DNA of 64,000 nt from the NCBI GenBank assembly GCA_038087875.1, contig CM075995.1, forward strand, positions 248,001 through 312,000. The letters are read 5' to 3'. Source of the DNA: Malacoraja senta (Eukaryota). Position numbers and translations under genes: made by a program. The notes under the pieces are model-generated. The model ran no database searches. It saw only the letters and a list, made by a program, of their open reading frames with translations, and was not told the DNA's origin. This document shows positions 1-64,000 of the stretch, in pieces. How positions within the stretch are numbered: the first letter of the stretch is position 1; every line of letters starts with the position of its first letter.

Positions 1-375
1 AATGATAGCTGATGTCTCAACCCCCATTCTCCTGTCTTCTCCCCAAAATATCTGCCACCCTTGTCACTGATATCTGCCAGCCATGTCAATAATATTTCAA
101 ATTTATGTAATTTTATTTAAATAACAAACTTATTCAACCAAATGTATTTATGCTTTAAATCACATTCGTATGGAACATGAGATCAGATTCTAGATCTAAA
201 TCACAGTGGAATAAGGCATGATTTTCACATCGTAGAATGCAATTTACGATTGTGTCTTAAGTAGTCCTCATTTCAAAACTGTGTTGTGTTTTTTTCCTGG
301 AAAAACATTGAAATCCTAAACTTGTCTGCAGAAGAGAAAGAAAGTTATGGCTGCATTTGCAAATGTTTCAACCAT

Positions 376-570
376 AAATCGAAGACAGACACAAAATGCT
401 GGAGTAACGCAGCGGGACAGGCAGCATCTCTGGAGAGAAGGAATGGGTGACGTTTCGGAAGGGTCCCGACCCGATTCCTTCTCTCCAGAGATGCCGCCTG
501 TCCCGCTGAGCCACTCCAGCATTTTGTGTCTATCTTCGAGTTTAAACCAGCATCTGCAGTTCTTCGGTAC
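376..570. repeat. Inverted pLTR hairpin (Penelope-derived)
   Basis: gacacaaaatgctggag...ctccagcattttgtgtc arms; similar at 8520-8725, 22350-22520, 31025-31250, 33757-33928 and 48575-48905. Confidence 0.8.
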
Positions 571-654
571 ACATTGTTTCAACCATAATGCTAGTGAAAG
601 GACCTTAATCCCACCACCAAGTATTATGAGGGTAAAAAAAAAGGCGAAACTTAC

Positions 655-768
655 GAACGTGTCCTCATTTTCGTTACTGTTTTCTACTGACATGCTGTTG
701 GCAGGGCTTCCTGTGGGCACCACACTGTGTACCAGCAGCATGTTTTTATCCTGAGGGGGAGACATGCT
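655..768 (-). CDS. KIF13A: KIF13A exon (114 nt, phase 0->0): SMSPPQDKNMLLVHSVVPTGSPANSMSVENSNENEDTF
   Basis: ccgttgcag|AGCATG...ACGTTC|gtaagt; resembles KIF13A SMPPPQ...SSMPVEHNS segment. Confidence 0.85.
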
Positions 769-2200
769 CTGCAACGGTCGAGACAGACAATGGCACAACA
801 TCACACCACAAATGACAGTTCATTAATCAGGCCACAAGCATGCAAGTTAGTTGATCAACAAACATCAATATTCTACACAAGCAACGGCGAATTGCATTTC
901 ATCAGCAAAAATAACTTGTGCATCTTCACCCGTATCAACGAGTCAGATCGATTTAAGAAAAAAAAAACGGAAGCCTGTCATAATTAAAACAAAAGGTGCT
1001 GCAATTTGTTGCTCTTCATGCAAAACTGGCACATCTGCTTTGCACACCAGGGGGATGTTCATTCTCCACGCTATTCGAGACACTACTTGACATGCACATG
1101 GAGCTTTATTTTTTTTAGAATACGGACATGCACAGCTTTAGGTTGCAGCGAGTTTTAAATCTTCTCTGCAGAGCTTCATGCAGATTATTTAATTCAGTTA
1201 CCCGAACCCTACTCATATAAAAGGAACTTTGCACTGAGCCTAAATGGTATATGCTATTCAGCAGCACCAATGTTGATTGCCACCATGAACTCTTCCATGA
1301 TGCAATATTAATTTGATTAAAGGGGTTACTATAGTTTTAGGAAAGCAATCCATCAGGCCTGTTCCCCCCCTCCCCTTATTTCCCCATATCCCTTCAAATG
1401 ATTCTCTCTCATACATGCCCATCAACTCCCCTTTGATTCATTACCATGTAGTTACATGAGGGACAATGTACAACAGCCAATTAAGCTACTAGCAAGTGTT
1501 TGTTTAGTTTTGTTTAGTTTACCGCCGACCAGCGATCCCCGTACACTCGCACTATCCTACACACTAGGGGCAATTTCCAATTTTTACCGAAGCCAATTAA
1601 CCTACAGGCCTGCACGTCTTTGGAGTGTGGGAGGAGCCGGAGAAATCCCACGCAGGTTACAGGGAGAACGTACAAACTCCATAGAGACAGCGCCCCCGTG
1701 CCTCTGGCGCTGTAAGGCAGCAACTCTACCGCTGCCGTGGGGCAGAACTGGAGCATTTTTCAGAATCTACATGGTCACGGGAAGAGTATGCAAGCTCACC
1801 TAAATAGCACCCAAGATCAGGATCCAGTCTGGGCCATTAGACTCGTGACGCCGCAGCACTTACAACTGGGCCGCTGTGCTGCCCCACGATCATTATCAAG
1901 TTAAAAAACTCCCAACCAGCCGCTGAAATCCAGGTTGCTAAGCATATTTCTTTTAGAGGTACCAGTAAATATTTGGAAAACATTGCATGACGGAGGATGA
2001 AAAATCTCCACAAAGTAAATGTCCCACTTAGGAGATCTAAACAGCAACCTCATTTCTCTCATTGGTGGCGCAGCAGTAGAATCGCTGCCTCACAGCGGCA
2101 GAGACAAGTCACTCGGTCACAGGAAGAACATACAAACCCCGTACAGACAGCACTGGGAGTCGGGATCGAACCCGGGTCTCCAACGCTGCAACCATGGTAA

Positions 2201-2595
2201 AGCCCCTGTCCCACTTAGGAGACCCAAACAGCAACCTCCGGTGACCTTGCCCGCCCGCCACCCAAGGTTTCCATGAGGTCACCGGAGGTTTTGGTCACTC
2301 TCCCTAATGGTCGAAAGTGGTTTCCGCGTGGTCGAGGCTTCATCTAGGTTGCTGCTATTTTTTCATCATGATTAAAACCGGCCTCGACTAAAAATAGGTT
2401 GCCGTTTTAAAAATCGATAATTTTTTAGTCGCAGGTCTAGTCGAAGTCGGTTTTCTTCATAGTCGAGGAAGGTTTTCAACATACGCTTGGGAGGTGGTAG
2501 GAGGTTGCAGGTCACCTCGACCTTGATTTTTTTTTTGGGTGGCGGGCAAGGTCACCAGAGGTTGCTGTTTAGGTCTCCTAAGTGGGACAGGGGCT
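2201..2595. mobile_element. PIF/Harbinger-type MITE
   Basis: Long TIRs agcccctgtcccacttaggagac..., TAA target-site duplication at 2198-2200 and 2596-2598. Confidence 0.85.
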
Positions 2596-2859
2596 TAAGC
2601 TTTACTAATTTCCTTGCTGAGGTATTCATGGAAATGCATTCATCTAGTTTTTGAACTAATATAAATTGTTCATTGCTGCAAAGTTATTGAAATTGCCTGT
2701 ACCAAAGTGTTTTTCATGGGATCATCTATTCAATGTTGAAATGTTACTGTTTAATGACTTTATAATGTAATGTGGTTCTACATTGATATTCAAATATTCA
2801 TCTCACGATATCAAAAGGAAGCTAATAGTATAATGTAAAGGCACAACATGGTGATTTAC

Positions 2860-3008
2860 CTCATTGGCTAGAAGAGGTTTAGTCTCTAAGTGCTGCTTGC
2901 CTTTTCGTTCTTCCCGTACAGGCAAAAGTGACTTCAGAAATTTTGGTGGCTGAGCGGAAAATGCTTTAAGTGGACTACCCAATGAATGATGACCTTCTGC
3001 TGCAGTAC
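2860..3008 (-). CDS. KIF13A: KIF13A exon (149 nt, phase 1->0): (G)TAAEGHHSLGSPLKAFSAQPPKFLKSLLPVREERKGKQHLETKPLLANE
   Basis: ttcccctcgtag|GTACTG...AATGAG|gtaaat. Confidence 0.93.
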
Positions 3009-3465
3009 CTACGAGGGGAAGGAATAAAAGAAAATAACTTCATAAGTTATAGGAGCAGAATTAGGCCATTCGGCCCATCGAGTCCACTCAGTTTCAGTTT
3101 TAGTTTCTTGTCACGTGTACCGAGCCTTTGTTGCGTGCTAACCAGTCCGCGGAAAAGACAATACATGATTACAACCGATCTATTCGCGGCACAGATACAT
3201 GATAGACATGATAAGGGAATAACGTTTAGTGCAAGGTAAAGCCAGTAAAGTCCGATCAAATATATTCCTCGATGAGGTAGACAGTAATTCAGGACTGCTC
3301 TCTGGTTGTGGTAGGCTGGTTGATGGCTGATCAATCTTTCCCTCTCAACTCAATTTTCCTGCCTTCTCCCCATAACCCCTGACACCCGTACTAATCAAAA
3401 ATCTGTCAATCTCCGCCTTCAAAATACCTATTGACGTCATCCACGGCCTTCTGTGGCAATGAATT

Positions 3466-3718
3466 CCACAGATTCACCACCCTCTGACTAAAGGCCACAG
3501 ATTCACCACCCTCTGACCAAAGACCACAGATTCACCACCCTCTGACCGAAGACCACAGATTCACCACCCTCTGACCGAAGACCACAGATTCACCACCCTC
3601 TGACCGAAGACCACAGATTCACCACCCTCTGACTAAAGACCACAGATTCACCATCCTCTGACTAAAGACCACAGATTCACCATCCTCTGACTAAAGACCA
3701 CAGATTCACCACCCTCTA
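3466..3718. repeat. 29-bp tandem repeat (ccacagattcaccaccctctgacyraaga)n, about 8.7 copies, derived from CR1
   Basis: Unit is the reverse complement of the CR1 segment encoding F.QRVVNLW. Confidence 0.95.
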
Positions 3719-3989
3719 CTTCCACAGAACAATAAACAATAATAATTCTTGATTGGTATCACACAAATAAAACAAACATCAAAATGAAGCTCAGTAAAAA
3801 GGAAGGAATTTACTTTCAAGTAAATAGAGCTAATTTGGGATATCAGAGTGCTAGTGAGAAATGATCTTCCCTTCCAACTCATCAGGTAATATCGTGCACG
3901 TGGAATGGTTGCGATGGGGAAGGCAGAGGGGAAGGGTAAGAGACAGGCAATGAAATGGGAGAAGAAAGATAAAAGGAGGGGAAAAGTGG

Positions 3990-4475
3990 AGTAAGAAAGA
4001 ACTGCAGATGCTGGTAAAATCGAAGGTAGACACAAAATGACAGCGGGTGAGGCAGCATCTCTGGGGAGAAGGAATGGGTGACGTTTTGGGTCGAGACCCT
4101 TCTTCAGACTGATGTGAGGTGAGGGGGCGGGACAAAGATAGAATGTAGGTGGAGGCAGTAGGATTGGTGGGAGAACTGGGAAGGGGGAGGGGATGGAGAG
4201 GGAAAGCAATGGCTGCCTGAAGTTAGAGAAGTCAACGTACATACCGCTGGGATGTAAACTACCCAGGCGAAATATGAGGTGCTGTTCCTCCAATTTGCGC
4301 TGGGACTCACTCTGACAATGGAGGAGGCCCAGGACAGAAAGGTCAGATTGGGAATGGGAGGGGGAGTTGAAGTACTGAGCAACCGGGAGATCAGGTAGGT
4401 TACGACGGATTGAGCGGAGGTGTTCAGTGAAACGATCGCCGAACCTGCGCTAGGTCTCGCCGATGTAGAGAAGAG
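3990..4475 (-). mobile_element. Penelope-like element 3' end (GIY-YIG endonuclease C-terminus plus pLTR)
   Basis: YIGET..RFGDRFTEHLRS..PVAQYFN..LEEQHLIFRLGSLHPSGM; related pieces at 19310-19675, 22055-22520, 24040-24425 and 30495-30915. Confidence 0.85.
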
Positions 4476-6000
4476 TGGAGTGTTGCGTTTGGTTGACAGG
4501 GTTTGAGCGTTTGGAATTGTGGAGAAGTGCAGTGGAGTAACGTGAAAACAAATGTGGAGGCACAGCTTCAATGGAAACTTACAGACCAGAAAGTACTGGA
4601 GTCATCAATCAATGCCATCACGTGAAAAATTTTCTTTCGACTTTAGAGATACAGCGCATAAACAGGCCCATCGGACGACTGAGACCAGCAGTCACCCCGT
4701 ACACTGGCACTATCCTACACACACGAGGAACAATTTACAATTTTACCGAAGCCAATTAACCTACAAACCTGTACGTCTTTGGAGTGTGGGAGGAAACCCA
4801 CAGGGGGAACGTACAAACTCCGTACAGACAGCACCCGTAGTCAGGATCGAACCCGGGTCTCAGGCGCCGTAAGGCAGCAACTAGACCAATTCAAATGAGC
4901 TCCATAAAATAACCATAGTCATCTATCAGCCGATCGAGTCCATCAAACACTCATTTAGACAACTGATTTACTGTCCCCATGTTCCCATCAACATCTCCCA
5001 ACCTACACACCGAGGGCATTATACACTAGCCAAAAAAACCCCACCAACCCTGCACTTCTCTGGGATGTGGGAAGAAACCAGAGCCCCTCGGGGGAAACCA
5101 ATATGGTGACAGTGGATATTTATAAAGCAGAGACAGATAGATTCTTGATTAGTACAGGTGTCAGAGATTATGGGGAGAAGGCAGGAGAATGGAGTTAGCA
5201 GGGAGAGATAGATCAGCCATGATTGAATGGTGGGGTAGACGATGGACCGAATGGCCTAATTCTACTCCTATTCCACATGACCTTATTACTGGCTCGTCGC
5301 CACGGATCTGGAACCCGCCCAGAAGACCCACCCACATTGAATGGCGGTGCTGGCTCGAAGGGTCGAATGCCCTACTCCTGCACCTATTGTCTATTGTCTA
5401 TTGACCTGGTGGGCCGCTCGGCAGATCGCAGATAGATCCGACGGGCCGCGGTCTGTAGAGGGAAAGGAGCAGAACCCAGTCCCTGCTGGACCCCAACGAC
5501 AGTCAGGAGGAGCAAGGGCCGGTAGGAAAGTGAACGGGGGTCTTAACGTCCGCGCCTTCAAGGTCGGCTGCGGGAGGCGACCTTGGAGCTGGGTGAGGAG
5601 ATGAACGTCGGAACGCTGAACGATCCAGGGGATCGCCTGGATCGGGCGCTGCTCCCTGGGATCTAGTGCGCTGATTGGACTTTTGGAAATGGCGCCAAAT
5701 CTGGTGATTCTAAAAGGAAATTCGCTGTGTTTTGCACATTTGACAGTAAAGCACCATTGAACTATTGAAGAACATGCAAACTCCACACAGACAGCGCTGG
5801 AGGCTCATGTCGAACCTGGGTTGCTTGCGCTGTGAGCTAACGGATCAATGGAGTGAAGCCATCAGGAGTATTTATAAATAGGTGAGTCCAGGTAGTAAAA
5901 GGCGAGAATGAAATTTCAGCAGCAAATGAGTTGAGGTGGACCAAAGTTGAAGCAATGTAACTAAGGTGATGGTGATGTGCGATTTTTAACCAAGACCACG

Positions 6001-6305
6001 TGGGGCGGTACGGTGGAGCAATGGTAGAGTTGCTGCCTCACAGCGCCAAAGACCCTGGTTCGATCCTCACCACGGGTGCTGTCTGTACGGAGTTTGTACC
6101 TTCTCTCCGTGACCTTGCAGGTTTTCTCCGGGTGCTCTGGTTTCCGCACACATTCCAAAGACGTGTGAGTTTGTAGGATAATTGGATTCGATGAATAATG
6201 TAACGTCCCTATGATGTAGGATAGTGCTAGTGTACAGGGTGGTTGGCGCGGACTCAGTGGGCCAAAGGACCTGTTTCCGCACTGTATCGCAAAACTAAAC
6301 TAAAA
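6001..6305 (+). mobile_element. tRNA-derived V-SINE (HE1-like), full length
   Basis: A-box-like GGTGGAGCAATGG, B box GGTTCGATCC, V-domain ggagtttgtac..ttctctccgtg, CR1-like 3' tail and (AAACT)n. Confidence 0.88.
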
Positions 6306-6404
6306 ACAAGCACATTTTCGTCATTCATATGCATCAACAAGGCCACATGTCTGTCCTTTTAACGAATGATAACTTGGATTTAATTTGTTGACAAATATAG
6401 TTAC

Positions 6405-6516
6405 CTCCAGTGTCTTTTGTCCTACGCGGTGAATCTTTTAGTAAGGTATTATACCAGGAACCGTCCTGCGAGTTGCACGAGCAATCCAAAATATCTTGAT
6501 GACTTTCTGAACGACC
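6405..6516 (-). CDS. KIF13A: KIF13A exon (112 nt, phase 0->1): GRSESHQDILDCSCNSQDGSWYNTLLKDSPRRTKDTG
   Basis: gattctag|GGTCGT...CTGGAG|gtaact; DSPRR motif as in KIF13A. Confidence 0.88.
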
Positions 6517-6587
6517 CTAGAATCATTAGGAGGAAATATAGTGTTCACAGCATCAGTTGGTCATTTACATTCAGTTTGTGTGTCACA

Positions 6588-6895
6588 AGGGGTGGCGCGG
6601 TGGCGCAGCGGTGGAGTTGCGGCCTTACAGCGCCAGGGACCCGGGTTCGATCCTGACCACGGGGTGCTGTCTGCACGGAGTTTGTACGTTCTCCCCGTGA
6701 CCTGCGTGGGTTTTCTCCGGGATTTCCGGTTTCCTCCCACACTCCAAAGACGTGCAGGTTTGTAGGTTAACTGGCTTGGTATAATTGTAAATTGTCCCTA
6801 GTTTGTGTAGGATAGTGTTAGTGTGCGGGGTTCGCTGGTTGGCACGGACTCGGTGGGCCGAAGGGCTCAGCTGTATCTCTAAACTAAACTAAATA
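6588..6895 (+). mobile_element. V-SINE (HE1-like), full length
   Basis: TGGCGCAGCGG A box, GGTTCGATCC B box; other plus-strand copies at 37055-37365, 42283-42600, 63180-63470 and 14900-15130 (5' truncated). Confidence 0.9.
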
Positions 6896-9153
6896 TCCAG
6901 GACAATATTATCGTGTGCTGATTCATATGTGTGGAGTGCATGAAAACACACCAAAGTGTCTATTTCTCAAATACAGAAATTGTATAAAATGCCATTTGGG
7001 GCACATTTTGTTTAGTTTATTGTCACATGTACCGAGGTACAGTGAAAAGCTTTTGTTGCATGCTAAGCAGTCAGCGGAAAGCCAATACATGATTACAATC
7101 ATGTCATCAACAATGTACAGATAAATGATAAAGGAAATAACATGATTCAAGTTTGGGTGATATAAAGTCCAGTAAAGTCTGATTAAAGGCAGTCAAAGAG
7201 TCATTGCCAAAAACATGGGTTAAAACTTAGCCTGATGAGAAAATAATTAATTGCTATTTGGGATTATTGGCCTGTTTGTTAACATGGCAGGCAGTTTGTT
7301 GAGACTTTTTGAAGTATTTTTTTACACTGAATGCTACCTAGCTGGCAATCTGACTCAGAGTAGATAGTTCAGGCATCACTATTGGGACAAATATATTTAA
7401 TGATCTAAATTGAGAATAATATTTTACAAAATAAATGGAAAATAACAAAAAATACAAAACCAGTTAATTTGACCATCTGTGCCTTCATGACTCTGGGCAA
7501 AGCTAAAAGTTCTGTTTTTCATTTACTTTTTTCATACTTTTAATGTTTTTTTCCATAAGGGTGTGAGGGGTTATGGGGTGAAGGCAGGAGAATGGGGTTG
7601 AGAGAAAGATAGATCCAGCCATGATTGAATGGCGGAGCAGACTTGATGGGCCGAATGGCCTTATTCTGCCAGTTTTGGAATGAATTATTGAAAAGTCATG
7701 AGCTGGTGGTGAAAATTTGAGGGAAGAATGTTGTAATAATGGGTTCATGTTAATTTTATTTCTGACTTACATTTCAGTTTGTTGCAGTGACAATCACAAA
7801 CTCAAGGAATAAAACTCAGGAGGTTGTGAATATATTAAACTACAAGATTGAAACATGACCTGCACAATACCATGTACAGATAAACAAATTGCATCCTTTA
7901 TCCTCTTGGTGTTAACTTTGTATTAGCAGCAAATGTAATGTTCAAAGATCAAAAAGCGGGTCAGTCTCTAATATCCTACAATGCTTCAACCACTGCTGTA
8001 TCTCAAAGACATTTTTATCTTCACTGTCTTTATCAAATCATTCCAGATAACCAATGCATCACAGGATAATGCTGGCAAGAGTGCTGTAATGCTGGTCAGA
8101 GTGCTTGTGGCTAAAGGGATCAGGGGGTATGGAGAGAAGGCAGGTACGGGATACTGAGTTGGATGATCAGCCATGATCATATTGAATGGCGGTGCAGGCT
8201 CGAAGGGCCGAATGGCCTACTCCTGCACCTATTGTCTATGTTTCTATGTTTCTATGATCTGTAGAACCAAAGAGGACATCTTGGCCTTATCAAACATAAG
8301 GTTTAGCACTACGCGCCACCAACCCCAACTGTGGAGACATTGGTAGAATTGTCTCGTGTTGGACACTGATTTTTTTAAATTCTTGATCTTAAACCATGTA
8401 TTGTGCTTTTGTATGTAATTTATAGTGCTTTTTTGTATGCAGTTTATTCTATGTAATGCCTTGTCTTTTATCTGGACCTTGAGTCTGTAGTAAAAAGTAA
8501 GTAAGTAAATTAGTATAAAGCTGGAGCAGGTCAGCAGCATTTCTGGAGAAAAAGAGTAGGTGACGTTACAATCGAGACCCATCTTCAGACCAGTCTGAAG
8601 GAGTTTTCCAACCTGAATGTCACCTATTCCTTTTCTCCAGAGATTCTGCCTGACCTGCTGAGTTACTCCAGCATGTTGTGCTTAACTTCGGGGTAAACCA
8701 GCATCCGCAGTTCCTTCCAACACAATCAAAGCATCATGTCAGAAAATCCTTTCCAACAAAAAATCCTCATTGAAACTAATAGAAAAGGTTCTGGGAGCAG
8801 AAATTTCTATTGCTCACGCTAGTTATTTGATTTACAAGCCAGGCAAACCCCTGGAAATATTGCTCCCTTGTTCAAAGGTTGGACTCTACCAATGATCTCA
8901 GAGATGAACATCTGATGAGGACTAACATCTGTAAAGAGTATAGGTTGGGAATTGCAAATCAACATGATATGCTCTTCCATTCAGAGAGAATGGAAGAGAT
9001 ATTAACATCCATTGTACAAGGTGTTTTCAAAGCTGATTCTGTACAGAAAGTGCCACCATTCACCTGATATCAGCTGTTCAAGGAGATCGCCCTCACAATT
9101 CTAAATCCATTTATTATTCTTTAACAAAGTATCACAAATTATTGGTTACACAC

Positions 9154-9204
9154 CTTGTTTTCATCCTCCTCATATGCAGAGACATCTGTTCGACTATTGG
9201 ATAC
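9154..9204 (-). CDS. KIF13A: KIF13A exon (51 nt, phase 0->0): VSNSRTDVSAYEEDENK
   Basis: ttttctgcag|GTATCC...AACAAG|gtgtgt; resembles KIF13A VSSSRPDLSGFDEDDK. Confidence 0.88.
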
Positions 9205-9475
9205 CTGCAGAAAACAGAGGTAAAACAAAACAGATTCATCAGAGATTTTCACATGACTGTTTTGCTCCTTGACCGTGATGCACAAACAGCACACTTAAGC
9301 TATGGTTGTGAATCTTGAGACATTTTCATCAAACTTTTAACACTGTTACTCGCTACGGCAAGCAGGTTAAAAGCAAGTTCTCCAATAAACTTAGCAGGGA
9401 TGGATGCAAGAACAAAAGAAACAATGCAGTTTATGCAAGAAAGCCTTCAACTGAGCACGGAAGTATCACGGAAGC

Positions 9476-9960
9476 AAGGTTTATTCCCGGGATGGCGGGG
9501 CTGTCATATGCTGAGAGAATGGAGCGGCTGGGCTTGTACTATCTGGAATTTAGAAGGATGAGAGGATATCTTATTGAAACATATAAGATTGTTAAGGGTT
9601 TGGACACGCTAGAGACAGGAAACATGTTCCCGATGTTGGGGAAGTCCGGAACCAGGGGCCACAGTTTAAGAATAAGGGGTAAGCCATTTAGAACGGAGAC
9701 GAGGAAACACTTTTTCTCACAGAGAGTTGTGAGTCTGTGGAATTCTCTGCCTCAGAGGGCGGTGGAGGCCGGTTCTCTGGATACTTTCAAGAGAGAGCTA
9801 GATAGGACTCTTAAAGATAGCGGAGTCAGGGGATATGGGGAGAAGGCAGGAACGGGGTACTGATTGGGGATGATCAGCCATGATCACATTGAATGCCGGT
9901 GCTGGCTCGAAGGGCCGAATGGCCAACTCCTGCACCAATTGTCTATTGTCTATTGTCTAT
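9476..9960 (+). mobile_element. CR1-clade LINE (HER1-like) 3' end, subfamily A
   Basis: RT C-terminus RRMRG.LIETYK..RTRGHSLRI..FFSQRVVSLWNSLP..GYGEKAGTGY, 3'UTR, and (ATTGTCT)n tail. Confidence 0.9.
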
Positions 9961-11189
9961 TATCTCCCAATAAGGCATTCCAAAAAGCTTTGGTACAACT
10001 TATATGTTTGAATACTGTTTTGTTTAGTTTATTATTGTCACATGTACCAAGGTACAGTGAAAAACTTATTGTTGCGTGCTATCCAGTCAATGAAAAGTCG
10101 ATACCTGATAACAATCAAGCCATCCACAGTGTACAGAAAGTGCAAGAAAAAGTCCATTAAAGATAATCCAAAGGTCTCCTATGAGGTAGATGGGAGGTCA
10201 GGACAGCACTCTGGCTGGTGGGAGGGCAGTTCAGTTACTTGATATTAGCTGGGGAGACACTGTCCCTGAATGTGGAGACATGCATTTTTAAACCTCTGTA
10301 CCTCTTGCCTGATGGGAGAAGAGGGAATGACCAGGGCGAGACTGGTCCTTGATTATGCTGTTCATACTGTAGAAGTCACCTCAGCATATGTACCTGCAGT
10401 CTTCAGTGATACAAAATCCTAATTGAACACTCAACAAGCTGATAGTGTAATAATTTCCCTGAAAAATTATAATCTACCTATTTCTCTCTTGAGAAGTAAG
10501 TCTGAAGGGAAAGGGAATGTGAAACAGGAAATGCAGAAGTGGACTTTATACAATGGGAATCAACAGCGGAACTTTATCAAGGACCAAACCATCCATTTCC
10601 ATTGCCCTGCATCTCTAACTACTTGTATATCTCCTAAATGTATCCCTTTTAAGGTCATGTGATGGCAGTAGAATTAGGCCATTCGGCCCATCAGGTCTAC
10701 TCTGCCATTCAATCATGGCTGATCTATCTCTCACTCCAAACCCCATTCTCCTGCCTTCTCCCCATAACCTCTGACGCCTGTATTAATCAAATGTTTTGTG
10801 TTGCCTTCATTGTTAAATAATGCCATGTCATTATTCAAAGCAGTGATTAAAATACAAAAAGGTCCACTGCAAATGGCAGCAAGTCATCAAGTCACTACAC
10901 AAGCCACATTAGTTTGCAAAATTAGAAGCCATTAAACTCTGTCCATCAATCTTCTGACTGCTTTGTGCTATCTCTTGGTTGCTGATCACGTCCACGGCTG
11001 TGATACACATGCATCCATGCATGCATGCTGATGCCTGGTGCTGCATTTCATACCTTTCAAAACAACACCTCCAGACCAAGGTTTGCAGAAGGTCCACAAA
11101 GCCAGGTGACTTTTACTTCCAGTTGACCTCTGTTTTCATTTTCTTCACTGTTGTGAAATGATTCAGCTGCAACTGGATCACTGTTAGTA

Positions 11190-12510
11190 AGTTTAGTTTA
11201 TTGTCACGTGCACCGAGGTTCAGTGAGGAGCCTTCTTGTTGCGTGCTATCCAGTCAGCGGAAAGACTATACATGATTACAATCAAGCTGTCCAGTGTACA
11301 GATGCAGGTTAATGGGAAGAATGTTCAGCGCAAGATAAAGTCCAATAAAGTCCGATTAAAGATAGACCGAGGGTCTCCAATGAGGTAGATAATAGGTCAG
11401 GACCGCTCTCTAGTTGGTGATAGGATGGTTAATTTGCCTAGTAACAGCTGGGAAGAAACTATCGCTGAATCAGGAGGTGTGCGTTTTCACACTTCAGTAC
11501 CGATTTGGGGAGAAGAGGGAGTGTCCGGGGTGAGACACGCCCTTGATTTTGCTGGTGGCCTTGCTGAGGCAGCGTGAAGTGTAGATGAGTTAATGGAAGC
11601 GAGGTTGATTTTCGCGATTGTCTGGGCTGCTGCGTCCGCAATTCTCCGCAATTTTGTGTGATCTTGGATGGAGTTGTTCCAAAACCGTGCTGTGATGCAT
11701 TCCAATAAAATGCTGTCTATAACACATCTGTAGAAGTTGGTGAGAGTTGTCGGGGACATGCCAAATTTCCTAAACTTTCTCAGGATGTAGAGGTGTTCTT
11801 TCTTGGCCATTACTTCTCTATGGCGGGTCCTGTACAGGTTTCTGTTGATATTTACTCCTAGGAACTTGAATCTTTCAACCATCTCTACTTTCGCTCCGCC
11901 AATGTGTACCTGGGTATGAGTACCGTTTCACTTCCTGAAGTCAATCATAGTCTCCTTTGTCTTGCTGACATTGTAGGGAAGGTTGTTGCCTTGGCACCAG
12001 GTTACAAGGTTCTCAATCTCCTTCCTGTACCCCGTCTCATCATTATTTTATATATCCGGCCCACGACGGTGGTGTCGTTTGCGAATTTGTACATCGAGTT
12101 GGATTTGTATTTGACTGCACAGTCACGGGGGTACAAGGAGTAAGGAAGGCTGTTGAGAATGCATCCATTTTGGGGCACCAGTGTTGAGGATTATCGTAGA
12201 GGATGATTTTTTCACCTATCCTCACTGATTGGGGCCTGTTGGTCAGGAAATCGAGAATCCAGTTGCAGAGAAGATTGCTGACTCATCGTGCAATGAGTTT
12301 GGAGATGAGCTTGGATGGGATAATGGCATTGAAAGCAGAACTGCAGTCAATGAATAGAAATCTGACCGAATTAGAAATCTGAATAGAAATCTGTCTCTTA
12401 CATCCGGGTATTCCAGGGATGAGCGTTGGCCCAGGGAGATGGTATCGTCCGTGGACTTGTTGTGGCGGTAGGCGAGCTGCAATGGGTCAAGTTTGCTTGG
12501 TAGACTGGAG
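11190..12510 (-). mobile_element. Rex1/Babar-clade LINE, decayed RT and 3'UTR
   Basis: LDPLQLAYRHNKSTDDTISL, VERFKFLGVNI, FGMSPTTLTNFYRCVIDSIL. Its 3'UTR recurs at ~3090-3325, 7008-7200, 10018-10360, 17275-17670, 40430-40670, 50090-50830, 55637-56020 and 59953-60085. Confidence 0.8.
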
Positions 12511-12619
12511 ATGAGAGGATATATTAGGTTGGAGATGAGAGGATATATTTTCCTATCAAGTGAAGGGTGACTGAAACATTCTGGAGTTATCTGTTGCTTA
12601 GGTAATAGGGGGATATCAT

Positions 12620-14895
12620 TGGATGCTCCATAAATAGAGTCTCTCCTGTGAATGGTAAAATGCGTGGATGTTTATATTCAGGTCATCAGTCAGTTTTAAA
12701 AAACGACTTCAACTTTTCTTCTTGGGAGGAGCTCTTGAATGCACGGATGAGTTGGCCATTTTTACTTCTATTTCTCGAAGCACATTTATTCTTAATCAAC
12801 TGTTGTATTATCAAGTCTAATCTCTGGGAGAGATGGATTAATGTTCTCACTTTGAAACTATGATACATGCATTTGGAGACAGAAGAGGCTGCAGATGCTG
12901 GAATTCAAAGCAACAAACTGCCTGATGGACGAATTGTCACGTTTCAGGACCAAACCTTGCACCAGAACAGTAAATGTTTGGACTAATCCTCTTCTGTCGT
13001 TTGAAGTGAGCCACTGTATACATGGACGTCTGTCAGCTATAAAGATGGAGCATCACAAAGAACTGAGGAATTTCTCATAGACTTTAGAGATACAGCACGG
13101 AGACAGGACCTTCGCCCCACCGACCAGCGATCATCACGTTAACTTGCACTATCCGACACACACTAGGGACAATTTACAATTTTACCGAAGCCAATTAACC
13201 TACAAGCCTGTACGTCTTTGGAGTGTGGGAGGAAACGGGAGCACCCGGAGTAAGCCCAAAATGTCTCGGGGAGAACGTACAAACTCCATGCAGACAGCAC
13301 CCGTAGTCAGGATCGAACCCGGGTCTCTGGCGCTGTGAGGCAGCGACTCAACTCCTGCGCCACCGTGCCGCCCTGCTCATTCTGACTCTGGCTCTCCTAC
13401 TATGAATATACTCCTTCTGAAAAAAACACTAACTATCTGTGATTCTATACAGTGATAGAATCATTTATAAAAGTACTCAATGGGGAGTTACAGACTTCAA
13501 ATAACAATTTGGATCCACAGTCTAAATTCAGCATCCCAAATAAAAAAAATAAAAAACCATTCACCTTGCGTTTCACCAGTCGCTTATTCTGCCAACTCTT
13601 GCAATAGGTTCCTACGCACTTTTTACAGACTGGCGTTAGTTCATTATAAAGCCCAAGTAGGTACTGAATATTTAACAACATTGAAATTCCAATGAGTTAC
13701 TGTGGTGTTCATGGAAAACTCACATGGAAATCAGTTTTCTATCTTTCCTAAAGTCTGAAGAAGGGTCCCGACCCATTACGTCACCTATCCATTTTCTTCG
13801 CAGATGCTGCCTGGCCTGCTGAGTTACTCCAACATTTTGTCTGTTTTATTTGGTATAAATCAGCACCTGCAATTCCTTGTTATTGACATTCTATCTTTCG
13901 TAGCGTAATCACAAGGCCCTTGCCCACGCTTACGATTTGATCATAAGTGGTTTGCCTTCAGGAAGTTACACACAGTGTATTTCTGTCCCGAGAAGGTGCA
14001 AGTCATTTTGCAAAGCTGATAAACAGCAAGAGTGTCAATAAAGGATCATGTTTCGGCACAGATTTCTGAATGTCGGCCAACTGTTACTCAACTTCCAGTT
14101 ATATCGGGGTCCTTTGAGCGCACCACAGTATTTGTGCAAATCTTCTTTGCAGTTGTGAAAACCTTAACGGATGAGACTTCAGATCCAAGCTTATTGAATC
14201 ATATTTGCTCACACACAGTTCAATTCAACAGGAGTAAAGCCATACAGAATTACATTAGGTTGAAAATAAATACTGGGTAACTAAATTTCAGATGTACACG
14301 AATTTAGCATTTGTTAATTCCAAGTAATAAACATTGGCGGAGCAATTGCAAATAGAAAGCTGACTGAATCCTAAAGTTATCCGTACTTGGCCAGTACTGG
14401 AGCTGCAATAGTTCAACTCCAGCTCTTGATTAAATTACTTTGGTTAAGCAGATTTCTCTGGATTTCTCTCAAAGGCGAAGGCGTTTGTGGTTTGGCTGTT
14501 AAATCCTTATTTTGTAAAGTTGATACTGATGATTGATCTTCATTTGGATTCTATTTTTAAGTCAAACACAAACAAGATCTCGATTTCATATCAGATTTTA
14601 AACTTTCTGCTGGTATTTAAAAACATTGATTTTCTTTAAGCAGTCACTTTTGGCATCAAATGCGTCTAGCTCACTGATAAGGCAAGGCGATAATGTAAAT
14701 GAAGCATGCATTCATCAGGACAGAGTAACAAGAGACATCTTGGTTATCCAGGGTAACAACAGATCCATTTGTTTCAGCAGGTTGTTTTTTAAAGCAGGGT
14801 CTTGGAAGCATCGCTGCGGTCAACTGTACGACTCAACGTCCAGAGTTATTCATCGGTACTTTATATCAACAGCTTGGGACTCACCAAATATTGAA
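12620..14895 (-). pseudogene. Heavily decayed Gypsy pol remnants (protease, RNase H, integrase) collinear with the gag frame
   Basis: IFGESQAVDIK..TLDVES (14830-14891); VELLQLQYWPSTDNFR (14370-14417); FHEHH..GLYNELTPVCKKC (13600-13715); IHLSQRLDLIIQQLIK..LIRAFKSSSQEEKLK (12690-12850). Many stops and frameshifts; matched by eye only. Confidence 0.5.
13082..13373 (-). mobile_element. V-SINE (HE1-like)
   Basis: Reverse complement of the same consensus; other minus-strand copies at 1505-1740, 4640-4882, 18030-18312, 32815-33060 and 38955-39220. Confidence 0.88.
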
Positions 14896-15198
14896 AGCAA
14901 CCAGTGCTGTCTGTATGGAGTTTGTACGTTCTCCGTGTGACTGCGTGGGTTTTCTCTGGGTGCTCCGGTTTCCTCTCACACTCCATTGATGTACAGGTTT
15001 GTAGGTTAATTGGCTTCGATAACAATTGTAAATTGTCCCAAGTGTGTGTAGGATAGTGCTATTGTATGGGGATCACTGGTCGGTGCGGACTCGGTGGGTC
15101 GAAGGGCCTGTTGTGTCTGAACTAAACTAAACAGAGCAGGTTGCGTGTCACGTTTTCATATTTCATTTGGATACAGCTTCTCTTTAGAAATGTGGAAA

Positions 15199-15232
15199 TT
15201 TATTTATTTTAAATGATGTCCATATTTTTATT
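15199..15232 (-). promoter_or_regulatory. Candidate polyadenylation signals (AATAAA) at and just after the gag stop codon
   Basis: + strand tttatt at 15227-15232, 15203-15208 and 15199-15204. Confidence 0.5.
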
Positions 15233-16331
15233 TGTCGACATGCTCAAAGCCAGGAAACAATGCTGCCGACTTGCTCGCTCTGTAGGGCTGTTTCCGTGAC
15301 TTGCTGCCTTTAACTTTATGGCCTTCCTGTCCACAGACGTAACATGTACAGGACCTTTCACAGTTGTGTGATGGTGTCGTTTTGCCGTCCAGGTTTGTTT
15401 TGAGCTTTGCCTCGCCTTTGTCAGATCCCGATGTCTTATCTGCCGTTGGGTTGGCTTCCGGGCCGGCCGAGTCCTGCAACTTCTCCATCCTCTGAAGCCT
15501 CTCCATTTGATCCATTTGGTGTAAAGCAAGTTGCTTCACTAACGTGGTTAGCTCTAGCAGTGCAGGGTCTTGCTCAAAACTCGACCCTGCTCCAGCCAAT
15601 TCAGAAGCATCTCCCAAGCATTTTTCACCAACTTGCGCAGAAGGAACTGGATCACCCCCTTCCTGTGGCTTTCCAAACTCCTTGTCTTTGCACGGCCTCG
15701 TTTCTTGCTCCTTGAACACGACCGACTTTGGGTTACGAGCTGGAGACTTCTGATAAATATTTTTCTCATGTGCCGAAACCTGTGGCTTAACTTTCAGATC
15801 CTTATGCGCAGAGGAGCTCCGCCTCCCGGCTTTTGCTTTGAAGGACCTTAACACCGCCGCCACAGAATAGGTGGCTTTGAATTCATTTGACTGCTCAAAG
15901 CTTTGAAGGAAACCAATCGCGGGGTCCAGTGAAGGCGGTGAGGTCGCATATTCTGCTCTGAGCTTCCCAAAGGCTCCGGCTGGGCTTTGGTCCCTCAATG
16001 GCATCTCCAACACAAGCATCTTCGCTCTTCCCTCCAGGTGGTGAAGCACGGTCGCAAACCCAAGTGCAGCAGGCAGTTGGTCAGCATCCAGCGTCTGCTG
16101 CATTTCCCTGATCCAATCTTCCACGTCAATCCCACTTGCCGGGTTCCCACCGAACTTGGGCGCACTCAGTAACCGGCGGGATACACTCGAGGAGTAACAC
16201 AGAGCCAGCGGGAATGATTCGGACTGACAGGAGAGGGCAGGAGGAAGGGACAGAATGTCCATTTCTGGCGGCTTCCACTGCTCTTCAGCTAAGTGACTGC
16301 TTGACTCTCTCGACTCAGCAAGCTTCTTTCT
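15228..16331 (-). CDS. Ty3/Gypsy Gag-derived (PNMA-like) reading frame, 367 codons from splice acceptor (344 aa from first ATG at 16262); probable alternative terminal exon of KIF13A
   Basis: Capsid-like PKFGG..VEDWIREM..VLHHLEGRAK..LRAEY; degenerate MHR-like FLQSFEQSNEFKATYS; coiled coil LLELTTLVKQLALHQMDQMERLQRMEKL; knuckle CYVCGQEGHKVKGS. The frame is open 23 codons upstream of the ATG, up to the acceptor tgtctgttccgtag|AGA. Confidence 0.85.
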   Translation of the reverse strand, partial: RKKLAESRESSSHLAEEQWKPPEMDILSLPPALSCQSESFPLALCYSSSVSRRLLSAPKFGGNPASGIDVEDWIREMQQTLDADQLPAALGFATVLHHLEGRAKMLVLEMPLRDQSPAGAFGKLRAEYATSPPSLDPAIGFLQSFEQSNEFKATYSVAAVLRSFKAKAGRRSSSAHKDLKVKPQVSAHEKNIYQKSPARNPKSVVFKEQETRPCKDKEFGKPQEGGDPVPSAQVGEKCLGDASELAGAGSSFEQDPALLELTTLVKQLALHQMDQMERLQRMEKLQDSAGPEANPTADKTSGSDKGEAKLKTNLDGKTTPSHNCERSCTCYVCGQEGHKVKGSKSRKQPYRASKSAALFPGFEHVDK

Positions 16332-17935
16332 CTACGGAACAGACATGAGCAACAGAGTTCAAGCAAGTGACCATTTCCCTTTGGCTTCCAAGCCACGTTA
16401 GACAGCCTGTGCTGCAGCAGGCATTTGCAAATGCAACAAAACACTGCAGCTTGCTTCACTAAAACCATAACTAAACCTTTACCCTCCGCCCTATCTTTGA
16501 TCTAGAAAGGCCACAGTAGCACCACCTGTGTTCATGAGGGTCCCAACCTGAAACATCATCTACCTACTTTCTCCAGAGATGCTGCCTGACCCGCTGAGTT
16601 ACTCCAGCACTTTTTGTCCATCCTTGGTTTAAACTAGCATTTGCAGTTCCTTTTTATTACATTATATCTGTTCATTTGTCACTTCACCAAAGTGCCACCT
16701 ATTGCACATTTAAAATAGGTACAAAATACACAAACATAAAATGTATATTTCTCAAATATATGGACAACAGATTAATTGGCTCAATTTAACATTGGTGGTT
16801 AAAAGAAGTCATAACGTGGGGCTTGATTTTATTACAGGGAGGGCGGTGGAGGCAGGTTCTCTGGATGCTTTCAAGAGAGAGCTAGATAGGGCTCTTAAAA
16901 ATAGCAGAGTCAGGGTATATGGGAAGAAGGCAGGAACGGGGTACTGATTGGGGATGATCAGCCATGATCACATTGAATGGCGGTGCTGGCTCGAAGGGCC
17001 AAATGGCCTGCTCCTGCACCTATTGTCAATTGTCTATTACTCACTTCTTAAATACTTTTTGTGTTTACAGAGATCAGTGGATAACAAAATACATACTTTG
17101 TCTCAAACTTTGTAACACCTAATGTAACACAATGGACAGGTACATGGATAGGAAAAGTTTAGAGGGATAAATATGGGCCAAACTTGGGCAGGCGGGGACC
17201 AGCTTAGTGGAGCAACCTGGTCAGCATAGACGGGATGGGCAAAGGGGCCCGTTTCCGCGCTGAATGACTCCATGTTTAGCTCAGTTTAGTTTATTCTCAC
17301 GTGTACCGAGGTACAGTGAAAAGATTTTGTTGCGTGCTAACCAGTCAGCAGAAAGACAATACGTGATTACAATCGATCCATTTACTGTGTACATGGTAAG
17401 GGAATAACGTCGAGTGCAGGGTAAAGCCGGCAAAGTCCAAGGATAGTCCGAGGGTCACCAAAGAGGTAGACAGTAGTTCAGCACTGCTGTCCGGTTGTGG
17501 TAGGATGGTTCAGTTGCCTGATAACAGCTGGGAAGAAACTGTCCCTGAATCTGGAGGTGTGCGTTTTCACACTTCTGTACCTTTTGCCTGATGGGAGAGG
17601 GGAGAAGAGGGAGTGGCCAGGGTGTGACTCGTCCTCGATTATGTAGCTGGCATTGCTGAGGCAGCGTGAACTACAAATGACAAAGGTATAAATAAAGAAA
17701 TCTTAATTCTTTTACAGCTCTTTGCTAAAATGTTTCTAATTAGATGTGCAAGTCCTACATTCAGCAGCATGAAATGAGAGCAATCAATTCTAAAGCTGTA
17801 AGCTCACCTCCCTGTGGTTTTAATCATAATTGCACACGCAGTTATGAAAATACATTTAATACCGCAAAGAGGATAAAAAGTGCAGACGTTGGGAATCTGA
17901 AATAAAATGGAAAATGCTGCAAAAACAGCATCCTC

Positions 17936-18028
17936 ATTGCTGTCGCCACAGAATGGGAGGCTTTGTGTTCATTTGACTGCCCAAATATTTGATAGAAACC
18001 AATTGTGGGGATCAGTGAAGGATGAGGT
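17936..18028 (-). pseudogene. Diverged partial second copy of the gag frame (PSLIPTIGFYQIFGQSNEHKASHSVATAMR)
   Basis: Aligns by eye with 15852-15945 (PSLDPAIGFLQSFEQSNEFKATYSVAAVLR) at roughly 80% nt identity; truncated by an adjacent SINE. Confidence 0.8.
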
Positions 18029-18789
18029 TCAGGTTAGTTTAGTTTACTTTAGAGAGACAGCGCGGAAATAGGCCCTTTTGGCCCACCGAGCCCTCGCTGA
18101 CCAGCGATCCCCGCACACTAACACTATCCTACACGCACTGGGGACAATTTACAATTTTTACCAAGCCAATTGACCTACAAACCTGTACGCCTTTGGAGTG
18201 TGGGAGGAATCTGGAGCACCCAGAGAAAAGCTAAGTAGGTCACGGGGAGAACATACAAACTCCGTGGGTCTTTGGCGCTGTGAGGCAGCAACTCTACCGC
18301 TGCGCCACCGTGTCACCATATGTTCAAACTCCCATGGTTAAAACCTCGCAAAACCTCCCCTTTTTCTAAAATAAAACACTTGCATTTTGAATGAAATAAC
18401 CTTTTGATTTTAAAATGCTCGTAAAATAGGAGTAGGTCATGTTCAAGACACGGGTAAACCTTTTTTTTTTTTGTCCTTTCCAGATCCAAGCACAAAGACC
18501 TTGCTTCTCGTGACCATAGTCGTATCCTCCCCATAATTTATCATGCTCATTTCTAGTACAAAAACATGAAGCCACAGAGTCCGGTCCCTGCCCGTCCCCC
18601 CAAGACCGGGGAACCGAAGAGGGGGGAGCCAGCGACGATGGTCACGAGGGGCAAGGCCGGTAGAAAAGTGAACCAGGGTCTTCCCCCCCCACCCCACCCC
18701 CGTGCCCTCAAGGTCAGCTGCGGGAGGCGAGAACAGGAACGTCGGTACGCTGAACGATCCAGAGATTCACCTGGATCGGGCGATATTCC

Positions 18790-19190
18790 ATAAGAGATAG
18801 GAGTAGAGCTAGGCCATTCGGCCCATCAAGTCTACTCTGCCATTCAATCATGGCTGATCTATCTCCCCCTCCTAACCCCACTCTCCTGCCTTCTCCCCAT
18901 AACCTCTGACACCTGTACTAATCAAGAATCTATCTATCTCTGTCTTAAATATATCCACTGACTTGGCCTCCACAGTCTTCTGTGGCAAAGAATTCCACAG
19001 ATTCACCACCCTCTGACTAAAGAAATTCATCCTCATCTCCTTTCTACCAGAACCTCCTTTAATTCTGAGGCTATGACCTCTACTCCTAGACTCTCCCACT
19101 GGTGGAAACATCCACTCCACATCCACTCGATCCAAGCCTTTCATTATTCTGTACGTTTCAATGAGGTCCCATCTCATTCTTCTGAACTCT
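18790..19190 (-). mobile_element. CR1 LINE 3' end, subfamily B (KGLDRVDVERMFPLVGE..GYGEKAGEWG)
   Basis: ORF 18872..19177; further fragments at ~3045-3490, 5110-5285, 7560-7670, 10660-10790, 27550-27870, 31760-32130, 56280-56480 and 62130-62360. Confidence 0.88.
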
Positions 19191-19864
19191 TCTAAGACCT
19201 AGCGAGCAGACTTGACTTTGGAAATAGTGCCAAATCCAACAACTCGAAAATAATTTCATTGTGTTTTGAACATGAGGTAGTAATGCACAATTGAACTCTA
19301 ATTATAACTCACCCGCTGAGTTTCTCCTGCATTTTTATCTACCTTCAATTTTTTCCAGTCCGTAATTTGGAGCAGCACCTCATATTTTGCTTGGGTAGTT
19401 TACACCCCAGCGGTATGAACATTGACCTCCAATTTCAGGTAGTCCTTGCTTTCTCCCTCTTTCACCTCCCCTTCCCAGCTCTCCCACAGCCCACTGTCTC
19501 CGCCTCTTCCTTTCTTCTTCCCGCCCCCACCACCCCAACATCAGTCAGAACAAGGGTCTCGACCCGAAAACGTCACCTATTCCTTCGCTCCATAGATGCT
19601 GCCTCACCCGCTGAGTTTCTCCAGCATTTTTTATCTACCTTCGATTTTTCCAGCATCTGCAGTTCCTTCTTAAACATTGGACTATAATTGGTTGTTCAAG
19701 CTGAGGCATCCTTTGCCTATGGGATTTCAATTTATTTTTCTTGAGATTCCAATGATTAAGAGGAAACTGCTATGGTCGGTTGTTCATTTTCCAGCATGTA
19801 TATCCCCGACCCTTTGAAAGCTTATTTCTTGCTAAATCTCAACACATAGGATGATACAACTTAC

Positions 19865-19917
19865 AACTTGCAGCCTGACTTCTTGTATCTCATCTTCAAG
19901 TGTCCCGAAAAGACATA
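19865..19917 (-). CDS. Candidate alternative KIF13A linker exon (53 nt, phase 1->0): (V)CLFGTLEDEIQEVRLQV
   Basis: ttttcatgtttatattcaag|TATGTC...CAAGTT|gtaagt; consensus donor; phases bridge the 67-nt candidate to the gag exon. Confidence 0.4.
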
Positions 19918-20212
19918 CTTGAATATAAACATGAAAATGTAGGCACTTAAAAATCATACAGCATAGAAACAACCTACTTTCAGCCCAACCTGCCCATGCT
20001 GACCAAGAAGCCCCATCTACATTCGTCCCACCTGTCCGCGTTTGGCCCAAATATCCCTCTAAATATTAAAGGACACAAAGTGCTGGAGCAATCAGCAGGT
20101 CAGGCAGCATGTGTAAGAAAGAACTACAGATGCTGGTTAAAATCAAAGGTAGACACAAAATGCTAGAGTAACTCAGCGGGACAGGCAGCATCTCTGGAGA
20201 AAAGGAATGGGC

Positions 20213-20241
20213 GACGTTTCAGGGTCGCGACCCTTCTTCAG
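20213..20241 (-). ncRNA. Minimal hammerhead-ribozyme motif in Penelope pLTR (KIF13A sense strand)
   Basis: Minus strand CTGAAGA-AGGGTC-GC-GACCCT-GAAA-CG-TC. Confidence 0.6.
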
Positions 20242-21519
20242 AATCTCAGCAACTCTGGAGAACATGGGTAGGTGATGTTTCGGGTTAAGACTTTTTTTCA
20301 GACAGGATCTTGATCCGAAACATCACCTCTCCATGTTCTCCAGAGATACTGAATAATCTGTTGATTTACTCCTGCATTTTGTGTCCTTTTGTGTATTAAC
20401 CAGCATCTGCAGTCCCCTGATTTCTCCCTCCAAACCTTTCCTGTCCATGTATCTGTCCAAATGCATTTGAAATGTTGTTATAGTAACTGCCTCAACTACC
20501 TCTGGCAGCTCGTTCTACCCTCTCTGTGGGGAAAAGTTGCCATTCAGGTAAGCTGAAACTTCTTAGTAACTCTTTCCCCTCTCACCTTAAACCCATGTCC
20601 TCTGGTTCTTGATTCCCCTACTCTGGGTAAAAGACTATGTACATCTACCCTACATACTCTCCCCATGATCCAAGCCCCTCTATAAAACCACCCTTCTTCC
20701 TCTTGCACTCCAAGGAATAAAGTCCCAGCCTGCCCAAATTCTCCCTATAGTCAGGCCCCAAGTCCTGGCAACATCCTCATAAATCATCTCTGCACTCTTT
20801 CCAGCTTAACAACATCCTTCCTACAGCAGGGTGACCAAACCTGAACATAAAGTGTGAAGAAGGGCCTTGACCCGAAACGTCACCTATTCCTTTGCTCCAG
20901 AGATGCTGCCTGACATGCTGAGTTACTCGACACAAAAAAGCTGGAGTAACTCAGGCAGGGTCAGGCAGCATCTCTGGAGAGAAGGAACGGGTGACTTTTC
21001 GGGTCGAGACCCTTGTTCAGGCAACTTCTACACTCAATACCCTGACCGATGAAGATCAATGTGCCGAAAGCCTTCTTGACCACCCTATCCACCCGAGACA
21101 CTTGTGATTTGAAAATATTAGTGCAACAGAAACAGCCATAATTTTGCATGCGTGCAGCAGCTGGATAATTTCCAAACAAATCATGCCTTGCATGCTAAAT
21201 GTCTAATTTTTAAATGAGAAACAAACTCCATCTGTACGAGGTAACAGCATTTTTATCCATCTGTGCAAGGTACTTCCATTCTGCCCCGTCATCTACTACC
21301 CCATCCCTTACACTTGCTTTTAAGATCTATACACACGGTGTGTGCTCGCAGAAATCTGTGTTGTATGACTGCTTATCAGTACATTGTCTTGTTTGTATGT
21401 TGAGCCACGCCAAAGAAGATTTCTGTTACGACAGACAATAAAGTTTTCTGAATCTGAATCTGAATCTGAATCTGAATCAACTCACTTTACTTGAAGACTA
21501 AACGTTCCCAACCCACCAT

Positions 21520-21885
21520 TAGATTGTTAAGGGGTTGGACACGCTAGAGGCAGGAAACATGTTCCCGATGTTGGGGGAGTCCAGAACCAGGGGCCACAGT
21601 TTAAGAATAAGGAGTAAGCCATTTAGAACGGAGATGAGGAAACACTTTTTCTCACAAAGAGTGGTGAGTCTGTGGAATTCTCTGCCTCAGAGGGCGGTGG
21701 AGGCAAGTTCTCTGGATGCTTTCAAGAGAGAGCTAGATAGGGCTCTTAAAAATAGCGGAGTCAGGGGATATGGGGAGAAGGCAGGAACGGGGTACTGATT
21801 GGGGATGATCAGCCATGATCACATTGAATGGCGGTGCTGGCTCGAAGGGCCGAATGGCCTACTCCTGCACCTATTGTCTATTGTC
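21520..21885 (+). mobile_element. CR1 LINE 3' end, subfamily A
   Basis: Same RT C-terminus and 3'UTR; shorter copies at ~8100-8255, 16836-17037, 30255-30435 and 49200-49390. Confidence 0.9.
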
Positions 21886-23724
21886 ACCACAGGACTTCAT
21901 CTTACCTCCATGAAGACCTCTTGTGTTATCCTTAAATGATTTGGATGGTAAATACATTTAAAAAAATTTAAAAATAAAATGCATGAGAAGATTTCTTGCA
22001 ATTTTGCATTCCATTTGCAATCAGCTGCAGTGAAAGGGTGACGCGGAATATGCTGGCTTGGGCAGCTTACAACGCAGCGGTATGAATATTAATTTCTCCA
22101 ACTTCAAGTAACCCTTGCAACCCCTCATTCTCTCCGTCCCTACCCCACCCTGGTCACCGCACTAATGTTACTGTCGTCCTTGTTCTCGTTTTACCTTTAG
22201 TTGAGTTTATTGTCACGTGTACCGAGGTACAGTGAAAAACTTTTGTTGCCTGCTCACCAGTCGTTGAGTTCCTTGTCTGTATACTCATTGTCACCAATCC
22301 CACACCCACCAATGGCCACTTGTGTGCCCTGCATGTCCTTGATTATCAAAGATAGACACAAAATGCTGGACTCAGTAACTCAGAGGGACAGGCAGCATCT
22401 CGGGAGAGAAGGAATGGGTGACGTTTCGGCTCGAGGCCCTTCTTCAGACCTGAAATGTCACCCATTCCTTCTCTCCAGAGATGCTGCCTGTCCTGCTTAG
22501 TTACTCCAGCATTTTGTGTCTATGGACAATAGGTGCAGGAGTAGGCCATTTGGCCCTTCGAGCCAGCACCGCCATTCAATGTGATCATGGCTGATCATCC
22601 CCAATCAGTACCCCGTTCCTGCCTTCTCCCCATATCTTTGATGTAAACCAGCATCTGCAGTTCCTCCTTACACATTTCCTTGATTATCGGTGCTTTTTGT
22701 ATATCTTCGATTAATTTCCCTTAAGTACTGTCCCTTAAGTCTCTCATTCCCCTCTCCCCTGACTCTCATGATGAAGAAGGGTCTCGACCCGAAACGTCAC
22801 CTATTCCTTCTCTCCAGAGATGCTGCCTGTCCCGCTGAGTTACTGCAGCTCTTTGTGACTATTTTTAATTATCTGTTACCAGGACGGCACAGTGGCACAG
22901 CGGTGGAGCTACTGCCTTAAGGGCCTGTCCCACTTGGGAAGAATACAGAATGCAGAATACAGCTCAAGGAATCGTGGCTATTGAACAACTGCCAGCATTT
23001 CCTATTTTATTTCATTGAAGCTGCAGCCTCTGTGTTGGTTCCAGCTGTTTCGTTACTGTCCCTGTTTGGAATTTGTAATACATCTTGGGAATGCACGGCA
23101 CACATCTGTGATCGAAAGTGTTATTTCCAAGTGGGATCATCTTACAGAGAGTTGACCTCAATAACCCTCCTCACCATGCTTCCCATATTAGCCAGGCCAG
23201 CCACAAAGCTTCACAACAATCTGCATTCATTATGTTGCTGAATTCACAGGCCGCCCGTGCAGTTCCAATGCTCACTGGATCAAATGGGCTTACTATCATT
23301 TAAGATTTGTGCAATTTATGAGCGGTTATAGATAGGGTAGACAGTCAAAACCTCCCCCCCCCCCCCCCCATGGTGGAAATGTCCATCATTAGAGGACATA
23401 GGTTTACGGTGAGAGGGGAAAAGTTTATAGGGGATGCGCGGGACAGGTATCTTTTCCACACAGAGAGTGGTGGGTGGCTGGGACACAAAGAGTCAATCAA
23501 AATCTGATTGTAACGCGTCAGATGTGAAGGCTTTCTGAAGAACCAGGTTTTTATCCAGGCAAAAGTTAACACACGCACGCGCAAACACACACACACACAT
23601 TATAGCTCCCTGGACCCCAATTGAATGGGCAATGAGATTATTCAAGACAAAAAACAAATAAAATGCAGGCAAGTTTTCAAAACAATCTGCTGGTGCAATC
23701 ACAGTAAGAAACTCAGTACTATAC

Positions 23725-23791
23725 CTTGTCGTTGCGTGTCCCCTTGAAGACAGATACTTTTATCACCTTCCCTCCGTCGACCCCATTTCCC
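23725..23791 (-). CDS. Candidate alternative KIF13A linker exon (67 nt, phase 0->1): GKWGRRREGDKSICLQGDTQRQ
   Basis: gatttatag|GGGAAA...GACAAG|gtatag; open in the phase left by exon 24508-24585; weak pyrimidine tract. Confidence 0.35.
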
Positions 23792-24507
23792 CTATAAATC
23801 CACCATGTCTAAGGCGTTGCGTATAACACTTACTTCAAGTAGATTGGACTGCAGCCAAACTTAAAGAATATTCCATTTGCATGGGGCTTGGTTTGTTATG
23901 AAGTCTTATGATAAGTAACATTTTAACGCCATTCATCAACTGGACGATAGATTGTTGATGCCCCAGATAATTTCACTTTAAGCCAAGAAAGTTTCTAATA
24001 CAGAATGTGACACAAATTGTGTCAGAGTGAAGCCAATCGTAAAGTGGGGGAACAGCACCTCATATTTCACTTGGGCAGCTTACAACCCAGCGGTATGAAT
24101 ATTGATTTCTCCAATTTCAAATAACCATTGCTTTCCCCCTCGCTCCATCCACCCCCACCCTCCTCCCCCCCCACCCTAGTCGTCCTACTAGTTTCACTGT
24201 CGTCCTACTTAGTTTCCACAGGCAATGGTGGGCTCTACCTTTCCTTGATCATCATTGCTGGCTTTCAGAGCTTTCATTCATTTGTTCTATATATATATCT
24301 AGTTTCCCTCCACTCTGACTCTCCGTCTGAAGAAGGGTCTGGACCGGAAACGTCACCTACTCCTTTCCTCCAGAGACGCTGCCTGACAAGCTGAGTTACT
24401 TCAGCACTTTGCGTCTATCTTCGGTGCTGCACACTATGCCTGGTGCCCATTCCTACGCACCGGGTGTTAAATGAGTCTGCTGATTGTTGACTTGCTGTGG
24501 TACGTAC

Positions 24508-24585
24508 ATGGTGAACGTTGGGCGTGCTGACGCTCCTCTTCATGTGCTTCCCTTTGGATGAAAGTGCTTCTTTCACAGTAACAGC
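24508..24585 (-). CDS. KIF13A: KIF13A exon (78 nt, phase 0->0): AVTVKEALSSKGKHMKRSVSTPNVHH
   Basis: ctgtattag|GCTGTT...CACCAT|gtacgt. Confidence 0.94.
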
Positions 24586-25328
24586 CTAATACAGGGACAA
24601 AAAACCCAGAGTAAAACTCGTGCATCGTGAATGAGAGTCACAAACAGACCGTTTTTCACATAATCATCGCTAAACGAGAAAGCCATGGCCTGCAATAACT
24701 TAAACCCCTGTACAGCAAACCAGATTTGAATGTATGACGGAACTCTGTGGGTTTGGGCAGCATCTGCAGAGGGAAATAGACAGGAACTGTTTCAGGTCGG
24801 GAACCTTTCTTCAGATGAATGCTGTCTGAAACGTCACCTGGCCATTCCCCCCCACAGATGCTGTCTGACACCCGAGTTCCTCCAGCAGTTTGTTTTCCAC
24901 TGAAGGTTGCAGCATCTGCAGTTCCGTGTCCTCTCTAAGGGAACTCTTCCATGGTCCAAATTCAGAATCGTGTTCTATTCAAGAACGTCATTAAAATATG
25001 TGCTTAAAGCTCATCCCACAACATTCTGGGATGCTGAATTAACGGGACCGTGACGTATTGAAGCATTTTAATCAATTGTCAGGACACCAGATGTGAGAAT
25101 GGATTTTCACCGAGTCCCCTCCCCTCCATCCTCCCTCTGCATCACTGCCAATCACTCAGAAATCTTTACAAAGTCACATCTCACATAGAGTCATCCACCT
25201 AAAACAGAGAATATAGATGCAGGAGTAGGCCATTCGGCTCTTCGAGCCAGCACTGCCATTCAATATGATCATGGCTGATTATCCAAAATCAGTACTCCGT
25301 TCCTACTTTTTCCCCATATCCCTTGATT

Positions 25329-26370
25329 TAGGTATGTTACAATACTTACCTTCAGCGGCGCTGCAATTCTGCCACTGGCCGTGTGCGCGATTTTGGCGCC
25401 TTTGAGGGGGGGCGTTAAAACGTGGGTTTTTCCTACCTTGTCCTGGATTATATTTCGTTGGAGTGCAAGCTTTTGCTGAGGAATCGTTCTGACGGGCGTT
25501 CTGCGTATTTTGTTTTAAAAATCGCCCGACAAGTTCAGCGCTGGAGCAATTTTAAAATCAGCTTCTAAAGCCGTCAACGCCGACAACGGGGACTGATTTC
25601 ACGCACGGGACAGGTAAACGAAAGCCGTTTATTTTATGTATAAAAGTGCTCCTTAAGATGCCTTTAATTCACATTTTAAGTTGCGAAACGGTGATATTCT
25701 TCCCTGTACGAACCGGCAGTATTTTTCATGCTGATACGGGTTTAAATTCACCGCAACCGCAACGTTCAAAATGATCGCGTTCCAGAAAACCCCCACTCAC
25801 AAGATGATTTAAATGGCCATTAATTTACAGGTATTAAACATTAAATTCCTTCCATTTGGCCTATAAATCCATGACAATGAGATTTAAAAATTATGTTATA
25901 TTGTGAATTCTTGTGTGAATGTTATTTGGACACTTAGGCTTTTTAAAAATGTTAATCTATTCTTAAGAAATTGATAGATGTTTAGATCTAGTAATTGAAT
26001 TTTGTAATTAGCTACAATTAGGTAACTAACTAATTATATGCTTTAATTTCATGTCGTCTAAGTAAGATTGTTTCATATTTGTTTCAGAATGCTTCAATCT
26101 ATAATAACTGAAAATGTCTTTCAGTTCTCTTAATTTTTAAGAAAGTTATGGGCTTTTGACTGTCCTCGATCACAGCTTTTGTGTTAAGTCAATGGAAAAG
26201 CAATAGGGAACAAGATGCTAATTTCCGGGTATGAAAATGGCCATAACTTTTTTAATTACTGAAGATATGAAAGTGAATTAGGTGTCAAATTAAACTTCTT
26301 TTTATGCTTTCTCTGATGGAATAAATTACAGACTTGATTTTTAAAATCTCAAAATTTTGTAACATTGCTA
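25329..26370. mobile_element. Non-autonomous DNA transposon (~1.04 kb) inserted in a minus-strand CR1 3' end
   Basis: Imperfect TIRs taggtatgttacaa / ttgtaacattgcta; cttgatt duplicated at both flanks; CR1 continues at 25205-25328 and 26371-26680. Confidence 0.75.
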
Positions 26371-28132
26371 CTTGATTCCTTCAGCCCGAAGAGTTGATTC
26401 TGAATCTCTCTTGAAAACATCCAGTGAATTGGTCTCCACTGCCTTCTGTGGCAGAGAATTCCACAGATTCCACAGATTCACAACTCTGGGTGAAAAGTTT
26501 TTTCCTCATCTCAGTCCTAAAGGACTTTATTCTTATTAAAGGGACGCCCCTTATTAAAGGGGACACCCCTTATTCTTAAATTGTGACCCCTGGTTCTGGA
26601 CTCCCCCAGCATCGGGAATTTTTTCCTGCATCTAGCCAGTCCAATCCTTAAAATTTTTATATGTTTCTATACGATCCAATCCAATCCAATCCTACCCAAA
26701 ACAGGCATTCGGCCCAACTTGCCCATGCAAGATGCTCCATCTACACCAGTCCCACCTGCCCGTGTTTGGCCCATATCCCTCTAACCCTTTCCTGAACATT
26801 TTGCAACAAAATAAAGCAAAAAGGACCACTTTTGAGTTCCATCATACACACAAAGCTGGCTTGCTACAGTGCACTGTTTCTATAGATAATATGACTGAAG
26901 AGCCACACTAATAAATAGCATCCAAATTGGATTTCACATCAGATCATTACATCTTTCAAGACATGAAACAGACATTGTAAGGAGGGGGACACTAAACCGA
27001 TGAACACTACAAACTCCGCACTATAATCGCTCCGGAGGCCCCGACCACGGGTGAACATCAGGAACATTAGAGGAAGATGACTGACTTTGGTGCCTTCGTT
27101 CACAGTGGGAAAGCTTTGATTCTGCTGTGTGGGGATGTTTTATGTTGAACTCTATCGTGTGCTGTGTTCTTTATTTTTATTGTATGGCTGTATGGTGATC
27201 ACACATTTCACTGTGCCAACTGGCACATGTGACAAATAAACATATCTTGAATCTTGAAACTGCTCATTGTTCATCGTAACTAACCAACAACCATTGAACA
27301 TGTTTCAACACTGTAAACACTGACTGACCAACTAACAATTCACACAATATTTTGATGATGACGCGATCAACTTTCAACTATATTTTGCTGTAAGAACTTA
27401 TCAACAGACATTGCAACATTTTTGCTATTTTGCAGCTATCCCTTCGTCGCAGGGTGGCTGAAATCTGAACATTGTTCAGATTCTTAAAGCCCAACTGTTT
27501 AGAGAGTGTTTGGACACTTTTCATTTTCATAAGATATTCATACATGATATGAGCTGAATTAGGGCCATTCGGCCCATCTACTCTGCCATTCAATCACGGC
27601 TGATCTATCTCTCCCTCGTAACCCCATTCTCCTGTCTTCTCCCCATAACCCCTGCCACCCGTTACTAATCAAGCATCTATCTATCTCCCTGCCTTAAAAA
27701 TATCCATTGACTTGGCCTCCACAGCCGTCTGTGGCAATGACTTCCACAGATTCAACGCCCTCTCACTAAAGAAATTCCTCTCATCTCCTAAAGGAAAGTC
27801 CATTTATTCTGAGGCTATGGCCTCTGGTCCTAGATGCTCCCACTGGTGGAAACATCCTCTCCACATGTCCAGGCCTGGATGATGCTGTTGCTATCATCTT
27901 TCAAGTACATTTTGCTGGATGAACTAATTCTCCAGCTTTTTTTGTCCACCCTTCGATTTTTCCAGCATCTGCAGTTCTTTCTTAAACAATTGTCTTTGTG
28001 ACATTTTTGCTAGTTTGCACCTATTCCTTTGTTGCAGAATAACTGAAATGGGAAGGAACGCTGCTTAGATTCTTAAGCCCCAACATTTTTGGAGAGTGTT
28101 TGGACACTTCCGATTCAAGTACAGCCTCTTAC

Positions 28133-28285
28133 CTGTCGGAGCCGTTCCAAACTCAGGATATTTTCCACCTCCAACACTCCTCTTGTATACTTCTCAATGT
28201 AGCTTTCTCCATCCCCTGCACCGTCATTTTCATTCTTGGCTGCCATGAGAGCCAAGGTCTCTCGATCTTCCGTCTCCTCCGAGGC
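28133..28285 (-). CDS. KIF13A: KIF13A exon (153 nt, phase 0->0): ASEETEDRETLALMAAKNENDGAGDGESYIEKYTRGVLEVENILSLERLRQ
   Basis: cctgcacag|GCCTCG...CGACAG|gtaaga. Confidence 0.96.
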
Positions 28286-28456
28286 CTGTGCAGGATAAAG
28301 GCAATTTGTCAGCGTGATGATAAATCTGGAGAGCAGAGCAGTCCTGAATCATGCACACGACTAAAATATTGCCGTTGCTCTTCCACAATAAGAAGTGAAA
28401 GCTTTAAGTTTAATTACTTCTATGTTTCAACAAGTACAAATTCTAACTCTCCCTGA

Positions 28457-28840
28457 CTAGGATGAGAGGGAATCTCATTGAAACATATAAGATTGTTAAG
28501 GGCTTGGACACGCTAGAGGCAGGAAACATGTTCCCGATGTTGGGTAGAGTCCAGAACCTAGGGCCACAGTTTAAGAATAAGGAGTAAGCCATTTAGAACG
28601 GAGACGGGGAAACACTTTTTCTCACAGAGAGTGGAATTCTCTGCCTCAGAGGGCGGTGGAGGCGGGTTCTCTGGATGCTTTCAAGAGAGAGCTAGATGGT
28701 GCTCTTAAAAATAGCGGAGTCAGGGGATATGGGGAGAAGGCAGGAACGGGGTACTGATTGGGGATGATCAGCCATGATCACATTGAATGGCGGAAGTGCT
28801 GGCTAGAAGGGCCGAATGGCCAACTCCTGCACCTATTGTC
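28457..28840 (+). mobile_element. CR1 LINE 3' end, subfamily A
   Basis: Near-identical to 21520-21885 with small indels. Confidence 0.88.
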
Positions 28841-29804
28841 TGTTGGCTAGAGTAGATGGGGCATGTTGGTCGGCATGGGCAAGTCGGGCCGAAGGGCTTG
28901 TTTCCGTGCTGCATGAGTCTATGATCAAGAACTCCAAAGGTGGACAGGTTTGTAGGTTAATTGGCTTCGGTAAAGATTGTAAATTGTCCCTAGTGCATGG
29001 GATAGTGCTCGCCTACAGGAATCGCTGGTCGGCGTTGACCAAAGGGTATGTTTCCCCGCGCTGTATCTTTACACTAAACTAAACGGGTCGGTGATCAACT
29101 AATAACTGAGAAAATAACAGGAGGATTATATATTGGAATCATCTGCCACAGCCAGACATAAAAACAGTTTTTATCCACGAGTAGTTGCTCTACTCAACAG
29201 CCAAAAATCTGTAGCCTGCCTTTGATCTGGTATTTTGTTGGTTCACATGCCTGATCAATGGTGTTTTATCATTAATGTTTTATTATTATTAATGTTTAAT
29301 GTTTTCTGAGTCATTCGTAACTGTCACTGTATGGCATGTTGTTACTTGTGGGCGGAGCATGAAGGCAAATTCCTTGTTTGTGAATAGTTGGCCAATAAAC
29401 TTGCTTACTTACTGTACTTGACTTTTGACATTTTTAGAGCATTAATTACGGTTCAATTCACGCCTCTGAATGTTGCCGCCACAAGAGGGCAGCCAGAAAA
29501 GCTGACAGTTCGCAGGATTAAAAACTAATTTGTGGATTCCAATATTAATAAGGCTTAGCTATAAGGTCAGAGGGAGAAAGTTTAAAGATGCTGGAGGAAC
29601 TCAGTGGGTCAGCCAGCATCTCTGCAGAACGTAGAGAGGTGACGTTTCTGGTCGGGACCCTACTTCAGGTTGTTGGAAACAGGGAGGATGCTTCCAGTGG
29701 TGGGGCCGTTGAGATCCAGAGGTCACGGTTTCAGGATTTTAAACAGAGTTCAGCCCTTTAGGAAGAAATTGGTGAATCAATGGAATTCTCTGCCATGGAG
29801 GACA

Positions 29805-30155
29805 TAGAAACATAGAAACATAGAAAATAGGTGCAGGAGGAGGCCATTCGGCCCTTCAAGCCAGCACCGCCATTCATTGTTATCATGGCTGATCGTCCCC
29901 AATCAATAACCCGTGCCTGCCTTCTCCCCATATCCCTTGACGCCACTAGCCCCTAGAGCTCTATCTAACTCTCTCTTAAATCCATCCAGTGACTTGGCCT
30001 CCACTGCCCTCCGTGGCAGGGAATTCCATAAATTCACAACTCTCGGGTTAAAAAGTATTTTCTCACCTCAGTCTTAAATGACCTCCCCTTTATTCTAAGA
30101 CTGTGGCCCCTGGTTCTGGACTCGCCCAACATTGGGAACATTTTTCCTGCATCTA
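29805..30155 (-). mobile_element. CR1 LINE 3' end, related subfamily with (TTTCTATG)n tail
   Basis: Reverse complement of CR1 3' end; catagaaa repeats; similar copy at 51185-51486. Confidence 0.85.
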
Positions 30156-31363
30156 GGACAGTGGAGACAGGGCATTATATGTATTAGAGGAGGGAGATAT
30201 AATGCTAAGGGGATCGGAGATGTTGGGAGAAAGCAGGATTGTGGTCGTGGTGTGGGTTATACTGAATGTATTCAAGATAGAGTTAGATTTAGCTCTTAGG
30301 GCTAATGGAATCATGGGATATGGGGAGAAAGCAGGAACAGGGTACTGATTTTGAATGATCAGCCATGATCATATTGAATGGCGGTGCTGGCTCGAAGGGC
30401 CGAATGGCCAACCCCTGCACCTATTTTCTATGTTAACCCAAGGGGCTATATGACCTTCTAATTTCTGCTCCTACTTTCCAAGTTGCGGAGACATCCAGGT
30501 AGACAAAAGTGCTGGAGAAACTCAGCGGGTGCGGCAGCATCTATGGAGCGAAGGAAATAGGCAACGTTTCGAGCCGAAACCCTTCTTCAGACTGATGTAG
30601 GGTGGGGGGGGGGGGGGGGGCGGGAAGAAGAAAGGAAGAGGAGGAGCCAGGGGGCTGAGGGAGAGCTGAGAAGGGGAGGAGACAATAAGGGCTACCGGAA
30701 ATTGGAGAAGTCAATGTTTATGCCGCTGGGGTGCAGACTGCCCAAGCAGAATATGAGGTGCTGCTCCTCCAATTTCCGGTGGTGCTCACTCTGGCCATGG
30801 GGGAGGCCCAGGACAGAAAGGTCGGATTCGGAATGGGAGGGGGAGTTGAAGTGCTGAGCCACCGGGAGATCAGGTAGGTTATTGCGGACCGAGCATCTGC
30901 AGTTCCTTCTTAAACACGAGCCATCCAGGTTATTGGTCTGTACAACATCAATGCGAGTGTAATTGTTCTTGAAGTATCTTCCGCGCAGTGAATGTCAGAC
31001 CAACTCAAAGAGCACCAAGACAGAACACAAAGTGCTGGAGTAACTCAGCGGTTCAAGCAGCATCTCTGGAGAACATGAGCAGGTGACATTTTGGGTCGAT
31101 ACCTTCTTCAGGCTTTACGTTCAGATGACGAAGGGTCTCGACCCGAGACGTCACCCATTCCTTCTCTCCAGAGATGCTGCCTGTCCTGTTGAGTTACTCC
31201 AGCTTTTTGTGTCTATATTCGGTTTAATCCTGCATCTGCAGTTCCTTCCTACCCATTATTTTAAAAACTCTTAAACCAAACACGCGTAAATCAAGAGGGG
31301 GCGGCTGTATTGTGTTGAAGTAACTGGCTTTCATCGTTAGTTGATTGCCGGACGCAGATTTAC

Positions 31364-31456
31364 CTTGGGTATGTTGGAAACTATTTCATAGGTAACTCCA
31401 CACGAATGAAGAATGTACTTGTAGGACATTCTTCGCTTCAGACTCTGGGTAAAACT
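31364..31456 (-). CDS. KIF13A: KIF13A exon (93 nt, phase 0->0): SFTQSLKRRMSYKYILHSCGVTYEIVSNIPK
   Basis: cttttacag|AGTTTT...CCCAAG|gtaaat. Confidence 0.95.
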
Positions 31457-32419
31457 CTGTAAAAGTCATTAGAGAAAAACGTTTGAATTAAGAACTTAAT
31501 GAGATCAATTCTTCCCCTCCATGAGAAATTTAACAAGCAGTGTAAAAAGAACACAGAATAATGCTTTAAAGAACTGGCAGCACTTTAAACGCTGGCATCT
31601 CCGCCAGAGTGGATTAAATAATACCCATGGCTTTCCTTGGGCTGGCTGGGTCACTACAGCAACAAGCAAGGCAGACCAAGCTGGGTGATCACCAATTAGT
31701 GAACCCTTCAAGTCTCATAACCCACGAGCTCAAATCAGTTCGATACAATAGTGATGTAGTCATAGGAGCAGAAGTGGGCCATTCGGCCCATCGAGTCTAC
31801 TCACCATCTGACTAAAGAAATCCCTCCTCATCTCCATTTTAAAGGTGCGTCCTTTTATTCTGAGGCTGCCCTCTGGTCCTAGACTCTTCCGCTAGTGAAA
31901 ACATCCTCTCTGCATCCAGACCTTTCACAATATGGTACGTTTCAATGAGGCCCCCCCTCCCCCACACATCCTTTCTAAACTCCAGCGAGTACAGGCTCAG
32001 TGCCGTCAAATGCTCATCATACATTAACCCAATCATCCCCGGGGTCATTCCCCTAAACCTCGTCTGGACCCTCTCCAGGGCCAGCACATCCTTCCTCAGA
32101 TATGGGGCCCAAAACTGCCCACAATATTCACCAGAACGTGCCAGCCAGATACAGCACTTTTACTGCCTCGACCATTAGATTCTATATCTGGCCTTCGTTC
32201 ACAGTGGCAACTATGTGTACCAATTTTAACTAAATCTGCACTGCAGATTCTGAAAACTATTTTAACAGTACTTTCTTTCCCTGTGAATTGGAGGAAGACA
32301 AAAGGATCATTGTCATGATAATCAGCAAGGTGGACTTTTACCCCTTCCCTTATCACCCCCTGAATTTTCTACCCCACATCCATGCAATGAGAAACCAATG
32401 TGCAAGAACCTACCACTAT

Positions 32420-32780
32420 CCACGATGGCGCAAGGTTAGAGCTGCTGCCTTACAGCGCCAGAGACCCGGGTTCGATCCTGATAGCGCCAGAGACCCGGGT
32501 TCGATCCTGATAGCGCTAGGGACCCGGGTTCGATCCTGACTATGGGTGCGGTCTGTACGGAGTTCGTACGTTCTGCCCGTGACCTGCGTGGGCTTTCTCC
32601 AGGTGCTCCAGTTTCCTCCCACACTCCAAAGATATACAGGTTTGTAGGTTAATTGGCTTCGGTAAAAATAATAAATTATTCCTAGCGAGTAGGATAGTGC
32701 AGGTGTACGGTGTGATCGCTGGTCGGCGTAGACTCGGTGGGCCGAAGGGCATGTTTCTGTTTTTCTAATGTCTAGAGTGT
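32420..32780 (+). mobile_element. V-SINE with triplicated B-box segment
   Basis: agcgccagagacccgggttcgatcctga(t) x3. Confidence 0.85.
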
Positions 32781-33962
32781 AGTTGTTCAGAGTTACAGTG
32801 TGATAACAAGCCTTGCCGACCAGCGATCCCCGTTGCACAAGCTCAAACTGGACTCTCGGGACAATTTACAATTTTTTACCAAAGCCAATTAGCCTACAAA
32901 CCTGCATGTCTTTGGAGAGTGGTAGGAACCCGGCGAAAATCCACGCAGGTCACGGGGAGAACGTACAGACTCTGTACAGACAGCACCCGTAGTCAGGATC
33001 GAACCCGGGTCTCTGGCGCTGTAAGGCATCAACTCTACCACTGCGCCAACGTGCCGCCCAGACAAAAAAATGCGTCGACAAAAAGTGTCCAATGAGATCT
33101 TCAACAATGTCTCAGTGCTATACATGAACAGACATATTGTCCCAGAGGAAGCAGATTCATTTCCACCACTGGTCAATATTATACTCAATGGCATAGGTGA
33201 CATGTAATATACACGGCAGAGCTTAAATTCTAGAAAGAAGCCAGTTACTTTAAAAAAATTCTCGTATAATCAAAAGAAAATTGCCTTGAAGTAACAATGT
33301 CCATATTGTGTCATTCAGTAAGTCTTTATCCAAATTAATTTGCAAATGTCTTAACATTGCATGTCCAATGATACTGGGCCCTGCCACTCTTACATTGATA
33401 AGACTTTATCAATATGCAAGCTTCAATTCAGAAATTATTATGAATGCAGATTTGCATTTGTGATAGATACAATTCCTGGTCTCTTATGTTCCACCTTGGA
33501 TAAAACATTGATGAAGTAGGTTTGAACACTTAACATAAAAGTTAGATTTACTCAAACAAATAATAAAAACTGTAAGTTGGGACAAATACAATTGTAGACA
33601 AGAAGGGCTTTCTTCTATGGAAATTATCTTTCTATGACGAACACATCATAAATAGGTCTCAGTGGTCCGTTTGGTTCCAGTGGTTGGGCAGCGACTCTAC
33701 CGCTGCACCACCGTGCCGCCCTCTTGCTTCCCTGAAAAATATCAGGTTTTGGTTAAAGACAAAATGCTGGAGTAACTCAACGGGACAGGCAGCATCTCTG
33801 GAGAGAAGGAATGGGTGACGTTTCGGGTGACCCGAAACATCACCCGTTCCTTCTCTCCAGAGATGCTGCCTGTCCCGCTGAGTTACTCCAGCATTTTGTG
33901 TCTACCTTCGATTTAAACCAGCACCTGCAGGTTTAGGTTAACTTACACCGGCCGTTTCCTAC

Positions 33963-34139
33963 CTGCTTGTTGTAGATATTGACGGCTATACGCTTGCGCA
34001 GCACCAGCTCCACCGCTGCAGGGTGGCTGAGCTGCACCGTCACCTTCACAATCAAGTAGATGCGTTCATTCTGGCCGGTGACTTTGTTCAAATAGATCGA
34101 ATCGTGCACTGACGAATCCCAGGACGCAACAGCAGAGAT
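33963..34139 (-). CDS. KIF13A: KIF13A exon (177 nt, phase 0->0): ISAVASWDSSVHDSIYLNKVTGQNERIYLIVKVTVQLSHPAAVELVLRKRIAVNIYNKQ
   Basis: ggcttccag|ATCTCT...AAGCAG|gtagga; kinesin-3 tail WDSSVH motif (DUF3694-type region). Confidence 0.96.
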
Positions 34140-34282
34140 CTGGAAGCCAGGGGTGAAAAAAAGGAACTGGATTTTAACAGATACTTAAAGCTTCTACGTT
34201 AAAGTTACCTGTTAAAGTTACCTTTAGTTTAACATCATCACATATGCAGCCTGTAGCAAGGCCAGCAGCATAATATGTAGAC

Positions 34283-34511
34283 CAAGGGTTCCTAACCTGG
34301 GGAAAATTTATCCCCAAGGGGTAAATTTCGCCTACCCAGGGGGTAAATTTGTTGATTCTGGATTTGTACATATTTTCTCTCATTGACTGACTATGTTTGG
34401 TTCTGGTATCCGTTCATCATTAGTTGTTCATAAATAAGTGAAATAACTATTATGTTATGTCTATTAAAGTTGCCAGGGGGTAAACGGGACGAAAAAGATT
34501 GGGAACCCCTG
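34283..34511. mobile_element. hAT (Charlie-like) MITE
   Basis: TIRs caagggttcctaacct / agattgggaacccctg; 8-bp TSD atgtagac/acgtagac. Confidence 0.8.
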
Positions 34512-34861
34512 ACGTAGACTATAGACTGACTCCCCTCCACCTCCCCAAATCTTTGCACATCCCCGATCCTTTCCACTCGTCACTTTAATTTCATGTTTCA
34601 TGTATCTTGCGTTTTATGATTGTTGGCTGATCAAATTTCCCTCCTGGGATGAAGAAGTTCTATCGTATCGTATCATAATCAAGACGAGATGTCCCGAACC
34701 CGGGCACCAGGCAGGCAACACAGCCTTTGGGTCTCTCGATCCTCCTGACAGAGAATAGTGTCCAGTGCCCAGGCCATCACACAACCCAACCGTGTCTATC
34801 TGTGATTTAAACCAGCATCTGCAGTTCCTTCAGACACCCAAACCAACCTCCCTTCTATTGA

Positions 34862-35045
34862 TGTTTCAGAAGGAACTGCAGATGCTGGAAAATCGAAGGT
34901 AGACAAAAATGCTGGAGAAACTCAGCGGGTGAGGCATCATCTATGGAGCGAAGGAAATAGGCAACGTTTCGGGCCGAAACGTTGCCTATTTCCTTCGCTC
35001 CATAGATGCTGCCTCACCCGCTGAGTTTCTCCAGCATTTTTGTCT
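34862..35045. mobile_element. Inverted (fold-back) Penelope pLTR pair flanked by direct repeat acctcccttctattga
   Basis: Near-perfect palindrome 34897-35049 centred at ~34973; 16-bp direct repeat at 34846-34861 and 35046-35061. Confidence 0.8.
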
Positions 35046-35077
35046 ACCTCCCTTCTATTGACTCCATTTATACCTAA

Positions 35078-35546
35078 TGTGCCTGTCCCACTTAGGCGAT
35101 TTTTTTGGCGACTGTCATAGTCATAGCAGGTCGCCGAAAAACCTGTCGACTGGACCCCCCCCCCACGACAATGTCTACCACATTGTCTGCAACAACCTAC
35201 CTCCTAGTCGACGTCAAGCAACGGCAAGCTACCGACAACCGGCCACCTATTAGGACGTCCACCTACGACCACACCTACGTCCAAGCTATGGCAAGGTAAG
35301 ACAATTCAGTCGCCGGTACCTGTCGCCGGTTGACGTAGGTAGTCACCAATGGAATTCACTAAAGTCAGCACCGGTGACAGCACCTACGTCAGGCTACGAT
35401 CGTTGGCGTCAAATTTCCAAATCCAGCGACGACCAGTAAAAAGGTACGACTCTTTGGGCGACTGAGGAGACTATACAGACGACACCCCGGCGACCATGTG
35501 GCGACAGCCTAGTCGCCTAAAAAATTGCCTAAGTGGGACAGGGGCA
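35078..35546. mobile_element. PIF/Harbinger-type MITE (related TIR cctgtcccacttagg)
   Basis: TIRs cctgtcccacttaggcgattttt / aaaattgcctaagtgggacagg; single-TIR remnants at ~2020, 22920, 48190 and 56590. Confidence 0.75.
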
Positions 35547-36104
35547 TCACGCTGCCTCCAGCAGCATAATCAAGGACGAGTTGCACCCCATCCACTCCCT
35601 CTTCTCCCCTCTCCCATCAGGCAAAAGGTATTGAAGTGTGAAAACGCACACCTCCAGAATCAGGGAGTTTCTTCCCAGCAGTTATCAGGCCACCAAATCA
35701 TTCTACCACAACCAGAGAATAGTGCTGAACTACTATCTACCTCATTGGTGACACTTGGACTATCTATATTACTAAGTGTCATCTTGACCACTTGCTGTTT
35801 GCACTGCATATTGATTTTAGACAAAACGCTACCACGTACGGCTGTGATTTTGGCCATCTTACTCAGAGTCCCCCTCCGCTGGGCAGGACAAGAGGATTTT
35901 TCCCATCGATGAAAAATAATACTTATTAATGTTAAAAAAATGTTGAGATTCTCTCTCCTGTCAATCACGCCATGAAGGCCACGCCCCTTCTGGTGGGAGG
36001 GGGAGGGACTATAAAACCCAGAAGTGTTGAGTGCCTCAGTCAGTCTCTGCAAGATGTGAATAACAGTGAACACATGTCTACTAAACTGTGAGTGCCCTTA
36101 ATGT

Positions 36105-36715
36105 GGTTTGAAAATGGAGTTTGAAAATGCAAAAGGTGTTTTTGGTTTGAAAATGCAAAAGTGTTTGTTGCTTTGAAAATGCAAAAGTGTTGGTTGCTTT
36201 GAAAATTCTAAAGTGGTATTGTTGCTTTGAAAATGCTAAAGTGGTTGTTGGCTGCTTTGAAAATGCTAAAGTGGTTGTTGGTTGCTTTGAAAATGCAAAA
36301 GTGGTTGTTGCCTGCTTTGAAAATGCAAAAGTGGTTGTTGCCTGCTTTGAAAATGCAAAAGTGGTTGTTGCCTGCTTTGAAAATGCAAAAGTGGTTATTG
36401 CCTGCTTTGAAAATGCAAAAGTGGTTGTTGCCTGCTTTGAAAATGTAAAAGTGGTTGTTGCCTGCTTTGAAAATGCAAAAATGGTTGTTGCCTGCTTTGA
36501 AAATGCAAAAGTGGTTGTTGCCTGCTTTGAAAATGCAAAAGTGGTTCTTGGTTGCTTTGAAAATGCAAAAGTGTTTTTTGGTTGCTTTGAAAATGCAAAA
36601 GTGGTTGTTGGTTGCTTTGAAAATGCAAAAGTGGTTGTTGGTTGCTTTGAAAATGCAAAAGTGGTTGTTGGTTGCTTTGAAAATGCAAAAGTGGTTTTTA
36701 GTTGCTTTGAAAAAT
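36105..36715. repeat. 30-bp minisatellite (tttgaaaatgcaaaagtggttgttgcctgc)n, about 20 copies
   Basis: Directly visible tandem array. Confidence 0.97.
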
Positions 36716-37909
36716 AAATTCAGGCAGGTGGGACTAAATTAGATGGGGCATGTTGGTCGGCATGGGCAAGTTGGGCCAAAGGGCTTGTTTCACGCTGTTT
36801 AATTCTGTGACTCTGTGACTCAAGTCTTTTTGCTGACAGGATAGCATGCAACAAAAAACGTCACTGTACCTCGGCACATGACAATAATAAACTACATTAA
36901 ACTGAACCAAAGATGACGTTTCGTGTCGGGACTCTTCTTCAGACTATTGATCAGACTTCTTCAGATATAGCTACTTTTAAAGTTTAGAATTCCATGCACC
37001 AGAGGTTTTCTTCTCCCACTCACTTCTTCTTTACTTTTCATTTTAAATGCACTGAGGGGGCGGCACAGTGGTGCAGCGATAGAGTTGCTACCTTATAGCG
37101 CCGTTGACCCAGTTTCGATCCTGACCACGGACCCGTTGTCTTTACGGAGTTTGTACGCTCTCCCCGTGACCTGCGTGAGTTTTCTCCGGGTGCTCCGGTT
37201 TCCTCCCACACTTGTACAGCGTTGAAAGTTATTTGGCTTCGGTAAGAAATTGTAAATTGTCCCTAGTGTGTGTGTAGGATAGTGTTAGTGTATGGGGATT
37301 GCTGGTCGACGCAGACTCGGTGGGCTGTTTCCGCGCTGTATCGCTAAACTAAACTAAACTGAACCAAAGGTGATATGTTCAAGAAGGAACTGCAGATGCT
37401 GGAAAATCGAAGGTAGACAAAAGTGCTGGAGAAACTCAGTGGGTGCGGCAGCATCTATGGAGCGAAGGAAATAGGCAACGTTTCGGGCCGAAACCCTTCT
37501 TTCGGGTCGAGACCCTTCTTCAGGCTATTGATCAGACTTCTTCAGATATGGCTTCTTTTTTAATTTAAAATTCCTTACACCAGAGGTTTTCTACCCCATT
37601 CACTTCTTCTATACTTGTCATTTTAAATGCCCTGCCAGATAAATTTCTGTTATTCATCCCATTCCTTGCCACACAGCAGCACAGTAAATATTTCAGACTT
37701 TTTTTCGTGTGTAAGCAAACCACGATTTATGTTGCAAGCTACTTAAGAGCAGGACAACCAGACACTCAATAATGAAGTGGATTCAGCAAATGGTTCTTCA
37801 ATTATGAATGTCTGTCTCTGTAGTCTGGCACTCCCAGCGCTGAGTGACGCTCACAGAGACTGTGAAAAAGGTTTGATAAAAAGGAGTGGAAAGAGATGCA
37901 TGACAAAAA

Positions 37910-38815
37910 ACAATGTGTTTGATGAGCGTTTGTCAGCACTGGGCCTGTACTCGCTGGAGTTCAGAAGAATGAGGGGGGACCTCATTGAAACTTCTTGCTA
38001 TTGAGGGAGTGCAGCGTAGGTTTACAAGGTTAATTCCCGGGATGGCGGGACTGTCATATGCTGAGAGAATGGAGCAGCTGGGCTTGTACACTCTGGAGTT
38101 TAGAAGGATGAGAGGGCATCTCATTGAAACATATAAGATTGTTTAGGGTTTGGACACGCTGGAGGCAGGAAACATGTTCCCGTTGTTGGGGGAGTCCAGA
38201 ACCAGGGGCCACAGATTAAGAATAAGGAGTAAGCCATTTAGAACGGAGACGAGGAAACACTTTTTCTCACAGAGAGTGGTGAGTCTGTGAAATTCTCTGC
38301 CGCAGAGGGCGGTGGAGGCCGGTTCTCTGGATGCTTTCAAGAAAGAGCTGGAAAGGGCTCTTAAAAATAGCAGAGTCAGGGGATATGGGGAGAAGGCAGG
38401 AACGGGGTACTGATTGGGGATGATCAGCCATGATCACATTGAATGGTGATGCTGGCTCGAAGGGCCGAATTGCCTACTCCTGCACCTATTGTCTAATGTC
38501 TATTGTCTAACTTACCGAATCGTAAAAGGCTTGAATAGAGGGAATGTGGAGAGGATGTTTCCACTAGTGGGAGAGTCTAGGACTAGAGGCCATAGCCTCA
38601 GAATTAAAGGACGTTCCTTTAGAAAGGAGATGAGGAGGAATTTCTTTAGTCAGAGGGTGGTGAATCTGTGGAATTCTTTGCCACAGAAGGCTGTGGATGC
38701 CAAGTCAATGGATATTTTAAGGCGGAGAATGGTGTGATTAGTGCGGGTGTCAAGGTGTTATGGGGAGAAGGCAGGAGAATGGGGTTTAGAGAGAAAGATA
38801 GATCAGCCATGATCT
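37910..38815 (+). mobile_element. CR1 subfamily A (37995-38508) nested in a CR1 subfamily B copy
   Basis: Host CR1-B sequence breaks at ctcattgaaactt (~37993) and resumes at aacttaccgaat (~38509). Confidence 0.85.
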
Positions 38816-39641
38816 TTGAACATATATGCAGAATGAAATTCTCCCACCAAGTCTATATTCACATGATTTCTCAAATAACCACTAAAAATACTTAATTACC
38901 AACACCCTAACATAGAAATTTATTTCAAACAAGTTTTTTTTTTCCAGTTTTGTGGTTTAGAGATACAGCGCAGAAACAGCCCCTTCGGCCCACCAGGTCC
39001 GCACTGACCAGCGATTCCCGCACATTAACACTCTCCTACACACACTAGGGACAATTGTAAATTCATACCAAGCCAATTAACATGCAAACCTGCACGTCTA
39101 TTAAGTGTGGGAGGAAACCGGAGATCCCGGCCACGGGGAGAACGTACGGACAAGCACCCGTAGTCGGGATCGAACCCGGGTCGCTGGCACTGTGAGGCAG
39201 TAGCTCCACCACTAGGCCACCGGTATTTAAAATAAAAATGGTAACTGCATCCATCAGGGCAAGGGATGCTTGTGTTTGTGAAATGGAGTATCCCCCCCAT
39301 CTCGGCACTTAGCGGTAACTTCAAGCACATAATCTCCGGAGAAAAATGCCCTGTCAAGTGACCCTCTGGTATGTGTGGCATTTTAAATGAGTTCTCTTGT
39401 TTCCCTGTGGACTAAATGTCAGAGTGCAGCCAGCTCCAGCCTGCCGGAGTCAGCTCATTAAACCAGGATTACTGTCGAAGCGCGGTATCATCTCGCTGGA
39501 GGCGAGGTCCTCGAATAACATGCACTGAGTGCCAACTCCAATCAATTTATGCCGTGGAGCCACTTCTCCTCCCCTGACAGACTGCTGACTGTAAAGCAAG
39601 TTCGACGACACAGAGAGGAATGTGAACCCATGCAGTCAAAT

Positions 39642-39868
39642 AATTAGTGAAAATATCACGTTAAGTCTACTTCTGAAAATTGAGATTTGCACTTGGAAAA
39701 TTGAGATTTCTGAAAATCTTAATTTCCAAGAGCAAATCTCAATTTTCAGAAGGAGACTTAACTTGATATTTTAACTAATCTCCAATGCAGCAAATCTCAA
39801 TTTTCAGAAAATTCAGATCGCTGAAATTCTTCTCAATTTTCTGAAAATTTAGATTTGCTGCATTGGAG
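39642..39868. repeat. Two adjacent imperfect palindromes sharing the motif gcaaatctcaattttcagaa
   Basis: Hairpin 1 ~39642-39779; hairpin 2 ~39780-39868. Confidence 0.8.
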
Positions 39869-40003
39869 GTTACTTCTTGGTTGAACAAGACCTTGGATCT
39901 CTAATAAGGCGTTTCATTCCCCAGAGCTTAATTTCTACCTTTGCCTGTGCTACAACCCCAACTTTCCTCCGATTTTAAACTTTCTCGCTCATTCTAAACT
40001 TTT

Positions 40004-40360
40004 ATTTTTTTTATTTTTTTATTTTTTATTTATTAGAAGTACATTACATTACAACCACATACATTAGTACTCGTCACTTATGTCTTCTTACAATTAATGT
40101 ACTCCATTTGTTTTTTACACTAGTAAAAGGAAAAGATAAGATTGAAAGAAAGAAGAAAGTGAAGGAAAAAGTGAGAGTGTAGAAAATGTGACAACAAAAA
40201 AGGACGAAGACCCTATAAGAACAAAATTAAAAACAAAAGAAAAAGAGTTAAGAAATAGACCCTAGAAAAGAAGGAGAAAGAGAAAGAGGAAAAAGAGAGA
40301 AACAAATATTTTTTATGAGCATTACGCAAATGGGACATACCAACTCTTCAACTATCAACT
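40004..40360 (-). mobile_element. 5'-truncated poly(A) retroposon (L1-like 3'UTR) with 13-bp TSD
   Basis: attctaaactttt at 39991-40003 and 40361-40373; A-rich tail with AATAAA on minus strand. Confidence 0.75.
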
Positions 40361-40809
40361 ATTCTAAACTTTTCATCCATCCATTTTTGCTAAATTCTGT
40401 CTGGTAGCCACAAACGGACACAAACTCAGCATCAACTGGAGAGCACTCCTGAACTACTACCTACCTCATCGTAGACACTCAGACTATCTTTGATCAGATT
40501 TTACCTGCTTTATCTTGCACTAAATGTTATTCACGTTATTCCCTTTATCATGTATCAGTACACTGCAAATGGATCGAATGTAATCATGTAATGTCTTTCC
40601 GCTGACTGCTCAGCACGCAACAATAGCTTTCCACTGTTCCTCGGTACACGTGACAATCAACTAAACGCAAACTCATATCTGTAGAACATGGATAGCTTGG
40701 TTTATTTTAGTTTATTGTCACGCGTGCGGAGGTACAGTGAAAAGCTTTTTGTTGAGTGCTAGTCAGTCGGCGGAAAGACAATACATGATTACATTCGATC
40801 CATTTGCAT

Positions 40810-41765
40810 GTGGAGGAGGAGCCATCTTGGGGAACGGCTGCTAATCAGCAGCCGTCCGTTTAATTCACTCTTTTTTTTTGTAGTTCTAGTGAGTCCTGTG
40901 TTTTGTTTGTGGGAGAAATCGACTTTTTAATGTAGGGCGAAGGAGGTAACTATATTTCTAGGTCCCTACCTGGTCGGTGAGGCAGCTTTTTCTCCGGGCT
41001 GCCCCGTCGACCCGTCCACGTGGCCTACCAGCGGGGGTGGAGCGCCGTTTCCTGGCGGGGACCGCCCAGCACCTCGGCTTCGGTGGCGGCACAGCGCTGG
41101 AGCACTATCGCGGAGCGGAGCGGGCGATGCCTTGCCTGGGTCGCCGCGCTGGATCGACGCGCTGGTGCTCCGGTGAGCTGTGACCGCCGAGTTCAACACC
41201 TCCGGGCTGTGGGTCTGCGGAGAGGAGCGGGCGGCGCCGACTTCAACATCGGGAGCCTGGGGGCTCCAAACCGGCGCGGCCTTGACGGCTTCGGAAGCCG
41301 CGGTCTCCGGTAAGGAATGCGGCCGTTCCAGGTGGCCCAGCCGCTGAGAGGACTCTCCCGACGCCGGGGAAACAGCGTCCGTAGAGGCAATAGCGGAGGC
41401 CTCAATAGGCCTGACTTTGGGAGAACTGGGGTTGGGGACTGGACATTGTGCCTTCCCCCACAGTGGTAACCATTGTGGGGGGATGATTTTTGTGTGTAAG
41501 TGACTATTTTAGTCTGTGTCCAAGATGGCTGTCGGAAGGGAGAGTGGACGCTGGCGCGGTTTAGCTGCCGCTGCTCTCTCTTCACATTGTGTTTCTGATT
41601 TTTTTTTGTCTTTGGATCGAATTCTGTCTTTAATTTGTGTATTGGTGATGTCTTTATAATTCATTTTACTCCGGTTATATGTTTTTTACTTGTTAAATTC
41701 TGTAAGGTGTCCTTGAGACTCTTGAAAGGTGCCCATAAATAAAATTTATTATTATTATTATTACT
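40810..41765 (+). mobile_element. Unclassified GC-rich non-autonomous retroposon with AATAAA and (ATT)n tail
   Basis: CpG-rich body; similar architecture at 54650-55545; related fragments at 5290-5770, 18570-18790, 27020-27255 and 49470-49840. Confidence 0.55.
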
Positions 41766-42949
41766 ATATATGAGGATAGGTGACCTTTCGGGTCGGGGAC
41801 CCTTCTTCAGACTGCTCTCGTATCAAGCAAGTTTAGTTTTAGAGATAATGTGCTTTGGGGTGGACTGCGGTGCAGCTGGTAGATCTGCTGCTTCACAGCA
41901 CCAGAGACCCAGGTTCGATCCTGACCTTGGTTGCTGTCTGTGTGGAGTTTGCATGTTTTCCCCGTCCATGTACCTGTCCAACTGTCTCCTGAACAAAATG
42001 ATAGTCCCTGCCTCAACTTCCTCCTCTGGTCGCTCGTTCCATACACCCACCACCCTTTGTGTGAAAAAGTTACCCCTCAGATTCCTATCCAATCTTTCCC
42101 CCTCACTTTAAACTCGGTTCCCCTACTCTGGGCAAGACTCTGTGCGTCTACCCAATTTATTCCTCTCACGATCTTGTACACCTCTATAAGATCACCCCCT
42201 CATCCTCCTGAGCTCCAAGGAATAGAGTCACAACCTGCTCACCCTCTCCCTGTAGCTCAGGCCCTCGAGTCCTGGCAAAAATGGGCGGTTACTGTGGCGC
42301 AGCGGTAGATTTGCTGCCTTACAGCGAATGAGGCGCCATAGACCCGGGTTCGATTCCGACTACGGGTGCTGTCTGTACGGAGTTTGTACGTTCTCACCGT
42401 GACCAGCGTGGGTTTTCGCTGAGATCTTTGGTTTCCTCCCACATTCCAAAGACGTACGGGTTTGTAGGTTAATTGGCTTGGTAAATGTAAAAATTGTCCC
42501 TAGTGGGTTTAGGATAGTGTTAATGAGCGGGGATCGCTGGGCGGCGAGGACCCGGTGGGCCGAAGGGCCTGTTTCCGCTCTGTATCGCTAAACTAAACAA
42601 AAATATCCTCGTAAATCTTCTCTGCACCCTTTCCAGCTTGACAACGTCACATGTGGATGTGCTTCAGCCGGCTAGAGTGCAGCAGCATATAAAAACAGCA
42701 AAGAGTGTTGCTGCAACTGTTGACGTCCATATCTGGAGTGCTTGCCTGCAGCCTGGGTCTTTTTTTTTAAGGAGGGAGACCCTTTGGGGGAAAGTTTGCT
42801 GGGCTGATTCCAGAGATGAAAGAGTTGTCCTACACTGCAAGGTTGAGCAGGCTGGACATTTACTCATTGAAGTTTACGGAAATGAGATAACAAGTGAAAG
42901 GCCTGGATAGAGTGGAAGTGGAGAGGATGTTTCCTCCATTGATAAGAGG

Positions 42950-43545
42950 ATGGAGGCTGTCTGTATTTATTGAGGAGGTCTGCTCTTTCAACGTCTGCAG
43001 TGAGATGCTGCAGATGTTCTACCAATCGGTGGTAGCCAGTGCCATCTTCTTCGCTGCCGTGCGCTGGGGCAGCAGGGCGAAGGCCGCGGACGCCAACAGG
43101 ATCAACAAACTCATCAGGAAGGCTGGGTCTGTCCTGGGGGCGGAGTTGGATTCACGGGAGGTGGTCTTGGAGGGGAGGATGCTCGGTCTTGGAGGGGAGG
43201 ATGCTCCTCAAACTGCGGAGCATCCTGGACAATACAGTTCACCCCCTCCATGACACACTGGTCAACCTGAGGAGCACCTTCAGCAACAGACTGGTTCCAC
43301 CAAGATGCAGCACAGAACGCCACAGGAGATAGTTTTTCCCTGTGGCTATCAAACCAAATAACTCCTCCCCCTTCTGTCGTGGGGAGGACTGACTCCCATT
43401 CCCCTTCCCCTCCCCACCCTAATCTTTGCACATCCCCAATCCTTTCCACTCATCACTTTAATTTCATGTTTCATGTATCTTGTGTTTTATGACTGTTGGC
43501 AGATCAATTCCTCTCCTGGGATAAATAAAGTTCTATCGTATTGTA
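42950..43545 (+). mobile_element. Second Rex1/Babar-like LINE 3' end, inserted into a CR1 fragment
   Basis: MLQMFYQSVVASAIFFAAVRWG..NKLIRKAGSV..HPLH; (TCGTA)-type tail; CR1 resumes at ~43546. Confidence 0.78.
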
Positions 43546-44024
43546 TGAGTCTAGGACCAGAGGGCAGATCCTCAGAATTAAAGGATGTACCTTTAGAAAG
43601 GAAATGAGGAGACATTTCTTTAGTCAGAGGGTGATGATTCTGGGAATGTACTGCTACACACAGCTGTGGAGGCCGTCAATGGATATTTTTAAGCAGAGAT
43701 TGACATATTCTTGATTAGTGTCAGGTATCAGGGGTTAATGGGGAGAAGGCAGGAGAATGGGGTTGAGAGGGAAAGATAGATCAGCCATGATTGAATGGCA
43801 GAGTAAACATGATGGGCCGAATGGCCTAATTTTGCTCCAAAAACCTATAAACTTAGAAAGAGTTGTGTTACATTAACAGGTTGAGCAGGTTGGACATTTA
43901 CTCATTGAAGTTTAGGAAAATGAGAGATTATGTTATTTAATGTAAGTGGAATACAGACTGTGTTTTATCAATAGCCCAAAGCTGCTCCTCACTATGTAAA
44001 CACAGTGCTGGAGTATCTCACCAG

Positions 44025-45536
44025 CAGGGCTCTCGCTTAACTTTTTCCCCTGTTGCCAGCCGGGCAACCTTGGCAGCTTTTTAGGTTGCCAAATGGCAGT
44101 TTAGGTGGTCATTTAAGATGGCTTGCATGACGCGTGCGATAATGTGCTTGGACGAAGTGAGTAGTTACCAGTCGGAATTATACTCAATGAAGCATTCACA
44201 TATTATTTCTGCTTCAAATAAAGTCACAAACTAAACATATTCACCAATCAAGACATGATATATCCCACAATCACATGCAGCAAAATTATAAGACAGTATC
44301 TCAACTCTTTTTACACATTGCAATTAATGCAATTTCTATTAGTTCTTTCCACTTCCAAACAACAATGTGGTTGGATTATTCAGCGTATGATCAACCTGTG
44401 TCAATAGATCCTGGACCATGGTAACATATATGCGTACGTATAGTTGTGGATGTTGCTCATTAAATAACTACAGTACTGATACTCCATATTAAGAGCATTG
44501 ATTTGCCGTAAAATGAATTCTGTAATAACGTGTCAACGGCAGCAGTGACAATCGAACACTGCGGTTTTAATGTTTCACGTGTTCACAATTTAATTAATCC
44601 ATCTTTATGGATTAAAACAAATAATAACATTGGGAATTAAAACACATTTGATTGCATTCCGTTATCAAACATAGTCAATGTTCGCTCTGAAGACATTTAC
44701 AGCACAATAGGGTCAGGGAGGGGGGTGTGTGTGAATCAGTGCGGGATGGATAGATGGCGGGAGTGGGGGGGTTAGAAGGCAGTCGGTGCAGAATGGATGG
44801 ATTGAGGCAGGTGAATTAGTACGTGTTGGTTGGACTAGGTAAAATTGTGAGGGGAGAGCACGGGGGATGTCAGTGGTGTTGAATGGGGGGGTTCAGTACG
44901 GGATGGATGGGGGTAGACAAAAGTGTTGGAGAAACTCAGCGGGTGAGGCAGCATCTATGGAGCGAAGGAAATAGGCAATATTTCGGGTCGAGACCCTTCT
45001 TCAGACTGTTCCCCCCATTCTTCTTGAATTGGAGGATCAGTACAGGATGGATGGGGGGGGAATATCAGCGCAGGACGAATGGGGAGGGGGGGGTCAGTAC
45101 AGTGTGGATCGGAGGGTGTGCAGGATGAATGGGGGATCACTACAGGATGAATGAGGGGAAGGGGGGAAGGTGCAGGGTAAATGGAGGGTAGGTTAGTACG
45201 GGATGAATGCGTGGATTAGTACAGGATGGATGGGGGATCAGTACAGGATGGATGGAGAAGTGCAGGATGGATGGGAAAGGGGTAAGTACGATGGATGGGA
45301 AAGGGGTAAGTACAGGGTAAATTGGAGAACCAGTGTAGGATGGATGGGGGGGAGGGGGTGGCAGGAGAATCAATGCAAGGTGGATAGGGTGATCAGTGCA
45401 GGATGAATAGATGGGGGGGGGTGTAGATGGGGAGGGGAGCACAGGGGATGTCAGTGAGGACTGACTAGAGGCGGGAATGGGGATCAGTGCGGGATGGAGT
45501 GGAGGGGTCCCAGGATAAGGGGGTGGGAGGGGGCGT

Positions 45537-45594
<58 letters not shown>

Positions 45595-46500
45595 CGGAGG
45601 TGGGGAGGAAGGAAGGTCAGTGCTCCTCGGACAACATCGCCCCGCTGCCTTGGCCGTTGGGAACTCCTAGCCACCGCCTCCCTCCTCCGCCAGCCAACAG
45701 CAAGGTGCAGGGCCGGGCGGTGCAGCTCAGAGATCCTATAGCTATAAGCAAAGATACAAGAGGCTCTTCGTTTCGTGTCGGCGGCGGCTGTCGTGCGGGG
45801 CAAACAAGAGCAGAACTCACTATCAAAACATGGAGGGGACGGGACACAATTTTTTGGCGGCCACGCGTGCATGAGCACACTCACACACACGTGCGCGAGG
45901 CTTCGGAGGCTCAATCCAGCGTTAAAAGCAGCTCAACTGCCTGTCTTCACCGGGTTAACTACAGCCCTGTCTGGACTGACGGGATACCAGCGCTGCTTCT
46001 CCGCGCTGGCCATATTTCCCGCAAGCTCAGGAAGGGTTGTAAGCTCACCTGGCGGGACAGGCAGAGTTAGCTGGGTTTAGCGCTGTTTCTCTGCGCTGGC
46101 CCGTCTGACTACCGACCAAAGATCCTATAGCGGAGGATCTTTGCTGCCGACGTCTCTGGCCATCCGTGGGAGGGGAGGGGGGAGGGTACTCGGGTGGGGA
46201 CGGGACAGCGCCGGAGACCCGGCCGGGATCGATCCTGCCTGCGGATGAAGCGCAGGTCTGTGCCACGTCTCCCTCCTCCAATCACCGCGCTGAATCATGT
46301 CACGCCCCCATTGCCTGCTGACCGACGTCTCTCTCGTCCAATCAGCGCCCTCGATCATCAGTCCCACCCCCACTGTCTCGCGGAAAGCAGAGATTTTAAA
46401 ATCCGGATGACAAAAACTTGGGGGTGATGTCCCCCACCTCTCAAAACATGGGGGGGACGTGTCCCCTCTGGCCCCCCCAGGGTTTTCCGCCCCTGGGGGC
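44025..46500. mobile_element. Composite of hAT-like DNA-transposon remnants with a G-rich minisatellite
   Basis: cagggctctcg..gttgcc left end; ..ttttccgcccctg right end; repeated gatcctatagc; internal (cagtacaggatggatggggg)-like repeats. Confidence 0.45.
45541..45588. repeat. (GA)n microsatellite
   Basis: Visible. Confidence 0.97.
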
Positions 46501-46929
46501 AAAGATACTAGGTGCGGGGTGAGGAAGGGTCGGAGCGAATGACGGGTCCCGAACAGCGGCAGCAGCGGCCGCGCACAGCGGCTCCATCTCCTCCTGCTCC
46601 CGGCCCCCCCCCCCCCCGCCCGCCCTGTTAAGGGCCTCTGCTTGCAAACCCGCTAACGCCAATAACCGCTTTCAAAACAAACCCTCCAGCACTCCGAGGC
46701 CTCCCCCTCCCTCCCTCCTCCCGGCCTCGGAGTGCAGTGGGTTTCTGATCAATCCAATGGCAACAAAAATATCCAGTCCAGAAAAAAAAGAGAAAGATAG
46801 AGTGAATAATCTAAGATTGGAGAGTTCAATATCGGGTCATGCAGACTGCAATGTGCTCAGACAAGAGTTGAGGTGCTGTTCCTCAGCATGACATTAGGCC
46901 TCTTTGTAAGAGTGCAGGAAGCCAGAAGG

Positions 46930-47430
46930 TCATTAGGAATAGGTGTAGAATTAGGCCATTCGGCCCATCTAGTCTACTCCGCCATTCAATCATGGCTGAT
47001 CTATCTCTCCCTCCTAACCCCATTCTCCTGCCCTCTTCCCATAACCTCTGTCACCCGTACCAATCAAGAATCTATCTATCTCTGCCTTAAAAATATCCAC
47101 TGACTTGGTCTCCACAGCCCTCCGTGGCAAAGAATTCCACAGATTCACCACCCTCTGACTAAAGATATTTCTCCTCATCTCATTCCTGATAGAACGTTCT
47201 TCAATTCTGAGGCTGTGACCCCTGGTCCCAGACTCTCCCACTAGTGGAAACATCCTCTCCACATCCACTCTATCCAAGCCTTTCACTATTCTGTAGGTTC
47301 CCAGTGCCGACAAACGCCCCCCCCTCATTCCCCCCCCCCCCCCCATAGGTTAACCTACTCATTCCAGGGACCATTCCTGAGGACCATTCTAACCTCCTCT
47401 GGACCCTCTCCAGAGCCAGCACATCCTTCC
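46930..47430 (-). mobile_element. CR1 LINE 3' end, subfamily B
   Basis: ORFs 47014..47346 and 47270..47524 (KDVLALERVQRR). Confidence 0.88.
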
Positions 47431-49847
47431 AAAGAAGCAGAGAGGTAAGAGTGGTAGTGGAGGGGGATATGAAGCAGTGGGCTATAGAAAGCTCAGGACA
47501 TCTTGTGGACCAAGCCCAAATCACTCATCTGTGTTTAGTTTCTCCAATGTCCAGGAGCCACCGTACTTAATTATAGAGTCATTGAGTTGTAGAGTCACAC
47601 AGCATGAAAACAGGCCCTTCAGCCCAACCTGCCCATGCTGACCAACATGTCCCATCTACACTTGTCCCACCTCGGCTCATATCCCTTTAAACCCGTCCTG
47701 TCCAAATGTCTCCCAAATGTTATGACAGTCCCTGCCTCAACCACCTCCCACGTGCTTGCGGTAAGTTAAAAAAAGGGCGGGCCGACTGCGATGACGTCGG
47801 CCCGTCCTGATCGGCGATGACGTCGGCCCGTGACTCACTAGCGGCGGCTGTGGCGGCGGCCGTCCTGATCGCGGCGCTGTAGCGGTGGCTGTGCCAGCGG
47901 CCGTGCCGCACACGTGCCTCACTGGCGGAGGCTGTGGCGGTGCAAGTTTGACGCACGGCGCTCGAGCCACACTGGCGGCGGCTGTGGCGGCGGCCGTGCC
48001 GCACTCATGCATCACTGGTGGCGGCTGTGCGGTAGGAAAATATTTTTCAACAGTGTAGGTTTTATTTTAGCACCGTGCAGTGTTGGGAACAACGCCGCAC
48101 GGCCCCGGAATTGTGCGTTCTCACGAGTGCGCGGTCTATGGCGGCAGATTCTTCCCGTTTCGCCGCCAATGACCGCAGACTCGTGAGACAGGCCTTTTAG
48201 TTAGAGCTCTAGGGGCTAGTGGAATCAAGGGATATGGGGAGAAGGCAGGCACGGGTTATTGATTGGGGACGATCACAATGAATAGCTCGAAGGGCCGAAT
48301 GGCCTCCTCCTGCACCTATTTTCTATGTTTCTATGTTCCATACACCCACCACCACTTTTGTACAAAAGTTAGCCTGCAGGTTTCTATTAATTCTTTCTCC
48401 CCCCCCTCACTTTAAACCTATGTTCTCTGGCTCTCAATTCCCCTGCTCTGGGCAAAAGACTCTGTGCATTAATGACTCTGAGCACTGAATGCGACTTATA
48501 AGCAAGGAACATAAGTTAAATACATATACTTAAATGGTGCTGCATTTATACTAATACAGTATGATTAAATACAGTGTGTAGGAAGGAACTGCAGATGCTG
48601 GTTTACACCAAAGGTAGACACAAAATGCTGGAGTAACTCAGTGGGACAAACAGCATCTCTACAGAGAAGGAATGGGTTTTATTTTAATGTTGGGGCTGCT
48701 GCAGAGTGAGCAGAGGGTTGTACGTTCAAAGGGGGAGAGGTTAGAGTTGGTAAGGGGAGTAGTAAAGTTGAGACGGTTGGTCTGAAGAAGGGTCTCAACC
48801 CGAGACTTCACCCATTCCTTCTCTCCACAGATGCTGCCTGTCCCCCTGAGTTCAGCATTTTATGCTTAACTTCGGTGTAAACCAGCATCTGCAGTTCCTT
48901 CCGACACAATCAATGCATCTCGTCAGAAAATCCTTTCCAAAATAAAACCCTCATTTAAACTAATAGAAAAGTTTCTTTGATACATTCAGTTTGCGCAAGA
49001 ATCAAGGAAAATTGTGTTCTTATCTTCAGAAAAATTCCAGGAAGATAACAATGAGATAACAAAATAAGTCAGTTCTCAGTTTCACAGAAAGGCTGCAGCA
49101 CAGAAGGCCATTCTACCCTTTGACTATATACTAACTCTATGCAAGAAATGCGCAGCTATTCCCAGTCCACTGCTCACACCTGCATTTTATTTTACTAATG
49201 AGTAGGACTGAGATGAGGAAAAACATTTTCACCCAGAGTTGTGAATCTGTGGATTTAGATTTAGCTCTTAGGGCTAACGGAATCAAGGGATATGGGGAAA
49301 AAGCAAGAACGGGGTACTGATTTTGGATGATCAGCCATGATCATATTCAATGGTGGTGCTGAATGGCCTACTCCTGCACCTATTTTCCATGTTTATACAG
49401 TTGCATTACTGGGCAGATCAGTGAACAGAACATCACTTGAAACATTAAATTTATGGCTGAAACAGCCTTAAGATAGGCCTGCGGCCTATAACATCGCGAA
49501 GCCCCGGTCTCTGGTAGGAAGCTGCCGATTCGGGACCTCCAAGCCACGGAGTGTCCGTCCGTCCCGACATCGGAGTTTCGGGCATCCCGACGAGAGGGCC
49601 TGTACATCGGGCCATCCGTAGCAACGACTGCGGGATAACTCAGCGGGACAGGCACTGACCACGGATGAACAAAGGAGGAGGACTGACAAAAGTTATTGCC
49701 TTCCACCACTGTGGTGGATGTTCATGTTATATTCTATTGTGTATTGTGCTCTTTTGTTTGTATGGCTGCATGGTAAATCAAATTCCACTGTACCTCAATT
49801 GGTGCACGTGGCAATAAATGTGAACGTGAACTTGAACTTGAAGAATA

Positions 49848-50025
49848 GCGCGTATAAAAATATTTATAATAAATATAATTAAATATATAATGAAAATATA
49901 TAACATAATAAAACATATATATACCTGTATCTATAACATTATAAAATATATATATCATCATAAAACATATATAACAATACATTTGTAATGAATTAAGCAT
50001 AACTATGATATTAAATGACATTAAC
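49848..50025. repeat. AT-rich low-complexity tract
   Basis: Degenerate (AT)n/(AAT)n. Confidence 0.85.
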
Positions 50026-50946
50026 AAGATGATTGCAGTTTTTATGGATAATTCAATGGTGCTTCAATATAGTCAATTGATTGCAGACCATCACACAAAA
50101 TAACTTTTCCATGGACTCCATCTACACCTCACGCTGCCTCGGCAAGGCCACAAGCATAATCAAGAACGAATCGCAACCTGGCCACTCCCTCTTCTCTCAT
50201 CAGCCAAAAGGTATAGAAGTGTAAAACGCACACCTCCAGGTTCAGGGACAGTTTCTTCACAGCTGTTATCAGGTAACTGTACAATCCTACCAACAACAAG
50301 AGAGCAGTCCGGGACTACTATCTACATCATTGGACATCGGACTGTCTTTGATCAGACTTTACTGGCTTTATCTTGCACTAAACATTTTTCTCGTTATTCC
50401 CAATATCATGTATCTCTGTACTCTGTGTAGGAAGGAACTGCAGATGCTGGTGTCTATGGTATATAGACACACTGAACTTTTATCTCCTGTTCCGTATTAT
50501 GTTTACATATTCTGTTGTGCTGCAGAAAGCAAGAATTTCATTGTCCTCTCTGGGACACATGACAATAAAACTCTCTTGACTCTTGGATCTTGGTTTAAAC
50601 CGAAGATGGACACAAAAAGCTGGAGTAACTCAGCGGGACAGGCAGCATCTCTGGAGAGAAGGAATGGGTGACGTTTTGAGTCGAGACCCTTCTTCAGACT
50701 GCAAACTGTATGACTTCAGACTGCACACTGTGGGCAGCTCGATTGTAATCATGTATTGTCTTTCCGCCGACTGGTTAGCACGCAGCAAAAGCTTTTCACT
50801 GTACCTCGGTACACGTGACAATAAACTGAACTCAAACTCAAGTATTCAACGTGGAGGATGCGGGGGGTGAGAAGGGTAGTGTGGGGAATTGCCCTGTAAC
50901 GGAATGGAATACTTTATAGATGGGCTAGAAATGAAAACTTTTGTAC

Positions 50947-51071
50947 CTCGTCTTCACTGTGCTTGATAATAGGCAAATAAAAGAACTGGCTGCCGTGTTC
51001 CTTCGGTAAGATGGAATTCACTCCGGGTGCATGGGGACCAGTGAGTTGTTCATTCGCACGAAGGTCGTCAG
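50947..51071 (-). CDS. KIF13A: KIF13A exon (125 nt, phase 1->0): (A)DDLRANEQLTGPHAPGVNSILPKEHGSQFFYLPIIKHSEDE
   Basis: tttgtttaag|CTGACG...GACGAG|gtacaa. Confidence 0.95.
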
Positions 51072-52299
51072 CTTAAACAAAAAGTAGAAAGGGCAATGAA
51101 TGATCGAAGACATTCAACTTTAAACTGCTGTTTCAAACTCACATTTTCATCTTATAATTCTATCATGTAATATTGAATGAATGAATAGATACATAGATAC
51201 ATAGAAAATAGGTGCAGGAGTAGGCCATTCGGCCCTTCGAGCCTGCACCGCCATTCAATATGATCATGGCTGATCATCCAACTCAGTATCCCGTACCTGC
51301 CTTCTCTCCATACCCCCTGATCCCCTTAGCCACAAGGGCCACATCTAACTCCCTCTTAAATATAGCCAATGAACTGGCCTCAACTACCCTCTGTGGCAGA
51401 GAGTTCCAGAGATTCACCACTCTCTGTGTGAAAAAGTTTTTCCTCATCTCGGTCTTAAAGGATTTCCCCCTTATCCTTAAGCTGTGAATAAGTTTATTGG
51501 CCAAGTATTCACATACAAGGAATTTACCTTGGTGCTCCCCCCGCAAGTGACAACATGACATACAGTGACAGTTAGGAATGACACATAAAACATTAAACAT
51601 TAATAATAAAACATTATCGATTAAACATGTGAATTAAATAAAATACCAGAGCAAAAGGAGGCTACAGATTTTTGGTTATTGAGTAGAGCTACTACTCGTG
51701 GAAAAAAAAGCTGTATTTATGTCTGGCTGTGGCAGCTTTGACAGTTGCCTTCCAGAGGGAAGTGATTCAAAGAGTCTGTGGCCAGGGTGAGAGGGGTCAG
51801 AGATGATCTTACCCGCTCGCTTCCTGGCCCTTGCAGTCTACATTTCGTCAATGGAGGGAAGGTTGCAGCCAATATTATTTATTCTTCTCTCAATACACCC
51901 CTAAAATTACACCGTTCATCCAAAATGGTCATCACCAGTATGTTCAAACCATTTGTCTTGAAAATCCAAAGAGGCCCATATTTACAAATGTTCTTTTGAA
52001 CCGGTTAGAAATGTTGTGAACAACACCTTCTGAAATACTCAGCTGTCACAGTGACCAATTTCGCTGATGGCAGGCCTGCAACCTGGCCACTCTCTCTTCT
52101 CCCCTCTCCCGTCGGGCAAAAGGATCAGAAGTGTGAAAACGCACACCTCCAAATTCAGGGACAGTTTCTTCCCAGCTGTTATAATTCAATTGAATCATCC
52201 TACCACAATCAGAGAGCAGTGCTGAACTACTATTTATCTCATTACTGACCCTCGGACTAGATTTACTTTGTTTTTTGAGTATAGGTGTATATATATATA

Positions 52300-53590
52300 T
52301 GTAGACTAAGTGGGACCCATTGTGTCCCTGTCACACGGGAGTCCTTGTCCCCCAACGCAATTACCTAGCCATCCTTCCTCCTATCCCTATCTTCCTCCAT
52401 TCCCCCTCATCCCGCAGAACTCCCCCCTGCTCTTCACCCTCCCTCTTCTTTCCCCACTCCTCCTCCCCTCCCCTCCCCCACTGCCTCCTTTCCCCTGCCC
52501 TCAGTTAATGAAAATCAAGATGCTTTTTAAAATGAAACCTCCCCACAATGAAAATAGTGATTTTAAAAAAATGGATTTATTTTCTATGTAAATGGAAACT
52601 TCCCCCTTATCCCACCCCCCACGATGTTTTTTTTCAAATGAAACCTCCCCCCTATCGTACCCACCCCACAATGAAAATCGTGGCTTTGTTTTAAAGGGTG
52701 CTTTTTTCCCGCGATTTATGTAAAAGTTTTTATGTAAATGAGATTCGGGATCCCATTGTGATGTCATACGCTGCTAACGGGCAGTGCAGATGGAAGTGAT
52801 TTTGTCAAAGTGTTAAAATGGGAATAACTTGTAAAATATACCGTCAATCTTAACGAAACGTGCCACAGTACACAACAGGACAATTGTGAGTAAGTTGGGC
52901 CAACAATTGTAGCGCTATCGTGTAACGTTTTGGCGTACTTTCAGGATCACACACATGCTCACACGCATACAAACAAACAAGATGAGAGTTTTAGTAATAT
53001 ACTAGACCAAGTGCAGACCTGTTAGGTCTGCTCCCCCAATGCACCCGTCCCCCACCCGTAGCCCCTACGGGAGCCTTGGGGGGCAGAGAGGGAGCAGGAG
53101 GGGGGCAGAGAGGGAGCGGGGGGGGGGGGGGGCAGAGAGGAAGGGGGATAGAGTTTGAGGGGTAGGGGGCGCGTCGTCACAGGGGAGGGCTGGTTCCCGA
53201 ACGCAATACTCCCTCGCTCCCACGTCACAGGGGAGGGCTGGTTCCCGAACACAATACTTCCTCGCTCCCGGCAGGGCCCAAGTATGGTGGGGAGTGGTCG
53301 GGGGGGGGGGGGGGGGGGGAGGTGACGTCACTCGCAGAGTGAGCAAGAAGACAGATGTTTTTCCCCAAAGTTTTTTCAGATTTTTGAACATTTTCATTAA
53401 TAACTCGAAGAATAAAGCATGAATTTTTCAGATAAGGCGATTTCGGCCTCCAGGCGGAAAATCTCTACCGGAATATATAAAAGTTTTACCATTAGTGCGT
53501 CGTTTTTTCGAGAAGATGCGATTACACACAAACAAGCACACACACGACAAACATACACACATCCAAGATCAAACTTTTAATAGGTATATG
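52300..53590 (+). mobile_element. Two tandem unclassified (possibly Helitron-like) non-autonomous elements
   Basis: Each starts tagac(t/c)aagtg..gacc after a TA run and ends in CA-rich ..caagat..tttta(g/a)ta. Confidence 0.35.
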
Positions 53591-56500
53591 ATAGAAGATA
53601 TATATGTGTGTGTGTACTTGTGGGTATGTGTACATATACACACTGAACATTTTTTTCCTCTCGTTTATCATATTGTTTTCAGTGTACTATGTTTACATAT
53701 TCTGTTGTGCTGCAGCAAGTAAGAATCTGGGACACATAACAATAAAACACTCTTGACTGTTGACTAAACGTTATTCCCTTTTCGTGTATCCATAAGCTGT
53801 AAATGGCGCGATTGTAATCATGGATTTTTTTTCCGCTGACTGGTTAACACGCAATAAAACCATTTCATTTACCTCGGTACATGTGACAATGAACGAAACT
53901 GAACAGAACTGACCAATTTCACTGATGGGAGGCCACAAATTGTAGTCCTGCCTGCCGGCATAGCCTTTGCAGTGGCTGCACCTAACTTTAATGTATCCAT
54001 CAGCACAACACAGTCGATCTTTGAGTGTGTAAGACCAGTAAATTTTGCCTTAATTTTTGGGGTTGATCTTCACAACATTTTCCGATGCAGGGCCCAGCAT
54101 TTAAAAATTCTTCGCTCCTAAGATGCGTTGGAAGTTTTCCCACAGCTTGAACCCACACATCACTCAATGACATCCTGAGACTCTCATGCTCACTTTCCCA
54201 TGCCTCTCCTTTATGAAGATTTTGACTATCCTCAAGGTATTCAACAATATCCCTCTTTTACAGTGATTTTGGCAGGACCTTCCCTGAGAAAGATAGGTGG
54301 AATGTACTCAGTTACGCCTATGCCTCCATACATAGGCCTTCTTTGTTTACAATCATACTGCCTGTTTATTGGGGTGGCAGATTGCAACCTTCACGTGGTC
54401 CACCCTGTTTCGACTAATGCAATCAACCCGACATGCACAAACAAATAGATCAAATAGAACAAGTTGACCTACAACGTTAGGCTGCGCACGTCATACGCAA
54501 GAAGACCTGTTTATTATTTATCAATTGCTCTTATCATGCAACCAAATCATCCTACCACAACTAGAGAGCTGGGGTCAAGGAAAGAGCGTTCACGTCGCGG
54601 CCCTGTTTCCAGCAATCTTTCCACCACCAAGCACAAGAAGCGACCTATCCACAGGGGGCGCTACACTGAGGGCAGCCTCTGCCTGTAGCCTGTTCGTTTT
54701 TTCCATCTTTTTTTAATTTTTAGTTAGTTTAATGTTTGTTTAGGGGGAAACTTTAACTTTTCTATGTGGGGGAGGGGGGTAGGGTTAGGGGGAAACTGTT
54801 TCCCAGTCGCTTCCTGGCGGGGACGCGACTATTTCTCCAAGTCGCGTCCTCGCCCCCCCTCCTCGCGGCCTACCACCTGGATCGGAGCGGCCTTTCCTGC
54901 CGGGGACCGGGAACTGGACCAGAGCAACAGCGGCGGCGCGGCGCTGAATTCACCGCGGAGCGGGCGATGCCGACCTGGATCGCCATTTGGAGCTCGTGGA
55001 GCTGCGGTTTTGGAGAGCTTCCAGCGTTTGGGAGAGCTCCAACATCGTGGAGCTGCGGTTTGGGAGAGCTTCCAGCGCGGCCGGCGCTGAATAACATCAC
55101 GGAGTCCTGGGGCCCTTTGCCGAGGGCCGCCAGCGCTGCATCTCTGCATCTCTGCCCGGCGCGGCCTGCGGACTTTGGGAGCCGTGGACTCCGGTAGGAG
55201 GTGGCCGACTCTGATGTCCAAGCCACTGAGGAGGTCACCCAGCCCCGACATCGGACTTACATCACCCTGGCGAGCGGGCCTGAAAATCGGACCGCCCGTA
55301 GCGGCGACTGCTGTGGGCTCGGGGAGGCCCCGACCACGGGTGAACAGCGGGGAACATTAGAGGAAGACGACTGACTTTGGTGCCTTCCCTCACAGTGGGA
55401 AAATTTGATTCTGCTGTGTGGGGATGTTTTATGTTGAACTCTATCATGTGTTGTGTTCTTATTTTTGATTGTATGGCTGTATGGTAATCACACATTTCAC
55501 TGTGCCATCTGGCACGTGACAAATAAAATAATTTCAATTCAATTTCGACAGACACCATTGTATGCAGATGCCGAGAAGTGTTTTCAGCTCTGGCTGAACA
55601 ACTTCTAATCTTGTGTGTGTGGACTCGATAAGAAGAACTAGAGAGCAGTGCTGAACTACTATCTACCTCAACGGTGACCTTTGGACTATCCTTGATCGGA
55701 CTTTTCTGGCTTTACCTTGCACTAAACGTTATTCCCTTATCATGTATCTGTACACTGTAAATGGCTCGATTGTAATCATGTATTATCTTTCCACTGACTG
55801 GTTAGCACGTAACAAAAGCTTTTCACTGTACCTCAGTATAAGTATAAAGTAAAGTATAAAGTATCCTTTATTGTCATTCAAACTTTTAGTTTGAACGAAA
55901 TTACGTACCTTGCAGTCATGACAGAGAATAAAATAACAGAACACACAATGAACACAGTTTAACATCCACCACAGTGAGTCTACCAGACACCTCCTCACTG
56001 TGATGGACAATAAACTGAACTGAGAACTTATTTGTGGCTGCTGATTTCTTTTAGATTAGCGGTCTACTGTAATATTATCACCTTTCTCTTCATTTTGATT
56101 TACCCTTCTGATTCGTTTTATACATTTGGCTTAATTCCCACTTTAGAATCAGATCTTCCTTTTCAGCTTCGAGTCACTTTATATCTCTGATGTCAACCAT
56201 CATTTTTGGCCTCCTCACATTTCATACGAGTTGAAATGTGGCAGGACTGTACCCAAATCCATTTTCATAACCTCATAAATGATAGGAGCAGTATTAGACC
56301 ATTCGGCCCATCAAGTCTACTCTATCATTCAATTGTGGCTGATCTATGTTTCCCTTTCAACATCATCCTCCTGCCTTCTCCCTGTAACCTTTGGCATCCC
56401 TTTCTTATCAAGAACCTGTCAATCTTTGCTTTAAAAATACCCAATGAATTCCACAGATTCACCACCCTCTGGCTAAGGAAATTCACGCCACTTCAAGACG

Positions 56501-56753
56501 CATCACGCCGTATCACACCGCAAATTTTTCGGTGACCTGATACGTCAAGTCAATGATGCCTGCAGTCGCCGAAAAAATCGGCAAGTGGCACAGGCCCTTT
56601 ACCTGTCTATCTTATATTCCAATTTCAATATTCCAATGGTCAGATCAATTCACAACCAACTGAAACGTGGCTCTTTCCAAATAAGTTAAATCCATGAGGA
56701 TTCGCTTTTTTTTTCATATTGAGCCAGTGACAAAAATAATAGTAATTACTCAC

Positions 56754-56809
56754 CATTTAAATCAAGGAAGAGTACTGGGATATGAGCTTCCATTCCGGGA
56801 GGCGATATC
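56754..56809 (-). CDS. KIF13A: KIF13A exon (56 nt, phase 2->1): (W)ISPPGMEAHIPVLFLDLN(A)
   Basis: tttttttag|GATATCG...AATG|gtgagt. Confidence 0.95.
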
Positions 56810-57239
56810 CTAAAAAAATACACTTACTCAGAGTAAAAAGGAAAATACAGATCAAGACATAACTTCTACTTATGTAACTAAAGGATAGGACAGGTTTGGA
56901 GGGATATGGACCAAACGCAGGCAGGTGGGACTAGTGCAGTTGGGACATTGTTGGCCAGTGTGGGCTAGTTGGGCCGAAGGGCCTGTTTCCACACTGTAAC
57001 ACTCTATGACTAAAGGGAATTTTTCCGCACTGTATCACTCTATGACTAAAGGGTTTATTTTTCCCAAATGGAATGGTCAATCATTGTCAACTGAGTTCAC
57101 ATATTTGCTTGAAAAGCTACAATGAGCCACTTCCAAAATAAAGCTAGCTTAACATCATCTGGTCTCAAACCTCTCCATTGAATGGTTAGATCTCATACCA
57201 AAATCTAGTTGACGTAAACATTTTAAGTTATTCATAAGG

Positions 57240-57730
57240 TCTTAAGTGATAGGGAGTAGAATTTGACCATTCGGCCCATCAAGTCTACTCCGCCATTCAA
57301 TCATGGCTGATCTATCTCTCCTTCCTAATCTGATTCTCCTGCCTTCTCCCCATAACCTCTGACACCTGACCTGATCAAAAATCTAAGGTAGGCACAAAAT
57401 GCTGGAGTAACTCAGCAGGACAGGCAGCATCTCTGGAGAGAAGGAATGGGTGACTTTTCGGCTCGAGACCCTTCTTCAGACAATCAAAAATCTATCTATC
57501 TCTGCCTTAAAAATATCCACTGACTTGGCCTCCACAGCCTTCTCTGGCACATAATTCCACAGATTCGCCACCCTCTGACTAAAGAAATTTCTGCTCATCT
57601 CCTTCCTAAAAGAACGTCCTTTTATTCTGAGGCCATGACCTGTAGTCCAAGACTCTCCCACTAGTGGAAACATCCTCTCCACATCCATTCTATCCAGGCC
57701 TTTCACTGTTCTGAACGTTTCAATGAGGTT
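57240..57730 (-). mobile_element. CR1 subfamily B 3' end interrupted by a Penelope pLTR (~57385-57480)
   Basis: ORF 57476..57706; atcaaaaatcta repeated on both sides of the insert. Confidence 0.85.
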
Positions 57731-58219
57731 CTGAACAAGGCAGGTCCTAGTGGTTTATTCCGATTGAAACTAAACATGTAACATTTTGAAAACCCAATGA
57801 TCACTACTCTAATGCCTCAGGAATTTTCAAATGCTCTAGTTTTCCAATGCTGATAACCTACACAAGACATACATCAGATGATTGTTCTCCAATGCACTGG
57901 TAAAGTCAGGAAATGAGTCGTGTTCTAATTAGACTGGTTAGCTCGCAATAAAAGCTTTTCACTGTGTCTTATAGAACGATCCTTTTGCTTCACTTCCATC
58001 AAATGGAGAATTTCAAACACAAATTTGTATTGACACCAAATTTTGCCAATGTACATGAGACTGAGATGTAAGGGATACCAAAACAAGAGATTGCAATCTT
58101 CCATCAGTGTTATGATAAACACCGAGAATGACAAATCAATGGAAGAGGACTTCAAAATCAGCCAAGTTCTTCACAAATGGTCTTTACATTATGAAGTAAA
58201 TTTGACAGTACTGGTTTGT

Positions 58220-58247
58220 CTGAAGAAGGGTTTCGACCCGAAACGTC
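58220..58247 (+). ncRNA. Minimal hammerhead-ribozyme motif in Penelope pLTR
   Basis: CTGAAGA-A-GGGTT-TC-GACCC-GAAA-CG-TC: conserved CUGANGA and GAAA boxes, stem II, GUC cleavage triplet. Confidence 0.6.
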
Positions 58248-58766
58248 ACCTATTCCTTTGCTCCATAGATGCTGCCTCACCCGCTGAGTTTCTCCAGCAT
58301 TTTTGTCTACTGGGGATCTGGAGATGCACTTGTTAATCAGCGATGTTTAGGAACAGTTGTGGAGCAGATCACAGTGAACTGTCATGTTGCTCACTTGCTG
58401 ACAGGAGATGAGGAAGAATTTCTTTAGTCAGAGGACAACAACAATCATTTCAGCCATCAAGGTCCATGCCGAACATGTCAAACTAATTTCCTCTGGCTGT
58501 ACGTGATCCATAACCCCTCCGCTCCCTGTATAACCATGGGCCTATCTCAAAGCCTCTGAAATGCCACTATTATATCTGCCTCCACCACAACCTGTGGCAG
58601 CTCGTTCCAAGCCCCTCCCCCCCATCCTCCATGTAAAAAAAACTGTCCTCCACATCAATTGTAAACTGTCCTCAGTGTGTGGGATAATGCTAGTGTACAG
58701 GGTGATCGCTGGTCTGCGCGGACTCGGAGGGTCGATGGGCTTGTTTCCACGCTGTAACTCTAAAGT

Positions 58767-59187
58767 CTTGTACACTCTGGAGTTTAGAAGGATGAGAGGT
58801 GATCTCATTGAAACATATAAGATTGTTAAGGGCTTGGACACACTAGAGGCAGGAAACATGTTCCCGATGTTGGGGGAGTCCAGAACCAGGGGCCACAGTT
58901 TAAGAATAAGGAGTAAGCCATTTAGAACGGAGACGAGGAAACACTTTTTCTCACAGAGAGTGGTGAGTCTGTGGAATTCTCTGCCTCAGAGGGCGGTGGA
59001 GGCAGGTTCTCTGGATGCTTTCAAGAGAGAGCGAGATAGGGCTCTTAAAAATAGCGGAGTCAGGGGATATGGGGAGAAGGCAGGAATGGGGTACTGATTG
59101 GGGATGATCAGCCATGATCACAGTGAATGGCGGTGCTGGCTCGAAGGGCCGAATGGCCTACCCCTGCACCTATTGTCTATTGTCTAT
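58767..59187 (+). mobile_element. CR1 LINE 3' end, subfamily A
   Basis: C-terminal part of ORF 58561..59097, 3'UTR and tail. Confidence 0.9.
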
Positions 59188-59712
59188 AAAGTCAAAAAGT
59201 AACGTCTAAATCTCCTTTAAATTTTCCCCTCTCACCTTAAACGGTTTAAAATCTAAATTTTGCAAAGAGGTTGGTTGGGGAAAGATCGAGTCAGTTTTAG
59301 AAAACGGACCAAATTAACTAGAAAAGGAAAAGTTATAAATACGTACCAAACAAGTGGTAAGGTGAGGGGGGAACTATTTGATAAGAATCTGAGGGGTAAC
59401 ATTTTCACGCCAGGTGTCAGAGGAGGTAGTTTCGCAAAGTTTAAGAAACAGTTAGACAGGTACATGGATAGGACAGGTTTGTAGGGATATGGGCTAAACG
59501 CAGGTGGTTGGGACGAGTGCAGCTGGGACATGTTGGCCGGTGTGGGCACGTTGGGCCGAAGGGCCTGTTTCCACGCTGTAAGACTCTATGTCAAGATAGA
59601 CACACAATGCCAGAGTAACTGGCAGCATGTCTGGAGAGAAGGAATGGGTGACGTTTGTGGTCGAGACCCTTCCACAGACTGTTGAGTGACTTGAGGCAGG
59701 AATTGTACTGAC

Positions 59713-59839
59713 CAGTCTGCTGGGGCTCCTGGAATTCCACTGCCTGGGGCAGGAACCAGCACAGCATTCCTTTCCTCAGTGAGGCCCACCCACTGCTCCA
59801 CCAGCCTGGCTTCCCGCTCCACGTCATCTTCCGTTTTTT
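59713..59839 (-). CDS. KIF13A: KIF13A exon (127 nt, phase 1->2): (E)KTEDDVEREARLVEQWVGLTEERNAVLVPAPGSGIPGAPAD(W)
   Basis: cccacgaag|AAAAAACG...GACTG|gtcagt; lies within ORF 59586..59906. Confidence 0.95.
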
Positions 59840-60439
59840 CTTCGTGGGAAAGCAGAAAGTCAAAAGTCGACCATGTTTTTTTTTTTTTAATCGAGCGGTT
59901 CTGCAAAATTCTGTCTACCCTTGAAATGGTAGTGTGGCAGCTGCTATATCGGTTCAGTTTAGTTTATTGTCACGTGTACCGAGTGTACTGTGAAAAGCTT
60001 TGGTGGCGTGCCAACCAGTCAGCGGAAAGACAATACATGATTACAATCGAGCCATTTGCAGTGTACATGATAAGGGGATAACGTTAAGTTGACAAGGGAA
60101 AAAAAAAGGGGATAACAAATTGTACACGGTGGACAGCTTGATTGCAATCATCTATAGTCTTTGAAATTCTCTACTACAAAGGGCGACGGGTGTGCAGAGA
60201 CCAGGAAAGTTGGGATAAATAGTTTTTTTTTGATCGGCAGGGAATTAAACCGAGTCGGCAGGCGGAGTTACAGCCACTAATGAGAGCAGGTTCGAGGAGC
60301 TTGTTCACTCTTGTTCACATTTCCGATGCTCACATCTACCTCATTGGTGATCTTCGAACTATCTTTTATCGGACTTTAAGGCAAGGGAGAGTCATGTAGA
60401 ACATGCTCCAAAATGTTTAAAGCAGCTTAACTTCCAACT

Positions 60440-61020
60440 AAGATCGATACACAATGCTGGAGTCACTCAGCGGGACAGGCAGCATCTCTGAATAGAAGGA
60501 ATAGGTGACATTTCAGGTCGAGACCCTTCTTCAGACAGTCAGGGGAGAGGGAAACAATAGAGATGGAAGGATAAGGTGTGAAAACGAGAAATCAAAGGGG
60601 ATGAAGTTCAAGGAAAATGTAGAATAGATCATTGTTAGCTGGGGAAGTAAAATTTAATTAGGAGGACAGTCAAACTAGTAGGATGGGGGAGGGTTGGAGA
60701 GAGGGAGGGAAAGCAAGGGTTACTTGAAGTTAGAGGTCAATATTCATTCCACTGGGGTGTATGCTACCCAAGCGAAATATGAGGTTCTATTCCTCCAATT
60801 TGCATTGGGCCTCACTATGACAGTGGAAGAGGCCCAGGACAGAAAGGTCAGTATGGGAATGGGAGGGGGAGGTTAAAGTGTTTAGCAACCAGGAGATCAG
60901 GTAGGTTTAGGTGGACTGAGCGGAGGTGTTCAGCAAAACGATCGGCGAGCCTGCGTTTGGTCTCACCGATGTATAGAAGTCCACATCTGGAACAGGGGAT
61001 ACAGTTGATGAGGAGGTGCA
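60440..61020 (-). mobile_element. Penelope-like element 3' end (GIY-YIG plus pLTR)
   Basis: CIPCSRCGLLYIGETKRRLADRFAEHLRSV..VAKHFN in ORF 60848..61135. Confidence 0.9.
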
Positions 61021-61194
61021 AGTTGAACATCCTGTATCTGCACACTGTGGACGATGTGAGTGTAATCACGTATATATTATTTTTGCTGACCGGATAGCAC
61101 GCAACAAAACAGCTTTGCACTTTACCTCGGTACACGTGACAATAATAACCAAAACTAAAGCGAAACTAAATGTTACTGACTGGAACAAACATAC

Positions 61195-61294
61195 CTTGCT
61201 TGTTGATTATTTTCTGAATTTGCTCATCTAGATATTCTCGACGCTTCATCAACGCATCAGACCATCTCTCCCGCACCTCATTCAAATCTTCCTC
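61195..61294 (-). CDS. KIF13A: KIF13A exon (100 nt, phase 0->1): EEDLNEVRERWSDALMKRREYLDEQIQKIINKQ
   Basis: ttgttcag|GAGGAAG...CAAG|gtatgt; strong match to KIF13A. Confidence 0.95.
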
Positions 61295-61562
61295 CTGAAC
61301 AACGACAAGGATTAAGACACAAGGCAAAGTTTACTCCTGTTCGTGTCTCTGAAGGGAACACTGTAAGGTGCATCAATTGTGGTGTCACTGGACAGCTTTA
61401 CAACACGTTACATGAAGCTCATGGCCTTATTTGCAGCAACCCATTTTCCGCTGTACTGTCTAGGAGAGACTTTCTCTCCCAGAGTACTGGATGGACATTC
61501 CAGGGAAACTCTTCCCAATCTACAATCAGAGAAGATACTCTGCTGGTTTCCATTCATGTTTA

Positions 61563-62125
61563 TGTGGAGACCACACCTGGAGTATTGTGTGCAGTTTTGG
61601 TCTCCAAACTTGAGGAAGGACATTCTTGCTATTGAGGGAGTGCAGTGTGGGTTCACCTGGTTAATTCCCGGGATGGCGGGACTGTCATATGCTGATAGAT
61701 TGTAGCGGCTGGGCTTGAATACTCTGGAATTTAGAAGGATGAGAGGGAATCTTATTGAAACATATAAGATTATTAAGGGTTTGGACACACTAGAGGTTGG
61801 AAACATGTTCCCAATGTTGGGGGAGTCCAGAACCAGGGGCCATAGTTTAAGAATAAGTGGTAAGCCATTTAGAACGGAGACGAGGACAAACTTTTTCACC
61901 CAGAGAGTTGTGAGTGTGTGGAATTCTCTGCCTCAGAGGGCGGTGGAGGCCGGTTCTCTGGATGTTTTCAAGAGAGTTAGATAGAGCTCTTTGGGATAGT
62001 AGAGTTAAGGGATATGGAGAGAAGGCAGGAACGGGGTACTGATTGTGGATGATCAGCCATGATTATATTGAATGGTGGTGCTGGCTCGAAGGGCCAAATG
62101 GCCTACTCCTGCACCTATTGTCTAT
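61563..62125 (+). mobile_element. CR1 LINE 3' end (longer, from RPHLEYCVQFWSP)
   Basis: CR1 RT motif RPHLEYCVQFWSP..DILAIEGVQ. Confidence 0.92.
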
Positions 62126-62581
62126 TATGTCGATAAATACCCATTGGCCTCCACAGCCTTCTGTGGCAATGAATTCCACAGATTCACCACCCTCTGATTA
62201 AAGAAATTCCTCCTCATCACCTTTCTGAAGGTAGGTCCAATTATTCTGAGACTGAGCCCTCTTGTCCTAGACTCTCCCACTAGTGGAAACATACTCTCCA
62301 CATCTACCCTATGCAGGCCTTTCACTCTTCGGTAAGTTTCAATGAGGTTCCCCCATCATCCTAATTTTCTAATCTTCTATCTGAAACCTCCTCAGTTGGG
62401 TACTGAAGCTGAGAACTTCCTGGTCTCTGTGGTTCAGTTGCCACCCAAGGCAGCAGTGGAATAACCTGCTGTACATGATCAAAGCATAACTTTATCAAAT
62501 GAACGTGATGAAATGAATTTTTGGCTGTACTGCTGAGGAAAGGCTTTCTCCCCCGAATACTGGATGAACATTCAATATAAA

Positions 62582-62955
62582 CAATATGTGCAGGAGTAGG
62601 CCATTCAGCCCTTCGAGCCAGCACCGCCATTCAATGTGATCATGGCTGATCATCCCCAATCAGTACCCCGTTCCTGCCTTCTCCCCATATCCCCTGACTC
62701 CGCTATCTTTAAGAGCCTTATCTAGATCTCTCGTGAAAGTATCCAGAGAACCGGCCTCTGAGGCAGAGAATTCCACAGACTCACAACTCTCTGTGTGAAA
62801 AAGTGTTTCCTCGTATCCGTTCTTAATGGCTTACCCCTTATTCTTAAACTGTGGCCCCTGGTTCTGGACTCCCCCAACATCGGCAACATGTTTCCTGCCT
62901 CTAGCGTGTCCAAACCCTTAATAATCTTATATGTTTCAATAAGATCCCATCTCAT
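62582..62955 (-). mobile_element. CR1 LINE 3' end, subfamily A
   Basis: ORF 62722..62982 translation. Confidence 0.88.
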
Positions 62956-64000
62956 TCCAGGGAAACTCTTCCCAATTTGCATTCATAGTAGGTTCTCCTC
63001 AGGTTTTCATTCATGTCTATAAGTTCATGATCATCATAGATTCAATAAAACATAATTCCCCCACATCATTCATGAGCGCTACACTATTTGGAGTTTAATC
63101 CAGATCTTCGGAAGGCACAAATTCATTACAAAATTTTGAATACCTGCTTGGTATGTGATCGTGCAGATTAAATGACGCCGGGTTGGCACGGTGGTGCAGC
63201 GGTAGAGTTGCTGCCTTACAGCGCCAGAGACCCGGATTTGATCCTGACTACAGGTGCTGTCTGTACTGAGTTTGTACGTTCTCCCCGTTACCACGTAGGT
63301 GTTCTCTGGGCGCTCCGGTTTCCTCCCACACTCCAAAGATGTACAGGTTTGTTGGTTCATTGGCTTAGGTAAAACTGTAAATTGTCCCTAGTCTGTAGGA
63401 TAGTGCTAGTGTACGGGTTGGCGCAGACACGGTGGGCCGAAGGGCTTGTTTCCTCACTGTATCACTAAAGTGTTAAAACCCAATCTTACCCAAAAAAGAC
63501 AGTCACATGTGTACATCTCAGTAGCTGTTGCCAGGAATCAAGGGCCTGAGCTAATAGGAAGAGTTTGAGCAGGCTAGGAGTATGATCAGCCATGATCACA
63601 TTGAATGGTGATGCTGGCTCAAAGGGCCGAATGGCGTACTCCTGTACCTATTGTCTATTGATTTCATTCTTTATAGTCCAGGAGGATGAGGGGTGATTTA
63701 CCGGTGATCGGTAAGTTTTAATGAGGCCCCCCCCTCCCCCTCATCCTTCTAATGTTCTAATCTTTGATCTGCAAAGCTGCTCAGTTGGGTACTGAAGCTG
63801 AGAACTTCCTGGTCTCTGTGGTTCAGTTCCAAATACTGTTGTGTAGATGCCACCCAAGGCATCAGTGGAATAACCTGCTGTCAAGCATAACTTCATGAGA
63901 TTAACTTTAAAAAAATCGGAGCAGTAACTATTGTAAAACTGTACAGTGGCATTGCATTATTACAAATATTTGCAGCTGAGCCTTCAGTTCACCAACATAA

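Follow-up and report, generated by a model that had tools for sequence, protein, structure and literature searches.

Gag-derived open frame at the KIF13A locus of Malacoraja senta: a probable alternative last exon of cartilaginous-fish KIF13A

Introduction

When an open gag frame survives in a genome, is it a gene in its own right beside the remains of its element, or has it become part of a host gene? The question is raised by a 64,000-nucleotide stretch of Malacoraja senta DNA, hereafter the window, to which this analysis is devoted. A sequence-only reading of this stretch had proposed an indel-free 1.1-kb gag, followed on the same strand by faint echoes of a fossil pol (protease, RNase H and integrase) that, if real, would imply selection on gag alone. 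The analysis points to a different arrangement, in which the gag frame is very probably spliced in frame to the kinesin gene KIF13A as an alternative last exon. All positions are those of the window, and the features are collected in Table 1.

KIF13A Locus and Splice Junction

KIF13A exons span the window on the minus strand, and the Callorhinchus protein maps to eight exons between 61294 and 24508, after which its match continues in the gag frame. Both sides of the predicted junction are in phase 0, with TPNVHH followed by the GT donor and the acceptor AG followed by RKKLAE. In particular, one contig of run X11, from a related species (organism F; depth 7.6), ends its match to the gag exon at 16331 and continues for 30 letters, 29 of which match 24508-24537, thus joining the gag exon and the TPNVHH exon at the exact predicted base. 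This is one strong hint, from a species other than that of the window, and not a transcript count: the junction is carried by a single contig whose short side of 30 letters is one below the 31-letter bridging rule, and a retrocopy is possible as the run is labelled 'DNA?'. Four runs were aligned to 15134-16536, with X23 covering 15704-15866 only; contigs of X3 and X5 extend past the gag exon into the intron, and X11 has an intronic contig too. Behind the stop codon of the gag exon lies a candidate polyadenylation signal, past which one X11 contig continues.

The same junction, TPNVHH joined to (R/K)KKLAE and the gag tail, is present in annotated KIF13A proteins of Callorhinchus milii (A0A4W3IBK6), Pristiophorus japonicus (isoforms X1 and X2), Mustelus asterias (XP_078098030.1) and Chiloscyllium plagiosum (XP_043575067.1). 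In the annotation of these four genera the fused form passes as an ordinary isoform of KIF13A, and the protein models are already public under the plain name KIF13A. Residues 1-20 of the gag exon, which lie ahead of its first methionine, are invariant at 9 of 20 positions, while the internal methionine itself (residue 24) is not conserved. A free-standing gag starting at Met24 was considered and rejected on the grounds that this residue is not conserved and that the spliced junction is seen. Taken as a free gene by the sequence-only reading, which missed KIF13A, the open gag frame is thus assigned with high confidence to the end of the host gene.

The ordinary continuation of KIF13A would lie further along the minus strand. 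A candidate next exon, alternative to the gag exon, presumably belongs to the gene by its likeness to the human KIF13A tail (Table 1). Two further candidate tail exons were observed, one at 768-655, open between AG and GT, and one at about 2860-3008, where a trial boundary of 3008-2859 is not open in phase 0. Since the exon near 3008 needs another phase, an unlocated KIF13A exon is possible between 9154 and 3008. In the same intron as the gag exon there is a second copy of a piece of it, which scores 12.8 bits with the element-gag profile and is possibly a remnant of a local duplication.

Other features of the window include an array at 36120-36713 in which a 30-nt unit recurs 20 times (92% matches), within a KIF13A intron and open in several frames, and a 29-nt unit present in 8.7 copies (96% matches) at 3466-3717, by eye a tandem-amplified piece of the common LINE-like 3' repeat. 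A 34-nt inverted repeat (79%, with 90 nt between its arms) lies at 18499-18656 at a G+C-rich insert, which resembles, by eye, a second one at about 5400-5660.

Table 1. Positions of the KIF13A, gag-tail and putative pol features within the window; all are on the minus strand
Feature	Position	Strand	Evidence or remark
Gag-derived alternative last exon of KIF13A (very probable), 367 codons and stop, phase 0	15228..16331	-	Open frame; best distant match is the C-terminus of Callorhinchus KIF13A; junction contig
Splice acceptor, pyrimidine tract and AG (AG at 16333-16332)	16332..16360	-	X11 contig breaks at 16331 and resumes with the upstream exon
KIF13A exon ending in TPNVHH, GT donor, phase 0, spliced to gag exon	24508..24585	-	Loose end of X11 contig
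Seven further KIF13A exons	28133..61294	-	tblastn, 82-95% identity to Callorhinchus, 90-97% to Pristiophorus
Coordinates of these seven exons	61294-61196, 59840-59712, ~56808-56754, ~51072-50944, 34139-33963, ~31456-31361, 28285-28133	-	Some ends approximate
Candidate ordinary next KIF13A exon, alternative to gag exon	9154..9204	-	AG..GT, 51 nt, phase 0, open; presumed assignment
AATAAA, candidate polyadenylation signal	15203..15208	-	20 nt behind the gag-exon stop
Second copy (78 nt) of a gag-exon piece	17944..18021	-	83% identical to 15858-15935; same intron, 2.1 kb upstream of gag exon
Capsid N-terminal lobe, residues 49-131	15939..16187	-	pLDDT ~76-97 over residues 51-130
Conserved post-capsid helix, residues 254-286, predicted self-associating coiled coil	15474..15572	-	
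Zinc knuckle, degenerate here (C-x2-C-x4-H-x4-S)	15303..15344	-	Full CCHC in the four named species
Claimed pol remnant	12620..14895	-	Sequence of intron or 3' UTR; Pol signal at chance level
Protease-like strings IFGESQAVDIK and TLDVES	14891-14859 and 14846-14829	-	
RNase H-like string VELLQLQYWPSTDNFR	14417-14370	-	
Integrase HHCC-like strings FHEHH and GLYNELTPVCKKC	13716-13702 and 13654-13616	-	
Integrase-core-like strings IHLSQRLDLIIQQLIK and LIRAFKSSSQEEKLK	12838-12791 and 12751-12707	-	

The Claimed Pol Remnant

The seven strings on which the pol claim had been built all lie on the minus strand and in the order described, but their likeness to Pol is not above chance. A Pfam search in six frames, with stops read as X, returned a Pol family in 0 of 6 frames. 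When the intact P0083 Pol, from the nearest Gypsy family, was used as the tblastn query with two matrices, the best 25 matches per matrix included none below E 12 in 12560-15227, while the 25 best domains of an HMM of 107 Pols (the L001 Pol and those shorter than 1700 residues among 120 listed) included none inside 12620-14895. Used in a frameshift-aware search, the check that the sequence-only reading itself had named, the profile of these Pols scored 18.9 bits as against 19.5±2.0 for shuffled sequence (82 of 150 shuffles as high), and real 2-kb tiles of the window gave 19.7±1.7, with 42 of 64 scoring as high. For the best segments per domain, 16 to 87 of 100 shuffles did as well or better, and ordered chains with free long jumps were equalled by 33 to 49 of 100; the region taken unmasked gave a null result as well. 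The best RNase H motif segment does coincide with VELLQLQYWPSTDNFR, but its 12.9 bits fall below the null mean of 13.5. The spacing of the integrase strings, measured by hand, is about 161 codons from HHCC to the core motif versus 85 in the element, and 29 versus 45 between the two core motifs. Finally, blastn of L001, an element of the nearest gag family, against the window gave three matches, all with E 0.43 and none in the pol region. As a positive control, a profile of 18 element gags, with the KIF13A tails left out, reached 158 bits on the gag exon.

Detection power in these searches was 78-92% at 26-27% identity and 19-28% at 19-20%, so that a remnant below about 20% would usually be missed and very old pol DNA is unsupported rather than excluded. 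At this sensitivity, no Pol similarity was found above the shuffled background, the outcome that the sequence-only reading had itself named as refuting its claim; the fossil protease, RNase H and integrase lose their support, and the strings cannot show that the element was inserted in place. The stretch is also interrupted by three repeats (13079-13374, 13744-13896 and 14901-15133), present in 14-30 copies in the window, which we take to be SINEs. No flanking LTR pair was found: the direct repeats in 9000-20000 are multi-copy repeats of the dispersed kind, one short pair in tandem, or the 78-nt copy of the gag piece. More generally, the negative result on pol shows that chance is enough to produce ordered 'motif echoes' in intron DNA.

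Homologues and Age of the Capture

A phmmer search with the gag frame gave 51 matches, of which the top one is an orthologue (P0002, 91% identical) and the next residues 1365-1706 of the 1708-residue Callorhinchus milii KIF13A. The other matches checked (21 were scanned) proved to be gags of Gypsy type carrying traces of PNMA, Retrotrans_gag or CCHC. A search for longer proteins found three among 7999 candidates and added the Pristiophorus and Mustelus KIF13A isoforms, and the clusters of those proteins gave the second Pristiophorus isoform and Chiloscyllium; a fused form outside cartilaginous fish was found in none of these 7999 candidates, which is weak evidence of absence. At near-gag length, a word-based homologue search returned one protein among 5872 candidates, and a search of viral contigs confirmed 0 of 15 stretches.

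The likely donor family is represented by fish Gypsy elements of the P0004-P0015 / L001 type, which are 28-37% identical over capsid and helix (E down to 1e-25) and share with the gag tail the order of lobe, helix and knuckle. In these elements, which occur in many copies, gag is followed by an intact pol (1437 residues in L001), whereas the KIF13A gag has no pol signal or LTR pair and is spliced to a host exon. L001 is an element of this nearest gag family, 2 loci being confirmed of 595 stretches. At 386-6636 of its contig it is an intact-looking Gypsy whose 658-codon gag, with a long proline-rich N-terminus, overlaps the 1437-codon pol in another frame; no LTR pair is present within its contig.

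A tree was built from 29 rows, i.e., six KIF13A tails and 23 element gags, the shorter or weaker matches and the mammalian PNMAs being left out. The six tails form one side of a branch (100/100) opposite the 23 element gags, and the stem between them is long (1.15). Within the tails, the chimaera falls outside the group of five elasmobranch rows (100/99), in which Mustelus and Chiloscyllium form a pair (98/97). The tree thereby places the window among the elasmobranchs, probably with the skates or rays. The window and P0002 group weakly with the sawshark (91/75) instead of outside all sharks, a grouping that is not trusted, and the root is a midpoint only. As the tails form one clade, a single capture before chimaeras and sharks separated appears likely from the aligned sequences. 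The chimaera-shark split is about 400-420 million years (My) old, and the gag exon has likely been retained for some 400 million years. The features by which Wang and Han 2021 recognise a co-opted gag (capsid homology, the same locus in at least two families or a tree in agreement with the hosts, and selection) are all found in the gag exon; with regard to the locus, the same KIF13A junction is present in the four named genera and the window, with the chimaera outermost and one weak node in disagreement.

Selection on the Gag Tail

The gag exon is under purifying selection, with an omega of 0.35-0.48 (kappa 1-4; p 0.003-0.03) for one species pair, an estimate based on 40 of 105 differences, 33 of which are in codons 114-367 (18 replacement and 15 silent). 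All three coding indels keep the frame, two being of 3 nt and one a one-residue gap in P0002. The 205-nt 5' flank carries at least four indel events (13, 1 and 1 nt, and a cluster summing to 12 nt) and the 94-nt 3' flank none, so that the difference in indel density between exon and flank has a p of 0.007 with the 5' flank alone and of about 0.02, by hand, with the 3' flank counted. The stop codon is TAA in the window and TAG in X11, and both the length of the tail and the position of its stop are conserved to within a few residues. Thus, of the 1.1-kb indel-free gag, the open frame of 367 codons in the window stands, but relatives carry in-frame indels. Similarly, the view that the gag is old and selected is borne out by the shared junction, the frame-keeping indels and an omega below 1, without help from a decayed pol beside it.

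Constraint along the tail is uneven. Indeed, the positions invariant in five species amount to 18 of 33 in the helix (residues 254-286), 28 of 81 in the N-lobe, 19 of 80 in the C-lobe and 5-8% in the linkers, and the helix is identical to that of two sharks at 29 of 30 positions. Overall, the tails are 47-75% identical and the motor bodies 93-97%, i.e., the tail diverges much faster.

Structure of the Gag Tail

The tail was modelled from a 47-row alignment with a mean pLDDT of 65, the model being confident at residues 51-130 and about 251-290 and weak at the second lobe, which appears as two helices followed by disorder (pLDDT ~49-74). The N-lobe aligns with the PNMA2 capsid with a Z of 9.7 (rmsd 2.6 over 78 aligned residues), with Copia at 9.0 and with dArc1 at 8.7; Foldseek alone gave no match at E<=0.001, its top rows being nonetheless capsids. 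A sequence search of the PDB with the gag tail mostly matched zinc knuckles. Pfam PNMA had no match on the gag protein of the window (P0001) and sub-threshold matches on some element gags.

The helix that follows the capsid part is predicted from modelling to self-associate as a coiled coil. In particular, a three-copy model scored 0.65 versus 0.02 for the best control, with at least 86% of contacts agreeing between runs and a pLDDT of at least 77, and its core is formed by L258, L261, V265, L268, Q272, Q275, L279 and M282. In the calibration, 21 of 30 solved pairs from microbes and 17 of 29 from eukaryotes passed the mark used, as opposed to 0 of 23 and 0 of 30 single chains, respectively. 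The model, with three copies of the helix alone, lies outside this two-copy calibration, amphipathic helices may pass from model memory, and the full-length motor is beyond its reach. Further along the tail, the fourth cysteine of the zinc knuckle is a serine in the window and in P0002, and in X11 the histidine is changed as well. The branch to the window and P0002 is long (0.58), which together with the loss of the knuckle suggests a change of role.

Origin, Role and Rival Explanations

These results favour, with a probability of roughly 60%, the capture of a gag from a Gypsy-type retrotransposon on a single occasion, likely before the chimaera/shark split, and its likely use as a replacement tail capable of self-clustering. 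The insertion, of a Gypsy element or its gag, would have been in sense orientation and in a KIF13A intron, where an AG ahead of the capsid part may have been recruited as the acceptor, and pol would then have been lost or have decayed past detection; neither a Pol nor an LTR trace backs insertion in place. The resulting isoform is predicted to retain the motor, FHA and stalk and to drop the ordinary distal tail, which normally binds cargo. In its place, the capsid N-lobe would likely offer a protein-binding surface for other cargo, the coiled coil would hold two or three motors together, and in sharks the zinc knuckle may bind RNA. Given the fusion, the clustering role itself, which follows from modelling, has about even odds, and a closed capsid shell made by the tail is less likely.

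Other roles for the same tail would make use of the Gag residues in different ways. The tail might bind or co-assemble with the Gag of related Gypsy elements, and the motor would then act as a dominant-negative restriction factor by pulling their particles away from the nucleus. Such a role would fit an N-lobe that is close to those of element gags (31-42 of 81 positions identical to the four shown), a self-associating helix common to them (9-15 of 27-30), the fast divergence of the tail relative to the motor body, the endogenised Gag restriction factor Drt2 among the fold matches, and the precedent of Fv1, named in PMC8321522. It is nonetheless unlikely, given that the one species pair compared has an omega below 1 (a whole-region estimate), that the stem to element gags is so long, and that the 51 matches, most of which carry no organism label, include no close intact donor element from cartilaginous fish. 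We give still less credence to Arc/PNMA2-like particles, in which the tail, fused or cleaved, would form RNA-holding shells carried by their own motor. Here the best fold matches to the PNMA2, Copia and dArc1 capsids, the CCHC knuckle intact in four species and the invariant C-lobe positions are set against a poorly ordered second lobe that shares only 14-19 of 80 positions with element gags, a knuckle decayed in the window's lineage, and the lack of an encoded protease, while an N-terminal load of 1300 residues would presumably hinder closure. Taken together, a retrotransposon-capsid kinesin tail that hauls retroelement particles along microtubules or assembles RNA-carrying particles of its own is a doubtful reading; if true, it would predate every other vertebrate Gag domestication known to these searches and be the first to involve fusion to a motor.

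Two further explanations give the Gag residues either little importance or a gene of their own. The exon may chiefly truncate KIF13A to yield a regulatory or dominant-negative isoform, which would account for the low invariance of the linkers, the loss of the knuckle here and an omega that is only moderately low. Truncation, however, has no need for a 370-codon open frame over such a time, nor for the near-identity of the helix with that of sharks and the conserved length and stop position, and we regard it as improbable to much the same degree as the particles. Least probable is that gag became a free-standing domesticated gene next to a decayed but recognisable pol from the same element: the strings in Gypsy order, a best RNase H segment falling on one of them, the low power under about 20% identity and the presence of an internal methionine would suit it, but all the Pol tests are at null level, the spacings are off, the methionine varies between species and a spliced junction has been observed.

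Relation to Known Gag-Derived Genes

The PNMA family (PNMA2) and Arc/dArc have the same metavirus-type capsid lobe as the KIF13A tail and are likewise host genes under purifying selection; the nearest Atlas cluster to the gag tail is PNMA/zinc knuckle (0.92). According to PMC8321522, PNMA and Arc/dArc are free-standing genes of mammals, tetrapods or flies, whereas here a spliced kinesin last exon of cartilaginous fish is concerned, without a Pfam PNMA match and with a poorly ordered second lobe. Also comparable are the SCAN domain, Crtg10-KELP and Crtg14-PEX14 (Wang and Han 2021, PMC8321522), in which a Gag-derived domain is joined to host domains. In the case of KIF13A the partner is a microtubule motor, the lineage is another one, the fusion is an alternative to an ordinary tail, and nearly the whole capsid-helix-knuckle part is retained. 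Exons derived from L1 ORF1p (Kitao et al. 2025, PMC12129022) are likewise ancient retroelement coding sequence spliced in as a lineage-specific isoform, the donor being LINE-1 ORF1p there and the Gag of an LTR element here. With vertebrate KIF13A the fusion shares motor, FHA and stalk, the exons being 82-97% identical to chimaera and shark. The five human KIF13A isoforms, as described in the accessible part of PMC9081326, differ by deletions or short end changes, and a Gag-like end is described there for none.

The survey of PMC8321522 counts, in its accessible text, 14 deep gag co-options, none in fish, with Callorhinchus and Rhincodon in its species table, and the terms 'kif13' and 'kinesin' do not occur in the part of its supplement available to us. 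Neither KIF13 nor sharks are mentioned in the main text, as accessible, of PMC12129022 and PMC10516033, the former lacking 'kinesin' too. No report of a KIF13A-gag fusion was found in the open literature, subscription papers not being covered. Host-Gag fusion by exon capture is thus of a known kind, and its partner and lineage in this case were not found in print.

Conclusions

Collectively, these data add a Gag co-option in cartilaginous fish, a lineage for which the accessible text of the PMC8321522 survey has none. That survey dates Arc and SCAN to ~352 My, which is younger than the chimaera-shark split. As the exon is hidden inside models named as KIF13A isoforms, a fusion made by splicing can escape screens that look for free-standing gag genes. 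According to PMC9081326, KIF13A monomers are inactive and the motor is otherwise a weak dimer, with Rab22A promoting dimers and AP-1 binding the tail. The exon permits a direct test of a capsid lobe and coiled coil on a motor whose activity depends on dimerisation. Since KIF13A is otherwise a weak dimer in need of Rab22A, the gag tail would make the motor more stably assembled, with other cargo.

Follow-up and report, generated by a model that had tools for sequence, protein, structure and literature searches.

A Gag-derived frame inside the skate KIF13A gene is probably an alternative last exon shared by cartilaginous fishes

Can a kinesin acquire its tail from a retroelement? The question arises at a locus in the skate Malacoraja senta. 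A first-pass annotation of a 64,000-nt stretch of its genome (here called the window) had noted a long frame with Ty3/Gypsy Gag motifs on the strand of KIF13A and predicted an isoform in which this frame replaces the distal tail of the motor.

We found the 1,104-nt stop-free frame on the KIF13A strand as described (Table 1). Measured from stop to stop, it is the longest open run in a six-frame scan of the window, where the runner-up has 247 codons and only 1.5e-4 runs of 367 codons are expected by chance (stop frequency, 0.0465 per codon). The frame does begin 23 codons before its first ATG. Its 5' boundary is the TAG of a pyrimidine-rich acceptor (...TGCTCATGTCTGTTCCGTAG, followed by AGAAAGAAG), which is itself the in-frame stop, and 13 of the 18 positions from -20 to -3 are pyrimidines. 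At the 3' end, we located three AATAAA hexamers at and just after the TAA.

The upstream KIF13A exon ends ...KRSVSTPNVHH at 24508 as CAT followed by GTACGT. It ends in phase 0, as had been claimed, and the canonical join NVHH-VSNSR confirms this phase. Using tblastn, we placed the Gag exon between the canonical exons that end at 24508 and start at 9204, and it therefore lies within a 15.3-kb KIF13A intron. The donor after 24508 would serve the canonical splice as well as the splice to the Gag exon. The layout for in-frame splicing is complete, with a phase-0 donor, an acceptor at the start of the frame, a stop, and a poly(A) signal. A second donor exon had been suggested at 19865. We dropped this candidate: when the canonical A. 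radiata KIF13A protein was aligned to the window, the sequence at 19865 matched no part of it.

Table 1. Features of the Gag-derived frame and of KIF13A in the window, and Gag-tailed KIF13A isoforms annotated in other species
Feature	Position or accession	Strand	Remarks
Constitutive KIF13A exon encoding AVTVKEALSSKGKHMKRSVSTPNVHH	24508..24585	-	ends in phase 0; GTACGT donor at 24507-24502
3' splice-site region of the Gag-derived exon	16332..16366	-	pyrimidine-rich tract, CTCAT branch-point-like motif, AG at 16333-16332
Candidate Gag-derived alternative last exon	15228..16331	-	367 codons, then TAA at 15230-15228; from its first residue to the stop it runs colinear with C-terminal tails of KIF13A isoforms annotated in three sharks and a chimaera
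First ATG of the frame (codon 24)	16260..16262	-	context gaaATGg; an independent nested product could start here
Capsid (CA) N-lobe, residues 49-131	15939..16187	-	predicted strand and four helices; pLDDT >90 over about residues 55-130
Long conserved helix, residues 247-292 (DPALLELTTLVKQLALHQ.DQMERLQRMEKLQ)	15456..15593	-	predicted; pLDDT ~90
Degenerate zinc knuckle CYVCGQEGHKVKGS (CX2CX4HX4S), residues 330-343	15303..15344	-	fourth ligand Cys replaced by Ser in both skates
Three AATAAA polyadenylation hexamers	15199..15232	-	15227-15232 overlaps the stop; 15203-15208 and 15199-15204 lie ~20-30 nt downstream
Next canonical KIF13A exon (VSNSRTDVSAYEEDENK)	9154..9204	-	alternative partner of the donor after 24508
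Further canonical KIF13A tail exons	6516-6403 and 3009-2860	-	canonical protein placed on the window
Callorhinchus milii KIF13A, Gag-tailed	A0A4W3IBK6		1708 aa
Pristiophorus japonicus KIF13A, Gag-tailed			isoforms X1 and X2
Mustelus asterias KIF13A, Gag-tailed	XP_078098030.1		isoform X4
Chiloscyllium plagiosum KIF13A, Gag-tailed	XP_043575067.1		isoform X6

The predicted isoform, which joins STPNVHH (24508) to the frame at 16331, has counterparts in four other cartilaginous fishes. Annotated KIF13A isoforms of these species, all automated predictions, read NVHH-[R/K]KKLAE at the junction where canonical isoforms continue with VSNSR. We found that their fused tails are colinear with the skate frame to the same stop, at 41 to 57% identity. 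A search of 1.84 billion representative proteins with the skate protein gave 51 matches at E<=0.001, and the second best was C. milii KIF13A (residues 1331-1706 against skate residues 1-362; E 2e-60). With the C. milii tail as the query and the search restricted to proteins of 939-2989 aa, we obtained 891 matches. Among the best 120 of these, 3 covered the full tail (C. milii, P. japonicus, and M. asterias), and the other 117 were canonical KIF13A with 12 to 22% coverage. The clusters of those matches added P. japonicus isoform X1 and C. plagiosum isoform X6. The fused join comes from two separate sources, UniProt for C. milii and NCBI RefSeq for the sharks. For such a pipeline to predict an isoform of this kind, transcript support is needed. 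None of the 10 named skate KIF13A isoforms among the matches listed (X1 to X5 in each of A. radiata and L. erinacea) is Gag-tailed, all being canonical or otherwise non-Gag, and no batoid fused form was among the protein-search matches listed. As to novelty, no such fusion had been known to the first-pass annotation. Nor did the open full-text literature that we searched describe a KIF13A-Gag or kinesin-Gag protein, but the fusion is present in databases as annotated isoforms.

A frame of this kind might also be an ordinary, fairly recent insertion of an LTR-retrotransposon gag that is open by chance, with the fused isoforms elsewhere being prediction artefacts. Free-standing relatives are multi-copy in some fish genomes, with clusters of 14 and 19 members that vary in length, and SINE-like repeats lie on either side of the exon (14904-15133 and 16537-16656), both of which fit such an insertion. 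In contrast, we found that the locus is single copy in the 1.94-Gb genome: the skate protein as the query gave 1 match among 20 scored candidates, and a free-standing relative as the query gave 1 among 97. We found no LTR-like direct repeats bracketing the Gag exon and no pol domains in the 20 largest other ORFs of the window. The many near-identical, LTR-flanked copies that had been named as the mark of a recent ordinary insertion were not found. Orthologs are colinear at the same KIF13A junction in sharks and the chimaera, and no neutral sequence would keep the observed identity or an open frame. Artefact is further opposed by the agreement of UniProt and NCBI RefSeq on the join. We rejected a recent insertion on the single copy and the lack of bracketing repeats and pol domains found, and we regard it as highly improbable. 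A single copy, no LTR or pol found, and the same KIF13A junction in four other species are what is looked for in a domesticated gag.

The six KIF13A-linked sequences grouped in one clade with 100/100 support in a 35-row tree, apart from the free-standing fish Gag-like proteins. The KIF13A-linked sequences therefore have a single origin. We conclude that the frame is probably a domesticated Ty3/Gypsy-type (Metaviridae, PNMA-like) gag remnant that was captured in a KIF13A intron before the chimaera/elasmobranch split and kept as an alternative last exon.

The first ATG of the frame raises a different possibility for skates, an independent nested gene of 344 aa with its own promoter in the KIF13A intron, unspliced to KIF13A and possibly existing alongside the fusion. 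Its ATG is flanked by a purine at -3 and by G at +4, and the named skate isoforms are without a fused form, as such a gene would have it. The protein of the second skate (P0002) was also called as a stand-alone ORF, of 308 aa on a 1504-nt contig; the call begins only at residue 59, with Met in place of Lys. However, the frame extends above the ATG exactly to the splice acceptor, and we found that these first 23 codons are conserved like the rest of the exon. RKKLAE is identical in 6/6 positions to C. milii, and identity to P. japonicus is 59% over residues 1-51 and 60% over the N-lobe. Just one of the other four species has Met in the ATG column (Leu stands there in M. asterias and C. plagiosum, and Ile in C. 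milii), which argues against a nested gene. In our protein searches, no stand-alone protein of the KIF13A-linked clade was annotated in any shark. A nested gene is therefore unlikely.

We also considered whether the exon was functional in the chondrichthyan ancestor, and is so in sharks and chimaeras, but survives in skates as an unused, unbroken relic drifting to a pseudo-exon. Skate-specific decay had suggested itself from the lost knuckle Cys, the long skate branch, and crude 31-mer shares, and we rejected it as the main reading on three-taxon rates. The substitution in the knuckle is present in both skates, and no batoid fused isoform is annotated among the searched proteins. The skate branch measures 0.76 in the 35-row tree, and 27 of 308 residues and one codon deletion separate the two skates. 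We found, however, that the Gag exon evolves faster than the canonical tail by nearly the same factor in all three lineages (1.98 in the skate, 1.98 in the shark, and 2.00 in the chimaera, from three-taxon branch lengths). The rest of KIF13A has a correspondingly long skate branch, with skate/shark ratios of 1.47 in the body, 1.45 in the canonical tail, and 1.45 in the Gag exon. Since the ratio is alike in all three, the skate shows no relaxation of its own. Nothing is broken in the frame, the acceptor, or the poly(A) signals, and the codon deletion, the sole indel between the skates, is in frame. The differences between the skates avoid the structured parts (7 of 142 sites, against 20 of 166 in the rest; Fisher p 0.04). 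A relic confined to skates is, in our judgment, quite improbable. As protein-level proxies, the open frame kept at 41 to 57% identity between skate, sharks, and chimaera, the constant rate ratio of ~2.0, and the greater conservation of structured parts between skates favour constraint on the Gag exon.

We then asked what the frame encodes. A Pfam scan of the skate protein called no Gag family; it returned only zf-CCHC, at E 0.03 and 14.8 bits against a cut-off of 20.8, and at the curated threshold the protein belongs to none of Retrotrans_gag (PF03732), PNMA (PF14893), or Ty3_capsid. Its Gag identity is therefore shown through its relatives and through structure. Among 20 relatives, Pfam gave PNMA PF14893 in 6 and Retrotrans_gag PF03732 in 2, all sub-threshold. 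Atlas feature neighbours carry Gag families at scores of 0.90-0.91, which serve as a lead only. A single-sequence PDB search with the skate protein matched a knuckle only (E 0.39). In a PDB profile search without the full-length kinesin rows, the only significant matches were nucleocapsid knuckles (E ~3e-5), and PNMA2 appeared at a non-significant E of 0.08-0.4.

The fold assignment rests on VIA-align and on the model of a free-standing relative. Comparison with PNMA and Arc capsids had been proposed as a check, and we found that the N-lobe of the skate model (residues 49-131) matches the PNMA2 capsid (8rb3_A) with Z 9.7 and rmsd 3.0 over 82 aligned residues. VIA-align Z scores were 8.5 for dArc1, 8.4 for rat Arc, 8.3 for Copia, 8.3 for Ty1 Drt2, and 7.4 for PEG10, with 6.2 for the Arc N-lobe with the stargazin peptide. 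The top 27 rows of 48,161 chains were all retroelement or retroviral capsids. Foldseek rows for the skate model were also all capsids, at E of at least 0.05 and none at E <=0.001. In the predicted model of the free-standing relative (P0008), residues 30-206 form a confident two-lobed CA, which matches the PNMA2 capsid domain in its entirety (E 4.7e-5, 173 columns).

Around the N-lobe, the skate model predicts disorder at residues 1-48, two weak helices at 137-170, and disorder again at 176-246. The C-lobe of CA is missing from the model, and by alignment the same loss is present in the sharks and the chimaera. The helix at residues 247-292 is the best-conserved segment, at 76-81% identity between the skate and sharks, and corresponds to the helix between the CA and the knuckle of the free-standing relatives. 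A complex prediction for two copies of residues 244-296, run without controls, scored 0.02, where the mark is 0.32, and speaks neither for nor against self-association of the helix. The three sharks and the chimaera keep an intact knuckle (CX2CX4HX4C), with zf-CCHC at 22.0 bits in C. milii; both skates have CCHS in place of the nucleocapsid CCHC pattern. As modeled, the Gag tail is a half-capsid, made up of one CA N-lobe, a disordered linker, a conserved long helix, and a knuckle. Because the C-lobe that capsid lattices need has been lost, capsid formation is doubtful. Of the capsid-forming module first envisaged, the capsid fold stands in the model, but with the N-lobe only the idea that it builds capsids is weakened.

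According to the preferred reading, the donor at 24507 would splice to the acceptor at 16332 in place of the acceptor at 9205, and cleavage at the AATAAA signals just past the TAA would end the transcript. We infer that M. senta splices the exon in this way; a search for its sequencing runs listed 7 entries from 4 studies, none of them recorded as RNA. The product would retain the KIF13A motor, FHA domain, and stalk up to ...STPNVHH, with the 367-residue Gag-derived tail replacing the canonical disordered tail and the CAP-Gly domain. Lacking these, the Gag isoform should change the cargo of KIF13A. By analogy with Arc and the mammalian half-capsid genes, the N-lobe may be a peptide- or protein-docking domain. 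The helix at 247-292 could be an association element, and the knuckle might add nucleic-acid binding where it is intact. We think that the Gag tail most likely serves as an alternative module for cargo selection or self-association and not as a shell.

A more specific reading is that a kinesin-3 with a Gag tail has been kept since before the chimaera/elasmobranch split, that its knuckle binds nucleic acid, and that its N-lobe and helix self-associate. We hold this only tentatively, as a long shot. If it were true, KIF13A-Gag would be a motor-coupled carrier of RNA, or of Gag-like particles of the free-standing relatives, along microtubules. It would then be a direct physical link between Arc/PNMA-type RNA handling and cytoskeletal transport and would rank among the oldest known cases of Gag co-option in vertebrates.

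Much research is now devoted to domesticated Gag genes such as Arc, PNMA, and RTL/PEG10. To our knowledge, those in the surveyed literature are stand-alone and mostly mammalian or tetrapod. Cartilaginous fishes, by comparison, seem to produce a motor protein whose tail is virus-derived. Here the Gag remnant would be an alternative terminal exon of a microtubule motor, with the same join from chimaera to sharks and the layout intact in skates. If true, this pushes vertebrate Gag co-option back to the base of the cartilaginous fishes and gives the recently described L1 ORF1p fusion isoforms an LTR-retrotransposon counterpart. It would also offer a natural experiment, in which a lone capsid N-lobe, a conserved helix, and a knuckle are tethered to a kinesin and could act as a cargo switch, in motor clustering, or in RNA carriage.

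Among known systems, PNMA is close in structure: its PNMA2 member gives the best match to the skate N-lobe, and the free-standing relative matches its whole two-lobed domain. Some PNMA members carry a CCHC knuckle. PNMA genes are mammalian, Ty3/Gypsy-derived, stand-alone, and intronless, whereas the skate module would be a terminal exon of a kinesin in cartilaginous fishes. The skate protein is also without PF14893 at threshold, without a C-lobe, and without the N-terminal RNA-binding-like domain that PMC10516033 gives for PNMA genes. That paper also describes mammalian "half-capsid" genes with an N-lobe only, such as RTL8, which keep the metaviral N-lobe fold next to single helices and disorder (Henriques et al., PMC10516033). 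The half-capsid architecture common to RTL8-type genes and the skate tail suggests a regulatory or binding role, not shell building. Going by the same source, the half-capsid genes are independent genes of placental mammals, whereas the skate module would be splice-fused to a motor and far older.

Arc and dArc1, which are domesticated Ty3/Gypsy Gag proteins, share the CA-lobe fold with the skate N-lobe, and the Arc N-lobe is a peptide-binding module, the model for the function proposed above for the tail. Arc differs in being two-lobed, capsid forming, and free standing, with no knuckle in mammals and a separate origin.

A parallel in evolutionary route is Lyosin (L1 ORF1p-MYL4), described together with further fusion isoforms of ORF1p (Kitao et al. 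2025, PMC12129022). In the cases of that paper, a structural or RNA-binding ORF of a retroelement inside a host gene became an alternatively spliced coding exon, conserved since the Paleozoic with lineage-specific loss. The donor there is LINE-1 ORF1 and the host a myosin light chain, whereas the skate case combines an LTR-retrotransposon gag with a kinesin heavy chain. In two of those genes, the ORF1p-like part is the first coding exon (PMC12129022), whereas the skate Gag is the last. Precedents for co-opted LTR-retrotransposon gag fused to host genes are Crtg10-KELP and Crtg14-PEX14 (Wang and Han 2021, PMC8321522). These concern other hosts and other partner genes, and in PMC8321522 we counted 0 occurrences of the words kinesin, KIF13, cartilaginous, and Callorhinchus.

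More broadly, exon capture has turned transposable-element domains into modules of host proteins in the SCAN-domain zinc-finger proteins and in host-transposase fusion genes, the latter reportedly treated by Cosby et al. in 2021, a study cited in PMC12129022. The transposase fusions derive from DNA transposons and involve no cytoskeletal motor. The SCAN domain comes from the C-terminal lobe of CA and is found in transcription factors rather than in a cytoskeletal motor, whereas the lobe kept in the skate tail is the N-lobe.

The longest open run in all frames of the 64-kb window is a minus-strand stop-to-stop frame of 367 codons (15228-16331), which is the candidate Gag exon. At the stop frequency of the window (0.0465 per codon), 1.5e-4 runs as long would be expected, and G+C is 0.52 in the frame versus 0.45 in the window. 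The 5' limit of the frame is the TAG of an acceptor-like sequence, TGCTCATGTCTGTTCCGTAG/AGAAAGAAG (slashes mark junctions), with pyrimidines at 13 of 18 positions from -20 to -3. The first ATG is codon 24 (16262-16260), and the frame ends in TAA, with AATAAA hexamers at its 3' end.

We located KIF13A exons by tblastn of the chimaera KIF13A and skate canonical KIF13A proteins against the window. These positions place the long frame within the 15.3-kb intron that follows the exon ending ...STPNVHH. This upstream exon (...KHMKRSVSTPNVHH) has the junction CAT/GTACGT at 24508. Canonical KIF13A isoforms join NVHH/VSNSR in phase 0, and therefore AGA, the first codon of the Gag frame, is in phase with the 24508 donor. 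The frame, acceptor, first ATG, stop, AATAAA, and 24508 donor described in the first-pass annotation are all present, and the sequence indicates that the Gag exon is splice-competent, in-frame, and poly(A)-terminated. A second donor proposed there, 19865, matches nothing in canonical KIF13A; the segment 19865-19930 (minus strand) has splice-like borders (..ttcaag/TATGTC...CAAGTT/gtaagt) and matches no canonical KIF13A protein segment.

KIF13A exons and AATAAA hexamers in the window
Feature	Position	Strand	Evidence
KIF13A exon	61297-61196	minus	tblastn
KIF13A exon	59855-59712	minus	tblastn
KIF13A exon	56808-56749	minus	tblastn
KIF13A exon	51072-50944	minus	tblastn
KIF13A exon	34142-33963	minus	tblastn
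KIF13A exon	31459-31349	minus	tblastn
KIF13A exon	28291-28133	minus	tblastn
KIF13A exon ending ...STPNVHH	24585-24508	minus	tblastn
Canonical KIF13A tail exon	9204-9154	minus	tblastn
Canonical KIF13A tail exon	6516-6403	minus	tblastn
Canonical KIF13A tail exon	3009-2860	minus	tblastn
AATAAA, Gag exon 3' end	15227-15232	minus	sequence
AATAAA, Gag exon 3' end	15203-15208	minus	sequence
AATAAA, Gag exon 3' end	15199-15204	minus	sequence

The second-longest open frame (247 codons, 3706-4449, minus strand) lies in the intron between tail exons 6403 and 3009 and has only a sub-threshold Pfam match (EMC3_TMCO1, 20.2 bits versus a cut-off of 27.1). In the skates L. erinacea (P0212) and A. radiata (P0213), the annotated short KIF13A isoform X5 ends ...ETFGLVVDTNEN after an extra tail exon; the Gag exon aside, skate KIF13A thus has alternative 3' ends.

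Searching 1.84 billion representatives exhaustively with HMMER, we obtained 51 proteins at E<=0.001. The second-best match was a 1708-aa protein whose residues 1331-1706 align with skate residues 1-362 (41% identity, E 2.3e-60). UniProt lists this protein (A0A4W3IBK6) as "Kinesin family member 13A" of the chimaera Callorhinchus milii; it has kinesin motor, FHA, KIF1B, and DUF3694 domains and a zinc knuckle at threshold. Its junction reads ...RSISTPNVHH/RKKLAEPVEAS..., which is the join from ...STPNVHH into the Gag frame that had been predicted. With the C. milii tail as the query against proteins of 939-2989 aa, we obtained 891 matches and considered the best 120. Three of these covered the full tail (C. 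milii, Pristiophorus japonicus X2, and Mustelus asterias X4); the other 117 were canonical KIF13A, with the match confined to the shared 12-22%. Clusters of those matches added P. japonicus isoform X1 and Chiloscyllium plagiosum isoform X6 (XP_043575067.1). Two annotation sources place the fused join in four cartilaginous fishes besides this skate, as automated predictions already present in public databases.

The fused shark isoforms read NVHH/KKKLAE, and the tails of the five species are colinear from residue 1 through a shared stop (...H[VFL]DK in elasmobranchs). Tail identity is 51-57% between skate and sharks, 41% between skate and chimaera, 75% between P. japonicus and M. asterias, and 47-52% between these two sharks and the chimaera. 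An independent nested gene starting at ATG 16262 in skates is possible, but we disfavor it because the 23 codons upstream of the ATG are conserved and the Met at that column is missing in three of the four other species. The fused isoforms are without CAP-Gly (PF01302), which is listed for canonical non-mammalian KIF13A among the matches listed. Among the same matches, fish, amphibian, reptile, and marsupial entries for canonical KIF13A are listed with CAP-Gly, and several placental-mammal entries are without it.

A word-indexed search through 5.8 billion proteins close in length to the frame yielded one relative among 5872 candidates, P0002 (308 aa, 91% identical), which is evidently from another skate. 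P0002 starts with Met where our skate has Lys59; the window frame is open for 58 codons further upstream.

The first-pass annotation had held that near-identical, LTR-flanked copies would point to a recent insertion. We found instead that the Gag exon is the sole match to the skate protein in the 1.94-Gb genome (1 match, 20 candidates scored), and a free-standing relative used as the query found the same single locus (1 match, 97 scored). Dispersed SINE-like repeats flank the exon but do not bracket it. With this single locus and the colinear tails at the same NVHH join, 41-57% identical to skate, a recent insertion or annotation artefact is effectively excluded. The flanking repeats, two short families at 14904-15133 and 16537-16656 (within ~100-200 nt of the exon on each side), have dozens of window copies at 75-90% identity (e.g., 6664-6893, 32546-32755, and 42366-42599) and look SINE-like rather than like LTRs of a gag remnant. 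Apart from the Gag frame, the 20 largest ORFs in the window carry no reverse-transcriptase, protease, or integrase domain.

The only other sequence in the window that resembles the exon is a 78-nt fragment at 17944-18021. This fragment (30 codons, PSLIPTIGFYQIFGQSNEHKASHSVATAMR, 17932-18021, minus strand) copies Gag-exon residues 133-162 in the same orientation, ~2 kb upstream in the same intron, with 83% nucleotide and 63% protein identity. The shark tails are less similar to it (45% identity) than the skate exon is, so it looks like a lineage-specific partial duplication.

We built a maximum-likelihood tree of 35 rows (six KIF13A-linked tails and 29 free-standing relatives), excluding five matches of <250 aa and most matches ranked below P0032. 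All six KIF13A-linked sequences fall in a single clade (100/100 support), with the chimaera outermost. The free-standing relatives are 300-660 aa long and include teleost proteins (Oryzias latipes and Goodea atripinnis); some fall in clusters with several members of differing length, as one would expect for a retroelement family. We concluded that the KIF13A-linked Gag tails have a single origin and that the Gag exon is single copy.

The Gag identity claimed for the frame was borne out by predicted structure and not by Pfam, which reports no Gag family on the skate protein and only a sub-threshold zf-CCHC. Among 20 relatives, Pfam lists zf-CCHC in 15 and, below threshold, PNMA in 6 and Retrotrans_gag in 2. 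In the AlphaFold2 model (54-row alignment), residues ~55-130 form a strand and four helices (pLDDT >90), residues 256-288 form a helix (pLDDT ~90), and the knuckle is also confident; the remainder is predicted to be disordered. In a structural comparison run all-against-all over 48,161 chains, the top 27 rows were all retroelement or retroviral capsid proteins. Matches included the PNMA2 capsid (Z 9.7, rmsd 3.0, 82 aligned), dArc1 (Z 8.5), rat Arc (Z 8.4), Copia (Z 8.3), Ty1 Drt2 (Z 8.3), PEG10 (Z 7.4), and the Ty3 NTD (Z 5.9). Foldseek found the same capsid families, at E values of at least 0.05. The models show a predicted capsid N-lobe fold.

The free-standing relative P0008 (model mean pLDDT 80.9) has a predicted two-lobed CA at residues ~30-206, a long helix at 232-265, and a knuckle; its match to PNMA2 spans the full capsid domain (E 4.7e-5, 173 columns, 20% identity). 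The KIF13A Gag exon retains the first lobe, helix, and knuckle; the second lobe is mostly replaced by low-complexity sequence in all five species. This architecture is the half-capsid (N-lobe without C-lobe) of several mammalian genes, as excerpts of Henriques et al. (PMC10516033) describe it. Conservation is highest in the helix DPALLELTTLVKQLALHQKDQMERLQRMEKLQ, over which skate and sharks are 76-81% identical and P. japonicus and M. asterias 93%.

We suspected that the exon had decayed into a relic in skates: both skates have Ser as the fourth knuckle ligand, the tree shows a long skate branch, and of the 10 KIF13A isoforms named for A. radiata and L. erinacea in our searches, none is fused. 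A three-taxon rate comparison (skate, C. plagiosum, and C. milii, with the canonical skate sequence from A. radiata rather than the window species) argues against this. For the KIF13A body, the skate branch was 1.47 times as long as the shark branch, and both the canonical tail and the Gag exon gave 1.45, so the skate lineage is faster everywhere. Relative to the canonical tail, the Gag exon evolved 1.98 times as fast in skate, 1.98 times in shark, and 2.00 times in chimaera. By these sequence comparisons, relative constraint on the skate exon is the same as in species with an annotated fused isoform, and we disfavor decay. The two skates differ at 7 of 142 sites in the structured parts, one being the Lys-to-Met at the called start of P0002, and at 20 of 166 in the remainder (Fisher P = 0.04).

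We consider it likely that M. senta makes a KIF13A-Gag isoform. Choice of acceptor 16332 over 9205, coupled to polyadenylation after 15228, would switch the KIF13A tail. Because the C-lobe is gone, the Gag tail would work not as a shell but as a replacement module that binds cargo or self-associates. By analogy with the Arc N-lobe, the N-lobe may be a docking domain, and the conserved helix could be an association element. The knuckle may add nucleic-acid binding in sharks and the chimaera; this activity is probably absent in skates.

We interpret the finding as a Gag co-option in which a motor protein gained an alternative last exon, predating the chimaera-elasmobranch split, which is roughly 400 million years old. 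Full-text searches and term look-ups in relevant papers turned up no report of a protein joining Gag to a kinesin or to KIF13A. Among the closest published parallels, going by excerpts of the two papers, are L1 ORF1p fusion isoforms such as Lyosin (PMC12129022) and the gag-host fusions Crtg10-KELP and Crtg14-PEX14 (PMC8321522).
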